Assembly: GCA_013265495.1 (NCBI GenBank)
Contig: MU057654.1
Span: 173,203 to 237,202, forward strand
Source of the DNA: Vicugna vicugna
Taxonomy: Eukaryota
Direction: 5' to 3'
Length of the DNA stretch: 64,000 bases
Shown: in pieces, positions 1 to 64,000 of the stretch
Layout: each line of letters starts with the position of its first letter
How positions within the stretch are numbered: the stretch's first letter is position 1
Position numbers and translations under genes: made by a program
Notes under the pieces: generated by a model
The model's input: the letters and a program-made list of their open reading frames with translations, nothing else
Database searches by the model: none
What the model was told of the DNA's origin: nothing

Positions 1-612
1 ACTCCTGGGCTTGTATCCAGAAGGAAATCTACTTCAGGATGACCCCTGCACCCCAATGTTCATAGCAGCACTATTTACAATAGCCAAAACATGGAAACAG
101 CCTAAATGTCCATCAACAGGTGACTGGATAAAGAAGAAGTGGTATATTTATACAATGGAATACTCTTGAGCCATAAAAACCGACAACATAATGCCATTTG
201 CAGCAACATGGATGCTCCTGGAGAATGTCATTCTAAGTGAATTAAGCCAGAAAGAGAAAGAAAAATACCACATGAGATTGCTCATATGTGGAATCTAAGA
301 AAACAAACAAACAAACAAAGCGTAAATACAAAACAGAAATAGACTCATAGACATAGAACACAAACTTGTGGTTGCCAAGGGGGCGGGGGGTGGGAAGAGA
401 TAGACTAGGATTTCAAAATTGTAGAATAGATAAACAAGATTATACTGTATAGCACAGGGAAATATATACAAGATCTTATGGTAGCTCACAGAGAAAAAAA
501 TGTGATAATGAATATATATATGTTCATGTATGACTGAAAAATTGTGCTCTACACTTGAATTTGACACAACACTTTAAAATGATTATAAATCAATAAAAAA
601 TGTTAGAAAAAA
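1..612 (+). mobile_element. L1 3' end (ORF2 C-terminus, 3'UTR, A-tail), young lineage-specific family
   Basis: Typical L1 ORF2 end ([23 protein letters not shown]). AATAAA and A-rich tail at ~592-612. Nearly the reverse complement of 51991-52600. Confidence 0.9.
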
Positions 613-1786
613 ACCCAATATAATTAATTTCACAAAATTATATGTGGAATTAGACCTGGGAATTAAAAATTCTGTGGCTTCATTTTTTGTATTAGGAGAG
701 TTTGACAGGGAAAGTCTGCCTTCAAGAAGACCAAAGGAATAAATATGTCATGAATTCCTTCCATGGACACTTTTAAGACTATTGCTTGTGGGTAGGCATT
801 TTGTTTTTTTACTATCAACTATGATTTTATAGCAATGGGTATATAAATGAATAATTATACTGCCTCGCATTGTTTACGTTCGAGTTTGTAAAGTGTTTTC
901 ACATGTCACTTTCATTATCTTCAGTTGACAGATGAGCAAAGTTAAAGTTTCAAGTGATGTGCCCCAAATCACACAACTCCCTGCCTGCAGGTAGTTAATA
1001 TCTGCATGTCCATCATAGTGTGGGCTAGGCACTTTTACCTTTATTATCTCTTTGAATTCTTACATTAATTCTGAGAACCAAATAGAAAAAAAAGGGAAAG
1101 CGAATCTCAGAGTAGTTACATCCATTACTCAAGATCGTAGAGTTAGGGGCAGAGCTAGGAATTGAATCCCTATTTTTCTGATCACTGAAGCTGACCTGAA
1201 CCAGGTAGTTTGCTATTCCTGGGGAAGAGCTGGCTCAGAATGACCTCTAGGTACCAAGACCCTGGGTAGCCTCAGGGCCATCTTTTCGATTAAGCATAGT
1301 AGTCACAATGCCTAGGTCTCATGATACTTTCAGGGGTCCATGAAAATTTAGGGAAGTGATGTCACTCAAAATGGTAGAATAGCAAACTCCAGGGCCCTGT
1401 TCATCTACAAAGCAACTAAGCTGGCAAAACTGTCAGACTCAACTTTTACAGAACTCTGGAATCTAATCAAAATCTTACAACACATCAGGAGAAAGCTTAA
1501 TGAAGAAAGAAGCTGTGACATTTTAGTAAGAGAGAGCTATGGCATTTTAAATAACTCTCTTCCCACCCTCATCCCTCAGATCAGCAGCAGCCATGAAGAT
1601 TCCTGGTGCAGGTTGCTAAGTGCCAGAGGGAACAGTGCAGACCTTAATCTCAAAGAATAGTAATTGTGTGCTTTGACTAGTCTGGCCAGCTCTGTGAAAG
1701 ACTATATCAAGGGCTTCCCTTTGTTTTTTGACTTGGAGAGTTCTCAGGGCTAGCTTGACTTCCCAGGCAGCATTTATTGACAGCAT

Positions 1787-2490
1787 TTGTGATGGTTGGT
1801 TTTATGTGTCAACTTGGCTGGGCCATGGTGACAGATATTTGGTCATACGTCTTTCTGTGTGTTTCTATGAAGGTGTTTTTCTGTGTGTGTGTTGATGGAA
1901 ATTAATCAATAAACCAATCTATAAGAAGAATAGAGGAGAATTTTATTTGAGCCACTATAGCCCAGAAGACAGCCTCTCAGATAGCTCTGAGGAACTGCTC
2001 CAGAGAAGCATGGTTTTCAGCACAGTTTTGTATCTTGTCAGAAAAAAGAACATCGAACATCAAATATAAAAGAAGTACATTCATTCAAGATTTCAAAAAA
2101 GGCAGATCAGCACATACACAGCAAGTCAGTATGGCCTTGGTGCCAGGGAAGGAGTACTAGCATTGATGTCCCAGAAAAGGAAAAATGTATCTCTATTTTC
2201 CAAATGGACTTGGTTTCTGGACAATGTACCCTTTTCTTTAATGATTAAAGCAGATGCACAATGTATGTTTAATAAGCCACAAAACAGGCTGTTCTAGTTA
2301 GCATAAATCAGCCATCTCAGCAGAAGCCATGTATAGAGATGGGGTTATATCAGCAGAAACACTGCCAGCCTCTACTGAAGGGGACAGAGATGAGACAAAA
2401 TGAAGGAAGGCTGTCAGACATCTGGGATTCTACAGGGCAGGACAACAGATCTATCCAGCTATGAACATGTGTTATCCTTCAAGAAACCAT
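1787..2490. mobile_element. Nested LTR/ERVL fragments (MLT2-like start, an ERV LTR, ERVL-like internal piece)
   Basis: tgtgatggttggttttatgtgtcaacttggctgggcc resembles the MLT2 terminus. An LTR-like segment starts tgttgatgg at ~1890. Family assignments are from memory. Confidence 0.5.
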
Positions 2491-2492
2491 TC

Positions 2493-2790
2493 AAAGCGAA
2501 GTAAGCCAGAAAGTGAAAGAAAAATACTGTATGAGATAGTTCATATATGGAATCTAAAAAAAAAAGAACATAAATACAAAACAGAAACAGACCCATAGAC
2601 ATAGAATACAAACGTGTGGTTGCCAAAGGGAAGGGGATGGGAAGGGACAGACCGCGATTTCAAAATTTGTAGATACTGACAGGCATATGCAGAATAGAGA
2701 AACAAGATTATACTGTATAGTACAAGGAAATATATACAAGATCTTGTGGTGGCTCACAGCGAAAAAAAAATGTGACAATTAATATATGTT
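2493..2790 (+). mobile_element. L1 3'UTR fragment truncated before its poly(A)
   Basis: Homologous to 235-520 but stops abruptly at ~2790 and joins NXF intronic sequence. Confidence 0.8.
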
Positions 2791-2940
2791 GTTCTTCTCT
2801 CCAACCTGGAAGAGTGAGGAATGACAGGATCAGGTTCATGATCAAGTAAACTTTATTGTAGCTCTGGTATCATTGGGGAAAATGTTTACAAGACTTTCTG
2901 AGCATATATGGACCCCTTTCTTGTCTCCACTTCCCCACAG

Positions 2941-5900
2941 TGCTCCCTATGCCATTCCACCCTCTCATCAGAGAGGCAATTTTCAGGAAGGAGACCAAGC
3001 TCATGTTAACATGGAGACAGAGCAGAAGCCTCCAGAGAGAAGAATGGAGAGAAGCAGGCGGGCTGAGACCATGGGAAGCTGGTTCAAGATCACAGTGAGT
3101 GTCCTGACTAAATGGACCTAATACGTAGAAGAAGGTGAACAGAGGGAGTTGTGTTGGAATCGGGTAGAGATGGTATGAACTTTTCTGGGGCAGAGGAGTT
3201 GGTTATGTGTCTTGTTATTATTAGAAGTTAACATCCTAGACCATCTAAGAGAAGATTCAGAGAAGCAATATGAAGGGAACAGACTGACTGCAGGGAGCAT
3301 GGGAGAGGTTGTCTAAAAGCAAAGGAGGAAACTACTGTCAAGATGGAGCAACTTCATACCACAAAGCTCAGTTTGGCTCAGGCTGAGTGTGGGAGGAGGC
3401 TGCGTCTCTGGGGTCCTTGTCAGAGGGGCAGGCCAGGTCTGCCTTAGGTAGGGTCTCTTGGAACTTTACAAAAAGAAGTACGTGTTAAGCATATTAAGTT
3501 GATTATTTCAAGAAAAGTGTTTGAGGGGAAGAAACGATATTTAGAAAATCCACATGTGGTACAATAACAAATATCGACCTAGCGTAAAAAATTATTTAAA
3601 GCTTGAAAAAAAAAAGTCTGAAAGGAAGACCTGGTTGGGTCTTATCTTAAACTTATATTCTATTGTATCAATTTCCTCTCCCATTTTTCTCTTTGCCCCC
3701 CAGATTCCATTTGGCATAAAATATGAGGAGAAGTGGCTGCTGAATTTGATTCAGAAGTACTGCAGTGTCCCCTTCACTCCAGTTGAAGTAAGAGAGGACG
3801 TCGAGGCCAATGAGAGGAAACGGGGTAGATGGATGGTCCAGATGAGAAATGACTCTGGTCTCATATTGTCTTTCTCTTGTCACTCCCATTGACCCCTGTG
3901 ATGCACCGTATTCTATGCAGAAGGAGCTGCAGTCAGAAAAGGTGGAGCAGATAAAGGTAATGCAGACTCAACACAAGTTCTGCCCCACAGCCAGATCCAC
4001 CTATTGCTCCCCAATCAACACCTCAGACTCAGAGCCACTGAACCCCGTCTTTAACTCTGCAGCTGACCATGAACAAACTGTTTGATGCCTCCCAGGCATT
4101 TCTTAACAGCCAGAGACTCTGCTTTGGATCTGGTATGGCTATAGCAGTAATCCCAGGGCAGGTGAGGGCAGAGGGGTCTGCCTGGGAAAGACCTTCGGGA
4201 TCGTAACTCTGGGAGGGGTTGGTGCAGGCAGGACCCTCTCAGCTTTCTGTTTCCCTCCTGTTGGCTTCCTGGAGGCTTGATGACCTGTAATGTTGAAATG
4301 CCACGGAATCCGAGATATCGCATGCCTGCCCCTCTGCAGATCCGTGGAGAGAACATGCCCAAGGTGAGGACTTAGGCCCAATGTTGGGACTGATGGTGAG
4401 GGTGGGACAGATTAGGCAGAAGAGGCAGATTGGCCTCAAACATCCCCTGTTGGGGTCCTCACTCTCTTTCTCCATCATAGATTTTGTCCTTGGATTTGAG
4501 CAACAAGAGACTCTGCCAGCTGGGTGGCCTGTCTGATGCTACACAGAATGCTTCTGACATCAAGAATTTGAACGTCTCCAGTAGTGAGGTGAGGTGTGGT
4601 ACCCAGATCCCTCTTTGAAGAGGAGATGGGAGGGCTCATGGGAAGGTGACAGAGGAAGCGAAGTGAATTTGTTGGAAAAGGAAGGGACGACTGGGGGTGC
4701 AGTACCATCCTGGCTCTCTTTCTCTGGTTCGTGTGGTTTCTCTACATAATTACAGGCAAAGTCTTCAGGGGAGTTGGGCAAGGGCCAGAGGCTGGAACAA
4801 GATGGAATGTGTGCAGATAAAAACCCTCTGTGCACCACCCTTCCTGATAAGTCAACCAACATAAGGTCAGATGTACCCTCTGTCACCTGAACTATTCCTG
4901 ACAGTGTCTGTTTGCAAAAAGCAGCAGTCTTGGTCCTCTCAGAGGGCCACAGGCCCTATGCTATCCTCTCTGTGTCACATAGGTGACAAAGGTTCATATG
5001 GCATCCAGGAGGCCCCCAGCCCAACATATGCATAGTTTCCATTCCCACCACAGGTCCCTGGGACGAGCCAGTTCCCCTTCTTCTCTCTTCTTCCCTGATC
5101 CACCTCCAAACCATTGGAGAGGTTCTTTCCCTTCCCTTCACTTTGCTTTCTCTCTCTCCCTTGTCTCTATGACCCTATGTCTCTGTCTTCTCTTCTTCAT
5201 CCTTCACTCATTTTCTGTCTTAATCCCCCTCCACTTTCTTACCTGCCTCACTCATGTCCTTTCTCCAGCATCCGGGGCTGTCCCTGGGGGGGGTGTCCTA
5301 GTCTTGGCAGAATGCTGGACCCCCAGTGAGGTAGCAGAGCCCCTGACTCCAAACCCATTCCCTTTAGTCTCCGAAACCTTCAGTGGGGACCTGCAGAAAG
5401 TAAGACGGGGAAAGAAGCCTTATTCATGGTTGCTTCTTGTGGCACCTGGAGAACAGAGTCAGGACAGTCTAGGTGGGAGGTACCCAGGAGGGAAGGAGTG
5501 GAAGGAGAGGGATGGAGGGAGGCAGGCAGGTAGGGAACACTCTTCTGGTGTATCAGTCCATGTGGAAGGTGCCCAGGGCCGGGGAGTGTAGGTGGACACA
5601 CTGGACTGTGTCTGGTGTAAGTGTACTTGCTCCCACGAGAAGAGACCGCTTTGTAGTTTCACTGACTTTTCATCTTGGCAGCTCCATCCTGGAATTGTTC
5701 CCCAAGTTATTACGCTTGGTAAGTGTATTCCTCAATCACTGACTCCTCTAACTGACACTGACACCGCCCACAAACTACTCTGAACCCTTTAGGTCTTGCC
5801 TGAGTTCGATTTTTGAATGTGGCCCTTAAACGTTCTGGGGGCAGAGGGAGGGTACAGCCTCTGTGGGAAGCTCACAACAGCTCTGGGTCTTCTTCGACCA

Positions 5901-7713
5901 CGTCTGCCACAGCCTTCAGGGACCTCGTGGTGATGACCCGAAGTGTAGTCCTGCCCTCAGATTTTCCAGGGCCCTTCCACAGTTGACCTCTGACCCTCAC
6001 CCTCCTGGGCCCGTCCTTTTCCTTGACCATCCAGAAGTGCCTCTTGGTCTGCACCACTGACTTCCTCTTCCCTCTCACAGGATGGCCAGGAGACACCCCC
6101 ACCAGCTAAGTTAGGTGTGGACACCCGTAAGAGCTTACCAGCCTGCAAGGTGAGCACGGAGAATCAAGCAGGGCTTTGGGAGGTGCGTGAGGAGAGGGTA
6201 TCAGCCCTGGTGCTGAGGACTGTTTTGATTCCAGGGAAGCTTCTTTGGATCTGATCAGCTGAAGAGTCTTATCTTGCAATTCCTGCAGCAGTGAGTACTG
6301 CTGGCAACCTGAGGAAGGGGAGGGCTGGGACAGCTGAGGCCACCCAAGCTCAGCTCTGCTCACGGGAGTTTCCAAGTCTCATTTGAGGTCCGGACCACAG
6401 AGACAGACTGTGCTCATGGCTCCCCGACAGGTATTACTTGATCCACGACTCTGGAGACCGACAGGATCTCCTGGGTGCTTATCACGACGAGGCCTGCTTC
6501 TCCCTGACCATTCCCTTCAACCCCGAGGACCCAGCCCCGTGAGTATCACAGCTCACACTCTGCTCCTGGGCCGTGTGGCTCCCCAGCAGACGCAGGGCAG
6601 CTCCTGCAAACCCCCACACTGGGGCCGCCCACCTCCCCCTGCTTCTCTTTTTCTCCCAGGAGCAGCTTGTGGGAGTACGTCAAGGACAGTAGGAATATGA
6701 AGAAGCTCAAGGACCCCTGTGAGTGTGTGATGAGGAGGCGGGGCGGGAAGGGGTCAGTCCTAGGGCCCAGGGCGTGGCAGCCCCTGACCTTCCCTCGCTT
6801 CTCCTCCCCCCACAGACCTGCGGGTCCAGCTGCTGAAACACACAAAACGTGACATTGTGCGCTCCCTCTGCCTGTTGCCCAAAACTCAGCATGACCTCAG
6901 CTCCTTCGTGGTGGACATGTGGCTCCACACGGTGAGCATCTGCTTCCATCTTGGGCAGGACCAGTTGCTGCAGGTGGGTAGGAGGTTTAGGTGGTGACTG
7001 AGCGCCTGGGCTCTTCCTTTTCAGGACACAATGCTCTGCTTCTCTGTCAACGGGGTGTTCAAGGAAGGTGAGTGTGTGTAGACCCCCCGTCCCCAGATGC
7101 CCCACTGCTCCGTCCCCCTGGCCGGGCTCCCTCTCAGCACCCTCCCAGCCACCCTGATCCCTCTCCTTCTCTTCCTGGCCCCTCTGTGTTCTCCAGCCCT
7201 CGGTCTTCCCACAAAGGACCCAGGTCTGACCTGCGTTCATGCCTGTCTGCCCCGCACACCCTGGGCGTTAGGGACACAGGCTGTGGAGTTTGATGGCTCT
7301 CATCCCAGAGCCTTCCTATGAGATCCGGGGACCATTACTTAACCTCTCAGTTTCCTCATTTGCAGAATGAGGTATTAGCATCCATGTCTTGGGCAGCAGT
7401 GACAAATGCATCAATGAACTGGTGAAGTGGTTGTCACGGGCCCGCGCACAGTAGAGGTCCTGCCACCGGCAGCAGGTTGCTCCTATAGCTGCCCTCCACA
7501 TTCCCGACACCCTGGCGCCCAGTGAGCACCTGTCCCCTCAGCATGAGTTTCCAGTCAGACTCTGTCTGCAGACCCCTGTGTGAGCGTGTAAAGCAGGTGG
7601 GGCTCTCGGGGGTACTGATGTTTGCTTTTTGTCGTTGAAGTGGAAGGAAGGTCTCAGGGTTTTGTTCGTGCCTTCACCCAGACCTTCATCGCTATCCCTG
7701 CCAGCCATTCCAG
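2941..7713 (+). pseudogene. NXF3: NXF3-like nuclear RNA export factor, truncated at both ends (probable pseudogene or partial duplicate)
   Basis: GT-AG exons at 2941-3094, 3704-3787, (remnant 3891-3956), 4063-4132, 4275-4363, 4481-4588, 4756-4865, 5682-5718, 6081-6149, 6235-6290, 6431-6538, 6660-6718, 6816-6931, 7025-7067 and 7641-7713. NXF3-type peptides: [68 protein letters not shown]. The first exons, the FHY exon and the terminal exon(s) were not found. Confidence 0.85.
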
Positions 7714-8133
7714 GTGAGTGCCGTGTGGTTGGTGGGAACCCCCCTCCCAGCCTGGGCTCAGGGGTGTGGGAATGTGGTGGTGCCCACCTTAGGTTTTCTC
7801 AATACTGTGGAAAGCCAGCAGGTAGATCCAAGGAGCAGTCTAGCCTAGTGGTTAAGAAGGGCATGGGCTCTGGAACTGGAATGTGGCTTCTCTCCTTGGT
7901 CCCAGCACTCATTGGCTGTGTGACCTTGGTCAAGTCACGTGGCCTCTGTGCGACTCAGTGTCTTCCTATGACAGCGGGGATCAGACTGTCTACTCCCTGG
8001 GCTGTTGTAAAGGGTAAACATGAAACTGTCCCTGAGTTGCAGGGAAATGTCCAAATGTCATGAAGATGGTGGATAATCTCCCTAAAGGTGGGCTTGTGGG
8101 AGGGGCATAGGTACCAGCCAAGGAACATGCCTC

Positions 8134-8225
8134 TGTGTGTGTATATATATTTATGTATATATATGTGTGTGTATATATGTGCATATATATAAATATATAA
8201 ATATGTATACATATAAATATGTACA
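8134..8225. repeat. (TG)n/(TA)n compound microsatellite
   Basis: Directly visible dinucleotide run. Confidence 0.9.
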
Positions 8226-8990
8226 TAAAATTACATGCACTTTTACCATCTATGTAGACTTTGTAACTATCACTACAAACAAGGTACAAAACTATTCCAT
8301 CTCAAGTTTCCCTCATGCTAGCCTTTATAGCCATATCCACCTTCTGCCTGGTCCCACGTCCCTAAACACTATTACAATTTTATAAATGTCATATAAATGG
8401 AGTTATGTAGTATATAATCTTTAGGAATGGATTTCTTTCACTCAGCATAAATGCCCTGAGATCCATCCAAGTTGTTAAGTGTATCCATAGTCTATTCTTT
8501 TTTATTGCTGAATAGTATTCTATGGTATGAATGTACCGTAGTTTGTTTAGCTATTCCTCTGCTGAAGGACATCTAGGCTATTTCCACTTTTTTTAACCAT
8601 TATTAATAAAACTTATGAACATTTATGTACAGATTTATGTGTAAACATATATTTTCATTTCTCTGGGTAAATTGCCCTGAGTGCAATTGCTGTATCATAT
8701 GGTAATTGCATGATTAGTTTTGAAAAATTGTTTTGCCAAATTGTTTTACAGAGTGCCTGTACCATTTTGCATTCCCATTGGCAATGTATGAGTGACTCAG
8801 TTTATCCATAGCCTTGCCTGCATTTAGTGTTGTCAGTATTCTTTTCAGCTATTCTGATAAGTGGGTTTAATATTTTATTGTGCTTTTAATTCACATTTCC
8901 ATGATGACTAAAGATGTTGAATACCTTTTCCCATGCCTGTTTGCTCTCAGTAAAATGTCTATTCACCTCCCTTGCCCATTTTATAATTGT
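8226..8990 (-). mobile_element. Old L1 3' fragment
   Basis: Antisense L1 ORF2-end/3'UTR motifs (accattttgcattcccattggcaatgtatgag; ttccatgatgactaaagatgttga). Confidence 0.75.
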
Positions 8991-9509
8991 ATTAAGAGGC
9001 AAGAAAGTGTATCTAGAGGGCAGCCCTGGCTCAAGCTAACAGGCAGAATAAGAGAATGTGAGGCCCCACGAGACTCACTTTTCTTGACTGGGAGGGCAGA
9101 AGTGGGGCTGAAGCTTCTAAATGTGCCTCAAATAAGAATTGAACTTTGATTTGGAACAACACTGAGAGGTGGGAGAATCTCTGGGTCCATCTGTGGAGAT
9201 CTAGATAAAACAGGAAAACAAGGGAGATGTGGGATTGGAGAAAAACAGTGGAAGGAAGGAGATATGGGGGCAGGGAATGCCTTCTAAGTAATGCTAGATT
9301 CATCACTGTCAGGCTTCTCAATGGGATGCAAAAAACTATTCTCCTAGACTTGTGGTCTTCAAGTCTGGATATCTATTAGAATCCCCTCCAATGCTCAGAC
9401 TCAGCCAACTGAATCAGAATCTCTAGGGGTAAGTTCAGTCATCAATATCCTTAAGGTTCTCCTCAGCTGATTCTAGTGAGCTGTCAGAATTGAAAATGTT
9501 ATTTGCTGG

Positions 9510-9790
9510 TGTATTAGTTTGCTAGGGCTGCCATAACAGGATACCACAGACTGAGTGGCCTAAACAACAGAAATTTATTTCTCACAGTTCTAAAGGCTGA
9601 GAGTCCAAGATACAAGTGTCCACAGGTTTGGTTTCTTCTGAGGCCTCTTTCCTTGGCTTGAAGATGACCACCCTCTTACTGCCTCTTCACATGGTTGTCC
9701 CTCTATGCATTTGCACCCCTGGTATCTCTTTGTGTATCCTAAACTCCTCTTATAAAGATATCAAGCATATTGTATTGGGCCCATCCTAAC
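9510..9790. mobile_element. MaLR (MLT1/MST-like) LTR fragment
   Basis: tgtattagtttgctagggctgccataaca...aaatttatttctcacagttct is the MaLR LTR terminus motif. Confidence 0.7.
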
Positions 9791-10219
9791 AGACGGTATG
9801 AGAAATATCTTGCTCTGAGAAATTCAACTCCCTTTTAGCTACTTTCCTGAAACTACTAAACAACACTTCTACAATCACCTCATTGGGCAGAAGTTGGTCA
9901 TGTGACCATATTTAGCTGCAAAGGAGGCAATAAAGATGGTCTTTTACTGGGAACATACTTTACCAAATAAATTTGGGGTTCTTTTATTAAGAAAGAAGAA
10001 TTAGTATAAAATATATGGTATACTTTTATACCCAAGGCAGCTAGAAGCACTACCTCAATTACTGTGTTCTTTCTACTCAATTTTATAACAATTTTCATAG
10101 GTTATAACAAAAGTGCTGCTTCAGAGAGACCTGGGGTCATTATCCCATCCTCCCAAATCCCCTGTTCCAGACCATGCTTGGGTTATCACAACTCAGCATT
10201 CATATGTTTAATCCATGTC

Positions 10220-11190
10220 AAACACTCATTCATTCATTCAACAAATACTTATTGGTTACCAATGAAATGAGAGGTATTGTTATAGGCACTGGAGATAATT
10301 CAGAGAACCTGACAGATAAGGCCATGGTTCTCATGGAGCTTACATTCTAGAGGGGTTGATACACTCAAGAATTAAGCGCTATTAAGAAAATAATATAGGG
10401 AAATGTGACACAGAATGACTAGGGTGGGAAAGGTAAGGCAGGATTTTCTGAGGATGTGGCTTTGTTCTAATACTCAAATAGTAAAAAATAGTCAGCAGTG
10501 GGAAGATATAGGAGCTGAGCCCTCTAGACACAGGGAACAGCAAGAAGAAAGCCCTAAGATGTGAGCAAACTTAGCACTTTTAGAAAACAGCTTGTATGCC
10601 AGTGTGTATTGAGAGTACAGTGTTAGTAAATGAGGTTAAAATGGTAAGAAGGGCCCAGTAGCAAAAGGTTTTGTGCGCCCTTGTAAGGACTTTGGGTTTT
10701 GTTCTTATTACGAGGGATCCATTGGGTACTTTAAAGAGGGAAAGAATATTATTATAATCTACTTTATTAAAGCTCACTCTAAATGTTCTTTGGAGAACAG
10801 ACTGAAATAGAGCTACCATAAGATCATGGAGATGAATTAGGATGCTGCTACAGACATGAGAGTGAAAAGTTACAGTCTCATAGACAAGGGTTTTAGCAAT
10901 GGAAGGGGTGAGAAAGGTTTTGAAATGGGATGTATCCTAGAAATTCTGAACGTTGATGAAGTCCATGTTTGTGGTAAAGGATATTAAGGAATTAAGTGTG
11001 TCTCTTGGAATGTGAATCTTTGCAGCTGAATTCAGGTGGTTTTCTCAGCTGGGGAAGTGAGTGGAGGACCAAGTTTGGTGCAATGACTGGAAATTGACAG
11101 TTCTGTTTTAACCATGTTGTTTGTGAAGCCTTTGGAATATCTGAGTGGAGCCATATGTTTGGGTATATAAGTCGGGAGCTCCTGAAAATA
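10220..11190 (-). mobile_element. L2 LINE fragment
   Basis: cattcattcattcaacaaatacttattg L2 tail in antisense, followed by a purine-rich decayed body. Confidence 0.65.
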
Positions 11191-12289
11191 GTCTTGTCTG
11201 TGGCAAAACAAAACAAAATGAAAAACAAGCAAGTTATCAAACAGACAAAAACTTCACTGTGCAGCTTAACAGAATAATTCAGAAAATACGTTTTGATTCC
11301 ACATATGAGAAGGATACAGCTCTAGATTCTAAAAGGGATACAAAGGCATATTAAAAACCAACCTTACTGAGCTATAATTTATGTTCAACATAATGTATCC
11401 ATTTTAGGTGAATTTAGATAAATGCATTCACACTTATAACCACTACAATCAATGTATGGATCATTGATAGGAAGGTTTTTGAAAACACTGTCACTTTCTT
11501 CATGAAGCTCATCATGGTTTTAGAGAGAAAGAAATGCATACACATAAGTTAGGGAAAGATATAAAGAGGTAAAGGATAAGTTTCAGTGATTGGAACAGTT
11601 CTTGAAGGTTGTGGCTTTGGTGAGGATATCCATTGGGAAATGCTTAGTTCTAATGCAAATACATTTGGGGCAGGAGGCTTGCCATCAACATAGGTCAAGG
11701 GAGAAGTCAGGCTAGGGTATGATAAGATTTTCTTGTCCCAAAATACCTCACCAAACTGAAATGCCCATAATTATTCACTACTTTGGCTTAAAATATTTGT
11801 AATTATCTTTGAAATATGAGTGATAAAAATGCACATAAATTTCTCAAAAGAGATATCTTTAGGATATACGGAAGTCAACACTCTGCTAGCATGAACATGG
11901 AGTAATTTGTAGGATTTGCTGGCTACCACTTCATTAGAGGATAGGGAACTCTAGGACAAATGAAGAACTAGCAAAGCAAGTACTCAGTAGCCATTTATCT
12001 CCTCTAATTATATTTTTTGACATGAGAAGAGAGAGACTTCCTGCCTTTAAGATATTTTAAATCACTTCATGTTGGTAAGCCCCATTAAGAAGCATAAGAC
12101 ATTTGTTTTAATCCAGAGAAAATGAGAATTTTATTGGAAGCATGAGTTCATCTAAGGATTGGAGGAAGCCTTAGTAACTAATACACGTGGGAGGGGCATA
12201 TACACAAGGTCCTTGGGTTAATACAATTTTAATAACTTGTTTATCCATATTTATGAAAACAAAACAAGTACAAAGTGACCATGGTGTGA

Positions 12290-13880
12290 GAGATGGAGGC
12301 TATGCCTGGGTCTTGACTTACCTAAGTAGATATAGCTTTGCTACTGTTGAATGTCTAACCTTCTAGCAACAGAAACTATTGTTGGTCCCCAAACATGGGG
12401 ACTAGTTGTATAAATTGTCCCTTTTCACTCTGAAGAAGACAGTGAGTCTTTTTAGAGGAAAATACATGTACTCCAGGTAATTGTTTGCCTTCAGGGTCTC
12501 AGCCATCACCTCTATCTGAGAGCATACAGAATGTTAGATCCACTGTCTGGCATGGGATTCCCAGAAAACACCACATTAGATGAAGAGACCCACTATAAAG
12601 CAACAACATGTGGAAATGGACAAATGAACATGGAATTCACTAGACATTTGGCATTCTGCATCATCCAGAAGTTGCTGCCTGGGAGAGGATTGGAGTGAAC
12701 TACTGAAGGCCTAAGTAAAGTTCTGTTTGAAGGCAATATTTTAGTAGCACTGGGACTCATCCTCTAGGACTCAGCATACACCATGAGTGAGACTTTTGTG
12801 TGGTTCTGGTCCTCAAAAGGAATAATACATGAATCTGGAAAACAAGAGGTATGAGCAGGAGTGATCTCATTTGCCATAATTTCAATTAATTCTGGTTGGA
12901 GAAATTTGAGTGCCTGGTTCCTAGAATTCTGAGATATTGAATTATAAGCTACAAATGCCGCTTGTGAATTTTGTTCTCCTTGTGTCCATCAATCATCCTG
13001 CAGAAAAAAGAGCCCCCATATTGGCAGAGGTAATTGACTCTGATTATCAGGAGAGGGTAAAGATATTATTACACAGGGGAGCAGGGAGAAATATGTTTGG
13101 CTCCCAAGTGATCTAATGAGTGCTTCTTGGTATTTCTCTGCCCAGTTTTAACAGGAAAAGAAACCAAGGAAGAAACCCAGGCCAGGGAAGGGTTAAGTGA
13201 TGAGGGACAGGGGTCTGGATAATGCCACTCATAATACATTAACATTATCAGATGTGAGTTGAAGATGAAGGGAATCTAGAATGAATAGTGGAAGGAGATG
13301 AGTATTAGTTCTCCACAAGACCATCTGCAAAAGTATAGGCTGGTAATGATTATCTCCTAACTTTCCTTCAGTAATATAGACCCATTGGATCCTAGAAAAT
13401 CTATTCCCTAGACATAGATGTAGAAAGAGATCCAATCAGAGCAAAGGTAGACTGTGATGAACACAGAATTATGCTGCCTAGATTCTCCCTTCAAGGAAGG
13501 ACTTGTGCCCATCTTGCTGGCATAGTAACAGATAGCCTTCAGCTGTCAGTAGTTTCAGGGATAACCTCTGGTGCATACAGCTGTCTTGTCCATAGTTATG
13601 CCCTCCTTATGGTGTTCCTTACTGATGGGGGTAGGGTATAAAGGCTCAGCCATTTAGGCCCAATGCTTGACAAATCTGGTGGAACATTTTAGCTCCACAG
13701 CTCCACACATGGTGAGCAAAACCTATCACTAGGCTGGCATAATAGACTAATTTTTCCCTTGGCCCAATCCTACTTCTTCCTCCTCCATTCTACAGGTTTT
13801 GATTCCTGTAGCACTCTTTAATAAACATCCAGCATGCTAAATTCAATCTCAGAGGTTGCATCCTAGAGACAACCTTGTGA
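12290..13880. mobile_element. ERVL-type internal fragments plus LTR
   Basis: Decayed pol/integrase-like sequence (catcatccagaagttgctgcc), then an LTR-like segment with aataaacatcc near 13820. Confidence 0.45.
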
Positions 13881-13989
13881 CCCCCGCCAGCTCTGCTGAA
13901 TGAACACTTGCATATTTGTCTGCTATGTTCAATACTAGATCCTTAGAATCTAGAAGAATGCCTAGAACATAGTAGAATCTCAATAATCA

Positions 13990-14640
13990 TTGGTTGAATG
14001 GGAATGTAAAATGATACAAACACTTTGAAGAACAGTTTGGAAGTTTAAAAAAATTAAACTTAGATCTATCACATAATCTACTTGTTCTACTCCTAGATAA
14101 TTATCCAAGATAAATGAAAGCATAAGTCCACCCAAAGACTTGTACATGAGTTTTGTAACAGCTTTATTCATAATATCTCAAATCTAGAAACATCTGAAAC
14201 ATTTACCACTTGCTGAATGGAAAAACAAATTGTGGAACACTACTCATTAGTAAAAGTAATAAACTCATTAGTAAAAATAACAAAAGTATTGATACACTTA
14301 ACAACATGAATGAATCTCAAAACAATTATGCAAAATCAAAAAATCTGAAAGAAAGTTAGTATGAACTCTATTCTTCCATTTATATAAAGCTCCAGAACAT
14401 GCAAACTGATTTATAGTAACTGAAATCAAAACAGTGGTAGTCTGGGATGGTGGAGGGTTTGCAGGAGGGAGTCTAGAGAAATTTAAAAATTGGGCATGAA
14501 GAATTTGGTGGGTAATTAATGTGTTCATTATGTTTATAGTGGTTATGATATCATAGGTGCATGAATGTATCAAAACTTAGATATGTACAATTGATTTCAT
14601 ATCAATTATACATAAAAATCTGTTAAAATAATTATTGATT
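13990..14640 (+). mobile_element. Ancient L1 (L1ME-like) 3' end
   Basis: acaacatgaatgaatctcaaaacaattatg and gcaaactgatttatagt motifs. Confidence 0.6.
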
Positions 14641-16356
14641 GGATAAAAGAATAAATTAATAATCCAGGACAGTCATTCCCCAGAAATCTACCTCAAATGC
14701 ACATTCTCTGCTCCACATTTCACAATTCAGGAACCAGGCTTCTGAATGTTCACTCTCTGGGGGTCTTAGGAATGGGCTTAAGAAACATGGCTGCCCCCTC
14801 CACCCTTATCTTTTGTCTAGAAAGCCCCAAAACTCGGCCTCACCCTAAACCTTAGTAAAAATTGATGTGAAATAAGTCTTTTTAGGTAAGCATCTCTGAT
14901 CTTGCCAAGACTAGGCAGCAATGAACACCTTGATATTTCATGGACAAAAAAGAGGGACTTGGTGAAATTGCTGGCTCCAGGCAGTAACAACAGTGCAGCC
15001 TGCACAATCTGTTCAAAAGAGACACTGTGGGCCATGGCTGAAAATCCCTGTGGTGAGGAGGAACTATATTGGAAGTTATGAGAAGGAAATGAGAAAATCA
15101 ATGTGACAGTGAAAAAAATAATTACATACAACTCTCCCATATTTTAAAGAGGAGGGATTATAAAGAAGGATCCTCTTTGTTCTGAACAGAGCAATAGTGT
15201 GTGATGATTCAGTCATGAGAAGCTGAGGGAGTTAAATGGCTCCGTTTAGGGTAAAGATTTGGAGAGAAGGAGATTGTTCAGGAAGGGCAGGAGCTGATGC
15301 TTGTTTATCTCATGAGGCTCAGGGAAAGCAGGCAAGAGTGTCTAATGAAAGGAGTTTGATGAGGTTTTGCTGTGCAATGTGCCAGAGAACCTCTTCTTTG
15401 TTCCCCTGAAGATACCAATACAAGGTACCTTGAATGTTTTTGTAGTTAGATTTATCATTGGTTGAGAAGTGAGGGATGGATTTCAGCACCTCCTCTCAAA
15501 GTTGAGGAAAGACAAAATGTGGCCCTGGGTTCCCCAAAAATATCTGTCTTCAGTAAGGTAGCAAATTATTTCAGCAGAAGTTAAGTGGTTAAATATGGGT
15601 TTTACCTTCAGAGAAACAGAATAATTCTGAAGAAGCAGAGATAAGATTCAACATGTGCAGCAGGTGCTCCAGTCTTCTTCAGAGAAGTTTTTTAAAACAT
15701 TGCATAGCTTTTGACAGGTGTCTGGTACTCCCCACTCTTGCCCAGTCCTTTCCACTCTGCCATGCCTTTTGATCAACTGACCCACTAGTCCTAAGAAGAG
15801 AAGATCTAGATTTCTCTGGTCCTTTTTTTCTTGGTAGTTGAATTTTTTAAATAAACATTTATTAACCTTCCCCTACCCTAGTGTCCATAGAATAAAAGAA
15901 CTGACTGTTGTAGGATGAGGTGCAATGGCTGCTACAGAGACCAGTAAAACAGAGTGAGGATGTGAAGAAAACTGGGGTTGATGTTGACCCTGATGTGGGA
16001 ACCCTAGCAGTTTCAGATGGCACAAAATATAAGGGGTGATTAAATGCTGTTTTTCAGGTACTTTCCATGAATCCTCCAGTAATCAGACTCATATTTTTCT
16101 CTCTGACTTGGAAGATACTTAGTATTTCTAGTTCTTCAATCTTTTAAGGTTCTACAATTTGTTTCTTGAAGGCTTGATGTTCAGTTTCTGTGGTCTGCTC
16201 AGAAGTTACTACAGGTCCATCTCTTTCGCAGCTTCTAAAATTTTGCTCATATTTTTTGTCTGATGTCCTTTTTTCTCTACTTTCTGATTTTTTCCCCTTT
16301 AAATCTTTTCTTCACTTTAGGAAGTTTTCTGGTGGGATCAAAAAAGCATTTGTAGA

Positions 16357-18900
16357 AGAGGGGATTCAAGATGGGAGAATAGAAGGACACAGAGCTCACC
16401 TCTGACAAATGCATCAAAAATACATCTATATATGGAACAATTCTCACAGAATACATACTGAACTCTGGCAGAAGATCTCATACAAGTAAAGCTACAAGAC
16501 AAACCTCCACACAACTGGGTAGGAAGAAAAAAAAGAATTGGGATGGGCCTTGCACCCTGGGGAGGGAGCACTGAAAGAAAAGTGCGCTCACCCTGGTAAG
16601 CACCTTCACCAAAGGAGGGATCAGCTGGGATAGAAGGGGAGCTTCAGAGGCTTGGAGGAGAGTGTAGCAGCCACTTTGCAGCAGGCAGAACAGAGAGACT
16701 GACACAAAGGATATGTGCAATCCCCAGCCAGAGACATAAGCCTATTTGTGCATGCTGGGACTGAGTGCTGAGGCTCGAGCTTTAGAAGACATACCTGGGG
16801 AGATGACTGGGTTTGGATGCACAGAGACAGCTTAAGGAGGTTGGAGAGTGGTACAGGCTGAAACTGGGAGTGTGTGCAAAGGAGCCCAGGTCCGCCAGGG
16901 AAAGCCCCATTGTTGGCATGCACAAGGTGAGGGGCAGGACCGCACCATAGCAGCCTCCTTCTCAGCGGCTCACAGGGGATGGTCCTGCCATAAAAGCCCC
17001 ATTGTTAATGTGCACTCATGAAGGGAGGAGTGGGACCCTGCCATAGAAGTCTCCTTCTGGCTTGCTTTGGAAGGGTGCAATCACTGGTGGTTTCCCCCAA
17101 GCTGAGGCAGGGCTGATATCTGAGCCTATTCCCAGGGGTCACACAACTTTAGAAGCAGGGCTGAAATTTGAGCTGTGTCCCAGGTGGATTTGGTGGATTC
17201 ATGCCATCAGTGCCTTTGTAAACTCACACATGCAGGACAACTGAGCAGAATACTGTTGCCCAGCTGGGACAGGTCTGGTGTTAATAGTAGGTGCGTGCAT
17301 GAGGAAGCAGGGCTGGGGTCAGGGCTGACCTTATAGCCCATGGTAGATCCAGGTGTGCAACAATTTTTGACTATGGTGGGTCCTGGTGCCTGACTTCAGC
17401 AGATCTGCGCTGTTGGCCTTGTGAGCACAGTGCCTGAGGGACACCAGGGCAGACTGCCTGCATCCCCATGGCTGAGGGGCGCTCAAGGGCAGCACCAATG
17501 CCAGCATACATTAGGAGCCCACACAGTGGGTGACAGGTGACACCACAGAAGGCACTTCACAGTGGACATGTCCTGTGGAGGATTACTCAGTGGCTCCTCT
17601 TCTAGTAGGAATGCTTCAGTCCTGCTTACCTCACACAGCAGCTCAGAAATGGATCTGGGGACTTCTACTCACAACCAGGAAACAAACCTGGACCCTGGCA
17701 GGGCTGTGACAACCACAGAGCAAAAAGGAGGCCCCACTTAACATTCAGTGCAGGCTCTAGTCACCACAACACTGATTACACCCCCTATCAAAGGAATAGC
17801 AGCCAGCACACACAGAGGAAAGACATGGCAGCCATCCACACTAAAAACAGCCCTTGTGACAAAAATATCAGATGCATGCAGGCTACAGGGGGACGCTCCC
17901 ACATATAAATAGCCCTTTGAGACCACAGTAGATAACTATTACTCCTAAATTCATAGTCAGAGAAATATAAGTAAAATGAAGAAGCAGAGGAACTACTGCC
18001 AATTAAAAGAACAAGAGAAATCCCCTGAAAGAACAATGAAACACACTTCTCCAGGCTACCAGATCCTGAGCTCAAAACGAAGATAATAAAAATACTGAAG
18101 GAATTAAGAAAGGCTATCAATAGAAATGCAGATCACTGTAACAAGGAACTAGAAACTATAAAGAGGAACCAATTAAAATTAGAAAACTCATTTGCCAAGA
18201 CAAAAGCTGAGCTAAAGGCAATAAATAGCAGACTAAATAAGGCAGAAGAATGAATAAGTGATCTGGGAGATAGAATAATGGAAATCACCCAATCAGAACA
18301 GCAGACAGAAAAACAAATGGAAAAAAGAAAGAAGGCAATATAAGAGATCTATGAGATAATATAAAGAGTGCCAACCTACACATAATAGGGATCCCAGAAG
18401 GAGAAGAAAGAGAAAAGAGGATCAAAAATGTATTTGAAGAAATTATGGCTGAAAACTTCCCAAACCTCAAAGAAGGAAACCGATCTCCAGGTACAGGAAG
18501 CACAGAGGGTCCCAAACAGACCTACACCAAGACATATTACAATTAAAATAGTTAAAGATAAAGAGAAGATTTTGAAGGCAGCGGAGAAAAACAGAGTTAG
18601 TTACAAGGGAACCCTCATAAGGCTATCGGCTGATTTCTCTACAGAAACGTTGCAGGCCAGAAAAGAGTGGCAAGATATATTTAAAGTCCTGAGAGAGAGA
18701 AACCTGCAACCTAGTAAGACTCTACCCATACTCTACCCAGCAACACTATTCTATTTCTTTCATTTTGTATCAGTATGAGGTAATGGATGTTCACTAAACT
18801 TACTGTGATAATTGTTTCATGGTGTATGTAAGCCAAATCATTATGCTGTACACCTTAAAATTATACAGTGCTGTGTGTCAACTAAACTGGAAGAGAAAAG
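16357..18900 (+). mobile_element. L1 5'UTR plus degenerate ORF1 joined directly to an L1 3' end (no ORF2)
   Basis: Starts gaggggattcaagatggg (L1 5' YY1-like motif). ORF1 peptides RPTPRHITIK and KGTLIRLSADFSTETLQARKEWQDIFKVL at 18428-18740, then 3'UTR motifs at 18770-18890. Confidence 0.75.
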
Positions 18901-19089
18901 AAGGAATATTTGTCTTAACAGACACAAAATGTGCATGTGAGAGAAAATTTAAAATAAGACAATAATCCAATCTACAAATATGCAGATTTGAAAACCAAAT
19001 ATCAAGATAAAAATGTAAATTTTAATAAAGATGTTTTATGTCAGATAGACAAATTGTTCTGGTATTTTGGTTTTGCTCACATTTTGTCT

Positions 19090-20360
19090 TAGGCTGCATC
19101 TACACAAACTAGTTTAATCATGTTTATTCTTTAGTTTGTTCTTTTTATAGTTATTTGAGGTGTAAGGTTTGGTTGTTTGAGATTGTTCTTCTTTAATGTA
19201 GGTTTTTTCACTATAAATTTCCCTCTTAATACTGCTTTTGTGATATCCCATAAGTTTTAATATGTTGTATTTTTGTTTTCATTTGTCTCAAGATAGTTTT
19301 AAATTTCCCTTTTGGTTTTCTCTTTGATTCATTGGTTGTACAAAAGTGTATTGTTTAATTTTCATGTATTTATGGATCTTCCAGTTTTCTTTCCACTATT
19401 GATTTCTTTTTTGTTTTATTTTTTAATTAAAAATGTTTATTATATACACTTTCATCATTTATGCTGTTGATTTCTAGTTTCATTCCATTGTGGTCAGAAA
19501 AGATACTTGGTATGATTTCAGTCATAAACTTGTTAAGACTTGTTTTGTGATCTAACATGTGATCCACTCTGGAGAATGTTGCATGGGTGCTTGAGAAGAA
19601 CATATATTCTATTGTTGGGTTGAAAGTTCTGTGTGTGTGTGTTAGGTTCATTTGGTCTATGGTGTTATCTGAATCCATTATTTTTTGTTGATTGTCTAGT
19701 TGATCTATCTATTAGTAAAGCTGGGGTATTGAAGTCTCTTACTCTTACTGTATTGTTGTCTACTTCTCTCTTCAGTTTTGGCAATGTCTCTTTTATTTTT
19801 GGGGGGGTCATTAGATTTACTTACTTATTTGTTTTAATGGAAGGACTGGGGATTGAACCCAGAACCTCACGCATGCTAAGCATGCGGTCTACCATTGAGC
19901 TATATCCTTCCCCCTGGCAATGTCTGTTTTTACACATTTAAGTGCTCTGATGTGAGGTGCCTATATATTTATAGATGTTATGTCTTCCAGGTGTATTGAT
20001 TCTTTTATCTTTATGTGATGTCCTTCGTTATCTCTTCTCACAGTTTTTGTCTTAAAATCTATTTTGTCTGATATATGTATAGCCACTCTGCTCCCTTTCC
20101 ATTACCATTTGCATGGAATATCTTTTTCCATCCCTTTACTTTCACCTTTGTGTGTCCTTAAATCTAAAGTTGGCCTTCTATAGACAGCATATAGTTCAAC
20201 CTTGTTTATCATTCCTTCAGCCACTGTATGTCTTTTGAGTTGAATTCATTTACATTTAAAGTAATTACTTATAAGGAATTATTTACTATTGTCATTTAAA
20301 AAAACTGTTTTCTGTTTGTCTTATAATTCTTTTGTCCCTCTTTCTCTGTCTTGCCATCTT
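19090..20360 (-). mobile_element. L1 ORF2 endonuclease-region fragment
   Basis: ORF 19427-19678 contains FSRVDHMLDHKTSLNKF...SIFSDHNGMKLEIN. Confidence 0.8.
19791..19914 (-). mobile_element. tRNA-derived SINE (camelid Vic-1-like)
   Basis: Reverse strand reads ggggaaggatatagctcaatggtaga...ttagcatgcgtgaggttctgggttcaatcccc (A/B boxes). TSD tggcaatgtct on both sides. Confidence 0.8.
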
Positions 20361-20759
20361 CCATTGTGCTAAAGACTTAAATAGACATTTTTCCAAAGAA
20401 GACATACAGATGGCTAACAGGCACATGAAAAGATGCTCAACATCACTAACCATCAGCGAAATGCAAGATAAAACTACAATGAAATTTCACCTCACATTTA
20501 CTAGGATGGTCATTATTTAAAATAACCAAAAAACAAATGTTGGCAAGGATGTGAAGAAATTGGTACTGTTGGTGGGAGTGCAAAATAATGCAGTCTCTAT
20601 GGAAAACAGCATAGAGACTACTCAAAAAATTAAAAATAAAACAACCATATGTTACCTAAAAGAATTATAATCAGAATCTTTAAGAAATATTAGCAGTCTC
20701 ATGTTCTTTGCAGTGCTATTCACAGTAGCTAAGATGTGAAAGCAACCTAAATGTCTATT

Positions 20760-23535
20760 TTTTTACAACAAAATGTGTAATGAGTTTAATAACATAATGC
20801 TTGCTGTAGAGAATTCTTACATACTCACTTGACTAAAACATACTATATTAATGCTGTACATTTTTACAAAAAAAGTTTCCAAATGAAAAAAAAGAATTAA
20901 ACATTTATGAATGGAGTTAGTTGTAGTAAACAATTGAATGTGAGCGTTTGACTGCTCCTTGTGCCTTCAAAGTTCTGCAGAAAATTTTATCTTTTTTGTT
21001 GTCCATCCAAAATGACTGAATTATTAGATGCCAGACTCTGTGTCCATGGAGAATCTATTCCACTATCTCCTGCCATGTGTGATTTTCTGTTCCTTCCAAG
21101 TGACTGAGCTCATTTTGGATCTCCTGAGCCAACACAGGTGTATGTGAAGTGTTGAAAATTTCTAACTTTTGTGTGAACGATTTTCTCATTTCCTGATTCT
21201 GAGCACTCTGACTCCAGCTAGCTGGTTTCTTTCTTGTGTCACAAAGATAGTCTTGGAGAGTTTCAGCCTCAGAAGCATCTTTCCTTGTGCCATAGTAATC
21301 AAATATACTTCCATCGGCAGGTGCTGAGGCCTGTACACAGTTAGCTACACTGGGTTCCTCTTCATCATTAAAACCAGACTGGGTCCCTGAATTGAAGACA
21401 CAGCTTTCAGCAGAGAGATTAGGGGTTTGGCTTTCACCTGGGTTAGTGAGCAACCCAGTGGGTTTGTAATGCTCATTTCCTTCAAGTACCTGAGGCTCAG
21501 ATGCCTCTATGTATGTTGCTAGTGTACTCAGTCAGAGACATTTCAGTGACCTTTTGTTTTCCTGAATGATTCCACTTGCTTCCTCCTGTAAAGGGATACT
21601 GAAAGTGGCCAGGCAGCATTTTAATTAAGTCATCATTCTCAGAAAAGTCGTCCTCATCTAGATATAATGAACTGCAGGCCCCATCACCATCTTCCACTTA
21701 ATTCTGATACAAGGCCTGGTTATCATCAGAAAGCCCTTCATTGTCTAAACTCTGCTTCCTGGACAAATGCCTTTCTCATTACACTTTCCTTTGAGTCTCT
21801 GTCTTGTCTCTCAGGTTGTCTCAAATGGTTTGCACCAATCGGGTAATTTAAAAGACCAAGATTTTGGAGTTGGCATATTGTTTTATCAATTAATCTATAA
21901 GCAGAGGATACTAGGTCTGAGGAAGAGGACCCTCGTGATGGCAGGGCATGCTGTGTTTCTTTTGTCTCTTCTAGTGTGTCAAAGTGAGAATAACTTTTCC
22001 TTAAGACTTCAAGGATTGCCTCATTTTCTCCACCATACATATCATATCTCAACATGCTTTCCCTCAAGGAACAGCATTTACAATCATTTTGCAAAACACT
22101 ACATTGAAAGTAATTTAAGAGGGAATCTCAAGTCATCGCTGATAGGTTTGACAATAGAGTTAGTCATACAAATGGATTCTGTTCTCAATTTATCATTACA
22201 CTATTCAGCACATGGCTATTCGACTTCATTCTCAAAGATTCTTAAGGAATCCAAGGACCCTGACCTTTGGAAAGGCTTTCCCTTTGGTGCAATCTGACTG
22301 GGTTTCAGATCACTAGTCTTCTGGATGTTGTACCTTTTGGTATTGGGTTCCCTCAGTGAGACAAACCCTGGAAAAGATTACTAATTTGTTTTTGTAAAAC
22401 AAATAAGAATCTGCACTGATGGATTCTCATCAAGTGGTTTCTGAACTACTGCTTCATTTGAGCTCTTAATTCTGGGGGTGGGCTGTGTAGCAGGAATATT
22501 GGGTTGTTTCTCCAGTCTAACGCTTCCTGGCTGCATCCCACTTACCTGACTCCTGGTTTTGTGTCTTTCCCTACGAGAATGGACCTACCTTCGAACTTTA
22601 CAGACTGGCCTTGCTTTTTCTTAACTCACACTTTTGAAAGATATTTGTGCCTGACTGTCAACATATCAGTGGAAGTGCCCTGGCTGTTACATTTCTTCTG
22701 TTCTTCATATTTTTGCATTAGGACAGTAATGTTTGATTAAGTTGTCAACAGTCAGAATGGGATTGATTTGTTTGATTACCTCATGTCTCAAGGGATATTG
22801 TCCAAGTTATCTTCATCTCGGACAGGCCATTCCTCTGGTGGGAATTGAACAGAGAAACTGCTGTGCTATGTTCTGGACTTCTCCTTTCTGGATATACTGA
22901 GCCAGACAAGGCTAAAACCAAGCTTCTTGACTTTTTATCTGTCTTTTGTGTGTAGTAAAGTTTTTGTGCACTCACAGAAGTGATTCTTCTCAGACACTGA
23001 AACTGCTCAATTCTGTACCAAAGATTTGGATTCCCCAAGACCTTTCTGGCCTTTTCTAGTCACTTGTGCAGCAGCTGATAGTTCCAGTATACCCTGAGTG
23101 CACACATCAGGGAAACAGCAGCAAGACTGACAGTGGGAAATGGGGCTGCAGTTTCTTTGACTAACTCTGCACAGCTCTCCACATTCACCAGATATGTAGT
23201 GGAAGTTGGCATCCAGGGGCTTTCATTTGATAGGACTCTCTTATTTTCTTGGGGGGTTGTATTTGTGATGAAGTAAGTGTGAGGAGTAACTACGAAGTAT
23301 CCAGTGTGAGAAATCTTCCTTTCTTTAATCAGAGTTCTCAGAGAGGTATAGAGACTATCTTGAGGTGGAATTGTAATGCTGGGGTAATATTTCATCAGAT
23401 ATTCCAAGAGTGACTCCTGTGTTACTACAACCTGAGTGGAATTCATATCTGATACAGCACAGCAAAGAACTTCATCCAAAGGTATGAACTGAGATTGAGC
23501 TATTGGATTCATTTGCACTGGAAAGACATCATCCA
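20760..23535 (-). pseudogene. STOX1: Processed pseudogene of storkhead box 1 (STOX1), from exon 2 through the 3'UTR and poly(A)
   Basis: Winged-helix peptide [30 protein letters not shown]...LIKERKI. C-terminus [22 protein letters not shown]...LTPFINV* with stop at 20897-20899. Intronless, with many frameshifts and stops. ATTAAA at 20785-20790 (minus strand) and poly(A) remnant at ~20758-20764. Confidence 0.92.
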
Positions 23536-24353
23536 CCTGTGACTCCTACCTGGCATGGTGATCAAAGGCAGGAGGCTGGGCAAATCTGGAGATGTGATCC
23601 TAAAAAAGCAGAGAGAAGATGCAGAGGTACACCATGTGGTTGGGCCCAAGAACCAAAGAGAGTCTCAAGGGCCAGAGATAGAGGAAGGGAGAGAAAGAGG
23701 AGGGGAGAGAAGGGTACTTAGAAAACAAAATATACCTTTCCCATGTGCATTCGCCACTAAGGGCTGGGGGTCATTACTGTCTGTCAGACTGAGTTTCAGA
23801 GCCCACTGAGAGTAGCCCAGCCAGGGTTCCTCAATTCTTGGCAAGACTTCAGGGAATTTCCGAACAATAGGAAGAGCAGAAAAGTATGAGAAAGGAAAGG
23901 AAAGCAGAAAATGGAAGACTTCCCTGATGATTCTGGCCTCCAGAACAGAGCATCCGATCAAGCCAGGGGGAGAAGGGAGTCAGCCCTGACGATCTGGCCT
24001 CCTGGGAGGGCCCGATCAAGCCAGGGGGAGACTCCTGTAGGGAGGAGGAGAAAGAGGGAGAAGCCCAAAGGGCTCCCCCAGAGTCCTAGCTATGTACAGG
24101 CCACCAAATGTTGTGGGACACAACACAGTGGCCCCTTGATGTGGTGACACGAAGGTTGGTGAAAGAATTTACCAGAGATAAAGTATGGGAATAGAAAAGG
24201 AGTTTATTAGGGTATGCTGTCATAGACAACAGTGGGCCACACAGATGAGAGGTGCCTGTGTGAGCCCTGGGGCAAAGAACAAGGGAAAAGTTTAGTAGCT
24301 ATGCTGCTATAGACAACAGCAGGCCACACAGGTAAGGGGTGCCTGCGTGAGCA
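23536..24353 (-). mobile_element. ERV1-like LTR R-U5 (24109-24353), tRNA-Ile PBS (24093-24106) and leader, fused 5' of STOX1
   Basis: Minus strand reads ctaataaactcc...tctctggtaaattctttcacc...cccacaaCA tt TGGTGGCCTGTACA. The last motif matches the tRNA-Ile(AAU) PBS TGGTGGCCCGTACG apart from two CpG transitions. Confidence 0.75.
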
Positions 24354-26295
24354 CAACCTAAATGTCTATTGATGGATGAATGGATAAAGAAAAATGGTAT
24401 ACAAGGGAATAGTGTTCAACCTTGAAAAAGAAGCAAATTCTAATTAAACCTGAAAGCTTTTGCACAGCAAATAAAACCATCAACAAAATTAAAAGACAAC
24501 CTACTGAATGGTGAAAAACATTTGAAAATGATATGACTAATAAGGGATTAAAATTCAACATGTGTAAACAGCTCATACAATTCAACATAAAAAAAACTCA
24601 ATTATAAATGAGCAGAATGATTGAATAGATGCTTTTCCAAAGAAGATATGCAGATGGTCAACAGGCACATGAAAAGATACTCAACATCACTAATCATCAG
24701 AGAAATGCAAATCAAAACTACAATGAGATATCACTTCATACCTGTCAGATGGCTATCATGAAAAAGAAGACAACAAATGTCGGCATGGATGTGGAGGAAA
24801 GGGAACCCTTGTACACTGTTGGTGGGAATGTCAATTGGCACAGCCACCATGAAAAACAGTATGGAGATTTCTCAAAAAACTGAAAATAGAACTACAATAA
24901 GACCCAGCAATTCCACTCTTGGGTATATATTCAAAAAAATCAAAAACTAATTTGGAAAGATATATGCACCCCAATGTTCATAGTAGAATTATTTACAATT
25001 TCCAAGATATGGAAGCAATATAAGTGTCCATCAACAGATGAATGAATAAAGAAATATGGAATTCTATGGAATTATAAAAAAGAATGAAATTTTGCCATTT
25101 GCAGCAACATGGATGGACTTGAAAGGTTTTATGCTAAGTAAAATAAGTCATAAAGATTAATAGTGAATGATATAACTTATATGTAGACTCTAAAAAGTAC
25201 AACAAAGTAGTGAATATAACAAAAGAGAATATACTCATAGATATAGAGAACAAACTAGTGGTTACCAGTGGGCATAGGGAAAGGAGGAGGAATAAGGAGG
25301 AGGAATAAGAGGTACAAACTATTAGGTATAAAATAAATTACAAAGATATACTGTAAATATATACTTCAACAAAAAAGAAGGAAATCCTGCCATTTGTGAC
25401 AACATGGATGAATCTTGAGGACATTTGCTATGTGAAATAAGCTAGTCACAGAAGGACAAATACTGCATGACTACACATATATGAGGTATGTAAAATAGTC
25501 AATCTCATAGAAGTAAAGAAAAGAATGGTGGCTACCAGAGGCTAGGGGGAGGCAGAAATGGGAAGTTGTTAATCAACATATATAAATTCAGTTATGCAAG
25601 ATGAATAAGCTTTAGAGATGATGTACAACATTTGTGCCTATAGATAACAATACTGTATTGTACTATTAATCTGTTAAGAAGATAAATCTCATGTTGTTTT
25701 CATGCCAAAATGGATAAATAAAAATAATCATGTTTATTGTTTCATTTTTAAATAATCTCATGATTGACTAAGCCAGCTGAGCAACTTGACCAATGAGTCA
25801 TTTTCTATCAGTCAATACAGTTTTTGATGTTTTCAATAGAAGAATTTTTTAAAACACTGATTATCCTGCCTTTTCACCAGGTCTAATTACTGATAATGAT
25901 TTATCAGAGATAAGTTTATTACAAGAAACAAATCATAAGCTTACTACAATCTCTTTCAAAAGAATGTGTTCCCTTTAAGAAACTACACCAAGAAAAATCA
26001 CCTCCCTCTTCTGAAGTTTTAAAATTTCTGCCTGATGATACTTTTGTTTTATGATGTTGAGTGTAAGTTTGCTGAATTTACCAGTTAAAAATTGTGTAGA
26101 TAGAGTAGGATTTTATGATTAAGGTAGCAAATGTGAAAAAAAAGAAAATTATTTAATTTCCAATTACATACAGTTTTATAATAACATGTGTTTTGATGGC
26201 TGCTACTCCATAAGTGACATGAGTGAATTTAAGTCTAAATTTCCAATTTTTCTGGTCTGCCCATCTATACATATTAACTTATACTATTCGAGAAA

Positions 26296-28329
26296 TTTTT
26301 TTGAAATATAGTTGATTTACAATATTGTGTTAGTTTCAGGTGTACAGCAAAGTGATTCAGAAATATATATATATTTTTTCAGATTATCTTCCATTATAGG
26401 TTATTACAAGATACTGAATATAGCTCTCTGTGTTATACAGTAAACTCTTGTTGTTTATCTATTTTATGTATAGTAGTTTGTATCTGTTAATCCCATACTC
26501 CTAATTTATCCCTCCCCCTCTCTTTCCCCTTTGATACCCATAAGTTTGTCTTCTGTCTGTGAGCCTGTTTCTGTTCTGTATATAGATTCATTTATATTAT
26601 TTTTTAGATTCCACATATAAATAATATTTGTCTTTCTCTAAGTTACTTCATTCAGTATAATATTGGCTAGGTCCATCTATGTTGCTGCAAATGGCAATAT
26701 TTCATTCTTTTTATGGTCGAGTAATATTCCATTGTGTATATATATATATACCACATATTCTTAAAGCAATCATCTGTTCATGGGCACTTGGATGGTTTCC
26801 ATGTTTTGACTATTGTAAATAGTGCTGCTATGGACATTGAGGTGCATGTATCTTTTTGAATTAGAGTTTTTGTCTTTTCCAGATAGGCATAGGATTGCTG
26901 GATCATATAGTAGTTTTTTAGTTTTTTAAGGAACTTCCATACTCTTCAATAGTGGCTGCACCAATTTATATTCCCATCAACAGTGTACAAGAGTTCACTT
27001 TTCTCCAAATCCTCTCCAGCATTTATTTCTCATAGATTTTTTTGATGACGGCCATTCTGACTAGTGTGAAGTGATGCATCATTGTGGTTTTGATCTGCAT
27101 TTCTCTAATAATTAGAGATGTTGAACATCTTTTTGTGGGCCTGTTGTCCATCTGGATGTCTTCTTTGGAGAAATGTAAATTTAGGTCTTCTGCCCATTTT
27201 TTGATTGGGTTGTTTGTTTTTTCAATATTGAGTTGTATGAGTTGTTTGTATATTTTGGATAGGAATCCCTTGTCAGTCAAATTGTTTGCAAATATTTTCT
27301 CTCTGTCTTTTCATTTCGTTGGTGGTTTCCTTTGTGATGCAAAAGATTTTAAGTTTCATAACATCCCACTTGTTTATTTTTGCTTTTATTTCTTTTGCCT
27401 TGGGAGGCTGATCTAAGAAAATATTGCTATGTTTTATATCTGAGAATGTTTTGCATATGTTCTCTTCTAGGAGTTTCATGGTGTCATTTCTTCTATTTAG
27501 ATCTTTAAAACATTCTGAATTTATTTTTGCATATAGTGTGAGAACAGTGGCATAATTTCATTGATTTACATGTAGCTGTCCAGCTATCCCAACACCAGTT
27601 GTTGAAGAGATTGTCTTTTCTCCATTGTATACTCTTGCCTCCTTTGTCATAGATTAATTGACCAGAGGTGTGTAGGTTTATTTCTGGGCTCTCTATTCTG
27701 TTCCATTGATCTACATGTCTGTTTTTGTGCCAGTATCATGCTTTTTGAATTACTGTAGCTTTGTAGTATTGTCTGAAGTCTGTAAGGGTTATGCCTACAG
27801 CTTTTCCACATAGCTAGATTGAGTCCTCTCCCTGGGTCTGCCTGCCTGAGATTCAGTGCTCAGCTGTTGTGTGTCTTTGTGGTCTTGCCCAGTGTGTGCT
27901 TTAGATTGGGAAGTGCAGCAAGGCAGCAGCCACCAGCTACGGTTTCTGTCTGCCCTAATCGTTAGCAAACCAGCATGCACACACTCTTCACGAATAGATT
28001 ATAGGCTGCTCTAGCCCATCTGTCTGTCCCACTGGTTTTCCCAACAGGCAAGGGGGCTCCCCAAGGTGAGGATTTGCCTATGTGCACCTTCTCTCCTTTA
28101 CATATCCCTTCCTGTACAGGGGCGCTGATACAATCCTGATGCCTTTTTAAGTTTTTTCCATCCTTCCTGGTTATGTCGATATATTTCTTACAGCTTTGGT
28201 TGTACAATCTTCTGCTAGTTTCCAGTTGGTTTTCTGTGAGAATTGTTTTACATGTAGATGTATTTTTGATGTGTTTGTGGGGGGAGGTGAGCTCCAAGTC
28301 TTCCTATTCCACCATCTTGATTCCCCTCT
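26296..28329 (-). mobile_element. Internally deleted L1 (~2 kb) with both 5' and 3' ends
   Basis: 5' end gggaatcaagatggtgg at ~28325. The 5'UTR joins late ORF2 at ~27800. 3'UTR and T-tract at 26296. TSD ctatt(c/t)gagaaa at 26284-26295 and 28330-28341. Confidence 0.8.
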
Positions 28330-31300
28330 CTATTTGAGAAACTTAATTACTGGTTTGTATAAAAGTATCCCATATAAAAACAGATACAACAGACTAAATT
28401 CAAATTTCAGAATCCAGTTCTAATCAACTATTGAAAGTACCTGTCAGTTTTTAGAGAGCACAGGACATGCCATGTTTTCTTAGATTTTGTGAAAAAAAAA
28501 ATTGGTAGAGCATCTTGTACATATTAGATTATAATTGGGCCCAAATAGGCTACTGATTTTAAGATGATTAAGAAATCATTTGGTGATGTTATGAAAATAA
28601 AAACTCCATTGATATCACTTAGTCTTCAAAGTCCAATTTTCTTCTAAAGAAAGTAGATTGAAGTGTGATATTATAACAAGAAAACAATGTGCCTGCTTAC
28701 ATAAAAACTGATCTCACAATACTATCAAAGACAATAGTTAAAATTATTTTGGGGTGTGGCAAAAAATAGTAACAGTGAGTGGATAACAAGAGCCAACCTG
28801 GGACCATATAAATTCTCCCCTTCCACTAATTTTAAATGCCTAATTACACATTTATTTGTTAATGGTCTTCATGCGGATGGGATTTTCAAACTGTATCAGA
28901 GAATCACACCATCACAAATGGCACAGTTTATGAGCAAAAGCCCTATAAGGAATCCCTGCCTTCTCTCTCCATTCCAACCTTTGGCCTCAAAAAAGTTTTC
29001 ATTGTGAATGCAATTTTCTATTTCCGTGCTGTAGTAGTCCCCAAGAATGAGTTCATCACCTACAGCTGTTAAATTTTACATTTTTTTTGCGGAGAAGGGG
29101 AGCCCATTGAGCACTTTGACAGGGAGCCCTATCTACAGTTGGTTCTCTTCTTTCCCATTTCTTGACACTGACCTAGTTAATGAATGAATTACTTAAAGGA
29201 ACAAATAAAAACATGTTTTGATTATAGTTTTTATATAGGTACAGCCATACCTGATAAATCCCCTCAGATAATATTACCAGATTAAGTCAATTTTACTTTC
29301 TGAGAGTACACTCACATAGCATCTCTACTTCAGTTGTACGTGTTTGTGTTTGAACCCAAAGCATTTGAGTATTTGCGTTTAACAGTATCACAACTGTTAT
29401 TCCCTTTGCCCATTTCTCTGTGTTAAGTAAAGCCACTAGCAGTGACCTCCAAAATGTCCACCAGAGAACAGAAGTATAAGAGAAGTAAAAGTTGTTCTCA
29501 GTAAATCTTGCCAAATAGCATTCAAGACGAATAATTTATCAACCTGCCTCACCTGAATAGACACGGTGCCTGATAAATGTAGTGCCTAAACTGCCTAGCA
29601 CGTATAAGCTGTGTTCATATAGGTGTTTATCCATAGGCTTAGCTTCCCTTCCCCAATTTATACTAGAAAGGGCTGACAGGCACCCACTGATGTAAATTAA
29701 TATATTTTTAATCCTAAGAAAAACTCCTGATAATCATCTCAGAGAAAGAATAAATGATATGACTACCAGAACTGACAGAACAATATCTGACTTTTCCCAA
29801 GAAAAGTTGTAATTAGAACTCCAGGGTTTGTTTTTGGAAGAAGTCAATCTCAATCACCATTGGTAGATTTGTCCTTCTGTAGGCAATTACAGAAACTAGA
29901 GTTGGGACAGACATCAGGTCTTGATATGAGATTCCATCCTGTGATTGTATATAGATGATTCCTAAATCCAACTTGAAGTTTCATAATGTAAATATGGCTC
30001 CATTTTCATATCCTGCATTTACATATGTCCATTAAATAATTTTCCAAAATTATCTAAGGAACACCAATTTGCCCAAATACAGTTACTCTAAAAATTCACA
30101 ACTTCCTTCAATAGGCTTAAAACTACAAACACATAGTCTGTTGTCCTTACTAACTAGTATATTCAAATCTAAACATGGTGCGAAATTTAGTCTGTTGTAT
30201 TTTCTTCAGTTTATTTATGTAGCCATACCATGTTGCAGGGTTCTAGCAAAATAATCCCACTGCTTGTACTGTATTAAGTTTGCCTAAGCCGGTAAACCAG
30301 AAAGATCACATTAAATTTATTTTGGATATACAGACAAAGCTTCAGTTTTCCACACAAATTAGCAAAAGAGGTGCTTATAAAACTGCAATTTAAAAAAACT
30401 ATATTGTATATCTTCTTTCCCTTTTCTCTGTTCTTTTTAGGAAGACACAGACAAAATATAAGTAAGCTATTGTCTAATTCAGATTCCACTCATTTTTAAT
30501 TTTTGGAATTCTGTCAAGAGCCAGGCATGATGTTCAAAGTCTGCAATATTTCTCTTTATAGTGTTTAAAAATAAAAGAAATGTTTTCAACTAACATCTAG
30601 CATTTTATACCACCTTTTAAATACACAAATATTTCACATATTAAGTGTAAGTTTATATTTTTATATTAAAATGAATCTGAGGTCCTTAATTGGCTTCAAC
30701 TTTGATTATATCAAATTACTGGTAGTACTTGAAATGATTTAAATGGCATTTCAAAGAGGTCTTCCATGATCTCAACTTTTCAGTAACTGAAGATGGCTTT
30801 CCAGTTGGTTTGAATAATGAATTAATATTAATTTTCTTTGGATAATCTCGTGAGTGATCAAAACACAAAGTCTGGAGCCAGAGTGTCTGGGGGGTAAACC
30901 CTGGCTTGCCATCTATTAATTCAGTGACTTCATAAGCAAGTGACAACACTTCTGTGCTTCAACTTCCTCATCTGTGAAAACTGGAAAAATAACAATAGCA
31001 TCTAGTTTACAAAATTGCCACTATTACATGAATTAATATTTTAAAGTGCTTGACACATAGTAATCATTATATACATTTAAAAATTAATAACTAAAATCCA
31101 CTTACTAGGTTTGCTTTAATTTCTCTTAGACTTGCATAAAATTAAGTCAACAATTCTTACCTGTACCCACTCCTTAAGTTTTTAAGTAGTCCTTACAATA
31201 TGGCATGGTTATGGTTTTAGGGATGACCTAGTTCATTGCTAAGTATTCATTTATGTATTAAATTTCATGTTTATTTAGAAAAAAAACAAATTAGCACATT

Positions 31301-32124
31301 TAAAAGGTGAACTAAAGCACATTAGCACATTAAAGAAGGGGGTGGGGCAGGTGAAACCCAAGTTTGTGTGCTAAGGAAGATCACCCAGAGGCACCTCTGT
31401 GAATGGGGAGCTGGGAAATGTAGGCAACCTCAAATCTTCATGTCTCATTAAGAGAATGGTCTCCTGTAACATGTGGCCAGGAGAACCCTACTTTCACTGT
31501 ACCCTGCTTTCAGGAAGCTGACCCAGCTTGTGAGCACTATGGGTTCCTAAGGTTGTGGTCATGTGTATGCTACCATCACGTGGACTACAGTTAGGCAGCA
31601 GGCCCAGACGTACTGGTCATGTCAGCACCATAAGCTCTTGAACTCTGAGCTCATGTAGTCTCCCTGGACATATTGACAATATGATCATGTTGTAGATCCA
31701 GCTCTTCAACTCACTAGAGCAAAGTGGACTCCTAAACCTTGCCCATCACTATGGATTTGTCCTACCATGTGGCTCTTACTAGCTAGTGGCATGTGGAAGT
31801 CTTAGCCTTCCAAGTCCTTCTGAGGGTAATATGGATGCAGTGATTACATATGCTCCTTGGTCACATGGCAAGCTCAGTCATCTCTATCTCCTGAAGATTG
31901 CTGGCCACCAAAATCTTCAGATCTATGTGTCTACAGTGACGTGGCTCCTACCATCACATGGAAGGCAAAGCCTTTTACAGTTGCGTGAACACTGCAGCTC
32001 TCCAATCGCTGTTGATCATGTAAATCCTATGGCATATTACAGGCTGTGGTCTTGTGAGGCTCAACTCTCTCAGTCAGGTAAGGATTGAGGGCTCCTGAAC
32101 CCTGAGGTCACTTGGATCTTTCCA

Positions 32125-32342
32125 TTAAGCCGTCCTCCCCCGCCCCTCCCCTCGCCACACAAGCCTTACATGGATTGCGCAGTGGCGCCTTACATGGACT
32201 GCGCAGTGGCACGTTACGTGGATTGCGCAGTCATGTGACGTTGTAGGATTGCGACCCAGGGTGCGCCCTAGGATGCGCCCTTTATGCGTGAGGAGAGTCC
32301 CCTGAACGGTAGCTCGGCTAAGCCTTCTGAGGAGACAGACTG
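32125..32342 (+). promoter_or_regulatory. CpG-rich promoter and probable non-coding first exon of the NXF2-like gene
   Basis: Local CpG cluster, GC box (cccgcccctccc ~32138), three 24-bp repeats containing TGCGCA, and donor ctg|gtaggt at 32342/32343. Lies ~0.9 kb upstream of the first coding exon. Confidence 0.65.
32163..32234. repeat. Three tandem 24-bp units (gccttacatggattgcgcagtggc)
   Basis: Units at 32163-32186, 32187-32210 and 32211-32234, followed by a degenerate fourth. Confidence 0.85.
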
Positions 32343-33287
32343 GTAGGTGAAGAAGATCTTTAGAACTAAGGCCCGCATCCTGGCTGAGGGGCGTAGGGAG
32401 AGAATTTAAATGAGACCCTGGCTCGAATCTCAATCTTCCCACCAACTTTTTATATCCTGCTGTGGTGGGCAGTATTCGGTAGGAAGGGCGCCGGCTGGTA
32501 CTAGAAATTTTCTCAGAGAATTGGCGGGACATGGGGTGGCAGGAGTTCATGGACTTCTTTTAGCAACCTGACTCTGGAAACTGGGTGAGGGGGTGGGATT
32601 CCCTGGAGAGCCCTTCCACATTCAATGTCTACAGTACAGCACCCTCCTCTGCCCTCCTCAGAACGCGTTAGTTACTAAGGATGCCAGAGACCTCTTAGAT
32701 GCCAATTTGTAGAGATGATTCTAAATCTGATCTTAATTTCTGTCTCTTAATTGGTTCTATAGAGAGAGGAAAGGAGAGAGTTTTTATTTTTAAGAATTTA
32801 ACATTTTTTCAATAAAAGTGTGAAAGTAGCCATCATGTGAAAATTCAGGATTTATTTTTATTTACTTTGCTGTTCAGTAGTTTTTCAAAGTGCATTTGGG
32901 GTGGAATGCCTTAATCTTTTTCTGATTGCGATCTCCAACTGGCTTAAACTAGTCCAACCAGGCACTATTAGCTTCTGATTTTCCTCCTGATTTTCTAGCC
33001 ATTCCTTCTTAGACTCCTTGAAAACTCCCTCCTTTTCTTTGTGTGGGAAAAAAGTAGTGAATTTATTTAAGAAAAACATATTAATTAAAATTATAGGTGA
33101 TGCAGTTCATAAAAGTCATGTAGTTGGCACTTAACGGTAAAGTTCAGCAAATAAAAGGTTGTATTTACATTTATGAGGGATTTAATTATTGTTTGAGAGA
33201 TAGTTAAAGGGATGATATTTTTATTATATAATAGCCACTTTATTTTTCTCTCATTTCAACACTTTCAGGTTTGTTCTACAAACAGCT

Positions 33288-36200
33288 ATGTCTGAGAGAC
33301 AGCAGCAACAAAAATGTTTTCTTCCATCAAAGAAATATGGGACATGCAGAAATGAAGGTAAAAGAATTTCTATATTGCCATATTTTTAAAGATAATATGC
33401 TAATATGCAACTTGAATCTCAGAGAGAGGGGTAGTGTCTTACTCTGTTCAGGGTACTATGATAGAACACCACGAATTGGGTGGCTTAAAAACAATATAAA
33501 TTTATTTTTCACTGTTCTGGGAATGGAACATTTTCCCACAGACCATTTGAAGTACTAGTGTTTCTCAGGAAACATTTTGAGAAAGCCTGTTCAAACTAAA
33601 TCTCTTCTACCACATTAATACCTTGTACTTTTGTTTACTAAGGATAATGTAATGTATATTTACTAATGATTATAATCTATTCTTCTCATTAAAAAAACTA
33701 CTTATTGCTAACTCTGTCTTATTAGTCATTCTCTCTCTTGCTGAATCTTTCCACTTTTTCATTCTTTACATATAACCTCAATTTATGTTTCTGATATCAT
33801 GATGGCAAGAAATAAGCACATAAGTGCTAGTCATTAGGAAATCTTATATATAAAATAAAATGCCCTACTCTTTTTTTTAATGAATATTTGCCCTTCTCTT
33901 GAAAGGATGATAAAACTTACCCGTAATGATGAACAGATGAAATATCTCTCATTTTATACCAATTTTCCACACTTTAAACAGTTTGTTATTACTTAATAAT
34001 TGTATGTTCCATTTTTTTCAGTTCCTCTCATATGTTGAGCACTTTGATAACCTTGTCATATAAGTTATCTAATTTAATCTTCAGAAAAATCCTGAGAGGA
34101 TGTTAATTTACAGATAAGATACAAGAGTCAGGAGAGGCTTGATTATGCTATGGTAGTAGACAATCCACAAATCTCAATGGCATGTTCCTCATTCCCACTA
34201 CATGTTGATGGCAGGTGCATGTCCATCACAGGATGGTGGACATTTTAGGGTCTGAGCCATTCTTATTGGAATGACTTGGAGACCCAAACTAGCAGAGCAG
34301 CCACCAACTAGAAAGTTGTCTGTCACTGTGCCTGAGGGGGAGAGAGCCCTGGAGGGTCTCAAACCAACAACCGTATGTTCTGGCCCAGAAATAACACATG
34401 TTACTCACAACTCATTAACCAGAACTAGTCACATACACAGCCCTGCCCAAACAAAGGAGGTTAAGAAGTGCAGTCTGCCAAGTCCCCAGAACAGGGAGAA
34501 ATGGAAACTCGTGGCAAACAGCATTACTGACTACCACATAATGGAATTGAAACTCAGAAAGATTAAGTACTTGCCTAAAATCACATGGGCAGTAAGTGAC
34601 ATAACACATTCGAGATATATGATTTCACAGTCCATGCTGTTTCTACTCCTACTCCTTTCTACATTTTTGTATGCTACCCTCTTAAATGAAGTTCATGTAT
34701 ACTTATCATAGAAATTCCTTTACTTCATTGCTGCAATTCCATCTCCCTTAATCATCTGATACTCCAACAATGGGCTTGATTAAATCCCCAGCACTGGTAA
34801 GTCACAGGTCTTTTCCAAGTAATTAGATGTATTGGATATTTGGCTGTCCATGCTATTCAAGGATAACAATTATAAAAGAAAACCTGATGGTAGATGAAAA
34901 GACTGTTGATTTGTCATATACTTAATAAAAGTAATCTTGTGCCTTTCCATATTGTCAAGAAAAAAAATAAAAAAGAGCAAAAATTAATGAAATTGATAAC
35001 AGATACAAAAGAGTTGAATAAAAATGCTAGGTGTTGGTGCTTTCAAAATATAAAAAAAAATAAGGAAACCTTTGGCAAGATAGGTCAAGAAAATTAGAAG
35101 GCACAGATAAGCCACTTTTGAATGAAAAAGGTGTCATCCATGTACTTACAATAAAGATGTAAAAGATAATATTATGAAAAAGATATGCTGATAATTTGAA
35201 AATTTATATTAGGTGGGTAAATTCTAGAAAATTTTTATATTGAAGAAACAGAATATTAATATCAACAGTATTCTTGGCAAGGAATGCATGAGAAGGCAAA
35301 ATTACTGGTCAATCTTAATTGGTTATAAAAATGCAAAAAAATTAGAAATAAGATAATAGCAAATATAATCCAGCAATGGCTAAAACAATACAGCAAGGCA
35401 AAGTTGTGGTTATCTCAGACTGGCAATGTTGGCTTAACATTTGGAGATCCATAATGCTAAAGGAGCAAGAAAAGAATGATTATCACAAAGATTCCAGAAA
35501 AAAAGGTGTACAATAGAATTCAATAACCAATCAAGATTAAACACCAACAAAAATAACTCTCAGCTAACCAGGAATAGAAAGATATTTCCTTAAAACGATA
35601 ATTGGTATTTAAAAAAAACTACGACATATACCATACATAGTAGTGAGACATTAAAAGCATTCCATTTTAAATCAGAAGGGGCAAAGGTGATTCATGTAAT
35701 CACTTCTGTTCAACATTTTACTGAGTCTCCTAGAAATTGCAGTAAGCCACAATATATATACATTAATTAATACATGTATAAAAGTGAAAGGAAACAAAAC
35801 TGAGTATAATTGCCTTCACATAAAATTCAAGAGAATCTACAGAAAATTGTAATAATAGAGACTAACCAGTTTATTGGCTGTAAGACTAATATACACAAAA
35901 TAATTGCAACAAATAGAAAATAATATTTTCATTGTGAATATACCATTTACAATAGCAAAAAAAAATCCTATGGAATATACCACGAATTGGCTCACTTCGC
36001 AACTTTTCCAACACTCATAAACATTTTTGTATGTTTTCCTGTACTGTGGAGACTGGAAAGCTAAAAACAAGAATGCAGAGCTATGTTAGTGTTAGACCCC
36101 CTACTTGTGTCTAGAGTCCCAAACAGGATCTCTGTGTATTAAACATATGCATCATAGTGAAACTTGGAGGTAAAACTGAGTAATGTGAGAGCCACGTGCA

Positions 36201-39200
36201 GGACCAGCTACATATGGTGGGAGAGGTGTCTGGGTTTTATGGGCAGCTACCACAGAGTGCCTGGAATTCAGTCTCTGTCATACATATTGGTTAGCGTGTA
36301 GACAGCAATAGTATTTCAGCTGTAACAGTCCTGTAGCTTGAGTGGGCTTCTCCTGGCTTTGCAGCATCTAAGCATGCTTTTATGACCCTCACAGAGTTTT
36401 TGTAAGTGATATAATATGTTTTTATTAAGGATGCCTTATTTTAATGAAATAGCTAGAATAAATAGCTAACAGAGGCAAGTGGGGACTGTGATTAATAGAG
36501 TACTTGACAGAAAATTTGGCTGCAAGCCAGAGGCCCTGAAGGAAGTGGGGATCTGGGAAAAGTTATCTGGCCAAGGTGGATCTGAAGATAGCAAGGATCC
36601 AGCTGATATGAGGGCATGAAGTTTTGGTGTTCCATGGCACGCAACGGTGAAACAGTTGCAAGAGTCACCACCTGCGGTCATTTGAGTGGAAATGCCTTTG
36701 AAGTCAATGTAAGTCGGTGGACCAAGCAGCTGCTGTAGGGACTCAGAGGACACTCCCTTCCCCACAGCTTTGAGAAACATATTAGTGAGGAGGGCATCTT
36801 CATCTTGAAGTGTTCTGAGGTGGCTACTTGTGTGGGCCACAGATGAGATGGGAGATCCTGTCATTGACATGGTCACCCTCATTTCAGTGGGGATGTGGGG
36901 ATTCTGGAGTTGCAGGCGCAGTAGGAGCACTTAAGCTCCTGTGTTAACCTGAATGCTGTTTACCTTAATAAGGAGCAAGTACAAAAGGGTTTGCACGTTG
37001 GTTTGATCTATACCAACCTTTGAAGGTGGCTAGTTGATCAACAGATCCTCTGGATCTTGAAATATCTGAACATCCTTTAAGGTTGCATTTGATCAGCATA
37101 AAAATGAATAATAGATAAATAAGTATTTATTCATAGTAAAATATAAGAACATAAAATATAAATAAGTAAATCTCTAGATCTGGTGACTTGAGCTATCTTG
37201 ATGGCAACTGGTAATCCCTTACTCAGTTCCCACACTTGACCCAGAACACCTTTAATGAATGGACTACTGGGGAAGGACTGTACAATGAAGTCACAAGTAA
37301 CTACAGTAAATCTTCCTAGACTTAGCCAAAGGGACCATCAGACATTTACCACAGTTACTGTACATTTGTTTTAAGGACACTTTCCTAAGCCAGAGCTCGA
37401 TAAACTTCTGAAAAGGGCCAGATCACAAATATTTGAGGTTTTGTGGGCCATTAGGTCCCTGTTGTAACTATTCAACTCTGCTTTGTAGAGTGAAAGCCTT
37501 CATGGACACAGTATGGCTGTGGTCCAATAAAACTTTGTGTATAAACACTGACGTGGATTTCAAATAATCTTCACATGTCGAGAAATATTATTTTTCAACC
37601 ATTCAAATATGTAAAAACCATTCTTAGCTTGCAAACTGTAGAAAAATAGGCCACAAGCCAGGTTTAGCCCATGTGCTGTAGTTTGCCAATCTCTGATTTA
37701 AGCTAATGAAATCACTGAGTCCCTAAAACAGCAGAGTGGAAAGCCAGCAAAATGAGGTAGTATCCATTCCTAGGATCTCTGGCAAGCATAAACCAAAAGC
37801 TGATACTTTAATGAAGTGACTTTCAACCCTGGTTGCACACTGCAGTCACGTGGAGAATTTAGAAAATGTTGTTGCCTGGGTCTCACCCCAATTCCACTTT
37901 AATTGTTGTGAATGTAGCCTGGTGCTAGTGATATTCTCAATCTCCACAAGTGACTCTACTGTATAAACAAGGTTGAGAACTACAATGCATACAGTGAGAT
38001 ATTACTCAGCAATAAATTAGGCAAGAACATAAATGGCTCTCCAAAATATTACACTGACTTAAAAAAGCCAGACACAGTGGGGAGGGTATAGCTCAGTGGT
38101 AGAAGCACATGATTAGCATGCACGAGGTCCTGGATTCAATCCCCAGTACCTCCACACAAAAAAAGTGTTTCATATAATTTTTTAAAATAGCCAGACACAA
38201 AGGTGTACAGTATGTATGATTCCATTTATAAGAAACTCCTAGCAGGCAAAATGAATATACAGAGACTGAACACAGGTCAAGGTTTACATGGATCTGGGAA
38301 ATGAAAAGATTAAGAGGGAATCATTTGGAGTATGGTATATGCTTTATATCTTGATCAAGGTGGGAGTTAGCTCTAAATCTTGATGTTTACATATATGTAA
38401 TTTAAGATCAGAAGTTGGGTGAATCACTCAACGTGATTAGTTTAATAATCAGAGAGAGAAGACAGGTGGATCTGATTACCAGTAATTGTTTCTATTATGC
38501 TGTGTAATGAGTCATGGGAATAGTGCTTCCTCCCAAGCACCTGGAAAAACCCTCACCCAGCCTTTTATACAGCTAAAGCATGAACATGAAATTATATATA
38601 GTCTGTATTCCAGCTACTTATTTATGAACACAGTTGGTATTTTCCCGTGTTCCTTTACCTTGACTTCTTTGTATTTACATACCAAAACATAAACTTTCCT
38701 TAATATTTCCTTTTAAGTAATCATACTATAATATGCAGTTTTAAAAATTATGGTGAAAAACAAATAACATAAAATTCACTATCATAACCAATTTTAAATG
38801 TACAGTTTAGTATTGTTAAGTATATTCACATTGTTGTAAAACCAATCTTCAGAACTTTTCCATCCTGCAATTCTGAAACTCTATACATTAAATAGCAATT
38901 CCCCTTTGCTCCTTCCTCCCAGGCCCTGGTAAGCACATTCTACTGTCCATTTCTATAAATTTGCCTACTTTAGATACCTCTTATAAGTAGAATCATACAG
39001 TATTTGTCATCTCATGACTGGCTTATTTCATTTAGTATAATGTTCTCAAGGTTTATCCTTGCTGTAGCATATGACAGAATTTCCTTCCTTTAAAAAGCTA
39101 AATAATATTCTACTGCTTGTATGTACCATAATTTGTTCATCCATTTATCCATCGATGGACATTTTAATTGCTTCTACATCTTGGCTGTTGTGAATAGTGC

Positions 39201-42200
39201 TGCTATGTACATGGATGTGCAAATATATCTTAGAGACTCTACTTTAAATTTTTTTGGAAATATACCCAGCAGTTATAGTTATGATGGTGAATAAGAGATA
39301 AAGAGAGGCATTGCATAATGATAAAAGGATCAGTCCACGACACAGACATAACGATCCTAAATTTGATGCACCAAACAACAGAGCCTCAAAGTACACAAAG
39401 CAAAAACCGATGGAGCTGAAAGGAGAAGTAGCCGGGTCCATGATTATATTTGGGGCCTTCAACACCCACTCTCCTCTTAGCAAGTGATCCAATTGCTAGA
39501 GAGAAAAATCAGCAAGGATATAGGAGATCTGAAAAACACAATAAACTGACAGAATCTACATGGTATAAATAGAACAATCCACCCAACAACAGCAGAGTAC
39601 AGTTGTTCCCCCTGAGGGTCTATGTAACATTCACCAAGTTAAACCATCTTCTGGACCGTCAACCTCAGTAAGTTCCAAAAGAATTGAAATCATACAGAGT
39701 ATGTTCCCTGGCCATGATGGAGTCAAATTAGAAGTCAGTAATAGAGAGAAAAAAGAAGAATCCCTAAACACTTGGAAATGGTACTTGACACATCATTCCA
39801 GGTTGTCGTTCAGACACTTGTTATAGAAGAACTGAGGTTAGGAAGAGTTGCCTCCTGAGCTGAAAGACGTTTCAGGCTGGTCCAAAAGAGAGTTCATTCT
39901 GGGCATTTCAAACAGTGTACTGCTGAGGGCAAGGCTGGAGAGAGGGAGACAGTTTAGGAGGCTATTACATCAGTCCTGCCTGACACTAATGCTTTTACTG
40001 CACTGTCAAAGGAAGGACAGCTTGCTGGTTGTTAGTGGAATCAGTCTGGTGACTGAATGGACTTGGGAAGCATGAGAGAGGTTGCTTCCCAAGTACTGGT
40101 GTGATTATTAGAAAGTCCTGAGAGGAGGCAAGATTCAGGTGCCTTCCTGGTGTATGACTGGTGTCCAGTCTAACCTGTGAATGCATATGCCTCTGTTCTT
40201 CATAAATCCTGCTCCATTGTTTTAAAGGGTTCAACACGGTTTTCCTCTTTCCTCTTCTCCTAATTCTTTCTCCTCCTCCTCCTGCTGCTCCCCCTTGATT
40301 CCTCCCCTGATAGTGCCTTCTATCTGCACAGGCAGAGAGTTTCCTTTCTGGGATTTGTGGGATTGGATCCTTAAGGTAGGTTGTGTGTGATTGGTCCCTT
40401 AGGGCAGGTTGGCACTTTGTTTTCCCTACCATCATGTTAGCCTAAGATGTGGTACATGGTAAGTGAACCACTGATGTGTCTTCAAATTTGTATTTTTGTT
40501 CCCCTTTCAGAATACAGTTATGGTAGTAGCTCATGTCAAGGAAGAAATGAAGGTTGGGGTTCTTTCCGAGGTAATTTTGGCAGGAGGAGCCCTCGTTATG
40601 AACGTGGTGGATGTGAGCCTCAGCCTTCACACCTCCAGGAGGAGGATGGAAACATGGTGATGGGGGATGTCCAGGAGGACCCCCAAGTGAGACAGTAAGT
40701 GACCAGGCAGCAGAGTTTGCATGCAGCAGCCCCTAGGACTGTGCAACCCTTTCACTCTCCATGCTCTTCTTTCTCTTCTCTCACTGGAAAACGGAAGTGT
40801 GCTAGAAGTGGAATAGAGGTTAAGTAATCCTAATCATAGTCCTGGTGTCAGAGAAGCAAGGCTGTACGGAAGACTTTCTTAGCATTTATGGCCACTCACC
40901 CTCCTTCTCTCCACATTCCCCTGCAGCACTCCGTATACCACCTACTGGAACAAGAGGAGAGTGAGATGTCATAGTGAAGGCTGCATCCGTGTTACTGTGT
41001 GGAGAGATAGAAAACCTCTGCAGAGAGAAATGAGAGAGAACGCACAAGATGGAACCCCAGGGAGCTGGTTCAAGATCACAGTGAGTGTCCTGAAAAATTT
41101 ATGGAATGTTTAGGAGAGAAAAGTCAGGGAGAATTGTGTTGGTCTCATGTAGAGACACTAGTTTATTTTCTGGGGACAGTTTATAATCTGTACTATATTG
41201 CTAAGAGTTATCAATCTTGTTCATCTAAGGGCAAATTCAAAGAAACAGTATAAAGAGAACACACTGACTATAAGGAGAACAGATTAGACTGTCTCAAGGC
41301 AAAGATGGAAACTACTGCCAAGGATATGGAGCAACTCCACACTGGAGGTCTCAGCTTGGCAAGCTGAGTGTGGGAGATGGGGTGTCGAGTCTCTGTAGAC
41401 CTTGTGTGAGGGACAGGCAGTGTCTGCACTAGGTAGGATCTCCTGGTACTTTAAGAAAGATCATCTCTAACACCTTGATAATTTCGAGGAGAGCTTTGTA
41501 TGGAGAGAAAGAGTGTTTAGTAAATCCATATTAGGCACAAACATAAGAAATCATGCCAGTGGTCCCTTCTTTAAAAGTCCTTTCAAGCTCAGTAGAAGGT
41601 CGGAAAAGAACATTGTGTTGGGTCTGTTCTCCAGTCTTAATTCTATGTTGTCTCGCTTCTTTCCCATCCCTGCTTTTCATCCTTAGATTCCTTATGGGAT
41701 AAATTATGACAAGATGTGGCTAATGAACTCAATCCAGAACCAATGCAGTGTCCCTTTCACTCCAGTGGATGTAAGAGAGGATGGTGAAGCCAGATGAGTG
41801 GGCAGAGGGAAGAGGGGGGATGGGGAGCCCACTGACGGGAAAGGCTTTGTCCTCTGAACTTATTGTTACCTCCCCATCCTGCAGTTCCACTATGTGAAAA
41901 ACCGGGCTCGGTTCTTTGTCCAGGGTGCTAGCACTGCCTCTGCATTGAAGGATGTCAGCTACAAGATTTGTGATGAGGAGAATGAAAAGGTGTGTGTCAG
42001 GGGCATTACCTGTACCTTATCCCAGGACAGGACAGTCCAGGGGCTGGTCCTCTTCTTTGGAACTAGAGTTCCTGGTACTAACCTTACCTCTTCTTCCTGC
42101 AGGTGGCTATCTTTGTCAGTCCCTCTACTGTTCCCTACTCTGTGCTGAATAAGTTGGAGCCAAAAGAAATGGAGCAGCTAAAGGTAGTGTAGACTCAAGG

Positions 42201-45200
42201 CATGCGGTGTGCCAACACTCAGACCCACCTCTTCTTCCTCCAGCCCCCAGTTCCCCTCGCCCCCAAATTTCCTGTCACCATCGCAGCTTCAGAGTGGCTC
42301 TCTCCATCTCTCTCTGCAGCTGACTTTGAACAAACGATATAATGTCTCCCAGCAAGCCCTTGACCTCCAGAATCTCCGCTTTGACCCAGGTATGGCTGAC
42401 AGCAGTAATTCTAGGACAGGGGAGGGCAGAGGGGTCTTCCTGGAGGGAGACTTAGGGAGGGTAACGTGTGTGGTGTGGGTGCTGGTTAGTGCTGGCCCCA
42501 GACCCCACTCAGCCTTCTGATTCACTTCCCTCGGCTTCCTGAAGACTTGGTGAGCCATGATATTGATATAATTCTGAATCGAAGAAACTGCATGGCTGCC
42601 ACCCTGCAGATCATCGAAAAGGATTTCCCTGAGGTGAGGCTGTAGGCCTAGTGCTGGTATTATGGTAAGGGGTGGAAGACATGGGGCGGAGGGCAGGTTG
42701 GTCTCCCAGGCCCTAGATAGTAACTGTCACTCTAACTTTTCTCCCCCCAAAGCTGTTGTCCTTGAACTTGAGCAGCAACAAACTGTACCGTCTGGATGGC
42801 CTGTCTGACATTATACAGATGGCCCCCACAGTCAAGATTCTGAACCTCTGCAAAAATGAGGTGAGAGGAGGGAGCCAGATCAAAGTTGGGTTGAGAGCTG
42901 GGGAGTCGTGGTCATCACAGTGATGACAGGAGGCTGGCGAAGGTACCTGTCAGGGAGGGTGGGGGTGGAGGTGCAGGATCTGGAAGTGTCTCTTTCCCTG
43001 GGATTCGTTTTCCAATTTCCTCCCCATATTTCTCAGCTGAAGTCAGCCTGGGAGTTGAGCAAGATGAAAGGGCTGGATCTCGAAGAGCTGTGGTTGCAAG
43101 GAAACCCACTGTGTGGCACCTTCCCAGACCACTCCACCTACGTAAGGTTGGTGATAACCACTGGCACCTTTCCGGGGACCTTTGCCCCCTTGGGAGCCTG
43201 AACTGCCCCTGAGAGCGCATGTGTGCAGGAAGGGACAACCCAGGTACTCGAGAAGGAGCACAGACCCCACCTTCTGCTCTCTCTGTGTCCCTCACATTTG
43301 AGGAGTGTCCTTCCTCTGACCTGCTCACCTCTTCAGGTGCTCTGGGGTCTGTTTCCAAACGCTGCACCCAGCATTCTCTACCAAGTCCTCCCAAGAGCGT
43401 GCTCCACAAAGTGGGACTCCCCCCGTCACCAGAACGGGGAGCCAGATGCTGATTCCCTGGCCTGAGAAGGGTCCTCCAGCTCAGGGTCTCAGGCTGAGAC
43501 AGGCTTTCCAACTCTATGCTGATATGGGGCTCCCCTCCCCCATTCTGAGAGAAGTCCTCTTTCCCTTCCTCCAAGACGGTCCTCCCTCCAACCCCAGGTT
43601 GACAAGGGGGCTTTCCTGCCACATACTCAGGGTAAAGCCCTGGTGGTTCCTGACATGACATCCGTTCCTCTGGCCCAACACCAGGAGCTGGGCCCTTCTT
43701 GTGGAAGAAGCAGGGTTCCTTGAGTCAAGGGGCCAGAAGTTTGTCACAGACAGTGAGCAGAGGGCTTCCCAAGGGGGAGTGGAAGGCAGAGGGCAGAGGA
43801 AGTAGAGGAGACAGAAAGAGAGGCCTCTCGGGGACACTTGCCCCTCCATCCCAACACACATCACATCATCTTGCCTGGTCCTTCAGAGGAGCCCTGGGCA
43901 GCCTGAGACAGATATGATTCCTCAGGTAAAGAACCAAGCAAGACAGGTGCAGGGACCATTGGGAGAGATGCTCGTGAGAGGGAGGCATAGACCCTCACTC
44001 AGCCCCACACTGAGCTGGGAGCTGACCCTTTACTCTTCTGGGGAAGGTCTGCCCCTGTGGCTGCTGTTTCCAACGCCCAGCTCAGACTGAGCTCACACAG
44101 GTGACAGAGACTCAACCAGCATCCAGCAGGCCCCCAGCCCAACATGTTGCATGGTTACCATCCCTACCATGGGTGCCTAGAAGAGGAAGGAAGCCCTGCA
44201 GGATGGATTTGAAATGCTGCTTTTGGGGTACTGGAGAAGAGAGTCAGCGTAGTCTAGGTGAGAGGTAACCCGGAGGTAGGGAAAGGAAGGGAGGATAGGA
44301 AGCAATACTAAAGTGAAGGTGTTGAGAGAGATGAGGAGACTGCCTTTCAGAGATTCAGATGACAGGTGCTTAGTGCTCAGCAGGGAGGTGGACCCAAAAC
44401 TCTTAAAATCAGAGGCTGAGGTGGGCAAAGGGGGCTGCTGGATGGGCCAGAACACACTGATGTCTGTTTATGGTGTCAGTGTTTTAACTCAAAAGAAGCG
44501 CTGCAACCTTGAACTATCAACCACCTGTCTCTGTATTTGGTTTTGGACAGTGCCATCAGAGAATGTTTCCCTAAGCTGTTACGCCTGGTAAGTGCTTATA
44601 TTCATCACTGTCTCTTACTAACTTGGTGACTTCTGCAGATGCCCTCAAGCTCTTTGGGTCTTGCCTAGATTACATGTTTGCATCAGACCCTTGTCCATTT
44701 TAGGGGACATGGATGCCTGAAAAAGACATGGATATACTCCCTGGAAAAACATCCATAAACACACACACACACACAACTAAAGTTGCATGTAACAGTAGAC
44801 ACTTCTAGGACCTCATGATGAAGACGCCCACTGTATATTGCCCATAGAATTTCCAGGGCTCTTTTGCACCTGACCTCTGACCCTCACCCTCCTGGGCCTG
44901 TCCTTTTCTGGGATCATCCAGGGCTGCCTCCCTAGTCCCCAATGCTGACTTCCTTTTCTTTTCCCCAGGATGGCAAGGAGTTACCCCCACCAATTATCAT
45001 TGACATTGACACTCCCTATGCAGTAAAGCCCTGCAAGGTGAGGAAGAAGAATCAAATAACATTTGCAGTGTTGCAAGGCAGGCTTTATCAGCCACATATC
45101 CTCGAATGCCTTTTGATTCCAGGAAAACTATAATGGATCTGAGATGCTGAAGAATCTGATCCTGACATTCCTGCAGCAGTAAGTACCCCTGGGACTATGA

Positions 45201-48200
45201 GAAACAGGGAATTCTGAGATGGCCCAGGCCACCCAAGAACCGTCCCTCACAGGGACTTCCAAGACTCACTTGGGTCGAGATCACACAGACAGCCTGTTTT
45301 CCTTGTTCCTTCTCAGGTATTACATGATCTACGACTCTGGAGACCGACATGGTCTCCTCAGTGCTTACCATCACAGGGCCTACTTCTCCCTGACCATTCC
45401 CTTCAACCCCGAGGACCCAGCTCCGTGAGTATCACAGCTCACACTCTGCTCCTGGGCCGTGTGGCTCCCCAGCAGACGCAGGGCAGCTCCTGTAAACCCC
45501 CACACTGGGGCCGGCCCACCTCCTCCTGCTTCTCTTTTTCTCCCAGGAGCAGCTTGCGGGAGTACTTCAAGGACAGCAGGAATATGAAGAAGCTCAAGGA
45601 CCCCTGTGAGTGTGTGATGGGGAGATGGAGCGGGAAAAGGGGCAGGAAGGGGTCAGTCCTAGAGCCCAGGGCATGGCAGCCCCTGACCTTCCCTCGCTTG
45701 TCCTCCCCCCACAGACCTGCGGGTCCAGCTGCTGAAACACACAAAACGTGACATTGTGCGCTCCCTCTGCCTGTTGCCCAAAACTCAGCATGACCTCAGC
45801 TCCTTCGTGGTGGACATGTGGCTCCACACGGTGAGCATCTGCTTCCATCTTGGGCAGGACCAGTTGCTGCAGGTGGGTAGGAGGTTTAGGTGGTGACTGA
45901 GCGCCTGGGCTCTTCCTTTTCAGGACACAATGCTCTGCTTCTCTGTCAACGGGGTGTTCAAGGAAGGTGAGTGTGTGTAGACCCCCCGTCCCCAGATGCC
46001 CCACTGCTCCGTCCCCCTGGCCGGGCTCCCTCTCAGCACCCTCCCAGCCACCCCGATCCCTCCCCTTCTCTTCCCGGCCCCTCTGTGTTCTCCAGCCCTC
46101 GCTCTTCCCACAAAGGACCCAGGTCTGACCTGCGTTCATGCCTGTCTGCCCCGCACACCCTGGGCGTTAGGGACACAGGCTGATCATCCCAGACCTATGA
46201 GATCCGGGGACCATTACTTAACCTCTCAGTTTCCTCATTTGCAGAATGAGGTATTAGCATCCATGTTTTGGGCAGCAGTGACAAATGCATCAATGAACTG
46301 GTGAAGTGGTTGTCACGGGCCCACGCACAGTAGAGGTCCTGTCCCTGGGATCAGATTGCTCCTATAGCTGCCCTCCACATTCCCAACACCCTGGCCCCCA
46401 GTGAGCACCTGTCCCCTCAGCATGAGTTTCCAGTCAGACTCTGTCTGCAGACCCCTGTATGAGCATGTAAAGCAGGTGGGGCTCTCGGGGGTACTAATGT
46501 TTGCTTTTTGTCATTGAAGTGGAAGGAAGGTCTCAGGGTTCTGTTCGTGCCTTCACCCGGACCTTCATCTCTATCCCTGCCAGCTATTCCAGGTGAGTGC
46601 CGTATCATGGGTGGGAACCCCTGTCCCAGCCTGGGCTCAGGGGTGTGGGAATGTGGTGGTGCCCACCTTAGGTTTTCTCAATACTGTGGAAAGCCAGCAG
46701 GTAGATCCAAGGAGCAGTCTAGCCTAGTGGTTAAGAAGGGCATGGGCTCTGGAACTGGAATGTGGCTTCTCTCCTTGGTCCCAGCACTCATTGGCTGTGT
46801 GACCTTGGTCAAGTCACGTGGCCTCTGTGCGACTCAGTGTCTTCCTATGACAGCGGGGATCAGACTGTCTACTCCTTGGGCTGTTGTAAAGGGTAAATGT
46901 GAAATCTTCCCTGGCTTCAAGATGAACCTATAAATCTAATGAAGCTGGTAGACACTTCCCAGAGGTGGGCTTTGTGGGGATATAGGAATCCAAAGATCCT
47001 CGGGGACAGACACAGGAAGGTTATGGGATGAATCTGGTGGCTGAGTGGCTTGTTGTTGAGGGTGTGGTGGGTGGTCCATCCGTCCAGTTGTCTGAGGGCT
47101 TATTTTTCTTTCAGTCTTTTCATTGTGAATGACGAGCTGTTTGTGAGGGACACCAGCCTTAATAAGACCCTGAGCACTTTCTCCATCTCAGTTCCCACAC
47201 CCTCTGCTAGTTCCATGCCCACGCTATCCCAGGAGCAGCAGCAAATGGTACAAGATTTCTCCACCCAGTCTGAGATGAACCTCCAGTGGTCTCAGAAGTG
47301 AGTATGGGGTGTGCATGGCGATAAGAGGAAGCTGGGAGACTGAGGGAGTGAATAATATGAACACACAGGCAATTTGAAAAAATAAGTATTTGGATATTTT
47401 ACTTCCAGAAAAAAGTAAGCTCATGAAAAATGTATCTTAATTTTATGATAATATATGCAAAGAATTTTAAAACAGTATCATGCTCAGATGACATAATCTT
47501 TTATATGAAAAATCCTAAGATATCCACTAAGAAACTATCTGAATAGATAAACAAGTTCAGCAAAGTTTCAGGCTACAAAATTGATACACAAAAATCATTT
47601 ATATTTCTATGCACTTACAGTGAATTATCCTACATCAGAATTAAGAAAAAATTTGATTTATAATAGCATCAGATGAATAAATACTTAGGAAGAAATGTAA
47701 CTAAAGAAGTGAAAAATTTATACTTTGAAATCTTCAAAACAGTGAATAAATTAAAAAAAACCTTAAAAAATGGAAGGACATTCTATGTTCATGGATAGGA
47801 AGGCTTAATATTGTTAAGATGGTAATAATATTCAGAGTGCGCTACACAGTCAACACCATATCTATTAAAACCCCAGCTGACTCCTTTCCAAAAATTGATG
47901 AGGTGATTCTAAAATTCACATGGAAATGCAGTGGACTCAGAATAGTCAGAACGATATTGAAAGGGAAGAGTAAAGTTGAGGATTCACAAGTCCTGATCCC
48001 CACAATTTCAAAACCTACTACAAAGGTACTGTAATCAAGACTACATGGCACTGACATTTGGATAGGCCAATGCAATAGAAGTGAGAGTCCAGAAATAAAC
48101 CCTGACATTTGTAGCCAATTGATTTTCAATGAGGTGCCAGAAAAAATAATGGAGGAAAAAATAATCTTTTTAACAAATGGTGCTGGGACTCTTGGGTATT

Positions 48201-49684
48201 CACGTGCAAAAAAATGAATTTTGACCCCATCACACACCATATACAAATATTGACACAAAATGGATCAAAGACCTGTAAGCTCTACAAAGTAGAATCTCTT
48301 AGAAGAAAACATAGGTGTTTATCTTCATGACCTTGAATTAAGCAATGGTTTCTTATAATGACACCAAAACACAAGCAACCAAAGAAACAAATAAATTGCA
48401 CTTCATCAAAAATAAAAGCTTTGTGCATCAAAGGATACTATCAAGAAAGTGAAAATACAACCCACAAAATGGGAGAAAATGTTTTCAAATCTCATATCTG
48501 TTAAGGTCTACTATCTGGAATACTGAAGGATTTTACAGCTCAACAGTCAAAAGATAAATACCCAATTGAAAAGTGGGGAAAGGATTTAAAAGACATTTCT
48601 CTAAAGATGATAAACAAATGACCAAAAAGCACACGAAAAAAGGCTCAACATCATTACCTATTAGGGAAATAAAAATTAAAACAGCTGTGAGATACCATTT
48701 CACACATACTAAGATGGCTTTAATCAATGAAATGAAAGATAAGCGTAGGTGAATATGTGGAGAAATTAGAACTCTCATATATTATAGGTATGAAGGTTCA
48801 GTGGAGCATTCACTTTGGAAAAAAATTTGGCAGTTCCTCAAAATATTATACATGGTGTTACCATATGACCAAGTAATCTCACTCCTAAGTATATACCAAG
48901 AGAAATAAAACGTATGTTCACTCTAAAACTTGTACAGGAATGTTCATAGCAGCATTATTCATAATAGCCAAGAAGTGGGAACAACCCAAATGTCCTTTAG
49001 CTGATGAATGGATAAATAAATCTAGTACATACATACAGTAGACTTATTCAGCCATTAAAAAATACAGTTCTGATATATGTCATGACATGGATGAACCTTG
49101 AAAACACTAAGTGAAAGAAGCCAGCCACAAAAGGTCGTGATGGTAAATAGTATTGTTTCTTAATTACCCTTTCTGCTATTTGAACATCTTTCTTGATCAG
49201 TATATATTCAGTTTCCTTGTTCTTTGGCACAGCTCTACTTTTCTGTTTTGAATTCTAGTGGGAATGAATGCTAGTGGTAGGTATTTTGGTTTTCACTGGG
49301 TCTTTCTTCGTCATTACACATAGTGCTCTTACTGGTACATGTGTCCCAGCAAGACAGTGGCATAGATTTAGCGGTGGAATTGCACGGTCAGCATGTCCGT
49401 ACTGTGGAACCAATGGAGATCACCTGTTCTTCTCCCACTGCAGGTGCCTTCAGGACAATGACTGGAACTACACCAGAGCTGGTCAGGTCTTCACTAAGTT
49501 CAAGGTGAGGTCTGGGAATCAGGTGGGTTAAAGATGAACATTTCTGAGCCTTCAGGAAAGCCAAGAAGGTGGAGGCCAGTGTCCTGGGGGTGAAACTCTG
49601 GGAACTGGCTCTTCTAATATCCTGACTCCTTCTCTCCAGGCCGAGGGCAAGATCCCAGAGGAGGCCTTCAAACAAATCCCCTAA
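33288..49684 (+). CDS. NXF2: Nuclear RNA export factor 2-like (RRM, LRR, NTF2-like, UBA/TAP-C domains), 634 aa, spliced
   Basis: Coding exons: 33288-33357, 40511-40694, 40927-41080, 41687-41770, 41885-41989, 42103-42183, 42320-42389, 42545-42633, 42753-42860, 43037-43146, 44551-44587, 44969-45037, 45123-45178, 45317-45424, 45547-45605, 45715-45830, 45924-45966, 46520-46592, 47115-47297, 49444-49504, 49640-49684. Total 1905 nt, all GT-AG, phases consistent, no internal stop. Peptides [48 protein letters not shown] and [13 protein letters not shown] match recalled NXF2. The first coding exon is less certain than the rest. Confidence 0.9.
34960..35990 (+). mobile_element. Highly decayed L1 ORF2 fragment (intronic)
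   Basis: A-rich, with motifs aagcattccattttaaatcagaa and ataccatttacaatagc. Confidence 0.55.
36440..37360. mobile_element. ERVL/MaLR internal-like fragment (intronic)
   Basis: actcagttcccacacttgacccag...ccaaagggacc resembles ERVL gag/pro remnants. Confidence 0.4.
38079..38183 (+). mobile_element. tRNA-Ala-derived SINE (camelid Vic-1-like)
   Basis: ggggagggtatagctcagtggtaga...ttagcatgcacgaggtcctggattcaatccccagtacctcca plus A-tail. TSD agccagacaca on both sides. Confidence 0.85.
38740..39780. mobile_element. L1 fragments (antisense 3' end 38740-39270; sense ORF2 endonuclease piece 39280-39780)
   Basis: L1 3'UTR motifs on the minus strand. HCIMIKGSV...[13 protein letters not shown] endonuclease segment on the plus strand. 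Confidence 0.7.
47480..49140 (+). mobile_element. Old L1 ORF2 3' half inside an NXF2 intron
   Basis: [22 protein letters not shown] sequence at ~47770 and further ORF2-end motifs. Confidence 0.8.
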
Positions 49685-49886
49685 AAGGAGCCCTTGGATG
49701 ACGTCTTTGTCTACATCCATGTCATCTTTGTTTCTCTCTTCTCCAGCCTCAGGCCACGCCCATGGCTGAGGTTGGAGGCCTGGCCAACTAAGAAGCCAAA
49801 GTTATCTTGTAGGCCAGGTAACATAACCACCTGAAGGGTCAGTTGTTCTGTGTATTTTCATACTCACGATTGCTGTTTATTTTCTT

Positions 49887-49892
49887 AATAAA
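49887..49892 (+). promoter_or_regulatory. Polyadenylation signal of the NXF2-like gene
   Basis: AATAAA ~200 nt after the stop, followed by GT-rich downstream sequence. Confidence 0.8.
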
Positions 49893-51990
49893 GAGTGATG
49901 TTGCATGTTGCATGCTGTGTGTCCTCCATCTCTCTTCCCTGCCTCAACAGTGAGCCAGTGGGTCCAGGACTAAAAGGCCCTGCCCTCCTCCCCCATCCCC
50001 ATTGACCCTGGCAGTCCCTAGCAGATGCATCGGGCTTGACTTCATAGGTAGTTTGTCAATAAATTCTAATGAGAAGGGCACACACTGCATCCAGGGATTG
50101 TTTTTTGGAGACAGTGTGGCTCAGTCAGATGTTCTACCTGGAGGCTCTCAGAAGCAGGCACCTGACGGGAACAACAGGGTCTTTGCAAGGGATGCCTACT
50201 GGCTGGTGAGGACTGTGGAAGAAAGGAAAGAAAATGGAAATGCACACATATTTTACTTCTTATTCCTCATCATTTGAATATTTCCAAAGGCCATACCATG
50301 AACAGTTTTAAAATTTACACACAGGTGAATGAGAAACAGGCCTTTTCACACCTCTAACCTTTCTTCCATAGGGCTTCTCATCCATCCACTGTACTGCTTC
50401 CTCCCCCTTTCTGAAGGTGCACTGTGGGAGGGATCTCACTCAAGCACCTGAGGGTGGGGGAGAGTCAGTCTGTCTGCCCATTCGTTTCTCATAGAGCTGA
50501 CACCATATGCTCCGTGTCCATATGCTTGAGGGGGTTCGGCTGTTTCATTTCACTTCCAAACAAACAACAGTAACGTGGAATCTCACATTATGGTCAGTTC
50601 TGTGCAACTTTCTCATCAACTGTCAACTAGCAGTTCAGAATTGGAGGCAAGAGTTGAAAGGGACACTTGCCCAACTTATTTTCTGCAGTTACATAGTGTT
50701 TGCACTTTAGACAACAAGCAAGTGTAATTTTTGAAATTAAAATAATAGCAGTACCAAATTGCAAGTTACAATTCTATAAATTATGACACAAGTGAGGTAC
50801 CACCAGTTTACAAATTATGCCTCCACTTTTGAGTCTTGCATAAATTATTTACTTTTCACTTCTTCATGTTCATTTACATAAGGGATACATATATTGGCTT
50901 GTGAATGCCTTTAAAAAATGAAATAAGGGGACACTTGCATAACAGAAGGAGTAATTCCATGTTATTCCACGTAGTGCCTCAATGATCAGAGACAAGTCTC
51001 AGCCTTCTCACCTAGAGAACAAAGACCGCAGTGCACACTTCTCAGACGTATCATGAGGAACAGAGGCAGTCTCATATGTAAGCAAATAATTGCACAATTT
51101 GTCTCAGCTCAGGCTCCCCAAGCTGTTTGAATTCCCTTGTGGACATGGAACATGGAACCCATCACATGGCCCCTCTACTTTCTCTTTACCATCAGGCTTC
51201 CACATCCTTGGCCTCCTTCCCTAGCCAGCTCAGATGCCACAGTCTTCCATTCACTTGTTCTGACAATTGCCCCAACTCAATTCCCTTGGTCTCATGATTC
51301 TGGGAAAATGCTAATCTTGAAGTCTGCCTCTTTTTCTCTCTCTCTCCCCCTCTCTTTCTTTCTGTCTGTCTCTCTCTCTCTATGTCTCCATGTGCAAGTT
51401 GTCATGCAGGACAAGTTCTTGGAAATATAAATGTTGAGGTGTAAAGCTTGTGCTTTTTAAAATTATTTCTAAAATTGTGAGGCAACAGGTACCCTCACAT
51501 TGTTTCTGATTATGGAAATTAGCATACCAATGTCTTAGTGTCATTTGGAGCAATTCATCATATGTGCATTCATAAATATGTATGTACACGCATTTTATAT
51601 AAATAGTATCATAATGCAGATACAGTTTTGTATCCATTTCATTTTTGTTGTCAAATGAATTGACATAAAACTGCTTATAATATTCACTTGATATGCATTA
51701 AGTTTCTGTAGGATATCTAGTAATGGCTTTCTTTTATTCTTGGCATTCTTAATTTGCTTGTTAATTGTGTGAAGTGTGAGGTGTGAAGGCTTATTAGGAT
51801 GGAAGACAGCAAATGGAAGTCCTGGCCAAGAGAGTCTACTCTTGTAGTGGCAGCTACTGGCAGCTACTCTGTTCATTTCCCTTGGCCCTGGCAAACTTTG
51901 CTTAAGGATAGGGTGTCAGGGAGGCTGGGGCTGTGGAATTCATATGGGACTGACTTCTCAAAGAGGCATTATTTCCAGTATGTAGCTTCT

Positions 51991-54900
51991 CTTTTTAAAT
52001 TTTTTTAATGATTTATAATCATTTTACAATGTGTGTCAAATTCCAGTGTAGAGCACAATTTTTCAGTCATACATAAACATATACATATCCATTGTCACAT
52101 TTTTTTCTCTGTGAGCTACCATAAAATCTTATGTATATTTCCCTGTGCTATACAGTATAATCTTGTTTATCTATTCTACAATTTTGAAATCCCGTCTATC
52201 CCTTCCCACCCTCTGCCCCCTTGGCAACCACAAGTTTATGTTCTATGTCTAACAGTCTATTTCTGTTTTGTATTTATGCTTTGTTTTTTTTGTTTTTGTT
52301 TTTGTTTCTGTTTTTCTTAGATTCTACATATGAGCAATCTCATATGGTATTTTTCTTTCTCTTTCTGGCTTACTTCACTTAGAATGACATTCTCCAGGAG
52401 CATCCATGTTGCTGCAAATGGCATTATGTTGTCAGTTTTTATGGCTGAGTAGTATTCCATTGTATAAATATACCACCTCTTCTTTATCCAGTCACCTGTT
52501 GATGGACATTTAGGCTGTCTCCATGTCTTGGCTATTGTAAATAGTGCTGCTATGAACATTGGGGTGCAGGTGTCATCCTGAAGTAGATTTCCTTCTGGAT
52601 ACAAGCCCAGGAGTGGGATTCCTGGGTCATATGGTAAGTCTATTCCTAGTCTTTTGAGGAATCTCCACACTGTTTTCCACAGTGGCTGCACCAAACTGCA
52701 TTCCCACCAGCAGTGTAGGAGGGTTCCCCTTTCTCCACAGCCTCTCCAGCATTTCTCATTTGTGGACTTTTGAATGATGGCCATTCTGACTGGTGTGAGG
52801 TGATACCTCATTGTAGTTTTGATTTGCATTTCTCTGATAATTAGTGATATTGAGCATTTTTCATGTGCCTAATGATCATTTCTATGTCTTCCCTGGAGAA
52901 TTGTTTGTCTAGGTCTTTTGCCCATTTTTGGATTGGGTTATTTGGTTGTTACTTACTAAGTCGTATGAGCTGCTTATATAGTGTGGAGATCAAGCCTTTG
53001 TCAGTTTCATTTGTAAAAATTTTCTCCCATTCCGTAGGTTGTCTTTTTGTTTTACTTATGGTTTCCTTTCCTGTGCAGAAGCTTCTAAGTTTCATTAGGT
53101 CCCATTTGTTTATTCTTGCTCTTATTTCTATTGCTTGAGTAGACTGTTCTAGGAGAACATTGCTGAGATGTATGTGAGATAACGTTTTGCCTATATTTTC
53201 TTCTAGGAGGTTTATTGTATCTTGTCTTATGTTTAAGTCTTTGACCCATTTAGAGTTTATTTTTGCGTATGGGGTAAGGGAGTGTTCTGGCTTCATTGCT
53301 TTACATGGTGCCGTCCAGTTTTCCCAACACCATTTGCTGAAGAGACTGTCTTTATTCCATTGTATATTCTTGCCTCCTTTGTCAAAGATTATTTGACTGA
53401 AAGTTTGTGGGTTCATTTCTGGGCTCTCTATTCTGCTCCATTGGTCTATATGCCTGTTTTTGTACCAATACCATGTTGTCTGGATGACTGTAGCTCTATA
53501 GTGTTGTCTGAAGTCTGGGAGAGTGATTCCTCCAGCCTCTTTCTTTCTCTTCAGTAATGCTTTGGCAATTCTAGGTCTTTGATGGTTCCATATAAGTTTT
53601 ATTGTGATTTGTTCTAGTTCTGTGAAATATGTCCTGGGTAATTTGATAGGGATTGCTTTAAATCTGTAGATTGCCTTGGGCAGTGTGACCATTTTAACAA
53701 TATTAATTCTTCCAATCCAAGAGCATGGGATATCTTTCCATTTTTTAAAGTCTTCTTTAATTTCCTTCATCAATGGTTTATAGTTTTCTGTGTATAATTC
53801 TTTCACCTCCTTGGTTAGATTTATTCCCAGATATTTTATTACTTTGGGTGCTATTTTAAAGGGGATTGTTTCTTTACTTTCTTTTTCTGTTGATTTATCA
53901 TTAATGAAAAGAAATGCAACTGATTTTTGAACGTTAATCTTGTAATCTGCTACCTTGCTGAATTCTTCAATCAGCTCTAGTAGTTATTGTGGGGGCCATT
54001 TAGGGTTTTCTATACATAGTAACATGTCATTGGCATATAGTGACACTTTTACCTCTTCTTTTCCAATTTGGATCCCTTTTATTTCTCTCTCTTGCCTGAT
54101 TGCTGTGGCTAGGACTTCCAGGACTATGTTGAATAGGAGTGGTGATAATGGGCAGCCTTGTCTTGTCCCAGATTTTAGTGAGAAGCTTTTGACCTTTTCA
54201 CCGTTGAGTACTATGCTGGCTGTAGGTTTGTCATATATAGCTTTTATTACGTTGAGATATGTTCCCTCTATACCCACTTTGGTGAGAGTTTTTATCGTAA
54301 ATGGGTGTTGAATTTTATCAAATGCTTTTTCTGCATCTATTGAGATGATCATGTGGTTTTTGTCCTTTCTCTTGTTGATGTGATGTATTACATTGATTGA
54401 TTTGCGTATGTTGAACCACCCTTGTGTCCCTGGGATGAACCCCACTTGGTCATGATGTATAATCTATTTTATGTGTTGATGGGTTCTATCTGATAATATT
54501 TTGGTGAGGATTTTGGCATCTATGTTCATCAGTGATATTGGCCTATAATTCTCTTTTTTGGTGGTGTCTTTGCCTGGTTTTGGTATCAGGGTGATGGTGG
54601 CTTCATAGAATGAGTTTGGGAATATTCCCTCCTTTTCAATCTTCTGGAAGAGTTTGAGAAGGACTGGTATGAGTTTTTCTTTGTATGTTTGGTAGAATTC
54701 CCCGGTGAAGCATATGTTTGGTAGAATTCCCCAGTGAAGCTGTCCGGTCCTGGACTTTTATTTGTAGGGAGGTTTTTGATTGCTATTTCTATTTCCTTTC
54801 TAGTGATCGGATTGTTCAAGTGGTCAGTTTCTTCTTGATTCGGTTTTGGTGGACAGTATGTTTCCAGAAACTTGTCCATCTCCTCTAGGTTATCCAGTTT

Positions 54901-57900
54901 GGTTCCATATAGTTTTTCATAATATTTTCATATGATGTTCTGTATTTGTATGTTATTTGTTGTAATTTCTCCATTTTCCTTTCTTATTTTGCTAATTTGT
55001 GCTCTCTCTTTTTTCTTCTTTGTAAGTTTGGCCATAGGCTTGTCGATTTTATTTACTTTTTTAAAAAAAACAGCTTTTGGTTTAATTGATTTTTTCTATA
55101 GTTTTTTAATCTCTATTTTATTTATTTCCTCCCTGATCTTTATAATTTCCTTCCTTCTGCTACATTTTGGGATTTTTGTTCTTCTTTTTCTAGTTCTTTT
55201 AGTTGGTGGCTTAAATTGTTTATTTGAGATTGTTCTTTTTTGAGGAAGGCCTGTGTCGCTATAAACTTCCCTCTTAGCACTGCCTTTGCTGTGTCCCATA
55301 AATTTTGTGTGGTTGTGCTTTCACTTTCATTTGTCTCAAGGTATGTTTTAATTTCAGCTTTGATTTCCTCATTGACCCATTGTCTTTTCAATAGCATATT
55401 TTTTAATCTCCATGCTTTCCTTTTTTTCTCCTTTGCTTCTCTGTTGTTGATTTCTAGTTTCATGGCATTGTGGTCAGTAAAGATGCTTGAGATAATTTCT
55501 ATCTTCTTAAAATTGTTGAGGTTTCTTTTGTGCCCAAGTACATGATCAATCTTAGAAAATGTTCCATGTGTACTTCAAAAGAATGTATATCCTATTTTTG
55601 GGGGGGGGTGTAATCCTCTGAAAATATCCACCAAATCTAACTTTTCTATTGTGTTATTTAGTTTCTCTGTTGCCTTATTTATTTTCCATCCGGAAGATCT
55701 GTCTAGTGATGTTAATGCTGTGTTAAAATCTCCAGCTATGGTTGTATTCCCATCAATAGCCCCCTTTATCTCTGTTAGTAATTGTTCTATGTATTTAGCT
55801 ACTCCTATATTGGGTGCATATATATTAACGAGTGTAATATCCTCATCTTGTATCACTCCTTTAATCATTATAAAATATCCTTCTTTATCTTTCTTTATGG
55901 CCTTTGTTTTAAAGTCTATTTTGTCTGAAATCAGTACTGCAATGCCTGTTGTTTTGGCTTTTCCATTTACATGGAATATCCTTTTCCATCCTTTCACTCT
56001 CAATCTATATGTGTCCTTCTCCCTAAAGTGGATCTCTTGTATGCAGCATATTGAAGGTTCTTGCTTTATTATCCAGTCTGCCACTCTACATCTTTTGACT
56101 GGAGCATTTAGCCCATTAACATTTACAGTAGTTAATGATAGATGTGTGTTTATTGTCATTTTGAACTTATCTTTGCAGTTGCCTTGGTATTTCCTCTTTG
56201 TTCCTTTCTTCTTCCTTTTGTGGTTTGGTAATCTTCCTTTGTATTATCATGGATTTTATTTAGTGTTTGTGACTCCCTTGTAAGTTTTTGGCTTGTGGTT
56301 ACCCATTTCTGTAAGTCTGTTAGCCCATAACTATATCTCGAACCCATCCTACCGAAAACAAAAAATTTAAAAAAGAAAGAAAAAAATACTCTATATTTTC
56401 TTGCTTCCCTCTCCCACTCTTAATGATTTAAATGTCTTCTTTTACAATTCGTGTTTAGTTTATTTGTAATTCATGAGTTATCACCTTTCCAGTTGTGAGT
56501 TTCTGATTTCTGTAGCATCCTGCTGCTTTTCTATTTAGAATAGCCTTTTCAATATTTCTTTTAACATGGGTCTAGTGTTGCTAAACTCCTGCAGCTTTTT
56601 TTTGTCTTTGAAACTCATAATCAGGTGGATTTTTTAAAATAATAATATAACTACTTTAAGAGAAAAATTTAAAAGGAATTAAAACCAGAAGTATATACAA
56701 TTGTTTAGAAAGAAAATTTAAAAAGGAATTAAAACTAGAAGCATATACAATTGTTTAGGAAGTAGAAATTAAAAAGGTAATAAATAGAACAGATAAAAAA
56801 AGATACGATAAAGAGAATTTTGAAAAACGGGAGGAAAAAAGTTTTGAAAACAGTGTATAATGAATAATTGAAGAGTAAGTTGAAGCAGAATAGCAATCGG
56901 GTTGAGACGTCTCTTAAAAAGCTTTAAAATAGGAGAAAAGAGGGAAAAATATATTTGAAACCTGTGTATAATCAATAACAGGAGGTCAAAACCAAGAGAG
57001 ATAAAAATGACATGACGTGGATTTTTAAAAATAATAGTATTATTTTAAAAGAAAAATTTAAAAGAGATTAAAACTGGGAGGATATATAATTGTTTTAAAA
57101 GTAAAAATTAAAAAGGTAATAGAAAATACAACAGGTAAAAACAGATTTTAAAAAAGGAGTGGGGAGGGGGTGTTCTCCTGGAAACTGTGTGCTTTTAATG
57201 AGAAGTCTTCCTGTCTTTGCCCTGTTTTGTGAGCTCGGCTTGGTGTTTCCAGAGGCCCACCGTTGGCGCCCTCATCTGTACTGTTCCCAGTGCCTGTTGG
57301 CAAGCAGATCGTGCCCCCTCCCAGCACAGCGTTCCTGCCGGAAAGGCAGGGTGCCACCCGCCGTCTCCCGGCGCTGGTCGTTCCGCAGCTGTGTGCTGCT
57401 ACACGCTCTGCCCCGGGTCGGCGCTCCGCAGGTGGCCCGGGAAGACCGCGGAACAGCCCCACCCCTGCTCCGTGTCCAATGTTTGTTCTGGCGGCGCAAA
57501 CTTTGCGAGGCACCTGGGTGGAAGGATCCTATCCAACTCGGACTGCAAACAAGTCACTATCTGGCCTTTGAGGCTGCCGAGCCTCCAGGCGCAGATTCAG
57601 GTTTTGCCCCCACCCCCACCTGGGTGCCAAGCGCCAGAGGATATGGTGGCTGCACCTGAGACCTGCCTCTCCTCCCCGAAAACCTTCCGTGGGTTTTCAG
57701 AGATGAGGGTATGCACACTTCCCCCCAGGGCACATCAGCCTGCTGTTTTATGGAGGGCCCAGGTTGTTCTGCCCTGTGCACCCATTCATCCACGTTGCGC
57801 AGCACCCTGCAGTTCCCTGGGGCTGCCTCAGTGCAGCCTTCCCTGTCCTCTGCCCACCTCAGGCAGCCTGTCCCCGCCCCCAGCTCCCAGCCTGGGTCTC

Positions 57901-58294
57901 GGGCTGGGTGTCGCAGGGACCCTCTGTGCCCATTTAACTTAATTCTGTCCGTCAAGGGCTGCTCCCTACACATCCGAGCTTCGGAAGCTCCCCCTCCTTT
58001 CCGCTGGCCTCTCTGTTGGAGAGGGGAGACCCAGTGCACTAGCGCCAGTCCTCCTTTTTCGCTCCCTCCCCTCAGGACCGGTCCCGCACTGTTTTGCCTT
58101 TTCACCTTCCTTGTTTTTCCTTTCTCCTACCAGATTTTTGGCATCTTTGTCTTTTGAAGAGGACAATGTTCTGTTGGAGTTCCACAGGTGCTCTGGTTGG
58201 CTGAGTGGGTCCGTGGATGTGAGCCTTGGTGTATCTGTGGGAGAGGGTGAGCCACGAGTGTCCTACTACTCCGCCATCTTGGCCTCTCTCTCCC
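51991..58294 (-). mobile_element. Young, 5'-complete L1 with most of ORF1 deleted and a disrupted ORF2
   Basis: 5' end ggccaagatggcggag and a CpG-rich 5'UTR. ORF2 starts MTINTHLSLTTVNVNGLNAP at 56159, with endonuclease, RT and C-terminal pieces to 52317. Perfect 16-bp TSD ccagtatgtagcttct at 51975-51990 and 58295-58310. Confidence 0.95.
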
Positions 58295-59238
58295 CCAGTA
58301 TGTAGCTTCTTATCCTGCCCATCATGCACAAAGGTAACCTCTACAGAAGAAGAAAAATAATCCTAAAATTTATATTGAACAACAAAAGACCCTGAATAAC
58401 CAAAACAATACTGAGAAAGAGGAATAAAGTGAGAGACATCACACTTCCTGATTTCTTTTTTTATTTTTGAATTTCACACTTCCTGATTTCAAGCTATATT
58501 ACGAATCTGTAGTAATCAAAACAGTATGGTACTAGCATAAAAACAAACACAAGACCAATGGAACAAAATGGAGAGGCCAGAAATAAACCCAAGCTTATGT
58601 GGTCAACTATCATTTGATAGGGGAACCAAGAATACTCAATGAAACATATTCTGTTCAATAAATAGTGCTGGGAAAATTAGATATATACATATAAAAGAAT
58701 AAAACTAGACCCCTATCTTACACCACTAACAAAAATTAGTTTGAAATGGATTAAAGACTTAAATGTAAGACCTAAGCCATAACACTCCTGGAGGAAAACA
58801 TAGGCAAAAGGCTCTTTGGCATGAGTTTTGGCAATGATTTTTTGGATTTGACACCAAAATCAAAGGCAGGAAAAGAAAAATTAACAAGTGGGACTATATC
58901 AAACTAAAAAGCTTCTGCAAAGCAAACAAAATGATCAACAAAATGAAAAGGCAACCTATGGAATGGGAGAAATTTTTGAAAATCATTTATCTACTAAATG
59001 GTTAATATTGAAAATATATAAACAACTCAATATTGAAAAGAACAATCCAAAAAAGGGAGGGGGCAAAGGACCCGATTATACATTTTTCCAAAAAAGTCAT
59101 ACAGATGGCCAACAGGTACATGAAAAGTTGTTCAACATTACTAATCATTAGGGAATTGAAAATCAAACCCATAATGGGCTATCTCATGCTCGTTAAAATG
59201 GTTGTCACCAAAAACACGAGATAATAAACACTGGTGAG

Positions 59239-60764
59239 CCCCATCTCGAGATGGATAAAGTGAAACTGAACCAGAAGAGATTGGGCCAAGAGCTCAACTT
59301 CATCCTGTCTCAGCAGAAGGAGCTGGAGTATATGCTGAGCCCACTGGAGGATTCAGTCAAGGAGCAGAGCTGACCGGTGTACCTGCAGCACGCTGACGAG
59401 GAGCTTGAGAAAACCTACAAATTGGCCAAGAACACAGGCACAACTGAAGCGCATGGCCCAGGACCTCAAGGACATCATCAAGCACCTGAACACGTCTGGG
59501 GGTCCCTGCCAACACCAGCGACCTGCAAGATCTTCAGTGCACACATAAACTCGCTGCAGTGGATCCACCAGAACTTGGCGTTGCAATGGAAGGTGGAGGA
59601 GGTGACCAGGCTGTGTGAGAGGTGGCACCAGGAGCCTGAGTGCAGCTTTTGCATCACATTCAACTGAGTCCCCTCTGGCTCCGAGGGTATTCAGCTGTGG
59701 GAATGTGCAGTTATATTCTCCTTTTCAGTTGCAATGAAATCCTGGTTTATGTGTTTCTTTCAAGCAGTTGTGTTGTTGAGAGAACTGTTCTGTGGTTTGA
59801 CTTTTTCATGTTAGTGAATAGAAAGTATTCTAAACGCCCTGGTCCAAGCAGCAGCCTAGTAGGTGTGATTCTGTGTGTGTCGCTGTTGTATCCTACACCC
59901 TCTCCATCTACTGAAACCACCCTCTTCCAAGTGCTGGAGGAGTGCTGATCCGCCTGAGAACCAGCTCTCCCAGCCAGGGCATGCAGGCGGCCACTCTGCC
60001 CAACACACAGTCATAGGTGCAAGAGAGAAGACTCAGCTTAAAGAATCTCTATCCTCAAGGGGACAGTAGCCTAATATAAGTATAACCAGGACAAAGAAGG
60101 GACTTATTAATGGAACAGACAGCGGGATGTAGAATTTCAAATTAGGAAAGACAGGTCAGACTAGGGACTTGAATGAAGTTTTGAGAAAAGAAGTCTTTAC
60201 ATTTCCTGGCCAACACACCTCTTCATCCTCCAGGTCTCTTTATCTTAGGCCTCATTTCCTCTAAGAAGCCCTCTGGTCCATCCTGAAGTGGGATCAGGCG
60301 GCCATCCTGTGGGCCCCATGCCCCGCTGAACTTGCAAGCTTGCATCTTTGGTAATGCTTGCCACACTGTATTGTGCCAACTCTTTACTTCTCTGTCTTCT
60401 TGTTAGATTGTGAGCCTCTGTGGGTAGGGACTATTTCTTGTTCCCCTTGTGTCCTCAGCACAATCCCTGTCACATTGCTCAAATGGATAAACAATGGAGA
60501 TGAAACCTGGCATAAAATTTTAATCCACAGAATGCCTGCTGAAGTGACCAGGGTGCCAGAGGCCACCAGACCTGGTTTTGAACCTCCCAAAGCCAAAGCA
60601 GCCCTGATCAGTTACAGTGAGATTCACATTGTCCAGGAGGCAGAAGCCAACCAGTATCCCAGTTGTCTTTTGTACTTGACTCCACATTCTGCTGCACTCT
60701 CTGAAATACCTATGATTATATGTTGCTTTCTTAAATAAAATAAAATTTATTGTGGAACAAAGGG
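59239..60764 (+). pseudogene. NUP62: 5'-truncated processed copy of NUP62 (C-terminal coiled coil, stop 59665-59667, long 3' tail)
   Basis: KVKLNQKRLGQELNFILSQQKELE...YLQHADEELEKTYKLA...LKRMAQDLKDII...CKIFSAHINSLQWI...KVEEVT...ITFN*, with a stop and frameshifts. AATAAA at 60734. TSD aaa(c/t)actggtgag at 59226-59238 and 60765-60777. Confidence 0.88.
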
Positions 60765-60944
60765 AAATACTGGTGAGGATGTAGAGAAGAGGGAACTCTT
60801 GTGCACTGTCAGTGGGATTATAAATTGATATAGCCACTATGGAAAATACTATGGAGGTTCCTCAAAAAATTACAAATAGAACTACCATATGATCCAGCAA
60901 TTCCACTTCTGGGTGAATATCCATAGGAACCAAAATCACTATGT

Positions 60945-61058
60945 GGAGGAGGGTATAGCTCAAGTGGTAAGGCATGAGATCCTCAGTTCAATCCCCAGTA
61001 CGTCCTCTAACAACAAATAAATAAACCTAATTACTTACCCCTCCAAAAAGTAAATAAA
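60945..61058 (+). mobile_element. tRNA-derived SINE (Vic-1-like, internally shortened)
   Basis: ggaggagggtatagctcaagtggta...gttcaatccccagtac. TSD caaaatcacta on both sides. Confidence 0.75.
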
Positions 61059-62714
61059 CAAAATCACTACATCAAAGAGATACGTGCATCTCCATATTCA
61101 TTGCATAATTATTTACAATAACCAAGTCATGGAAACAACCTAAGTGTCCATCAACAGATGAATGGGGAAAGAAAATGTGGTGTATATATACACACATGCA
61201 GTGGAATACTATTCAGCCTTCAAAACAGAAAGAAACCCTGCCATTTGCTACAACATGATGGACATTGAGGGCATTATGCTCAGTGAAATAAGTCAGACAG
61301 AGAAAGAAAAATACTGTATGATCTCACTTATACGTGGAATCTAAAAAAAACTCATAGAAAAATAGACCAGATTTGTGGTTACCAGAGGTGTGGTTTGAGG
61401 GGTGGGGGAGCTGGATGAAGTTGGTTAAAAGGTACAAACTTCCAGTTATAAGATTAATAAATACTGGGGATGGCATGTACAACATGATGACTATAGTTAA
61501 AACTGCTGCATAGTATATTGGAAAGTTGCTAGGAGAGTAGATTCTAAAAGTTCTCATCACAAGAAATAAACCTTTTTTTCTTTTTTATCTATGTGAGAGG
61601 ATGGATGTTAAATAAATTTACCACGGTGATCTTTTCACAATATATGTAAGTGGAATCATGATGTTGTAAACCTTAAATTTCTATGGTGCTGTATGTCAAT
61701 TATGTCTCAATAAAAATGAAAGAAAAAAGAAAGTACACACACACACACATACACACACGCTATTGGCTCTGTTTCTCTGTAGAACACTAATTAATACACC
61801 AAGCAGTGCAGAAATTGCTATTCCATGGATAACACTTTGAGTAGCAAGGAACTAGAGAATATCTGGTATGTGGGCACATAAGCTCATCTATAATAATGCT
61901 CATTTCAGCACTGGTTATGAGAGCAAACTTTTAGGAAAGAACAAGATGTCCATTAACAGTGGTCCAAAATACATCGTGATTGGTCTTTCAGTGGAATATT
62001 ATACAGCAGTAAAAATGAATGCCCTAGACATATAAGATTCAGGCCACATGTATATCTGAAACCTGTAATGTTAAATCAAGTCATCAACTGGAAGATAAGG
62101 ACAGCTATAGTAATGAAATATATGTGTATGTATATATATATATACAATCACATATATAAAACATTTTAAAAGATGCTTTCATTCATAGTAAAAGTATAAA
62201 GCAATTTATGGAGACTATAAACACTTCATTCTGGTTATTAGAATCTGAGGGAGAAGGAAGGACAATGAAATAAAGGAAGGGATTCAAAGCAACTGTCAAG
62301 TTTATTGCTTATAACCTGCATAGCAGGGTACACAAGTGTCCATCTTATAATTATCTATAAACTTTCATATATTTGATGGTTGATAAATAACAAACAAAGC
62401 TTTTAGGGGCTGAAGTTTTTATCATAAATGTAATGGATATTCACTTTACCAAATGATTAAAATACAGTTAACTACAGAGATGAAAACATCAGTAATCAGC
62501 AATTCCACCATCACTGGAAAAAAATTTTACTGAGTTCTATTCCCTTATTTTTAGTTTACTTGCATTTATTCAAATATATTGTAACATACATTACATTGAC
62601 ATTTCATAGAACTACGGTATCATATATGAAGTTTTATGTTATTACTGTCTTGTTGATTTTTGCAATTACTACTAAATCATTTGATATGGTATGGGGAAAG
62701 TATTTAACTTTGAT

Positions 62715-62985
62715 TTTTTAAAAAGACTATTATTTTACAGCAGTTTTAGGTTCACAGCAAAACTGAGAAGATACAGAGATTTCTCATATACTCCCTGCTC
62801 CCACACATGCATGTCCTCCCCTATTATCAACATCTTGCAACAGAATTGTATGTTTGTTACCATTAATGAACCTATATTGACACATCATAATCACCCAAAG
62901 CCCATAGTTTACCTTAGAGTTCACTCTTGGAGTTGTACATTCTATGGGTTTGGACAAATGTATAGTGACATGCACTCATCATTTT
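62715..62985 (-). mobile_element. Old L1 3'UTR fragment
   Basis: cagttttaggttcacagcaaaactgag...acctatattgacacatcat motif. Confidence 0.65.
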
Positions 62986-64000
62986 AACTTTGCTTTTTAT
63001 TGAAACTTTATAGCTGTACATTCCCATTTCCTTAGCTATGCATCTTAATCCACACTCTTGGAACTGCCACATTTCATATTAATGCTGTTTCATATTAAAT
63101 AATGTATATATCTGGTCCTGCTCATGAGCTTTCTAGTCTTTCTTTCTCTGTATGTCAACCAGTCTGCTCCCAACAGTGATGAGATTACAGCACCACAGAA
63201 CAATTATGGTTCCTGGCAATGTCGATCCAATCCACAGGACTCTCCTTTTGGATGGCTGGAGGAGTCATGGTAATTACAATGGATATTGCAAATATGTATT
63301 CAGCACTGAAGTTGCTGTGCATTGCTCTGAGTGCTTTCAATGTAGTGTTTCATTTGATCTTCACTGTACTCTTAAGCAGCAGGTACCATCCCGATTCCCA
63401 CTTAACACAAAAGAAACAGTGAGACTCAGAGAAAGGAAAATGTTTACTGAAGAGCACGCACCCTGCAACTAAAGGTACCCAGGGATAAACCCACACCTGG
63501 AACCACTGTCTGTACTGAGCATTCTTCTGTGTTAAACTGAGGTCAGCACAGGGGAAGAGACTCACCCAAGGTCCTGTGGTTCAGCATGGGCACAGGCCTT
63601 CTGAAGCTAGCCTTTTGTCCAGCAAGCCTTTTATTGCTTTCTTATCATATAGACTCTTTATCTAAGGCTTAGTTGGAAACTGCCGCTTCAATTATCAAGC
63701 CAGAAGGTAAAAGAAGGGGACAGAGAATAACCTGGAATAAAAGCAAAGTATTTTCTTTTCTCTCTCAAAATTTGTGTAATTCGTCCTACAACACAGAAAT
63801 GACACCAAAACTCATGCACTAGGTAAATGTCTGTACGTTTCTCTTCCTAGGCTGCATTTCTAGGTGCTCTCTATGACAGACATGTTCCTTGATTTATTTA
63901 AAAGTCATCTCTTTCATGGAGAGAGGAGCAGGCTGGGTAGTACTAACGTTTGTCCTAGTCCTACAATGTGCCATATGTTTCCACAGGGTTTCTCCTTTTT

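What the first reader, a model, noticed from the sequence alone, without database searches (positions are those of the whole stretch)
6497..8018. Sharply bounded gene-conversion tract homogenising the NTF2-like domain of NXF3 and NXF2
Seen: 6497-8018 is almost identical to 45383-46897, introns included, with long perfect runs (about 6806-7130 and 7765-7995). The flanking introns and the RRM/LRR exons of the two genes are strongly diverged. Identity is patchy (an indel near 7283-7300 vs 46180), suggesting repeated events. Known: the NTF2-like domain binds NXT/p15 and FG nucleoporins, and as recalled human NXF2 and NXF3 are also most alike here. Inference: recurrent ectopic conversion across ~39 kb keeps the NXT-binding module in concerted evolution while the RNA-binding part diverges. 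The truncated copy may act as a sequence donor.
Basis: partly seen in the sequence, partly recalled or inferred. Interest (0 to 1): 0.75.

Follow-up and report, generated by a model that had tools for sequence, protein, structure and literature searches.

The report
Gene conversion couples NXF2 and NXF3
Two old X-linked RNA-export genes of mammals, NXF2 and NXF3, keep copying one protein domain into each other within each lineage while the rest of the genes drifts apart, a familiar evolutionary pattern that I did not find described for this fertility-related family.

Summary
The tract is real. Window 6497-8018 and 45383-46897 are 97.3% identical, introns included, against 69-75% in the flanks, with sharp ends and patchy perfect runs. 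The window is camelid. Copy B is an intact NXF2-type gene (at the NXF5 position by gene order). Copy A is a broken 5.35-kb NXF3-type fragment, and further copies lie on other contigs. In 11 of 11 placental lineages NXF3 is closer to its own lineage's NXF2 than to other lineages' NXF3 in the tract, and in 0 of 11 in the RRM or LRR. The RRM/LRR tree splits by paralog (100/100); the tract rejects an NXF3 clade (AU p 4e-7). Records from four camelid species show the same, so collapse in this assembly is not the cause. No read-level check was obtained, so the fine patchwork is less secure. Corrections: exchange is cluster-wide and two-way, and the linker that also contacts NXT is excluded. Camelids also have chimeric NXF2/NXF3 gene models. 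Closest precedent: TLR1/TLR6. No paper on NXF conversion was found in the library, and the scan had not noted this on other DNA. New member of a known kind.

The parts
2779..8129 (+). Copy A: NXF3-type gene fragment. Exons homologous to B exons 3, 4 and 7-18 are present; the first NXF3 exon, exon 5, the start of exon 6 and everything after intron 18 are missing
   Evidence: Matches C4853:37331-43800 at 94-99.7%; upstream exon present in C4853 and C7647 but not in the window; exons 3 and 7-18 have AG/GT ends, exon 4 was entered one base off; NXF3-type by protein comparison
3887..3889 (+). Junction of a 234-bp deletion in A that removes RRM exon 5 and the acceptor of exon 6
   Evidence: C4853 38439-38672 absent from the window; the C7647 copy has the segment
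5682..5718 (+). A exon 11, carrying the NXF3-diagnostic ILELF motif (candidate CRM1 export signal; position recalled, not read in a paper); about 780 bp outside the tract
   Evidence: Motif class in 70 of 81 NXF3-type and 3 of 69 NXF2-type proteins
6081..6149 (+). A exon 12, LRR-NTF2L linker; strongly paralog-specific across mammals, outside the tract
   Evidence: Window 347-361: D -0.30 to -0.50 in 8 of 10 lineages; residues listed
6497..8018 (+). Homogenised tract in A: 3' half of exon 14, exons 15-18, introns 14-17 and the start of intron 18
   Evidence: 97.3% to B, change points; exon and intron table
6802..7154 (+). 353-bp perfect run, identical in A, B and copy C
7745..7996 (+). 252-bp perfect run in which A equals B and differs from copy C at 12 of 12 variable sites
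33288..33357 (+). First coding exon of copy B
   Evidence: Joins exon 40511 in phase and gives a 634-codon open frame
40511..49684 (+). Copy B coding exons 2-21: intact NXF2-type gene (RRM, LRR, NTF2-like, UBA)
   Evidence: 20 exons with AG/GT ends and one open frame; 6 differences in residues 62-610 to a record named Vicugna pacos NXF2; four Pfam domains in the camel ortholog P0009
44551..45037 (+). B exons 11-12, NXF2-type, not homogenised with A
   Evidence: 72-74% exon identity, 72% intron identity
45383..46897 (+). Homogenised tract in B; encodes residues matching human NXF1 416-525
   Evidence: numbering from the gap-free alignment to 4WYK
47115..47297 (+). B exon 19 (end of NTF2-like domain, start of UBA linker); outside the A-B tract and of a different type from copies C and D

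Best explanation
Recurrent, two-way non-allelic gene conversion among X-linked NXF paralogs. NXF2-type and NXF3-type genes split before the placental radiation. Since then, in most lineages, stretches of a few hundred bases have been copied between paralogs over the exon-dense region that encodes the core of the NTF2-like domain. Each event keeps local identity high enough for the next one. Tracts that run left into exons 11-13 are mostly not kept in NXF3 or in the main NXF2 gene. The likely reason is that those exons carry what makes the paralogs different: NXF3's export-signal motif and its altered linker. SHOWN: the tract, its ends, intron identity, discordant trees, lineage-private residues shared by both paralogs, and presence in independent assemblies. 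INFERRED: conversion as the molecular route, two-way transfer, ongoing activity, and selection as the cause of the left boundary.
For: DNA: 97.3% with introns vs 69-75% on both sides. Mosaic site patterns among copies: 13 of 13 sites AC|B in 6497-6801, 4 of 4 BC|A in 7155-7203, 12 of 12 AB|C in 7745-7996. A second cross-type pair, C and D, differs at 1 of 946 columns. Proteins, 150 of 183 kept: own-lineage NXF2 is closer than other-lineage NXF3 in 11 of 11 lineages for the tract; 0 of 11 for N-terminus, RRM and LRR; 1 of 11 for residues 341-404. It is 10 of 10 after dropping three chimeric NXF2-type rows. Trees of 44 rows: the paralog label needs 1 change in RRM/LRR (100/100) and 16 in the tract (12 forced by starred branches; shuffled mean 14.8); AU rejects an NXF3 clade in the tract, p=3.7e-7. 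Lineage-private residues shared by both types: 84 in 110 tract columns, 13 in 90 RRM, 10 in 137 LRR. Direction: window B has the NXF3-type residue at a site where 5 of 5 other B-type records share another residue; a Vicugna B record has NXF3-type residues in exon 15 that window B lacks; a Bactrian A-like record has B-type residues in exon 18.
Against: No read-level check was obtained. Other copies in this assembly have N gaps inside the tract, so individual perfect runs and single-site polarity could be assembly consensus. Outside camelids the evidence is protein only. The effect is weak in some lineages: own vs other-lineage NXF2 is 0.68/0.67 in Eulipotyphla and 0.74/0.73 in Simiiformes. In carnivores NXF3 rows group together (84/83) apart from NXF2. 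A stricter earlier filter gave 9 of 10 lineages, missing Eulipotyphla. Types were called from the RRM and exon 10, so that split is partly circular; the N-terminus and 341-404 were not used and agree. The GC skew of differences (27 vs 10 in the tract) is equally present in the left flank (81 vs 39), so it is no tract-specific sign of biased conversion.
Confidence: 0.88

Rival explanations
1. Assembly artefact: reads of one copy were collapsed into the other.
For: Scaffold gaps sit in the tract of other copies (C4853 560-2057, C7429 7664-10485). A, B and C are identical over 353 bp where gapped copy E and Vicugna record P0008 differ. No read check.
Against: 41 substitutions and 5 indels remain. 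Records on 102-121 Mb contigs of four camelid species show 92-95% tract identity against 53% in the RRM. The pattern recurs in other orders. Flanks at 70-75% would not collapse by themselves. At most it explains single runs.
Confidence: 0.03
2. No exchange: strong purifying selection, or parallel change to fit the same NXT partner, keeps the domain alike.
For: NXF2 and NXF3 both bind NXT2 through this domain (PMC12234887, passages). It could contribute where the effect is weak.
Against: Introns are 95-100% identical and there are 0 synonymous differences in exons 16-18. Among orthologs the tract is no more conserved than the RRM (about 0.76 vs 0.75), yet paralogs reach 0.93-1.00 in bat, horse, whale, camelid and ground-squirrel pairs.
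Confidence: 0.02
3. Birth and death of chimeric genes by unequal crossing-over and re-duplication inside a tandem NXF array, rather than short conversion.
For: The cluster is amplified: at least three NXF3-type 5' parts and two NXF2-type genes. Camelid records include NXF2-5'/NXF3-3' and NXF3-5'/UBA-3' forms. A is itself a moved fragment.
Against: The tract is internal, with divergent sequence on both sides, and changes partner every 50-400 bp. That would need many double crossovers. It may explain the long chimeras (D type) and copy number.
Confidence: 0.07
4. Conversion is real but the fixed boundaries are neutral: exchange continues only where identity happened to stay above the recombination threshold. 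This competes with the selection step of the best explanation, not with conversion itself.
For: Five exons lie in 1.3 kb with short introns. The right boundary varies among lineages: exon 19 is clearly included in whales, horses and ground squirrels, not in bats or lemurs. D-type genes with longer tracts are fixed in four camelid species.
Against: The left boundary falls between residues 376 and 405 in most lineages and sits just after the exons with paralog-specific motifs. The equally conserved, equally exon-dense RRM is not exchanged in any of 11 lineages.
Confidence: 0.35

Closest known systems
TLR1/TLR6 domain-limited gene conversion (Kruithof et al. 2007, PMC2077338; abstract and section 6 read)
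   Same: Old mammalian paralogs; one partner-binding region groups by species and the rest by paralog; independent events in many orders with similar boundaries.
   Different: There the region lies in continuous coding sequence of two tandem genes. Here introns are included, the cluster has several copies, partners can be far apart, and a broken copy takes part.
Long-lasting concerted pairs BMP8A/B, DDX19A/B, TUBG1/2 (Carson and Scherer 2009, PMC2720389; passages, 5 supplement files searched)
   Same: Over 97% identity across consecutive exons and introns, duplication before the eutherian radiation.
   Different: NXF is not mentioned in the text or the held supplements. Their screen needed over 97% in human; ape NXF2/NXF3 are only 85% alike in the tract at protein level. 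They saw no overlap with domains; here the tract tracks one domain.
BEX/WEX/GASP conversion at Xq22 (Winter and Ponting 2005, PMC1274310; passages)
   Same: Same chromosomal neighbourhood; lineage-wise conversion making chimeric genes.
   Different: Concerns 5' UTR motifs and single-exon genes; in the passages seen, NXF genes appear only in the gene table.
Mammalian NXF2/NXF3/NXF5 and NXF1:NXT1 (PMC12234887, PMC3652825, PMC4330390; passages)
   Same: Domain order; NTF2-like domain as NXT-binding part; NXF3 without UBA and with a CRM1 signal; the cluster and its disputed orthology.
   Different: Conversion is not proposed in the passages seen (0 occurrences of the word in PMC3652825). Camelid chimeric forms are not described there.

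Membership tests
Non-allelic gene conversion / concerted evolution | Paralogs more alike within than between species in the region | tested here: met
   11 of 11 lineages, 10 of 10 without chimeric rows; weak in Eulipotyphla and Simiiformes, and in the tree carnivore NXF3 stay apart
Non-allelic gene conversion / concerted evolution | Flanking regions keep the paralog phylogeny | tested here: met
   RRM/LRR tree: 1 change, 100/100; AU p=3.7e-7 against an NXF3 clade in the tract
Non-allelic gene conversion / concerted evolution | Neutral sites (introns, synonymous) are homogenised too | tested here: met
   This genome only: introns 14-17 95-100% vs 65-81% outside; no DNA of other species was available
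Non-allelic gene conversion / concerted evolution | Internal tract with divergent sequence on both sides | tested here: met
   Change points 6497 and 8019; A's right flank is only 111 bp before A ends
Non-allelic gene conversion / concerted evolution | Non-reciprocal transfer seen in phased molecules or meioses | not testable with these tools
   No read-level data obtained; direction inferred from alleles in other records
Non-allelic gene conversion / concerted evolution | GC-biased substitution in the tract | tested here: inconclusive
   B tract GC 0.574 vs 0.49 in its flanks, but the strong/weak skew is the same in the left flank
NXF2-type (NXF2/NXF5/Nxf7 group), copy B | [quoted passage not shown] | tested here: met
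   634 codons; Pfam on ortholog P0009
NXF2-type (NXF2/NXF5/Nxf7 group), copy B | Groups with NXF2-named proteins in RRM/LRR | tested here: met
   Clade support 97/96
Positional ortholog of human NXF2, copy B | Lies at the NXF2 position (distal to BEX5) | tested here: not met
   Contig order BEX-family(+,+,-), B(+), ARMCX(+,-) mirrors BEX5, WEX2, WEX1, NXF5, GASP9, GASP6 in the table of PMC1274310; ZMAT1 between them was not checked
NXF3, copy A | NXF3-type RRM, LRR and exon 11 motif | tested here: met
   Near-identical to records named camelid NXF3, which fall in the NXF3 clade 100/100
NXF3, copy A | Complete gene at the NXF3 locus | tested here: not met
   Lacks first exon, exon 5 and exon 19; lies beside B
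NXF3, copy A | CRM1-dependent export activity | not testable with these tools
   Signal's existence read in PMC12234887 and 10.1101/596171; its residues (L300, L302) are recalled; numbering checked through G276 in P0153

The most novel reading that the evidence does not exclude
The X-linked NXF cluster works as a parts exchange. The NTF2-like core is kept common so that all paralogs track the same fast-changing testis partner NXT2, while occasional longer tracts swap the export-route parts. Camelids would thus have fixed an NXF2 with NXF3's CRM1 signal plus its own UBA (5 D-type records in 4 species) and an NXF3 that regained a UBA (records in C. ferus and C. dromedarius): natural dual-route exporters. 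The broken copy A, beside B since before camels and South American camelids split, would be a standing donor and recipient.
Probability: 0.25. Interest if true: 0.72.

Novelty: new member of a known kind. Interest (0 to 1): 0.52.

Why it matters
NXF2, NXF3 and NXT2 form the testis export pathway, and loss of NXT2 or NXF3 is linked to male infertility (PMC12234887). If the NTF2-like core is exchanged lineage by lineage, whole-protein trees and dN/dS scans of this family mix two histories. Homogenisation among X-linked copies may also explain why gene order and function give different human-mouse orthologs (PMC3652825); that link is my inference. Short-read variant calls in exons 14-18 will cross-map in species with recent tracts. 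The boundary marks which parts make NXF3 differ from NXF2, and the camelid chimeras give natural swaps with which to test the CRM1 and UBA export routes.

Tried and rejected
No read-level check was obtained, so phase and single perfect runs stay unverified. The run list showed only short-read contigs holding about 0.70 of the words in several studies; nothing was laid, so it is no evidence. Protein filters: one search kept 61 of 106 rows and one search kept 104 of 183; both dropped many NXF3 models that skip an LRR exon or were ambiguous in exons 7-8. (150 of 183; 31 dropped for coverage, 2 as mixed type) is the one reported; 15 short hits were never aligned. Exon 19 also scores 11 of 11, but NXF3 tails are degenerate, so I did not treat it as part of a universal tract. 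UBA comparison (5 of 7) is uninformative because most NXF3 lack it. GC-biased conversion: inconclusive. Repeats as boundary signals: no direct or inverted repeat at either end. Two intron segments look like old MIR SINEs (recalled look; weak genome-wide hits for the right-hand one), and I saw no reason to make them causal. ZMAT1 between the BEX-family genes and the window was not checked. Four primary papers (Herold 2000, Yang 2001, Tan 2005, Zhou 2011) were not held. In the supplements of PMC12234887 the signal's position was not found, and 4 files could not be searched. No complex or structure prediction was run: an NXF-NXT pair would pass by likeness to solved structures.

Full report
Observation. 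The repeat is as described. Window 6497-8018 aligns to 45383-46897 with 41 substitutions and 5 indels in 1502 columns (97.3%), against 73-75% on the left and 69% on the right. The ends are sharp, at 6491-6504 and 8013-8019. Two perfect runs, 6802-7154 and 7745-7996, are longer than random scatter allows (p=0.0008 and 5e-5). Introns 14-17 are 95-100% identical and the nine alignable introns outside are 65-81%. Jukes-Cantor distances are 0.028 in the tract and 0.22-0.46 in flanking introns. If the duplication is about 100 million years old (recalled age of the placental radiation), the tract averages under 10 million years; this is a rough scaling.

Anatomy. Copy B is an intact gene of 21 coding exons and 634 codons (33288-49684). 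It differs at 6 positions in residues 62-610 from a record named Vicugna pacos NXF2, 4 of them in the tract, so the window is camelid. On its contig B lies between three BEX-family genes (+,+,-) and two ARMCX genes (+,-). That mirrors the human order around NXF5 in the table of PMC1274310. B is NXF2-type by sequence and NXF5 by position. Copy A (2779-8129) is NXF3-type but broken: no first exon, a 234-bp deletion over exon 5 and the start of exon 6, and nothing after 8129. The tract starts in mid exon 14 and ends in intron 18. It encodes 110 of about 151 residues of the NXF_NTF2 domain, equal to human NXF1 416-525.

Other copies. The genome also holds NXF1 (C9287), a fuller NXF3-type copy C and a gapped copy E (C4853), another NXF3-type 5' part (C7647), a second NXF2-type gene D (C7429) and a decayed exon at the start of the window's contig. 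Site patterns among A, B and C switch along the tract: 13 AC|B sites, none for 353 bp, 4 BC|A, 13 AC|B, a mixed zone, then 12 AB|C. C and D differ at 1 of 946 columns over the right part. At least two cross-type pairs therefore share different recent segments. Several of those copies have N gaps inside the tract, and no read-level check was obtained, so single runs could be assembly consensus.

Independent assemblies. Records on chromosome-scale contigs of four camelid species show NXF3-type proteins at 31-53% identity to B in N-terminus, RRM and LRR and 95% in the tract. This excludes collapse in this assembly as the cause of the tract. Three sites give direction. Window B has the NXF3-type residue at a site where 5 of 5 other B-type records share another residue. 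The Vicugna B record has two NXF3-type residues in exon 15 that window B lacks. A Bactrian record that resembles A, ending after exon 18, carries B-type residues there. A C. ferus model joins 5' exons like those of that record to B, which suggests that A already lay upstream of B in the common ancestor. These are gene models, so this is indirect.

Across mammals. Two searches listed 120 of 195 and 120 of 929 hits. I aligned 182 of them with B and kept 150 of 183 rows. NXF3 is closer to its own lineage's NXF2 than to other lineages' NXF3 in 11 of 11 lineages for the tract, 0 of 11 for N-terminus, RRM and LRR, and 1 of 11 for residues 341-404. Best cross-type pairs reach 94% (bat, horse), 97% (whale), 99% (camelid) and 100% (ground squirrel) in the tract at 49-54% in the RRM; the ape pair is 85% vs 52%. 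With 44 rows picked by coverage and camelid NXF1 as root, the RRM/LRR tree needs 1 change of the paralog label (100/100). The tract tree needs 16, like shuffled labels, and an NXF3 clade is rejected (AU p=3.7e-7). Without three chimeric NXF2-type rows the result is 10 of 10 lineages, 14 changes in 41 rows, and the clade is still rejected. Against this: an earlier, stricter filter gave 9 of 10; the signal is weak in Eulipotyphla and Simiiformes; carnivore NXF3 rows group together (84/83), so exchange there is old or rare; outside camelids the data are protein only; and type calls used the RRM and exon 10.

Mechanism. Recurrent two-way ectopic conversion fits best (0.88). Selection alone cannot homogenise introns, and among orthologs the tract is no more conserved than the RRM. 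Unequal crossing-over may explain copy number and long chimeras, but not partner switches every few hundred bases. Why the boundary sits where it does is inferred, not shown. In NXF1 the tract region holds the RNA-binding residues 429-469 and the nucleoporin sites 486-491 and 519-521. The NXT1-contacting linker (I360, F362, V364; loop 367-372) lies just left of it (PMC4330390, passages). That linker is the most paralog-specific stretch near the tract, and NXF3 has lost its hydrophobic pattern. One exon further left is the ILELF motif of NXF3, found in 70 of 81 NXF3-type and 3 of 69 NXF2-type proteins. I recall its leucines as the CRM1 signal; the numbering matches but the primary paper was not held. 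Selection against overwriting these exons is my preferred reason for the left boundary. A neutral identity-threshold model remains open (0.35).

Chimeras. Five D-type records from four camelid species have NXF2 exons 2-10, the NXF3 exon 11 motif and a UBA. Records from C. ferus and C. dromedarius have NXF3 5' exons with a UBA. In this genome D's exon 11 falls in a gap. If these forms are expressed, they are natural swaps of the two export routes.

Known or new. The pattern is the TLR1/TLR6 kind (PMC2077338, abstract and section 6) and resembles BMP8A/B, DDX19A/B and TUBG1/2 (PMC2720389, passages; NXF absent from the text and 5 supplement files). Conversion is known for BEX/WEX/GASP in the same region (PMC1274310, passages). 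Searches for NXF2/NXF3 with conversion, concerted evolution, homogenisation, phylogeny or ampliconic terms listed no paper that, by title, abstract start or passages read, describes it for NXF genes. The library lacks most subscription journals, and four primary NXF papers were not held. The scan's notes held one other finding in this window, on a different feature, and none on look-alike DNA.

Verdict. New member of a known kind; interest 0.52.

Noticed in passing
window 59374-59667 (+), broken frame, within L1-like sequence: Decayed processed copy of the NUP62 3' end (E 7e-18 to human p62 residues 421-522), 10 kb downstream of the NXF2-type gene; probably coincidence.
   Followed up: partly
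window 32163-32234: Three 24-bp direct repeats with a TGCGCA core in a CpG-rich patch about 1 kb upstream of B's first coding exon; promoter-like, NRF1-type motif by recall.
   Followed up: no
G000:C7429 (L016, L017) vs window 39292-43968 and 49180-49993: The two NXF2-type genes B and D are 98-99% identical at the 5' end and 96% at the 3' end but differ strongly in exon 19, so NXF2-type copies are homogenised with each other over other regions.
   Followed up: partly
G000:C4853 1-6400 vs 41850-48185: Apparent tandem repeat of about 41.8 kb carrying NXF3-type copies, 96-100% identical and gap-rich; real array or scaffolding artefact.
   Followed up: partly
G000:C4853 43919-44109 (L003, L012): Copy C has a frameshift in exon 19 relative to B and D; matching camelid NXF3 records are flagged low quality and end without a UBA.
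   Followed up: partly
G000:C604 732-896 (L023): Decayed NXF exon 19 with stops, about 175 kb upstream of copy A.
   Followed up: no
proteins P0167, P0135 (Urocitellus) and P0097 (Tursiops): Further mixed NXF2/NXF3 gene models outside camelids; real chimeras or annotation joins.
   Followed up: partly
window 1-612 and 51992-52614: Two 3' ends of a young L1, 91.5% identical in inverted orientation, with a long L1 at about 52000-58300.
   Followed up: no
window about 20900-24350: Stretch that looks by eye like a decayed LTR element on the minus strand; not tested.
   Followed up: no

Follow-up and report, generated by a model that had tools for sequence, protein, structure and literature searches.

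A 3.6-kb segment on the minus strand of the 64,000-nucleotide stretch of Vicugna vicugna DNA analysed here (the window, with positions counted from its first letter) is a processed pseudogene made by L1, probably from a fusion RNA in which the LTR and leader of an ERV precede exons 2–4 of STOX1, and it arrived in one L1-type event. The internal junction falls on splice sites on both sides, and the RNA probably arose by cis-splicing from a since-lost provirus at STOX1. The ERV–STOX1 retrocopy is a new example of a kind already known.

Anatomy of the insertion

The single insert is flanked by a 17-bp TSD, CAACCTAAATGTCTATT, which occurs in the window as two exact copies with 0 mismatches; two or more matches were obtained in none of 100 shuffles. 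Such a duplication around one minus-strand insertion had been proposed in a preliminary description of this DNA and holds as described. In minus-strand order, the insert comprises an LTR R–U5 segment, a PBS-like motif, a 560-nt leader, intronless STOX1 exons 2–4, ATTAAA and a short A-tail:

24354–24370, no strand: TSD, copy at the 5' end of the insert; exact 17-mer, found twice in the window
24109–24353, minus: LTR R–U5 without U3, from the LTR transcription start to CA, delimited by comparison with family copies
24208–24203, minus: AATAAA within the LTR piece, read from the sequence
24300–24352 and 24213–24265, minus: arms of an 87-nt tandem duplication in the LTR piece, found by sequence comparison
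24093–24106, minus: PBS-like motif TGGTGGCCTGTACA, 2 nt past the terminal CA of the LTR, read from the sequence
23533–24092, minus: ERV leader of 560 nt with ...CACAGGTGG at its end, where family copies place the 5' splice donor of the element
23380–23532, minus: STOX1 exon 2, including the first in-frame ATG (MNP...); 91% identity to G000:C6816:12647782-12647934
21044–23379, minus: STOX1 exon 3, following exon 2 with no intron between them and a 1-nt deletion at the joint; 89% identity over 2365 aligned columns
20765–21043, minus: STOX1 exon 4 with stop codon (20899–20897), 3'UTR and ATTAAA (20790–20785); 84–89% identity to the parent
20760–20764, minus: poly(A) remnant of 5 A (7 if the first two A of the TSD are counted), absent from parental DNA at this point
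20743–20759, no strand: TSD, copy at the 3' end of the insert; exact 17-mer
20365–20517, plus: C-terminal region of the host L1 ORF2, matching human LINE-1 ORF2p residues 1072–1122 (E 1.2e-16) and broken further on at 20743–20759

Because the 17-bp TSD is exact, the only A-tail lies at the STOX1 3' end, and inspection of the insert sequence disclosed neither an A-run nor a second duplication at the ERV/STOX1 junction, we regard the whole as one insertion. The preliminary placement within an L1 is supported by the ORF2p match, to which orientation can now be added: the host L1 is on the plus strand, so that the STOX1 insert lies antisense within its ORF2, and L1 ORF1 domains at 18355–18775 share the strand of the host ORF2. 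L1 nick sites follow the consensus TTTT/AA; the plus-strand nick site here, TCTATT/GATG, pyrimidine-rich and then purine, fits it only loosely. The LTR segment with a poly(A) signal and a terminal CA was likewise correctly recognized, and the leader, previously put at about 550 nt, measures 560 nt. Neither the tandem duplication in the LTR piece nor the exact ERV donor at the junction had been noted before.

The retroviral and STOX1 parts

The 5' end of the insert is the LTR transcription start (U3/R boundary). All ten LTR copies fetched with flanks reach 260–305 nt further upstream than the LTR piece of the retrocopy, a TATA-like motif begins 29 nt upstream of the insert's 5' base in U3-bearing copies, and of 22 family copies sampled, 14 share this starting base, (G/A)GCTCA, and have unrelated DNA upstream. 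These comparisons confirm the earlier suggestion that the LTR lacks U3 and begins at U3/R. Downstream, the terminal CA is followed by TT and TGGTGGCC..., the layout of LTR retroelements, and by the PBS-like motif TGGTGGCCTGTACA (24106–24093), putatively of the tRNA-Ile type; family copies carry TGGTGGCCCGTACGTGGC or near variants. The leader shares 74–79% identity with seven family copies, in which homology ends at insert positions 838–842. Among the 40 scored of 861 first-look candidates, the best ERV match reached 79% (82% over part), below the 89–91% of the STOX1 part. Ten open frames taken from the 1.5 kb past the donor in L004 and L008 gave no match to a retroviral Pfam family.

The source is a camelid ERV family copied by L1 on a large scale, like HERV-W. 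The family member L002 is processed and complete, having a TSD, a 3' U3–R and an A11 tail about 20 nt past AATAAA; it carries AGGGGGGAA followed by the TG that opens its 3' LTR, with the TATA-like motif and AATAAA both present. About two thirds of the sampled family copies (14/22) are L1-made retrocopies, with spliced forms among them.

Elsewhere in the same genome, STOX1 matches were confined to four intron-separated pieces, all on G000:C6816, to which the copy is 91% (exon 2), 89% (exon 3) and 89% and 84% (exon 4) identical. Parental exon 3 is intact; its 785-codon frame shows 100% identity to a protein called storkhead-box protein 1 in one source, and a match to the Stork_head winged-helix domain (PF10264) was obtained at E 2.4e-12. 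Exons 2, 3 and 4 of the copy are joined at the splice sites of the parent. At the 3' end, parental homology stops at TTTTGTTGT, followed by five A (20764–20760) and then the TSD; the parent reads GGTTACAGG where the copy has 5–7 A, hence the A-tail is absent from parental DNA, and ATTAAA stands 25 nt upstream of it. The preliminary reading, an intronless STOX1 from about the exon-2 boundary to poly(A), can thus be sharpened to an exact exon-2 start, although the tail amounts to just 5–7 nt. With 18 stop codons and several frameshifts, the STOX1 retrocopy is dead and without function.

Splice sites at the junction and the source of the fusion

On the STOX1 side, the copied part opens with the base at which exon 2 begins in the intact parental gene: the parental intron ends in cttag immediately before this point (...cttag|GTGATGTC); the corresponding letters of the copy are GGTGG|ATGATGTC, with one substitution (first base A in the copy, G in the parent). 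The expected position at the exon-2 acceptor is therefore exact. On the other side, the ERV part, corresponding to the first ~820 bases of the ERV RNA, stops at the element's own donor, GGTGG|GTGAGT. The GT directly past GGTGG is kept in 14 of 16 unspliced copies, nine of which read GTGAGT, and the donor is used in three spliced retrocopies (L002, L053 and L056), where it is joined to downstream ERV exons; the unspliced copy L058 shows ...CTCTTTAG ahead of the downstream exon that L056 uses. Since a conserved donor on the ERV side meets the exon-2 acceptor on the STOX1 side, the junction carries the mark of splicing rather than of a break at some random position.

We consider cis-splicing from a provirus at STOX1 the probable origin. 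Transcription would have started at the LTR and run through R, U5, PBS and the 560-nt leader to the major splice donor, which would have been spliced to the STOX1 exon-2 acceptor, followed by exons 3 and 4 and by polyadenylation at the STOX1 site. The likeliest source would be a sense provirus upstream of exon 2, in intron 1 or upstream of the gene, active in the ancestral camelid germline or early embryo. L1 would then have reverse-transcribed the fusion RNA at the TCTATT/GATG nick in the older L1 ORF2, leaving the 17-bp TSD and the short A-tail. The RNA would encode STOX1 from the exon-2 methionine, minus the 109 preceding residues. Contrary to the earlier suggestion, this protein lacking exon 1 would not be lineage-specific, given that a start at the exon-2 methionine is predicted in three of four short STOX1 isoforms fetched from other mammals.

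The source itself was sought by blastn (word size 7, E ≤ 0.01) with 11 queries, namely the ERV part of the copy and 10 full LTR copies. Between exon 2 and the upstream end of the contig, a gap-free span of 193,645 bases that takes in the 37,308-bp intron 1, the search turned up no ERV or solo LTR of the family. The earlier proposal of an mRNA initiated in an ERV LTR at parental STOX1 and spliced into exon 2 is thus upheld in its LTR start, donor and acceptor, but the cognate ERV that it placed in or upstream of intron 1 is missing from this assembly. Because the present locus carries no such trace, the provirus would have remained unfixed or been deleted later. This absence, together with a 9–10-nt identity at the junction, counts against cis-splicing.

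Both points bear on an L1 template switch, in which reverse transcriptase copying an ordinary exon-1-containing STOX1 mRNA jumped at GGTGGGTGA onto abundant unspliced ERV RNA and continued to its cap, with no ERV needed at STOX1. Normal STOX1 mRNA reads CGGTGG|GTGATG across exons 1 and 2 and unspliced ERV reads (C/T)GGTGG|GTGAGT, so that GGTGGGTGA is shared exactly at the junction over 9 nt with L004 and 10 nt with L006, and a switch would give the same letters as splicing. The G+C-rich exon 1 (78%, versus 43% in exon 2) could stall the enzyme at just this point, and ERV RNA is itself a frequent L1 template (14/22 copies, starting at R), which raises the prior for such a jump. The insert also consists of two unrelated RNAs head to tail that share a single TSD and a single poly(A), the latter at the 3' end, and bipartite retrocopies of this form are a known L1 product (PMC4476161, PMC11838501). 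However, the point of the supposed jump is an exon boundary in the STOX1 mRNA and a functional donor in the ERV RNA, and the identity is missing altogether in two of four unspliced copies tested (L008 and L005). Between the 3.26-kb STOX1 mRNA model and the first 2.2 kb of ERV RNA there are 33–47 other common 9-mers and 6–11 common 10-mers, none tied to splice sites; the junction microhomology is therefore not special, many equal sites being available for a switch. The partners catalogued in PMC11838501 are, moreover, mostly small RNAs (70.9% U6, 10.5% 5S and 8.5% U3). On balance, we hold a template switch to be unlikely.

Trans-splicing would account equally for exact splice sites on both sides of the junction and for a STOX1 locus without an ERV: the strong donor of an ERV transcript from elsewhere would have been joined to the exon-2 acceptor of STOX1 pre-mRNA across the long intron 1, and the product copied by L1. 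In its boldest form, the fusion may have arisen by trans-splicing of ERV RNA onto STOX1 pre-mRNA with a provirus never present at the locus. Trans-splicing is rare in mammals, which weighs against it, none of the features observed distinguishes it from cis-splicing out of a provirus since lost, and young proviruses are mostly unfixed, making loss of the source unsurprising; we therefore rate it as quite improbable, even though it has been proposed in PMC11838501 for splice-site-exact mRNA/L1 chimeras with long skipped introns (median 48 kb). Two separate events, with an ERV fragment landing later at the 5' end of a 5'-truncated STOX1 retrocopy, or a misassembly, were considered since nested repeats are common, and nothing specific favours either. 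The ERV piece has no U3, 3' LTR or A-tail of its own, it runs from a transcription start to a splice donor, and the insert sequence shows no separate 4–6-bp or other duplication around it. Positions 20000–25000 contain no N, and 18 runs (8 coded studies, 3 coded organisms) contain 0.91–0.93 of the sampled words of 20700–24400, a measure of word presence only. An origin of this kind is very improbable indeed.

Comparison with known systems

Cis-splicing from a lost provirus has its closest counterpart in the LTR-driven transcripts of mouse oocytes and 2-cell embryos, in which an ERV LTR acts as an alternative promoter and a donor in its leader is spliced into a host exon. LTR-initiated chimeric transcripts share with the fusion described here a U3/R start, a retroviral leader donor, a host exon acceptor and the skipping of the gene's first exon; they differ in that only a retrocopied fossil is left here, the driving ERV being absent from the parental locus. 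Each processed pseudogene preserves an RNA that was present in the germline or early embryo when the copy arose; here the record would be of a STOX1 message lacking exon 1 that a retrovirus-like promoter and donor once drove. Where the source has gone and only the retrocopy survives, it is hard to distinguish cis-splicing from a template switch or trans-splicing.

Capture of splice-site-exact fusion RNAs by L1 is documented for mRNA/L1 chimeras (PMC11838501), some of which end exactly at splice donors. U6/L1 and mRNA/L1 chimeras (PMC11838501, PMC4476161) resemble the present case in having a bipartite insert with one TSD and one A-tail, and the same three origins are debated for them (PMC11838501). 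The ERV–STOX1 retrocopy departs from them in pairing a host mRNA at its 3' end with an ERV RNA at its 5' end, and in having a splice site on either side of the junction. Template switching by LTR retrotransposons in virus-like particles also yields chimeras of an LTR element and a host mRNA with microsimilarity at the junction, but the copies described are LTR-flanked with short integrase duplications (PMC5131818, PMC5408686). The STOX1 insert lacks a 3' LTR, ends in poly(A) and lies within a 17-bp TSD, which identifies it as L1-made.

The L1-copied camelid family may be a more useful finding than the fusion itself. HERV-W processed pseudogenes made by L1 are described in PMC5537654 and PMC5016936, and the abstract of a review calls HERV-W the sole HERV group mobilised by L1 in such a manner; a second case beside it would help to examine which properties suit a retroviral RNA to copying by L1. 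There is about an even chance that the STOX1 retrocopy is the sole surviving record of a short-lived provirus hijacking STOX1 in the ancestral camelid germline, and that it belongs to a second independent ERV family, after HERV-W, copied wholesale by L1 as genomic, spliced and STOX1-fused RNAs. The two systems differ in family and genome, in the spliced forms and the one host-gene fusion seen here, and in that gag, pol and env were unrecognised in the parts of the camelid family examined. What they share is ERV RNA copied by L1, with an R start lacking U3, a 3' R end with poly(A), and long TSDs. All of these features are present in L002, and the R start recurs in 14 of the 22 family copies.

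Anatomy of the insertion and its 5′ end

In the 64-kb window, the 17-mer target-site duplication (TSD) CAACCTAAATGTCTATT has just two exact copies, at 20743-20759 and 24354-24370, and two such matches appeared in 0/100 dinucleotide-preserving shuffles, confirming the preliminary description of a single TSD-bracketed insertion on the minus strand. Its parts are as follows.

Parts of the insertion, in its own 5′-to-3′ order
24353-24109, minus strand: LTR piece with a CA terminus; AATAAA at 24208-24203
24213-24265 and 24300-24352: arms of an 87-nt duplication (TATA region plus first 53 nt of R)
24106-24093, minus strand: PBS-like motif TGGTGGCCTGTACA, which follows the LTR piece after a TT spacer
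24092-23533, minus strand: ERV leader, 560 nt
23532-20765, minus strand: STOX1 part; stop codon at 20899-20897, ATTAAA at 20790-20785
3′ end of the STOX1 part, minus strand: five A, then the second TSD copy

Intronless, A-tailed and flanked by a 17-bp TSD, the retrocopy is by its parts an L1-processed pseudogene. The plus strand carries L1 ORF1 domains at 18355-18775, and window 20365-20517 resembles residues 1072-1122 of human ORF2p (E 1.2e-16, a match to a solved structure). With these two matches decisive, the flanking sequence is plus-strand L1, which makes the insertion antisense to its host; a Pfam search with short stop-free pieces of the L1 flank gave no match. The nick site on the plus strand (TCTATT/GATG) fits only loosely the TTTT/AA preference of the L1 endonuclease. 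The ORF2 residues at about 1072-1122 sit close to the ORF1 domains (window 18355-20759, plus strand), a spacing insufficient for an intact ORF2, and therefore pointing either to two fragments of L1 or to a deletion inside one element.

All ten LTR copies fetched with flanks reach 260-305 nt upstream beyond the retrocopy start; U3 is therefore missing from the retrocopy, as had been proposed. U3-bearing copies have a TATA-like motif (TTATAAAA or close to it) whose first base is 29 nt upstream of the retrocopy start. We classified 22 copies of the ERV family, comprising the seven best loci of the genome search and 15 more from its list. Six carry U3 upstream of R, and two are unclassifiable at the 5′ end (one 5′-truncated, one poorly aligned). 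The remaining 14 start at (G/A)GCTCA, no more than one base from the first base of the retrocopy, and each is preceded by different, unrelated DNA. One of them, locus L002, complete within the sequence retrieved, is flanked by a 15-nt TSD (one mismatch), starts at GGCTCAC and runs through R-U5-PBS-leader, a spliced junction, a polypurine tract and U3-R to A11 about 20 nt after AATAAA. Judged from their sequences, these R-start copies (loci among L002-L008 and L044-L058) are L1-made retrocopies of ERV RNA, and as such mark the ERV cap site independently; the 5′ end of the retrocopy is thus where LTR transcription starts.

The 87-nt tandem duplication spans the TATA and start-site region and is common to the retrocopy, L003, L005 and most solo LTRs (L022-L031), with L004 and L008 having a single copy of the unit; it marks one LTR subfamily. 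The retrocopy starts at the first repeat. For the putative tRNA-Ile assignment of the PBS, a 15-mer taken from the family locus L007 gave 522 forward and 526 reverse matches in the genome at up to two mismatches, versus 386 and 350 for the reversed control, these being counts of matches and not of tRNA genes.

The ERV-STOX1 junction

Parental intron 1 ends ...cttag directly before the position of the first copied base, and exon 2 starts GTGATGTCTTTCC; the junction in the copy reads ...CACAGGTGG ATGATGTCTTTCC. STOX1 homology thus starts at base 1 of exon 2, with one G-to-A change, bearing out the proposal that the STOX1 part begins at the exon-2 acceptor. Homology to the ERV copies extends to the same point. 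Sixteen of the 22 family copies are unspliced there, 14 of these 16 having GT directly after GGTGG and nine reading GTGAGT. Three others (L002, L053, L056) are spliced exactly at the GGTGG donor to downstream ERV exons, in L003 the splice is made from another donor, 17 nt upstream, one copy has a deletion across the donor site and one ends short of it. The downstream exon of L056 is preceded by ...CTCTTTAG in its unspliced relative L058. Given the conserved donor and the spliced copies, the point where the ERV part of the retrocopy stops is a 5′ splice site that the element itself used. The four retrocopies L002, L003, L053 and L056 are copies of spliced ERV RNAs with two different downstream exons, the one in L002 being only about 285 nt upstream of the 3′ LTR.

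STOX1 exon 1 ends ...GGGCGGTGG and has the donor GTGAGT, so that normal STOX1 mRNA reads CGGTGG/GTGATG across exons 1 and 2 (slash, splice point). Unspliced ERV reads (C/T)GGTGG/GTGAGT; its identity with STOX1 mRNA at the changeover spans 9 nt in L004 and 10 nt in L006, and is absent from L008 and L005. In some family copies, 12 nt of the ERV donor are identical to the exon-1 donor itself (CGGTGG/GTGAGT; parental stretch L017, C6816:12685243 region), and exon 2 starts GTGA. This donor-region identity is a coincidence under every model, and it blurs the mechanism.

Parental STOX1 and the search for a source ERV

The assembly holding the window (2.03 Gb, 12,405 contigs) has a single other locus for the STOX1 part, on contig C6816 (4/4 first-look candidates scored). 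Identity there is 91% in exon 2, 89% in exon 3, and 89% and 84% in exon 4, with the exons separated by introns. Parental exon 3, an uninterrupted frame of 785 codons, is 100% identical to the 988-residue protein named storkhead-box protein 1 isoform X1 in Vicugna pacos, and contains the Stork_head winged-helix domain (E 2.4e-12). The same protein places exon 1 at C6816:12685243-12685552, with an intron 1 of 37,308 bp. In the copy, exon 2 meets exon 3 and exon 3 meets exon 4 at the parental splice sites, with 1 nt and 2 nt lost at the joints. Against the parental mRNA, the copy shows 89.6% identity over 2778 aligned bases (K2P 0.113, 19 gap openings); against the parental protein it breaks into five pieces in three frames with 18 stop codons, and is thus a dead pseudogene. 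If neutral substitution ran at about 2.2e-9 per site and year, the insertion would be roughly 26-51 million years old, the range depending on the parental share of the divergence. The parental 3′UTR (L011/L013) reads ACTAGC at the ATTAAA of the copy (versus window 20765-20830), and a 57-nt stretch of it is missing from the copy; since the copying, STOX1 may have shifted to another main poly(A) site.

A cognate ERV near parental STOX1 had been the decisive check of the preliminary description. None was matched in C6816:12647700-12841344, 193,645 bases without N from exon 2 to the contig end, searched with the ERV part of the copy and ten full LTR copies (word size 7, E ≤ 0.01); under comparable settings, family members match each other easily. 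Among the 40 of 861 genome candidates scored, the best match to the ERV part reached 79% over most of it and 82% over part, LTR-only matches reached up to 88%, and an ERV source copy matching the STOX1 parent in closeness was not among them. Some of this shortfall is expected, because a pair of neutral copies accumulates differences more quickly than a copy paired with a constrained exon. Ten open frames in the 1.5 kb after the donor of L004 and L008 gave no gag-like or other retroviral Pfam match; the element may be non-autonomous or decayed beyond recognition.

Origin and product of the proposed fusion RNA

The observation behind the preliminary description is confirmed and sharpened. Its interpretation, a transcript started in an LTR and spliced into exon 2, is partly supported: the structure stands, the provirus expected to drive it is missing from the locus, and two other routes would give the same sequence. 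On balance, the copied RNA probably arose by cis-splicing, in which the donor of a provirus near STOX1 that has since disappeared, or that sits past the end of the contig, would have been joined to exon 2. Splicing predicts the pairing of a used donor with an exon boundary directly. Loss of the source would be a light cost, young active proviruses being mostly unfixed, and a sense-oriented provirus capturing exon 2 would be an expected target of negative selection. The L1 reverse transcriptase could instead have left normal STOX1 mRNA for ERV RNA at the shared GGTGGGTGA. A jump at this 9-10-nt microhomology yields exactly the observed sequence, and exon 1 has 78% G+C versus 43% in exon 2, so a stall at the boundary is plausible. 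However, a 3.26-kb mRNA model shares 33-47 9-mers and 6-11 10-mers with four ERV copies, counted for each over its first 2.2 kb alone, all others lying away from processing signals. Such a switch must therefore choose, from dozens of equal sites, the sole one pairing a used donor with an exon boundary; the junction microhomology is not distinctive, and we regard this route as unlikely.

Trans-splicing of the ERV donor to STOX1 exon 2 is compatible with all data but rare in mammals, and seems more doubtful still. One recent report proposes it for splice-site-exact mRNA/L1 chimeras (PMC11838501). A secondary (nested) insertion or a misassembly was rejected as highly improbable. Window 20000-25000 is free of N, and 18 runs (8 coded studies, 3 coded organisms) contain 0.91-0.93 of the sampled 20700-24400 words, which as word shares, not alignments, argues against an assembly artefact; no RNA run was among those containing this stretch, and only small shares came from two presumed-RNA runs (0.09-0.12) and one further organism (0.03).

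LTR-initiated chimeric transcripts occur in mammalian germ cells and embryos. The template of the retrocopy resembles them, but falls outside the class on one point because no cis ERV was found at the parental locus. In the literature, we found no work tying STOX1 to an LTR alternative promoter. The retrocopy differs from LTR-mediated retroposition, as described in PMC5131818 and PMC5408686, in having neither a 3′ LTR nor an integrase-type duplication. With its L1-made RNA retrocopies, the ERV family behaves like HERV-W, which according to a review is the only group of HERVs that L1 has mobilised (PMC5537654). A survey of camelid repeats describes numerous short, ORF-less ERV1 elements in V. 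pacos (PMC8605555).

The first ATG in the STOX1 frame lies in exon 2 (MNP...), and the product of the fusion RNA would keep the Stork_head domain. Protein models of short isoforms from three other mammals (P0004, P0034, P0019) begin at the same methionine, and a fourth (P0046) differs in its first exon. A STOX1 without exon 1 is thus not confined to this lineage, contrary to what had been suggested. Presence of the fusion RNA in germline or early-embryo cells would follow only from inheritance of the copy. The leader also contains ACCATGCC 24 nt before the donor (window 23549-23557, minus strand), in a different frame from STOX1; CG or TG stands at this site in most family copies, so it is probably a decay product rather than a conserved start codon.

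Follow-up and report, generated by a model that had tools for sequence, protein, structure and literature searches.

NXF1 (TAP) intron 10 was reportedly recognised by Li and colleagues in 2006 as a CTE-dependent retained intron that yields short Nxf1. Viral CTEs of the MPMV type are functional elements that carry two loops in a long hairpin and bind NXF1. Human NXF5 and NXF3 are NXF proteins without C-terminal export domains and with expression in brain or testis, and in Drosophila sbr (nxf1) the intron at the homologous position, between equivalent exons of conserved size, is retained. The short protein, sNxf1, is described in the excerpted text of Li et al. (2016; PMC5170612) as 356 aa long, with 18 new C-terminal residues, and as found in polysomes; the same text gives brain and testis as sites of NXF5 expression. 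According to the excerpted text of Wang et al. (2015; PMC4338338), a 94-nt conserved region lies in NXF1 intron 10 in an alignment of 36 mammals, with the CTE inner loop and its surroundings unchanged in most of them and conservation weaker in three species. As excerpted, that paper also states that BLAST did not find a CTE outside the NXF family, reports no CTE homology in Drosophila and discusses host-gene capture as the origin of the viral CTE (PMC4338338).

Here, we describe an NXF2-like gene (gene B) that resembles NXF1 in the anatomy of this module. In both genes, 110- and 37-nt exons surround homologous introns of 1.4–1.9 kb, reading through the donor adds R and 17 residues before TGA, and a pyrimidine occupies donor position +3. 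Unlike NXF1, gene B carries a CTE homologue with a broken helix 3 and an altered AAGA bulge (26 vs 78.7 bits), and its tail shares only 6/17 residues with the NXF1 tail. The homologue descends from the same kind of element as the CTE of MPMV and other simian type D retroviruses, and the loop strands A..GAC and AAGACA are still recognisable in it; unlike the viral element, it has one loop region and lacks the helix flanking that loop. The predicted read-through product of gene B resembles human NXF5 and NXF3 in lacking the C-terminal export domains, but these are short by gene structure, whereas the full-length frame of gene B is intact and a short form would need unspliced RNA. The Drosophila case concerns nxf1 itself, whereas gene B is a paralogue.

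An NXF2-like gene with a 110/37-nt exon cassette

Searching the window (the whole 64-kb stretch of DNA that was analysed) with a camel NXF2 protein by tblastn revealed two NXF-like genes on the + strand, here called gene A and gene B; the second, gene B, holds the 110/37-nt cassette. From the exon map given by this search, the gene B model was assembled exon by exon, and it runs from an ATG at 33288 to a TAA at 49682-49684 with no internal stops (Table 1). All 20 introns are GT-AG (splice sites placed by eye, then checked by script), so that the gene has an open full-length frame with canonical splice sites, as in NXF2-type genes. Over 563 aa, the product shares 96.4% identity with P0007, a protein that NCBI names 'nuclear RNA export factor 2-like [Camelus bactrianus]' and for which the precomputed Pfam families are PF24048, PF09162, PF02136, PF22602 and PF03943. 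By similarity to P0007, gene B has the domains of the NXF family (Tap RNA-binding, LRR, NTF2-like and TAP-C/UBA), this set being taken from the Pfam column of P0007 rather than from a Pfam run on the 634-aa model. By its predicted product, gene B is intact and NXF2-like, the latter as the initial annotation had proposed for the host of the cassette.

Table 1. Features of gene B and its cassette, with identity to NXF1 of the same genome (positions within the window)
Feature	Position	Strand	Identity to NXF1	Details
NXF2-like gene B	33288..49684	+		21 coding exons, 1905-nt CDS, 634 aa
Exon 10, 110 nt	43037..43146	+	0.79	phase 2 end (..TAC GTA AG); AG upstream, donor aag/gttggt
Cassette intron, 1404 nt	43147..44550	+		homologous to NXF1 intron 10
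Read-through tail	43147..43201	+	0.67 (37/55 nt)	third base of R codon + 17 codons + TGA; stop 43199-43201
Intron segment	43202..43500		0.47	
Intron segment	43501..43800		0.60	
Degenerate NXF1 CTE homologue	43886..43957	+		covariance model R1, 26.0 bits, E 1e-4
CTE core	43897..43950		0.74 (40/54)	
Second conserved block, downstream of CTE relic	43987..44135	+	0.69-0.79	intron mean ~0.5
Exon 11, 37 nt	44551..44587	+	0.70	AG/.../gtaagt; 26/37 nt identical to NXF1 37-nt exon

Exon 10 encodes the final LRR stretch, and its residues 1-39 match solved human NXF1 LRR chains (among them 3rw6_A, E 3.7e-10). The arrangement first annotated here, a 110-nt exon, a 1.4-kb intron and a 37-nt exon, proved correct in coordinates, sequence and canonical splice sites, and translation across the donor reproduced the proposed 17-aa read-through peptide with its TGA. 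Joining exons 1-10, counted from the ATG at 33288 and each bounded by AG/GT sites, to the read-through gives a predicted product of exactly 369 aa, in agreement with the length claimed for a protein with RRM and LRR domains only. An open run of 17 codons is by itself no more than chance, (61/64)^17 being ~0.44. A protein word search at near lengths gave one match. In the pig gene model P0003, the tail is joined to the next-but-one exon; the idea that this reflects an alternative donor was rejected, as the corresponding position of the window lacks a GT.

The cassette donor, GTTGGT, is the sole one with a pyrimidine at +3 among the 20 donors of gene B. By a simple count it has 6/9 consensus matches and is no weaker than the other donors of the gene. 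The cassette intron is also the longest of the 17 introns between exons 2 and 19, with 1404 nt compared with 85-606 nt for the other 16, and a poly(A)-signal scan found neither AATAAA nor ATTAAA within it (43147-44550). The read-through stop lies 55 nt inside the intron, with ten exon junctions downstream of it.

Homology of the cassette intron and variation of the read-through tail

The comparison was made within the window's own genome (2.03 Gb), where NXF1 was found on contig C9287 with its 110-nt and 37-nt exons flanking an intron of 1876 nt. Reading through this donor gives R followed by SVVASVSPPGDLHPLGG, i.e. 17 residues and then TGA. This tail differs by one residue from what we take to be the human NXF1 tail. 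The initial annotation had attributed the same 110/37-nt cassette and a tail of equal length to NXF1, and both were found in the NXF1 gene of this genome.

When the two introns were compared by blastn, the gene B intron matched NXF1 intron 10 collinearly with 60.5% identity over 973 columns (E 2.9e-46), which supports the earlier claim that the two are equivalent. The alignable part comprises the first ~960 nt of the gene B intron, and an alignment that covers all of its 5' two thirds shows that the homology is real. Since the homology extends across the intron and is not confined to its start, a similar tail is expected by descent. The tail stretch is not unusually conserved compared with the rest of the alignable intron: 29 of 178 windows of 55 nt were at least as similar to NXF1 as the tail (mean 0.525, sd 0.126). 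What stands out from the identity elsewhere in the intron (~0.47-0.60) is the CTE region together with a block at ~44022-44110 (up to 0.79). Both are as conserved as the exons (0.79 and 0.70), which argues for past or present constraint. The second block includes, at 44075-44083, the motif GCCCAGCTC, which is complementary to GAGCTGGGC (43685-43693), and these two motifs flank the CTE in NXF1, in gene B and in the paralogue L007; in the paralogue L008, the 5' motif has one mismatch. Identity of this block between gene B and L007 or L008 is 0.89-1.00. However, identity among the paralogues climbs from ~0.6 to 1.0 along the intron, and such a steady climb fits gene conversion as well as constraint.

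The MAFFT alignment of gene B and NXF1 is ungapped over the 55 tail columns. On manual re-alignment, the tail aligned best to NXF1 when a −1 indel was followed or preceded, at a distance of 17 nt, by a +1 indel, so that the frameshift is compensated. This pair of indels explains why gene B reads PGTFAPLG where NXF1 and the pig-like NXF2 ORF read PGDL.PLG, and comparison with the pig-like tail suggests that the camelid-type pair restored the old stop.

Three protein searches and one cluster look-up supplied the tails of relatives, in the form of read-through ORFs and of gene models. Classing by regular expression gave 44 NXF2-like and 13 NXF1-like read-through entries, among them some spliced models and possible contig-end tails. 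Tails of 17 residues occurred in 13/44 NXF2-like entries, but eight of the 13 belong to one pig-like cluster, leaving five distinct tails: that of gene B in the window, the pig-like LVRT[TI]VTLPGDLLPLGA, the bat-like LVITTLILSQRDLSFTF, SVQNLFTLSGYLCTLGA of Pteropus alecto and SVATPVARPGLLCSLHD of Saguinus oedipus. The other NXF2-type tails had 0, 2 (dolphin, orca and others), 13, 15, 16, 20, 21, 28 or many more residues. Two deposited gene models named NXF2, ELK03449.1 (271 aa) and KAK2083614.1 (307 aa), end in a 17-residue tail. The NXF1-type tails were far more alike (SVVASVSPPGD[LI]HPLGG and near variants), with 17 residues in 6/13 entries.

In addition, a metagenome scan for host-derived contigs gave 92 pattern matches, one of which was confirmed (L006, with ~100 nt of intron). 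L006 reads R-SV, stop, TPCHPSW, stop, PSPMGA, stop; the old stop is still in frame despite the two premature ones, which shows that an open tail is not needed for frame and stop to persist. Of the two observations that the initial annotation held to speak against its reading, the one on conservation has come out against it: neither stop position nor tail sequence is conserved across NXF2-type genes, and L006 is interrupted twice. The equal tail length and shared stop of gene B and NXF1 are, judged from these comparisons, probably residual homology in an indel-poor stretch rather than evidence of selection on a peptide.

The CTE homologue of gene B and the fate of the unspliced RNA

A CTE fold was assigned from the viral element, from Wang et al. 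(2015; PMC4338338, as excerpted) and from covariation in the window's own genome. In this genome, more than 70 CTE-like copies came up in a BLAST search for the NXF1 CTE. The exact CTE-core pattern, which served for the whole-genome search, had 144 matches vs 0 for a reversed control, and none of the matches listed (100 of 144) was on the window's contig. Alignment A2 was built from 29 distinct own-genome copies picked by similarity to the NXF1 CTE. On A2, the assigned fold was 98.2% paired, which 0/500 shuffles reached, and slid controls gave 26-46%. Three pairs of the apical helix are changed on both sides across these copies. Among these copies, selected as they were for resembling the NXF1 CTE, 29/29 have the 4-bp helix beside the inner loop (helix 3) paired, and nearly all 29 have AAGA as the bulge. 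In single-sequence folding, neither the NXF1 CTE (z of −0.39) nor the gene B homologue (+0.43) was more stable than its shuffles, and the known fold was not recovered. An Rfam scan of 42000-46000 gave one match, to HOTTIP_1 and at chance level (E 0.51); Rfam may not include a CTE family.

The covariance model R1, built from the 29 copies and applied to selected sequences, scored 78.7 bits on the NXF1 CTE and 26.0 bits on both gene B and an identical copy on C7429; L008 scored 23.6 bits and L007 18.6 bits. The gene B element retains the inner-loop strands UGAGAC and AAGACA, two lower helices and the apical helix. In the lower helix, 5/6 pairs are retained, and two pairs differ from NXF1 in both partners (GGCUG:CAGUC in NXF1, CCCUG:CAGGG in gene B). 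Helix 3, in a four-way alignment, has changed from GGGU:ACCU to AGAU/AAGC with 3/4 pairs broken, and the AAGA bulge has become AUGA. L007 and L008 show the same losses in helix 3 and the bulge, so that both features are missing from each of the three NXF2-like copies in which the element survives. In L007 both inner-loop strands are mutated as well, whereas L008 and gene B retain both. Gene A, the window's other NXF2-like gene, gave no R1 match at E <= 10, and the only stretch found there matched intron positions 947-1032. A CTE has its inner loop, the helices on either side and the AAGA bulge all intact; gene B does not, and its CTE homologue is degenerate: the defining export element of the module fails the structural test.

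The circuit depends on the CTE, through which intron-containing NXF1 mRNA gets out of the nucleus. With the CTE of gene B lacking its defining helix and bulge, unspliced transcripts should therefore stay nuclear or decay. We consider it probable that the cassette is an inherited relic of the NXF1 module at intron 10 and not a working circuit. It would be an orthologous remnant, passed on when an NXF1-like ancestor gave rise to the X-type NXF genes. The gene B intron would normally be spliced out to give the 634-aa full-length export factor; where the intron is kept, translation would end 18 codons inside it, and the intron-containing transcripts would be expected to be held up in the nucleus or degraded. 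We infer that no meaningful short protein is made and that the 369-aa 'short NXF2' would be a minor by-product at most. The initial annotation had suggested that this paralogue retains an autoregulatory intron-retention circuit. The part of this suggestion that concerns the cassette, the homologous intron, the tail length and the stop stands, but the CTE is degenerate and the tails vary. The accompanying statement that retention of this intron in NXF2 is undescribed agrees with our literature search, which was limited in scope and gave no account of NXF2 cassette-intron retention or of a short NXF2; the excerpted texts of PMC12234887, PMC5737842 and PMC3621094 hold no mention of NXF2 retention.

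Two other readings were weighed against descent of a relic. It is unlikely, in our analysis, that a working 'short NXF2' is made, with retained-intron RNA exported through a remodelled element, consisting of the CTE relic and the surrounding conserved block and perhaps read by NXF2 or NXF1, and translated into a 369-aa RRM+LRR cofactor or regulator. The full skeleton for this is present (cassette, suboptimal donor, 18-codon read-through and no intronic poly(A) signal), and the donor pyrimidine at +3 is as in NXF1 and unique among 20. Gene B and L008 still have both inner-loop strands, the lower helix is compensatory, and conservation of the CTE region and second block is raised, but helix 3 and the AAGA bulge are gone in all three element-bearing NXF2-like copies, the L007 loops are mutated, and a CTE homologue is undetectable in gene A. 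As to the tail, the compensated frameshift seen on manual re-alignment, the 17-residue tails in five distinct lineages and the two deposited NXF2 models that end so would fit a translated product, yet the tail is poorly conserved in sequence and variable in length among relatives. A proven precedent exists in sNxf1, which acts in such a role for Nxf1 and is present in polysomes according to the excerpted text of PMC5170612. If such a product were made, the germline paralogue would gain an autoregulatory or cofactor isoform as a counterpart of sNxf1; a working module would give a testis/brain export factor a short cofactor isoform and would extend the CTE mechanism beyond NXF1. We regard as decidedly improbable the wider proposition that in several orders of mammals a short NXF2 with RRM and LRR is still produced by NXF2-type genes from the retained cassette intron, via a remodelled export element in which the loop strands are kept, the neighbouring helix is replaced and the conserved GAGCUGGGC/GCCCAGCUC pairing provides the closure.

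Retention might also matter without any protein, with a weak donor and the conserved intron blocks causing the intron to be detained or regulated so that NXF2 dosage is tuned through nuclear detention or nonsense-mediated decay and the ORF is irrelevant. Under NMD rules, a stop upstream of exon junctions would mark RNA for decay, and here it lies 55 nt into the intron with ten junctions downstream. The blocks of raised conservation are separate from the tail, and the intron's 1404 nt make it the longest of the 17 between exons 2 and 19. The pyrimidine at +3, which none of the gene's other 19 donors has, points the same way, but by consensus count (6/9) this donor is no weaker than the others, and the rise in paralogue identity from ~0.6 to 1.0 fits gene conversion equally well; we hold this explanation to be very doubtful. 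As a probable relic of the NXF1 module, the locus would offer a natural decay series in which the exon sizes, the donor type, the frame and the stop have outlasted the export element, and in which the helix and bulge beside the CTE loop would be the parts lost first. Comparison of the relic with NXF1 would sharpen the definition of a functional CTE.

NXF1 CTE copies beside provirus-like reading frames

At three loci of the same genome (L009-L011), we observed a piece of ~440-530 nt that is 96-98% identical to NXF1 intron 10 and includes the CTE. At L009, the piece lies directly 3' of ORFs with integrase (E 1e-26 and 3e-22) and with an envelope piece of GP41 type (E 2e-13), all in the same orientation. 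L010 has an integrase C-terminal domain, and its flanks are common with those of L009. Pfam searches with two ORFs of L013, which lie beside older CTE-like copies, gave no families, and tblastn with the provirus ORFs gave no match at L012, L013 or L034-L036. The NXF1-like piece is collinear with the NXF2-like introns and is therefore ancestral in NXF1, and the provirus-like element accordingly seems to have taken the NXF1 CTE piece from the host. A CTE copy with 98% identity to NXF1 in a provirus-like element looks like a live case of the proposed host-to-virus capture of the CTE, and this side observation may matter more than the question of a short NXF2.

Host CTE in provirus-like loci

Three provirus-like copies in the genome (L009, L010 and L011) contain a piece (~440-530 nt) with 96-98% identity to the host NXF1 intron 10 that includes the whole constitutive transport element (CTE). 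In L009, this piece follows an integrase and a GP41-type envelope piece in one orientation. On sequence grounds, these three loci look like an endogenous retrovirus that recently captured the host CTE. We also found a short tandem duplication in the own-genome NXF1 intron 10 (L003), immediately downstream of the CTE. The duplicated segment is present as a single copy in gene B, the intact NXF2-like gene of the window, and probably also in the provirus-like copies, in which the two BLAST pieces overlap. The duplication in NXF1 thus seems to postdate the apparent capture of the CTE by the provirus-like element.

Coordinates of features in the window and in its own genome (G000)
Feature	Location	Strand or position
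Tandem duplication, ~70 nt	L003, about 536-673	minus
Provirus-like stretch	L009 (G000:C8189:13915300-13921400), about 2897-4705; also L010, L011	minus
Integrase core and C-terminal DNA-binding domain	L009:3860-4705	minus
GP41-type envelope piece	L009:3324-3959	minus
CTE-core matches (examples)	G000:C7773:6110650-6112413 (L012); G000:C2064:1543291-1545133	
Gene A, second NXF2-like gene	window 3011-7711 and beyond	+
NXF2-like paralogue cluster	G000:C7429 (L005), G000:C4853 (L007), G000:C7647, G000:C5769 (L008)	
GAGCTGGGC	window 43685-43693; NXF1 intron ~579-587 (first intron base = 1)	upstream of CTE
GCCCAGCTC	window 44075-44083; NXF1 intron ~1060-1068 (first intron base = 1)	downstream of CTE

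CTE-like copies across the genome

An exact pattern of the CTE core gave 144 matches genome-wide and 0 for the reversed control, and the matches include tandem arrays with a period of 99 nt (18 units in L012). Retroviral ORFs were not found next to the copies checked. Other matches are dispersed copies that belong to two or more subfamilies, in which the apical helix shows compensatory changes; the copies of subfamily 1 have a repeat of ~450 nt in common.

Cassette introns of the NXF2-like paralogues

Gene A has strongly diverged N-terminal exons (~43% amino acid identity to NXF2) and C-terminal exons nearly identical to NXF2. Its cassette intron (window 4870-5679) is only ~810 nt long and gave no match to the CTE model; read-through into this intron yields R+SDVPSVT*. 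In the paralogue cluster, L005 is 100% identical to gene B throughout exon 10 and for 822 nt into the intron. Because the identity between L007 and gene B rises from ~0.6 to 1.0 along the cassette intron, a boundary of gene conversion or duplication is suggested to lie inside it. The mutually complementary motifs GAGCTGGGC and GCCCAGCTC, located on either side of the CTE, could form a putative long-range helix closing a domain with the CTE inside. NXF1, gene B and L007 all conserve both motifs, and L008 has a single mismatch.
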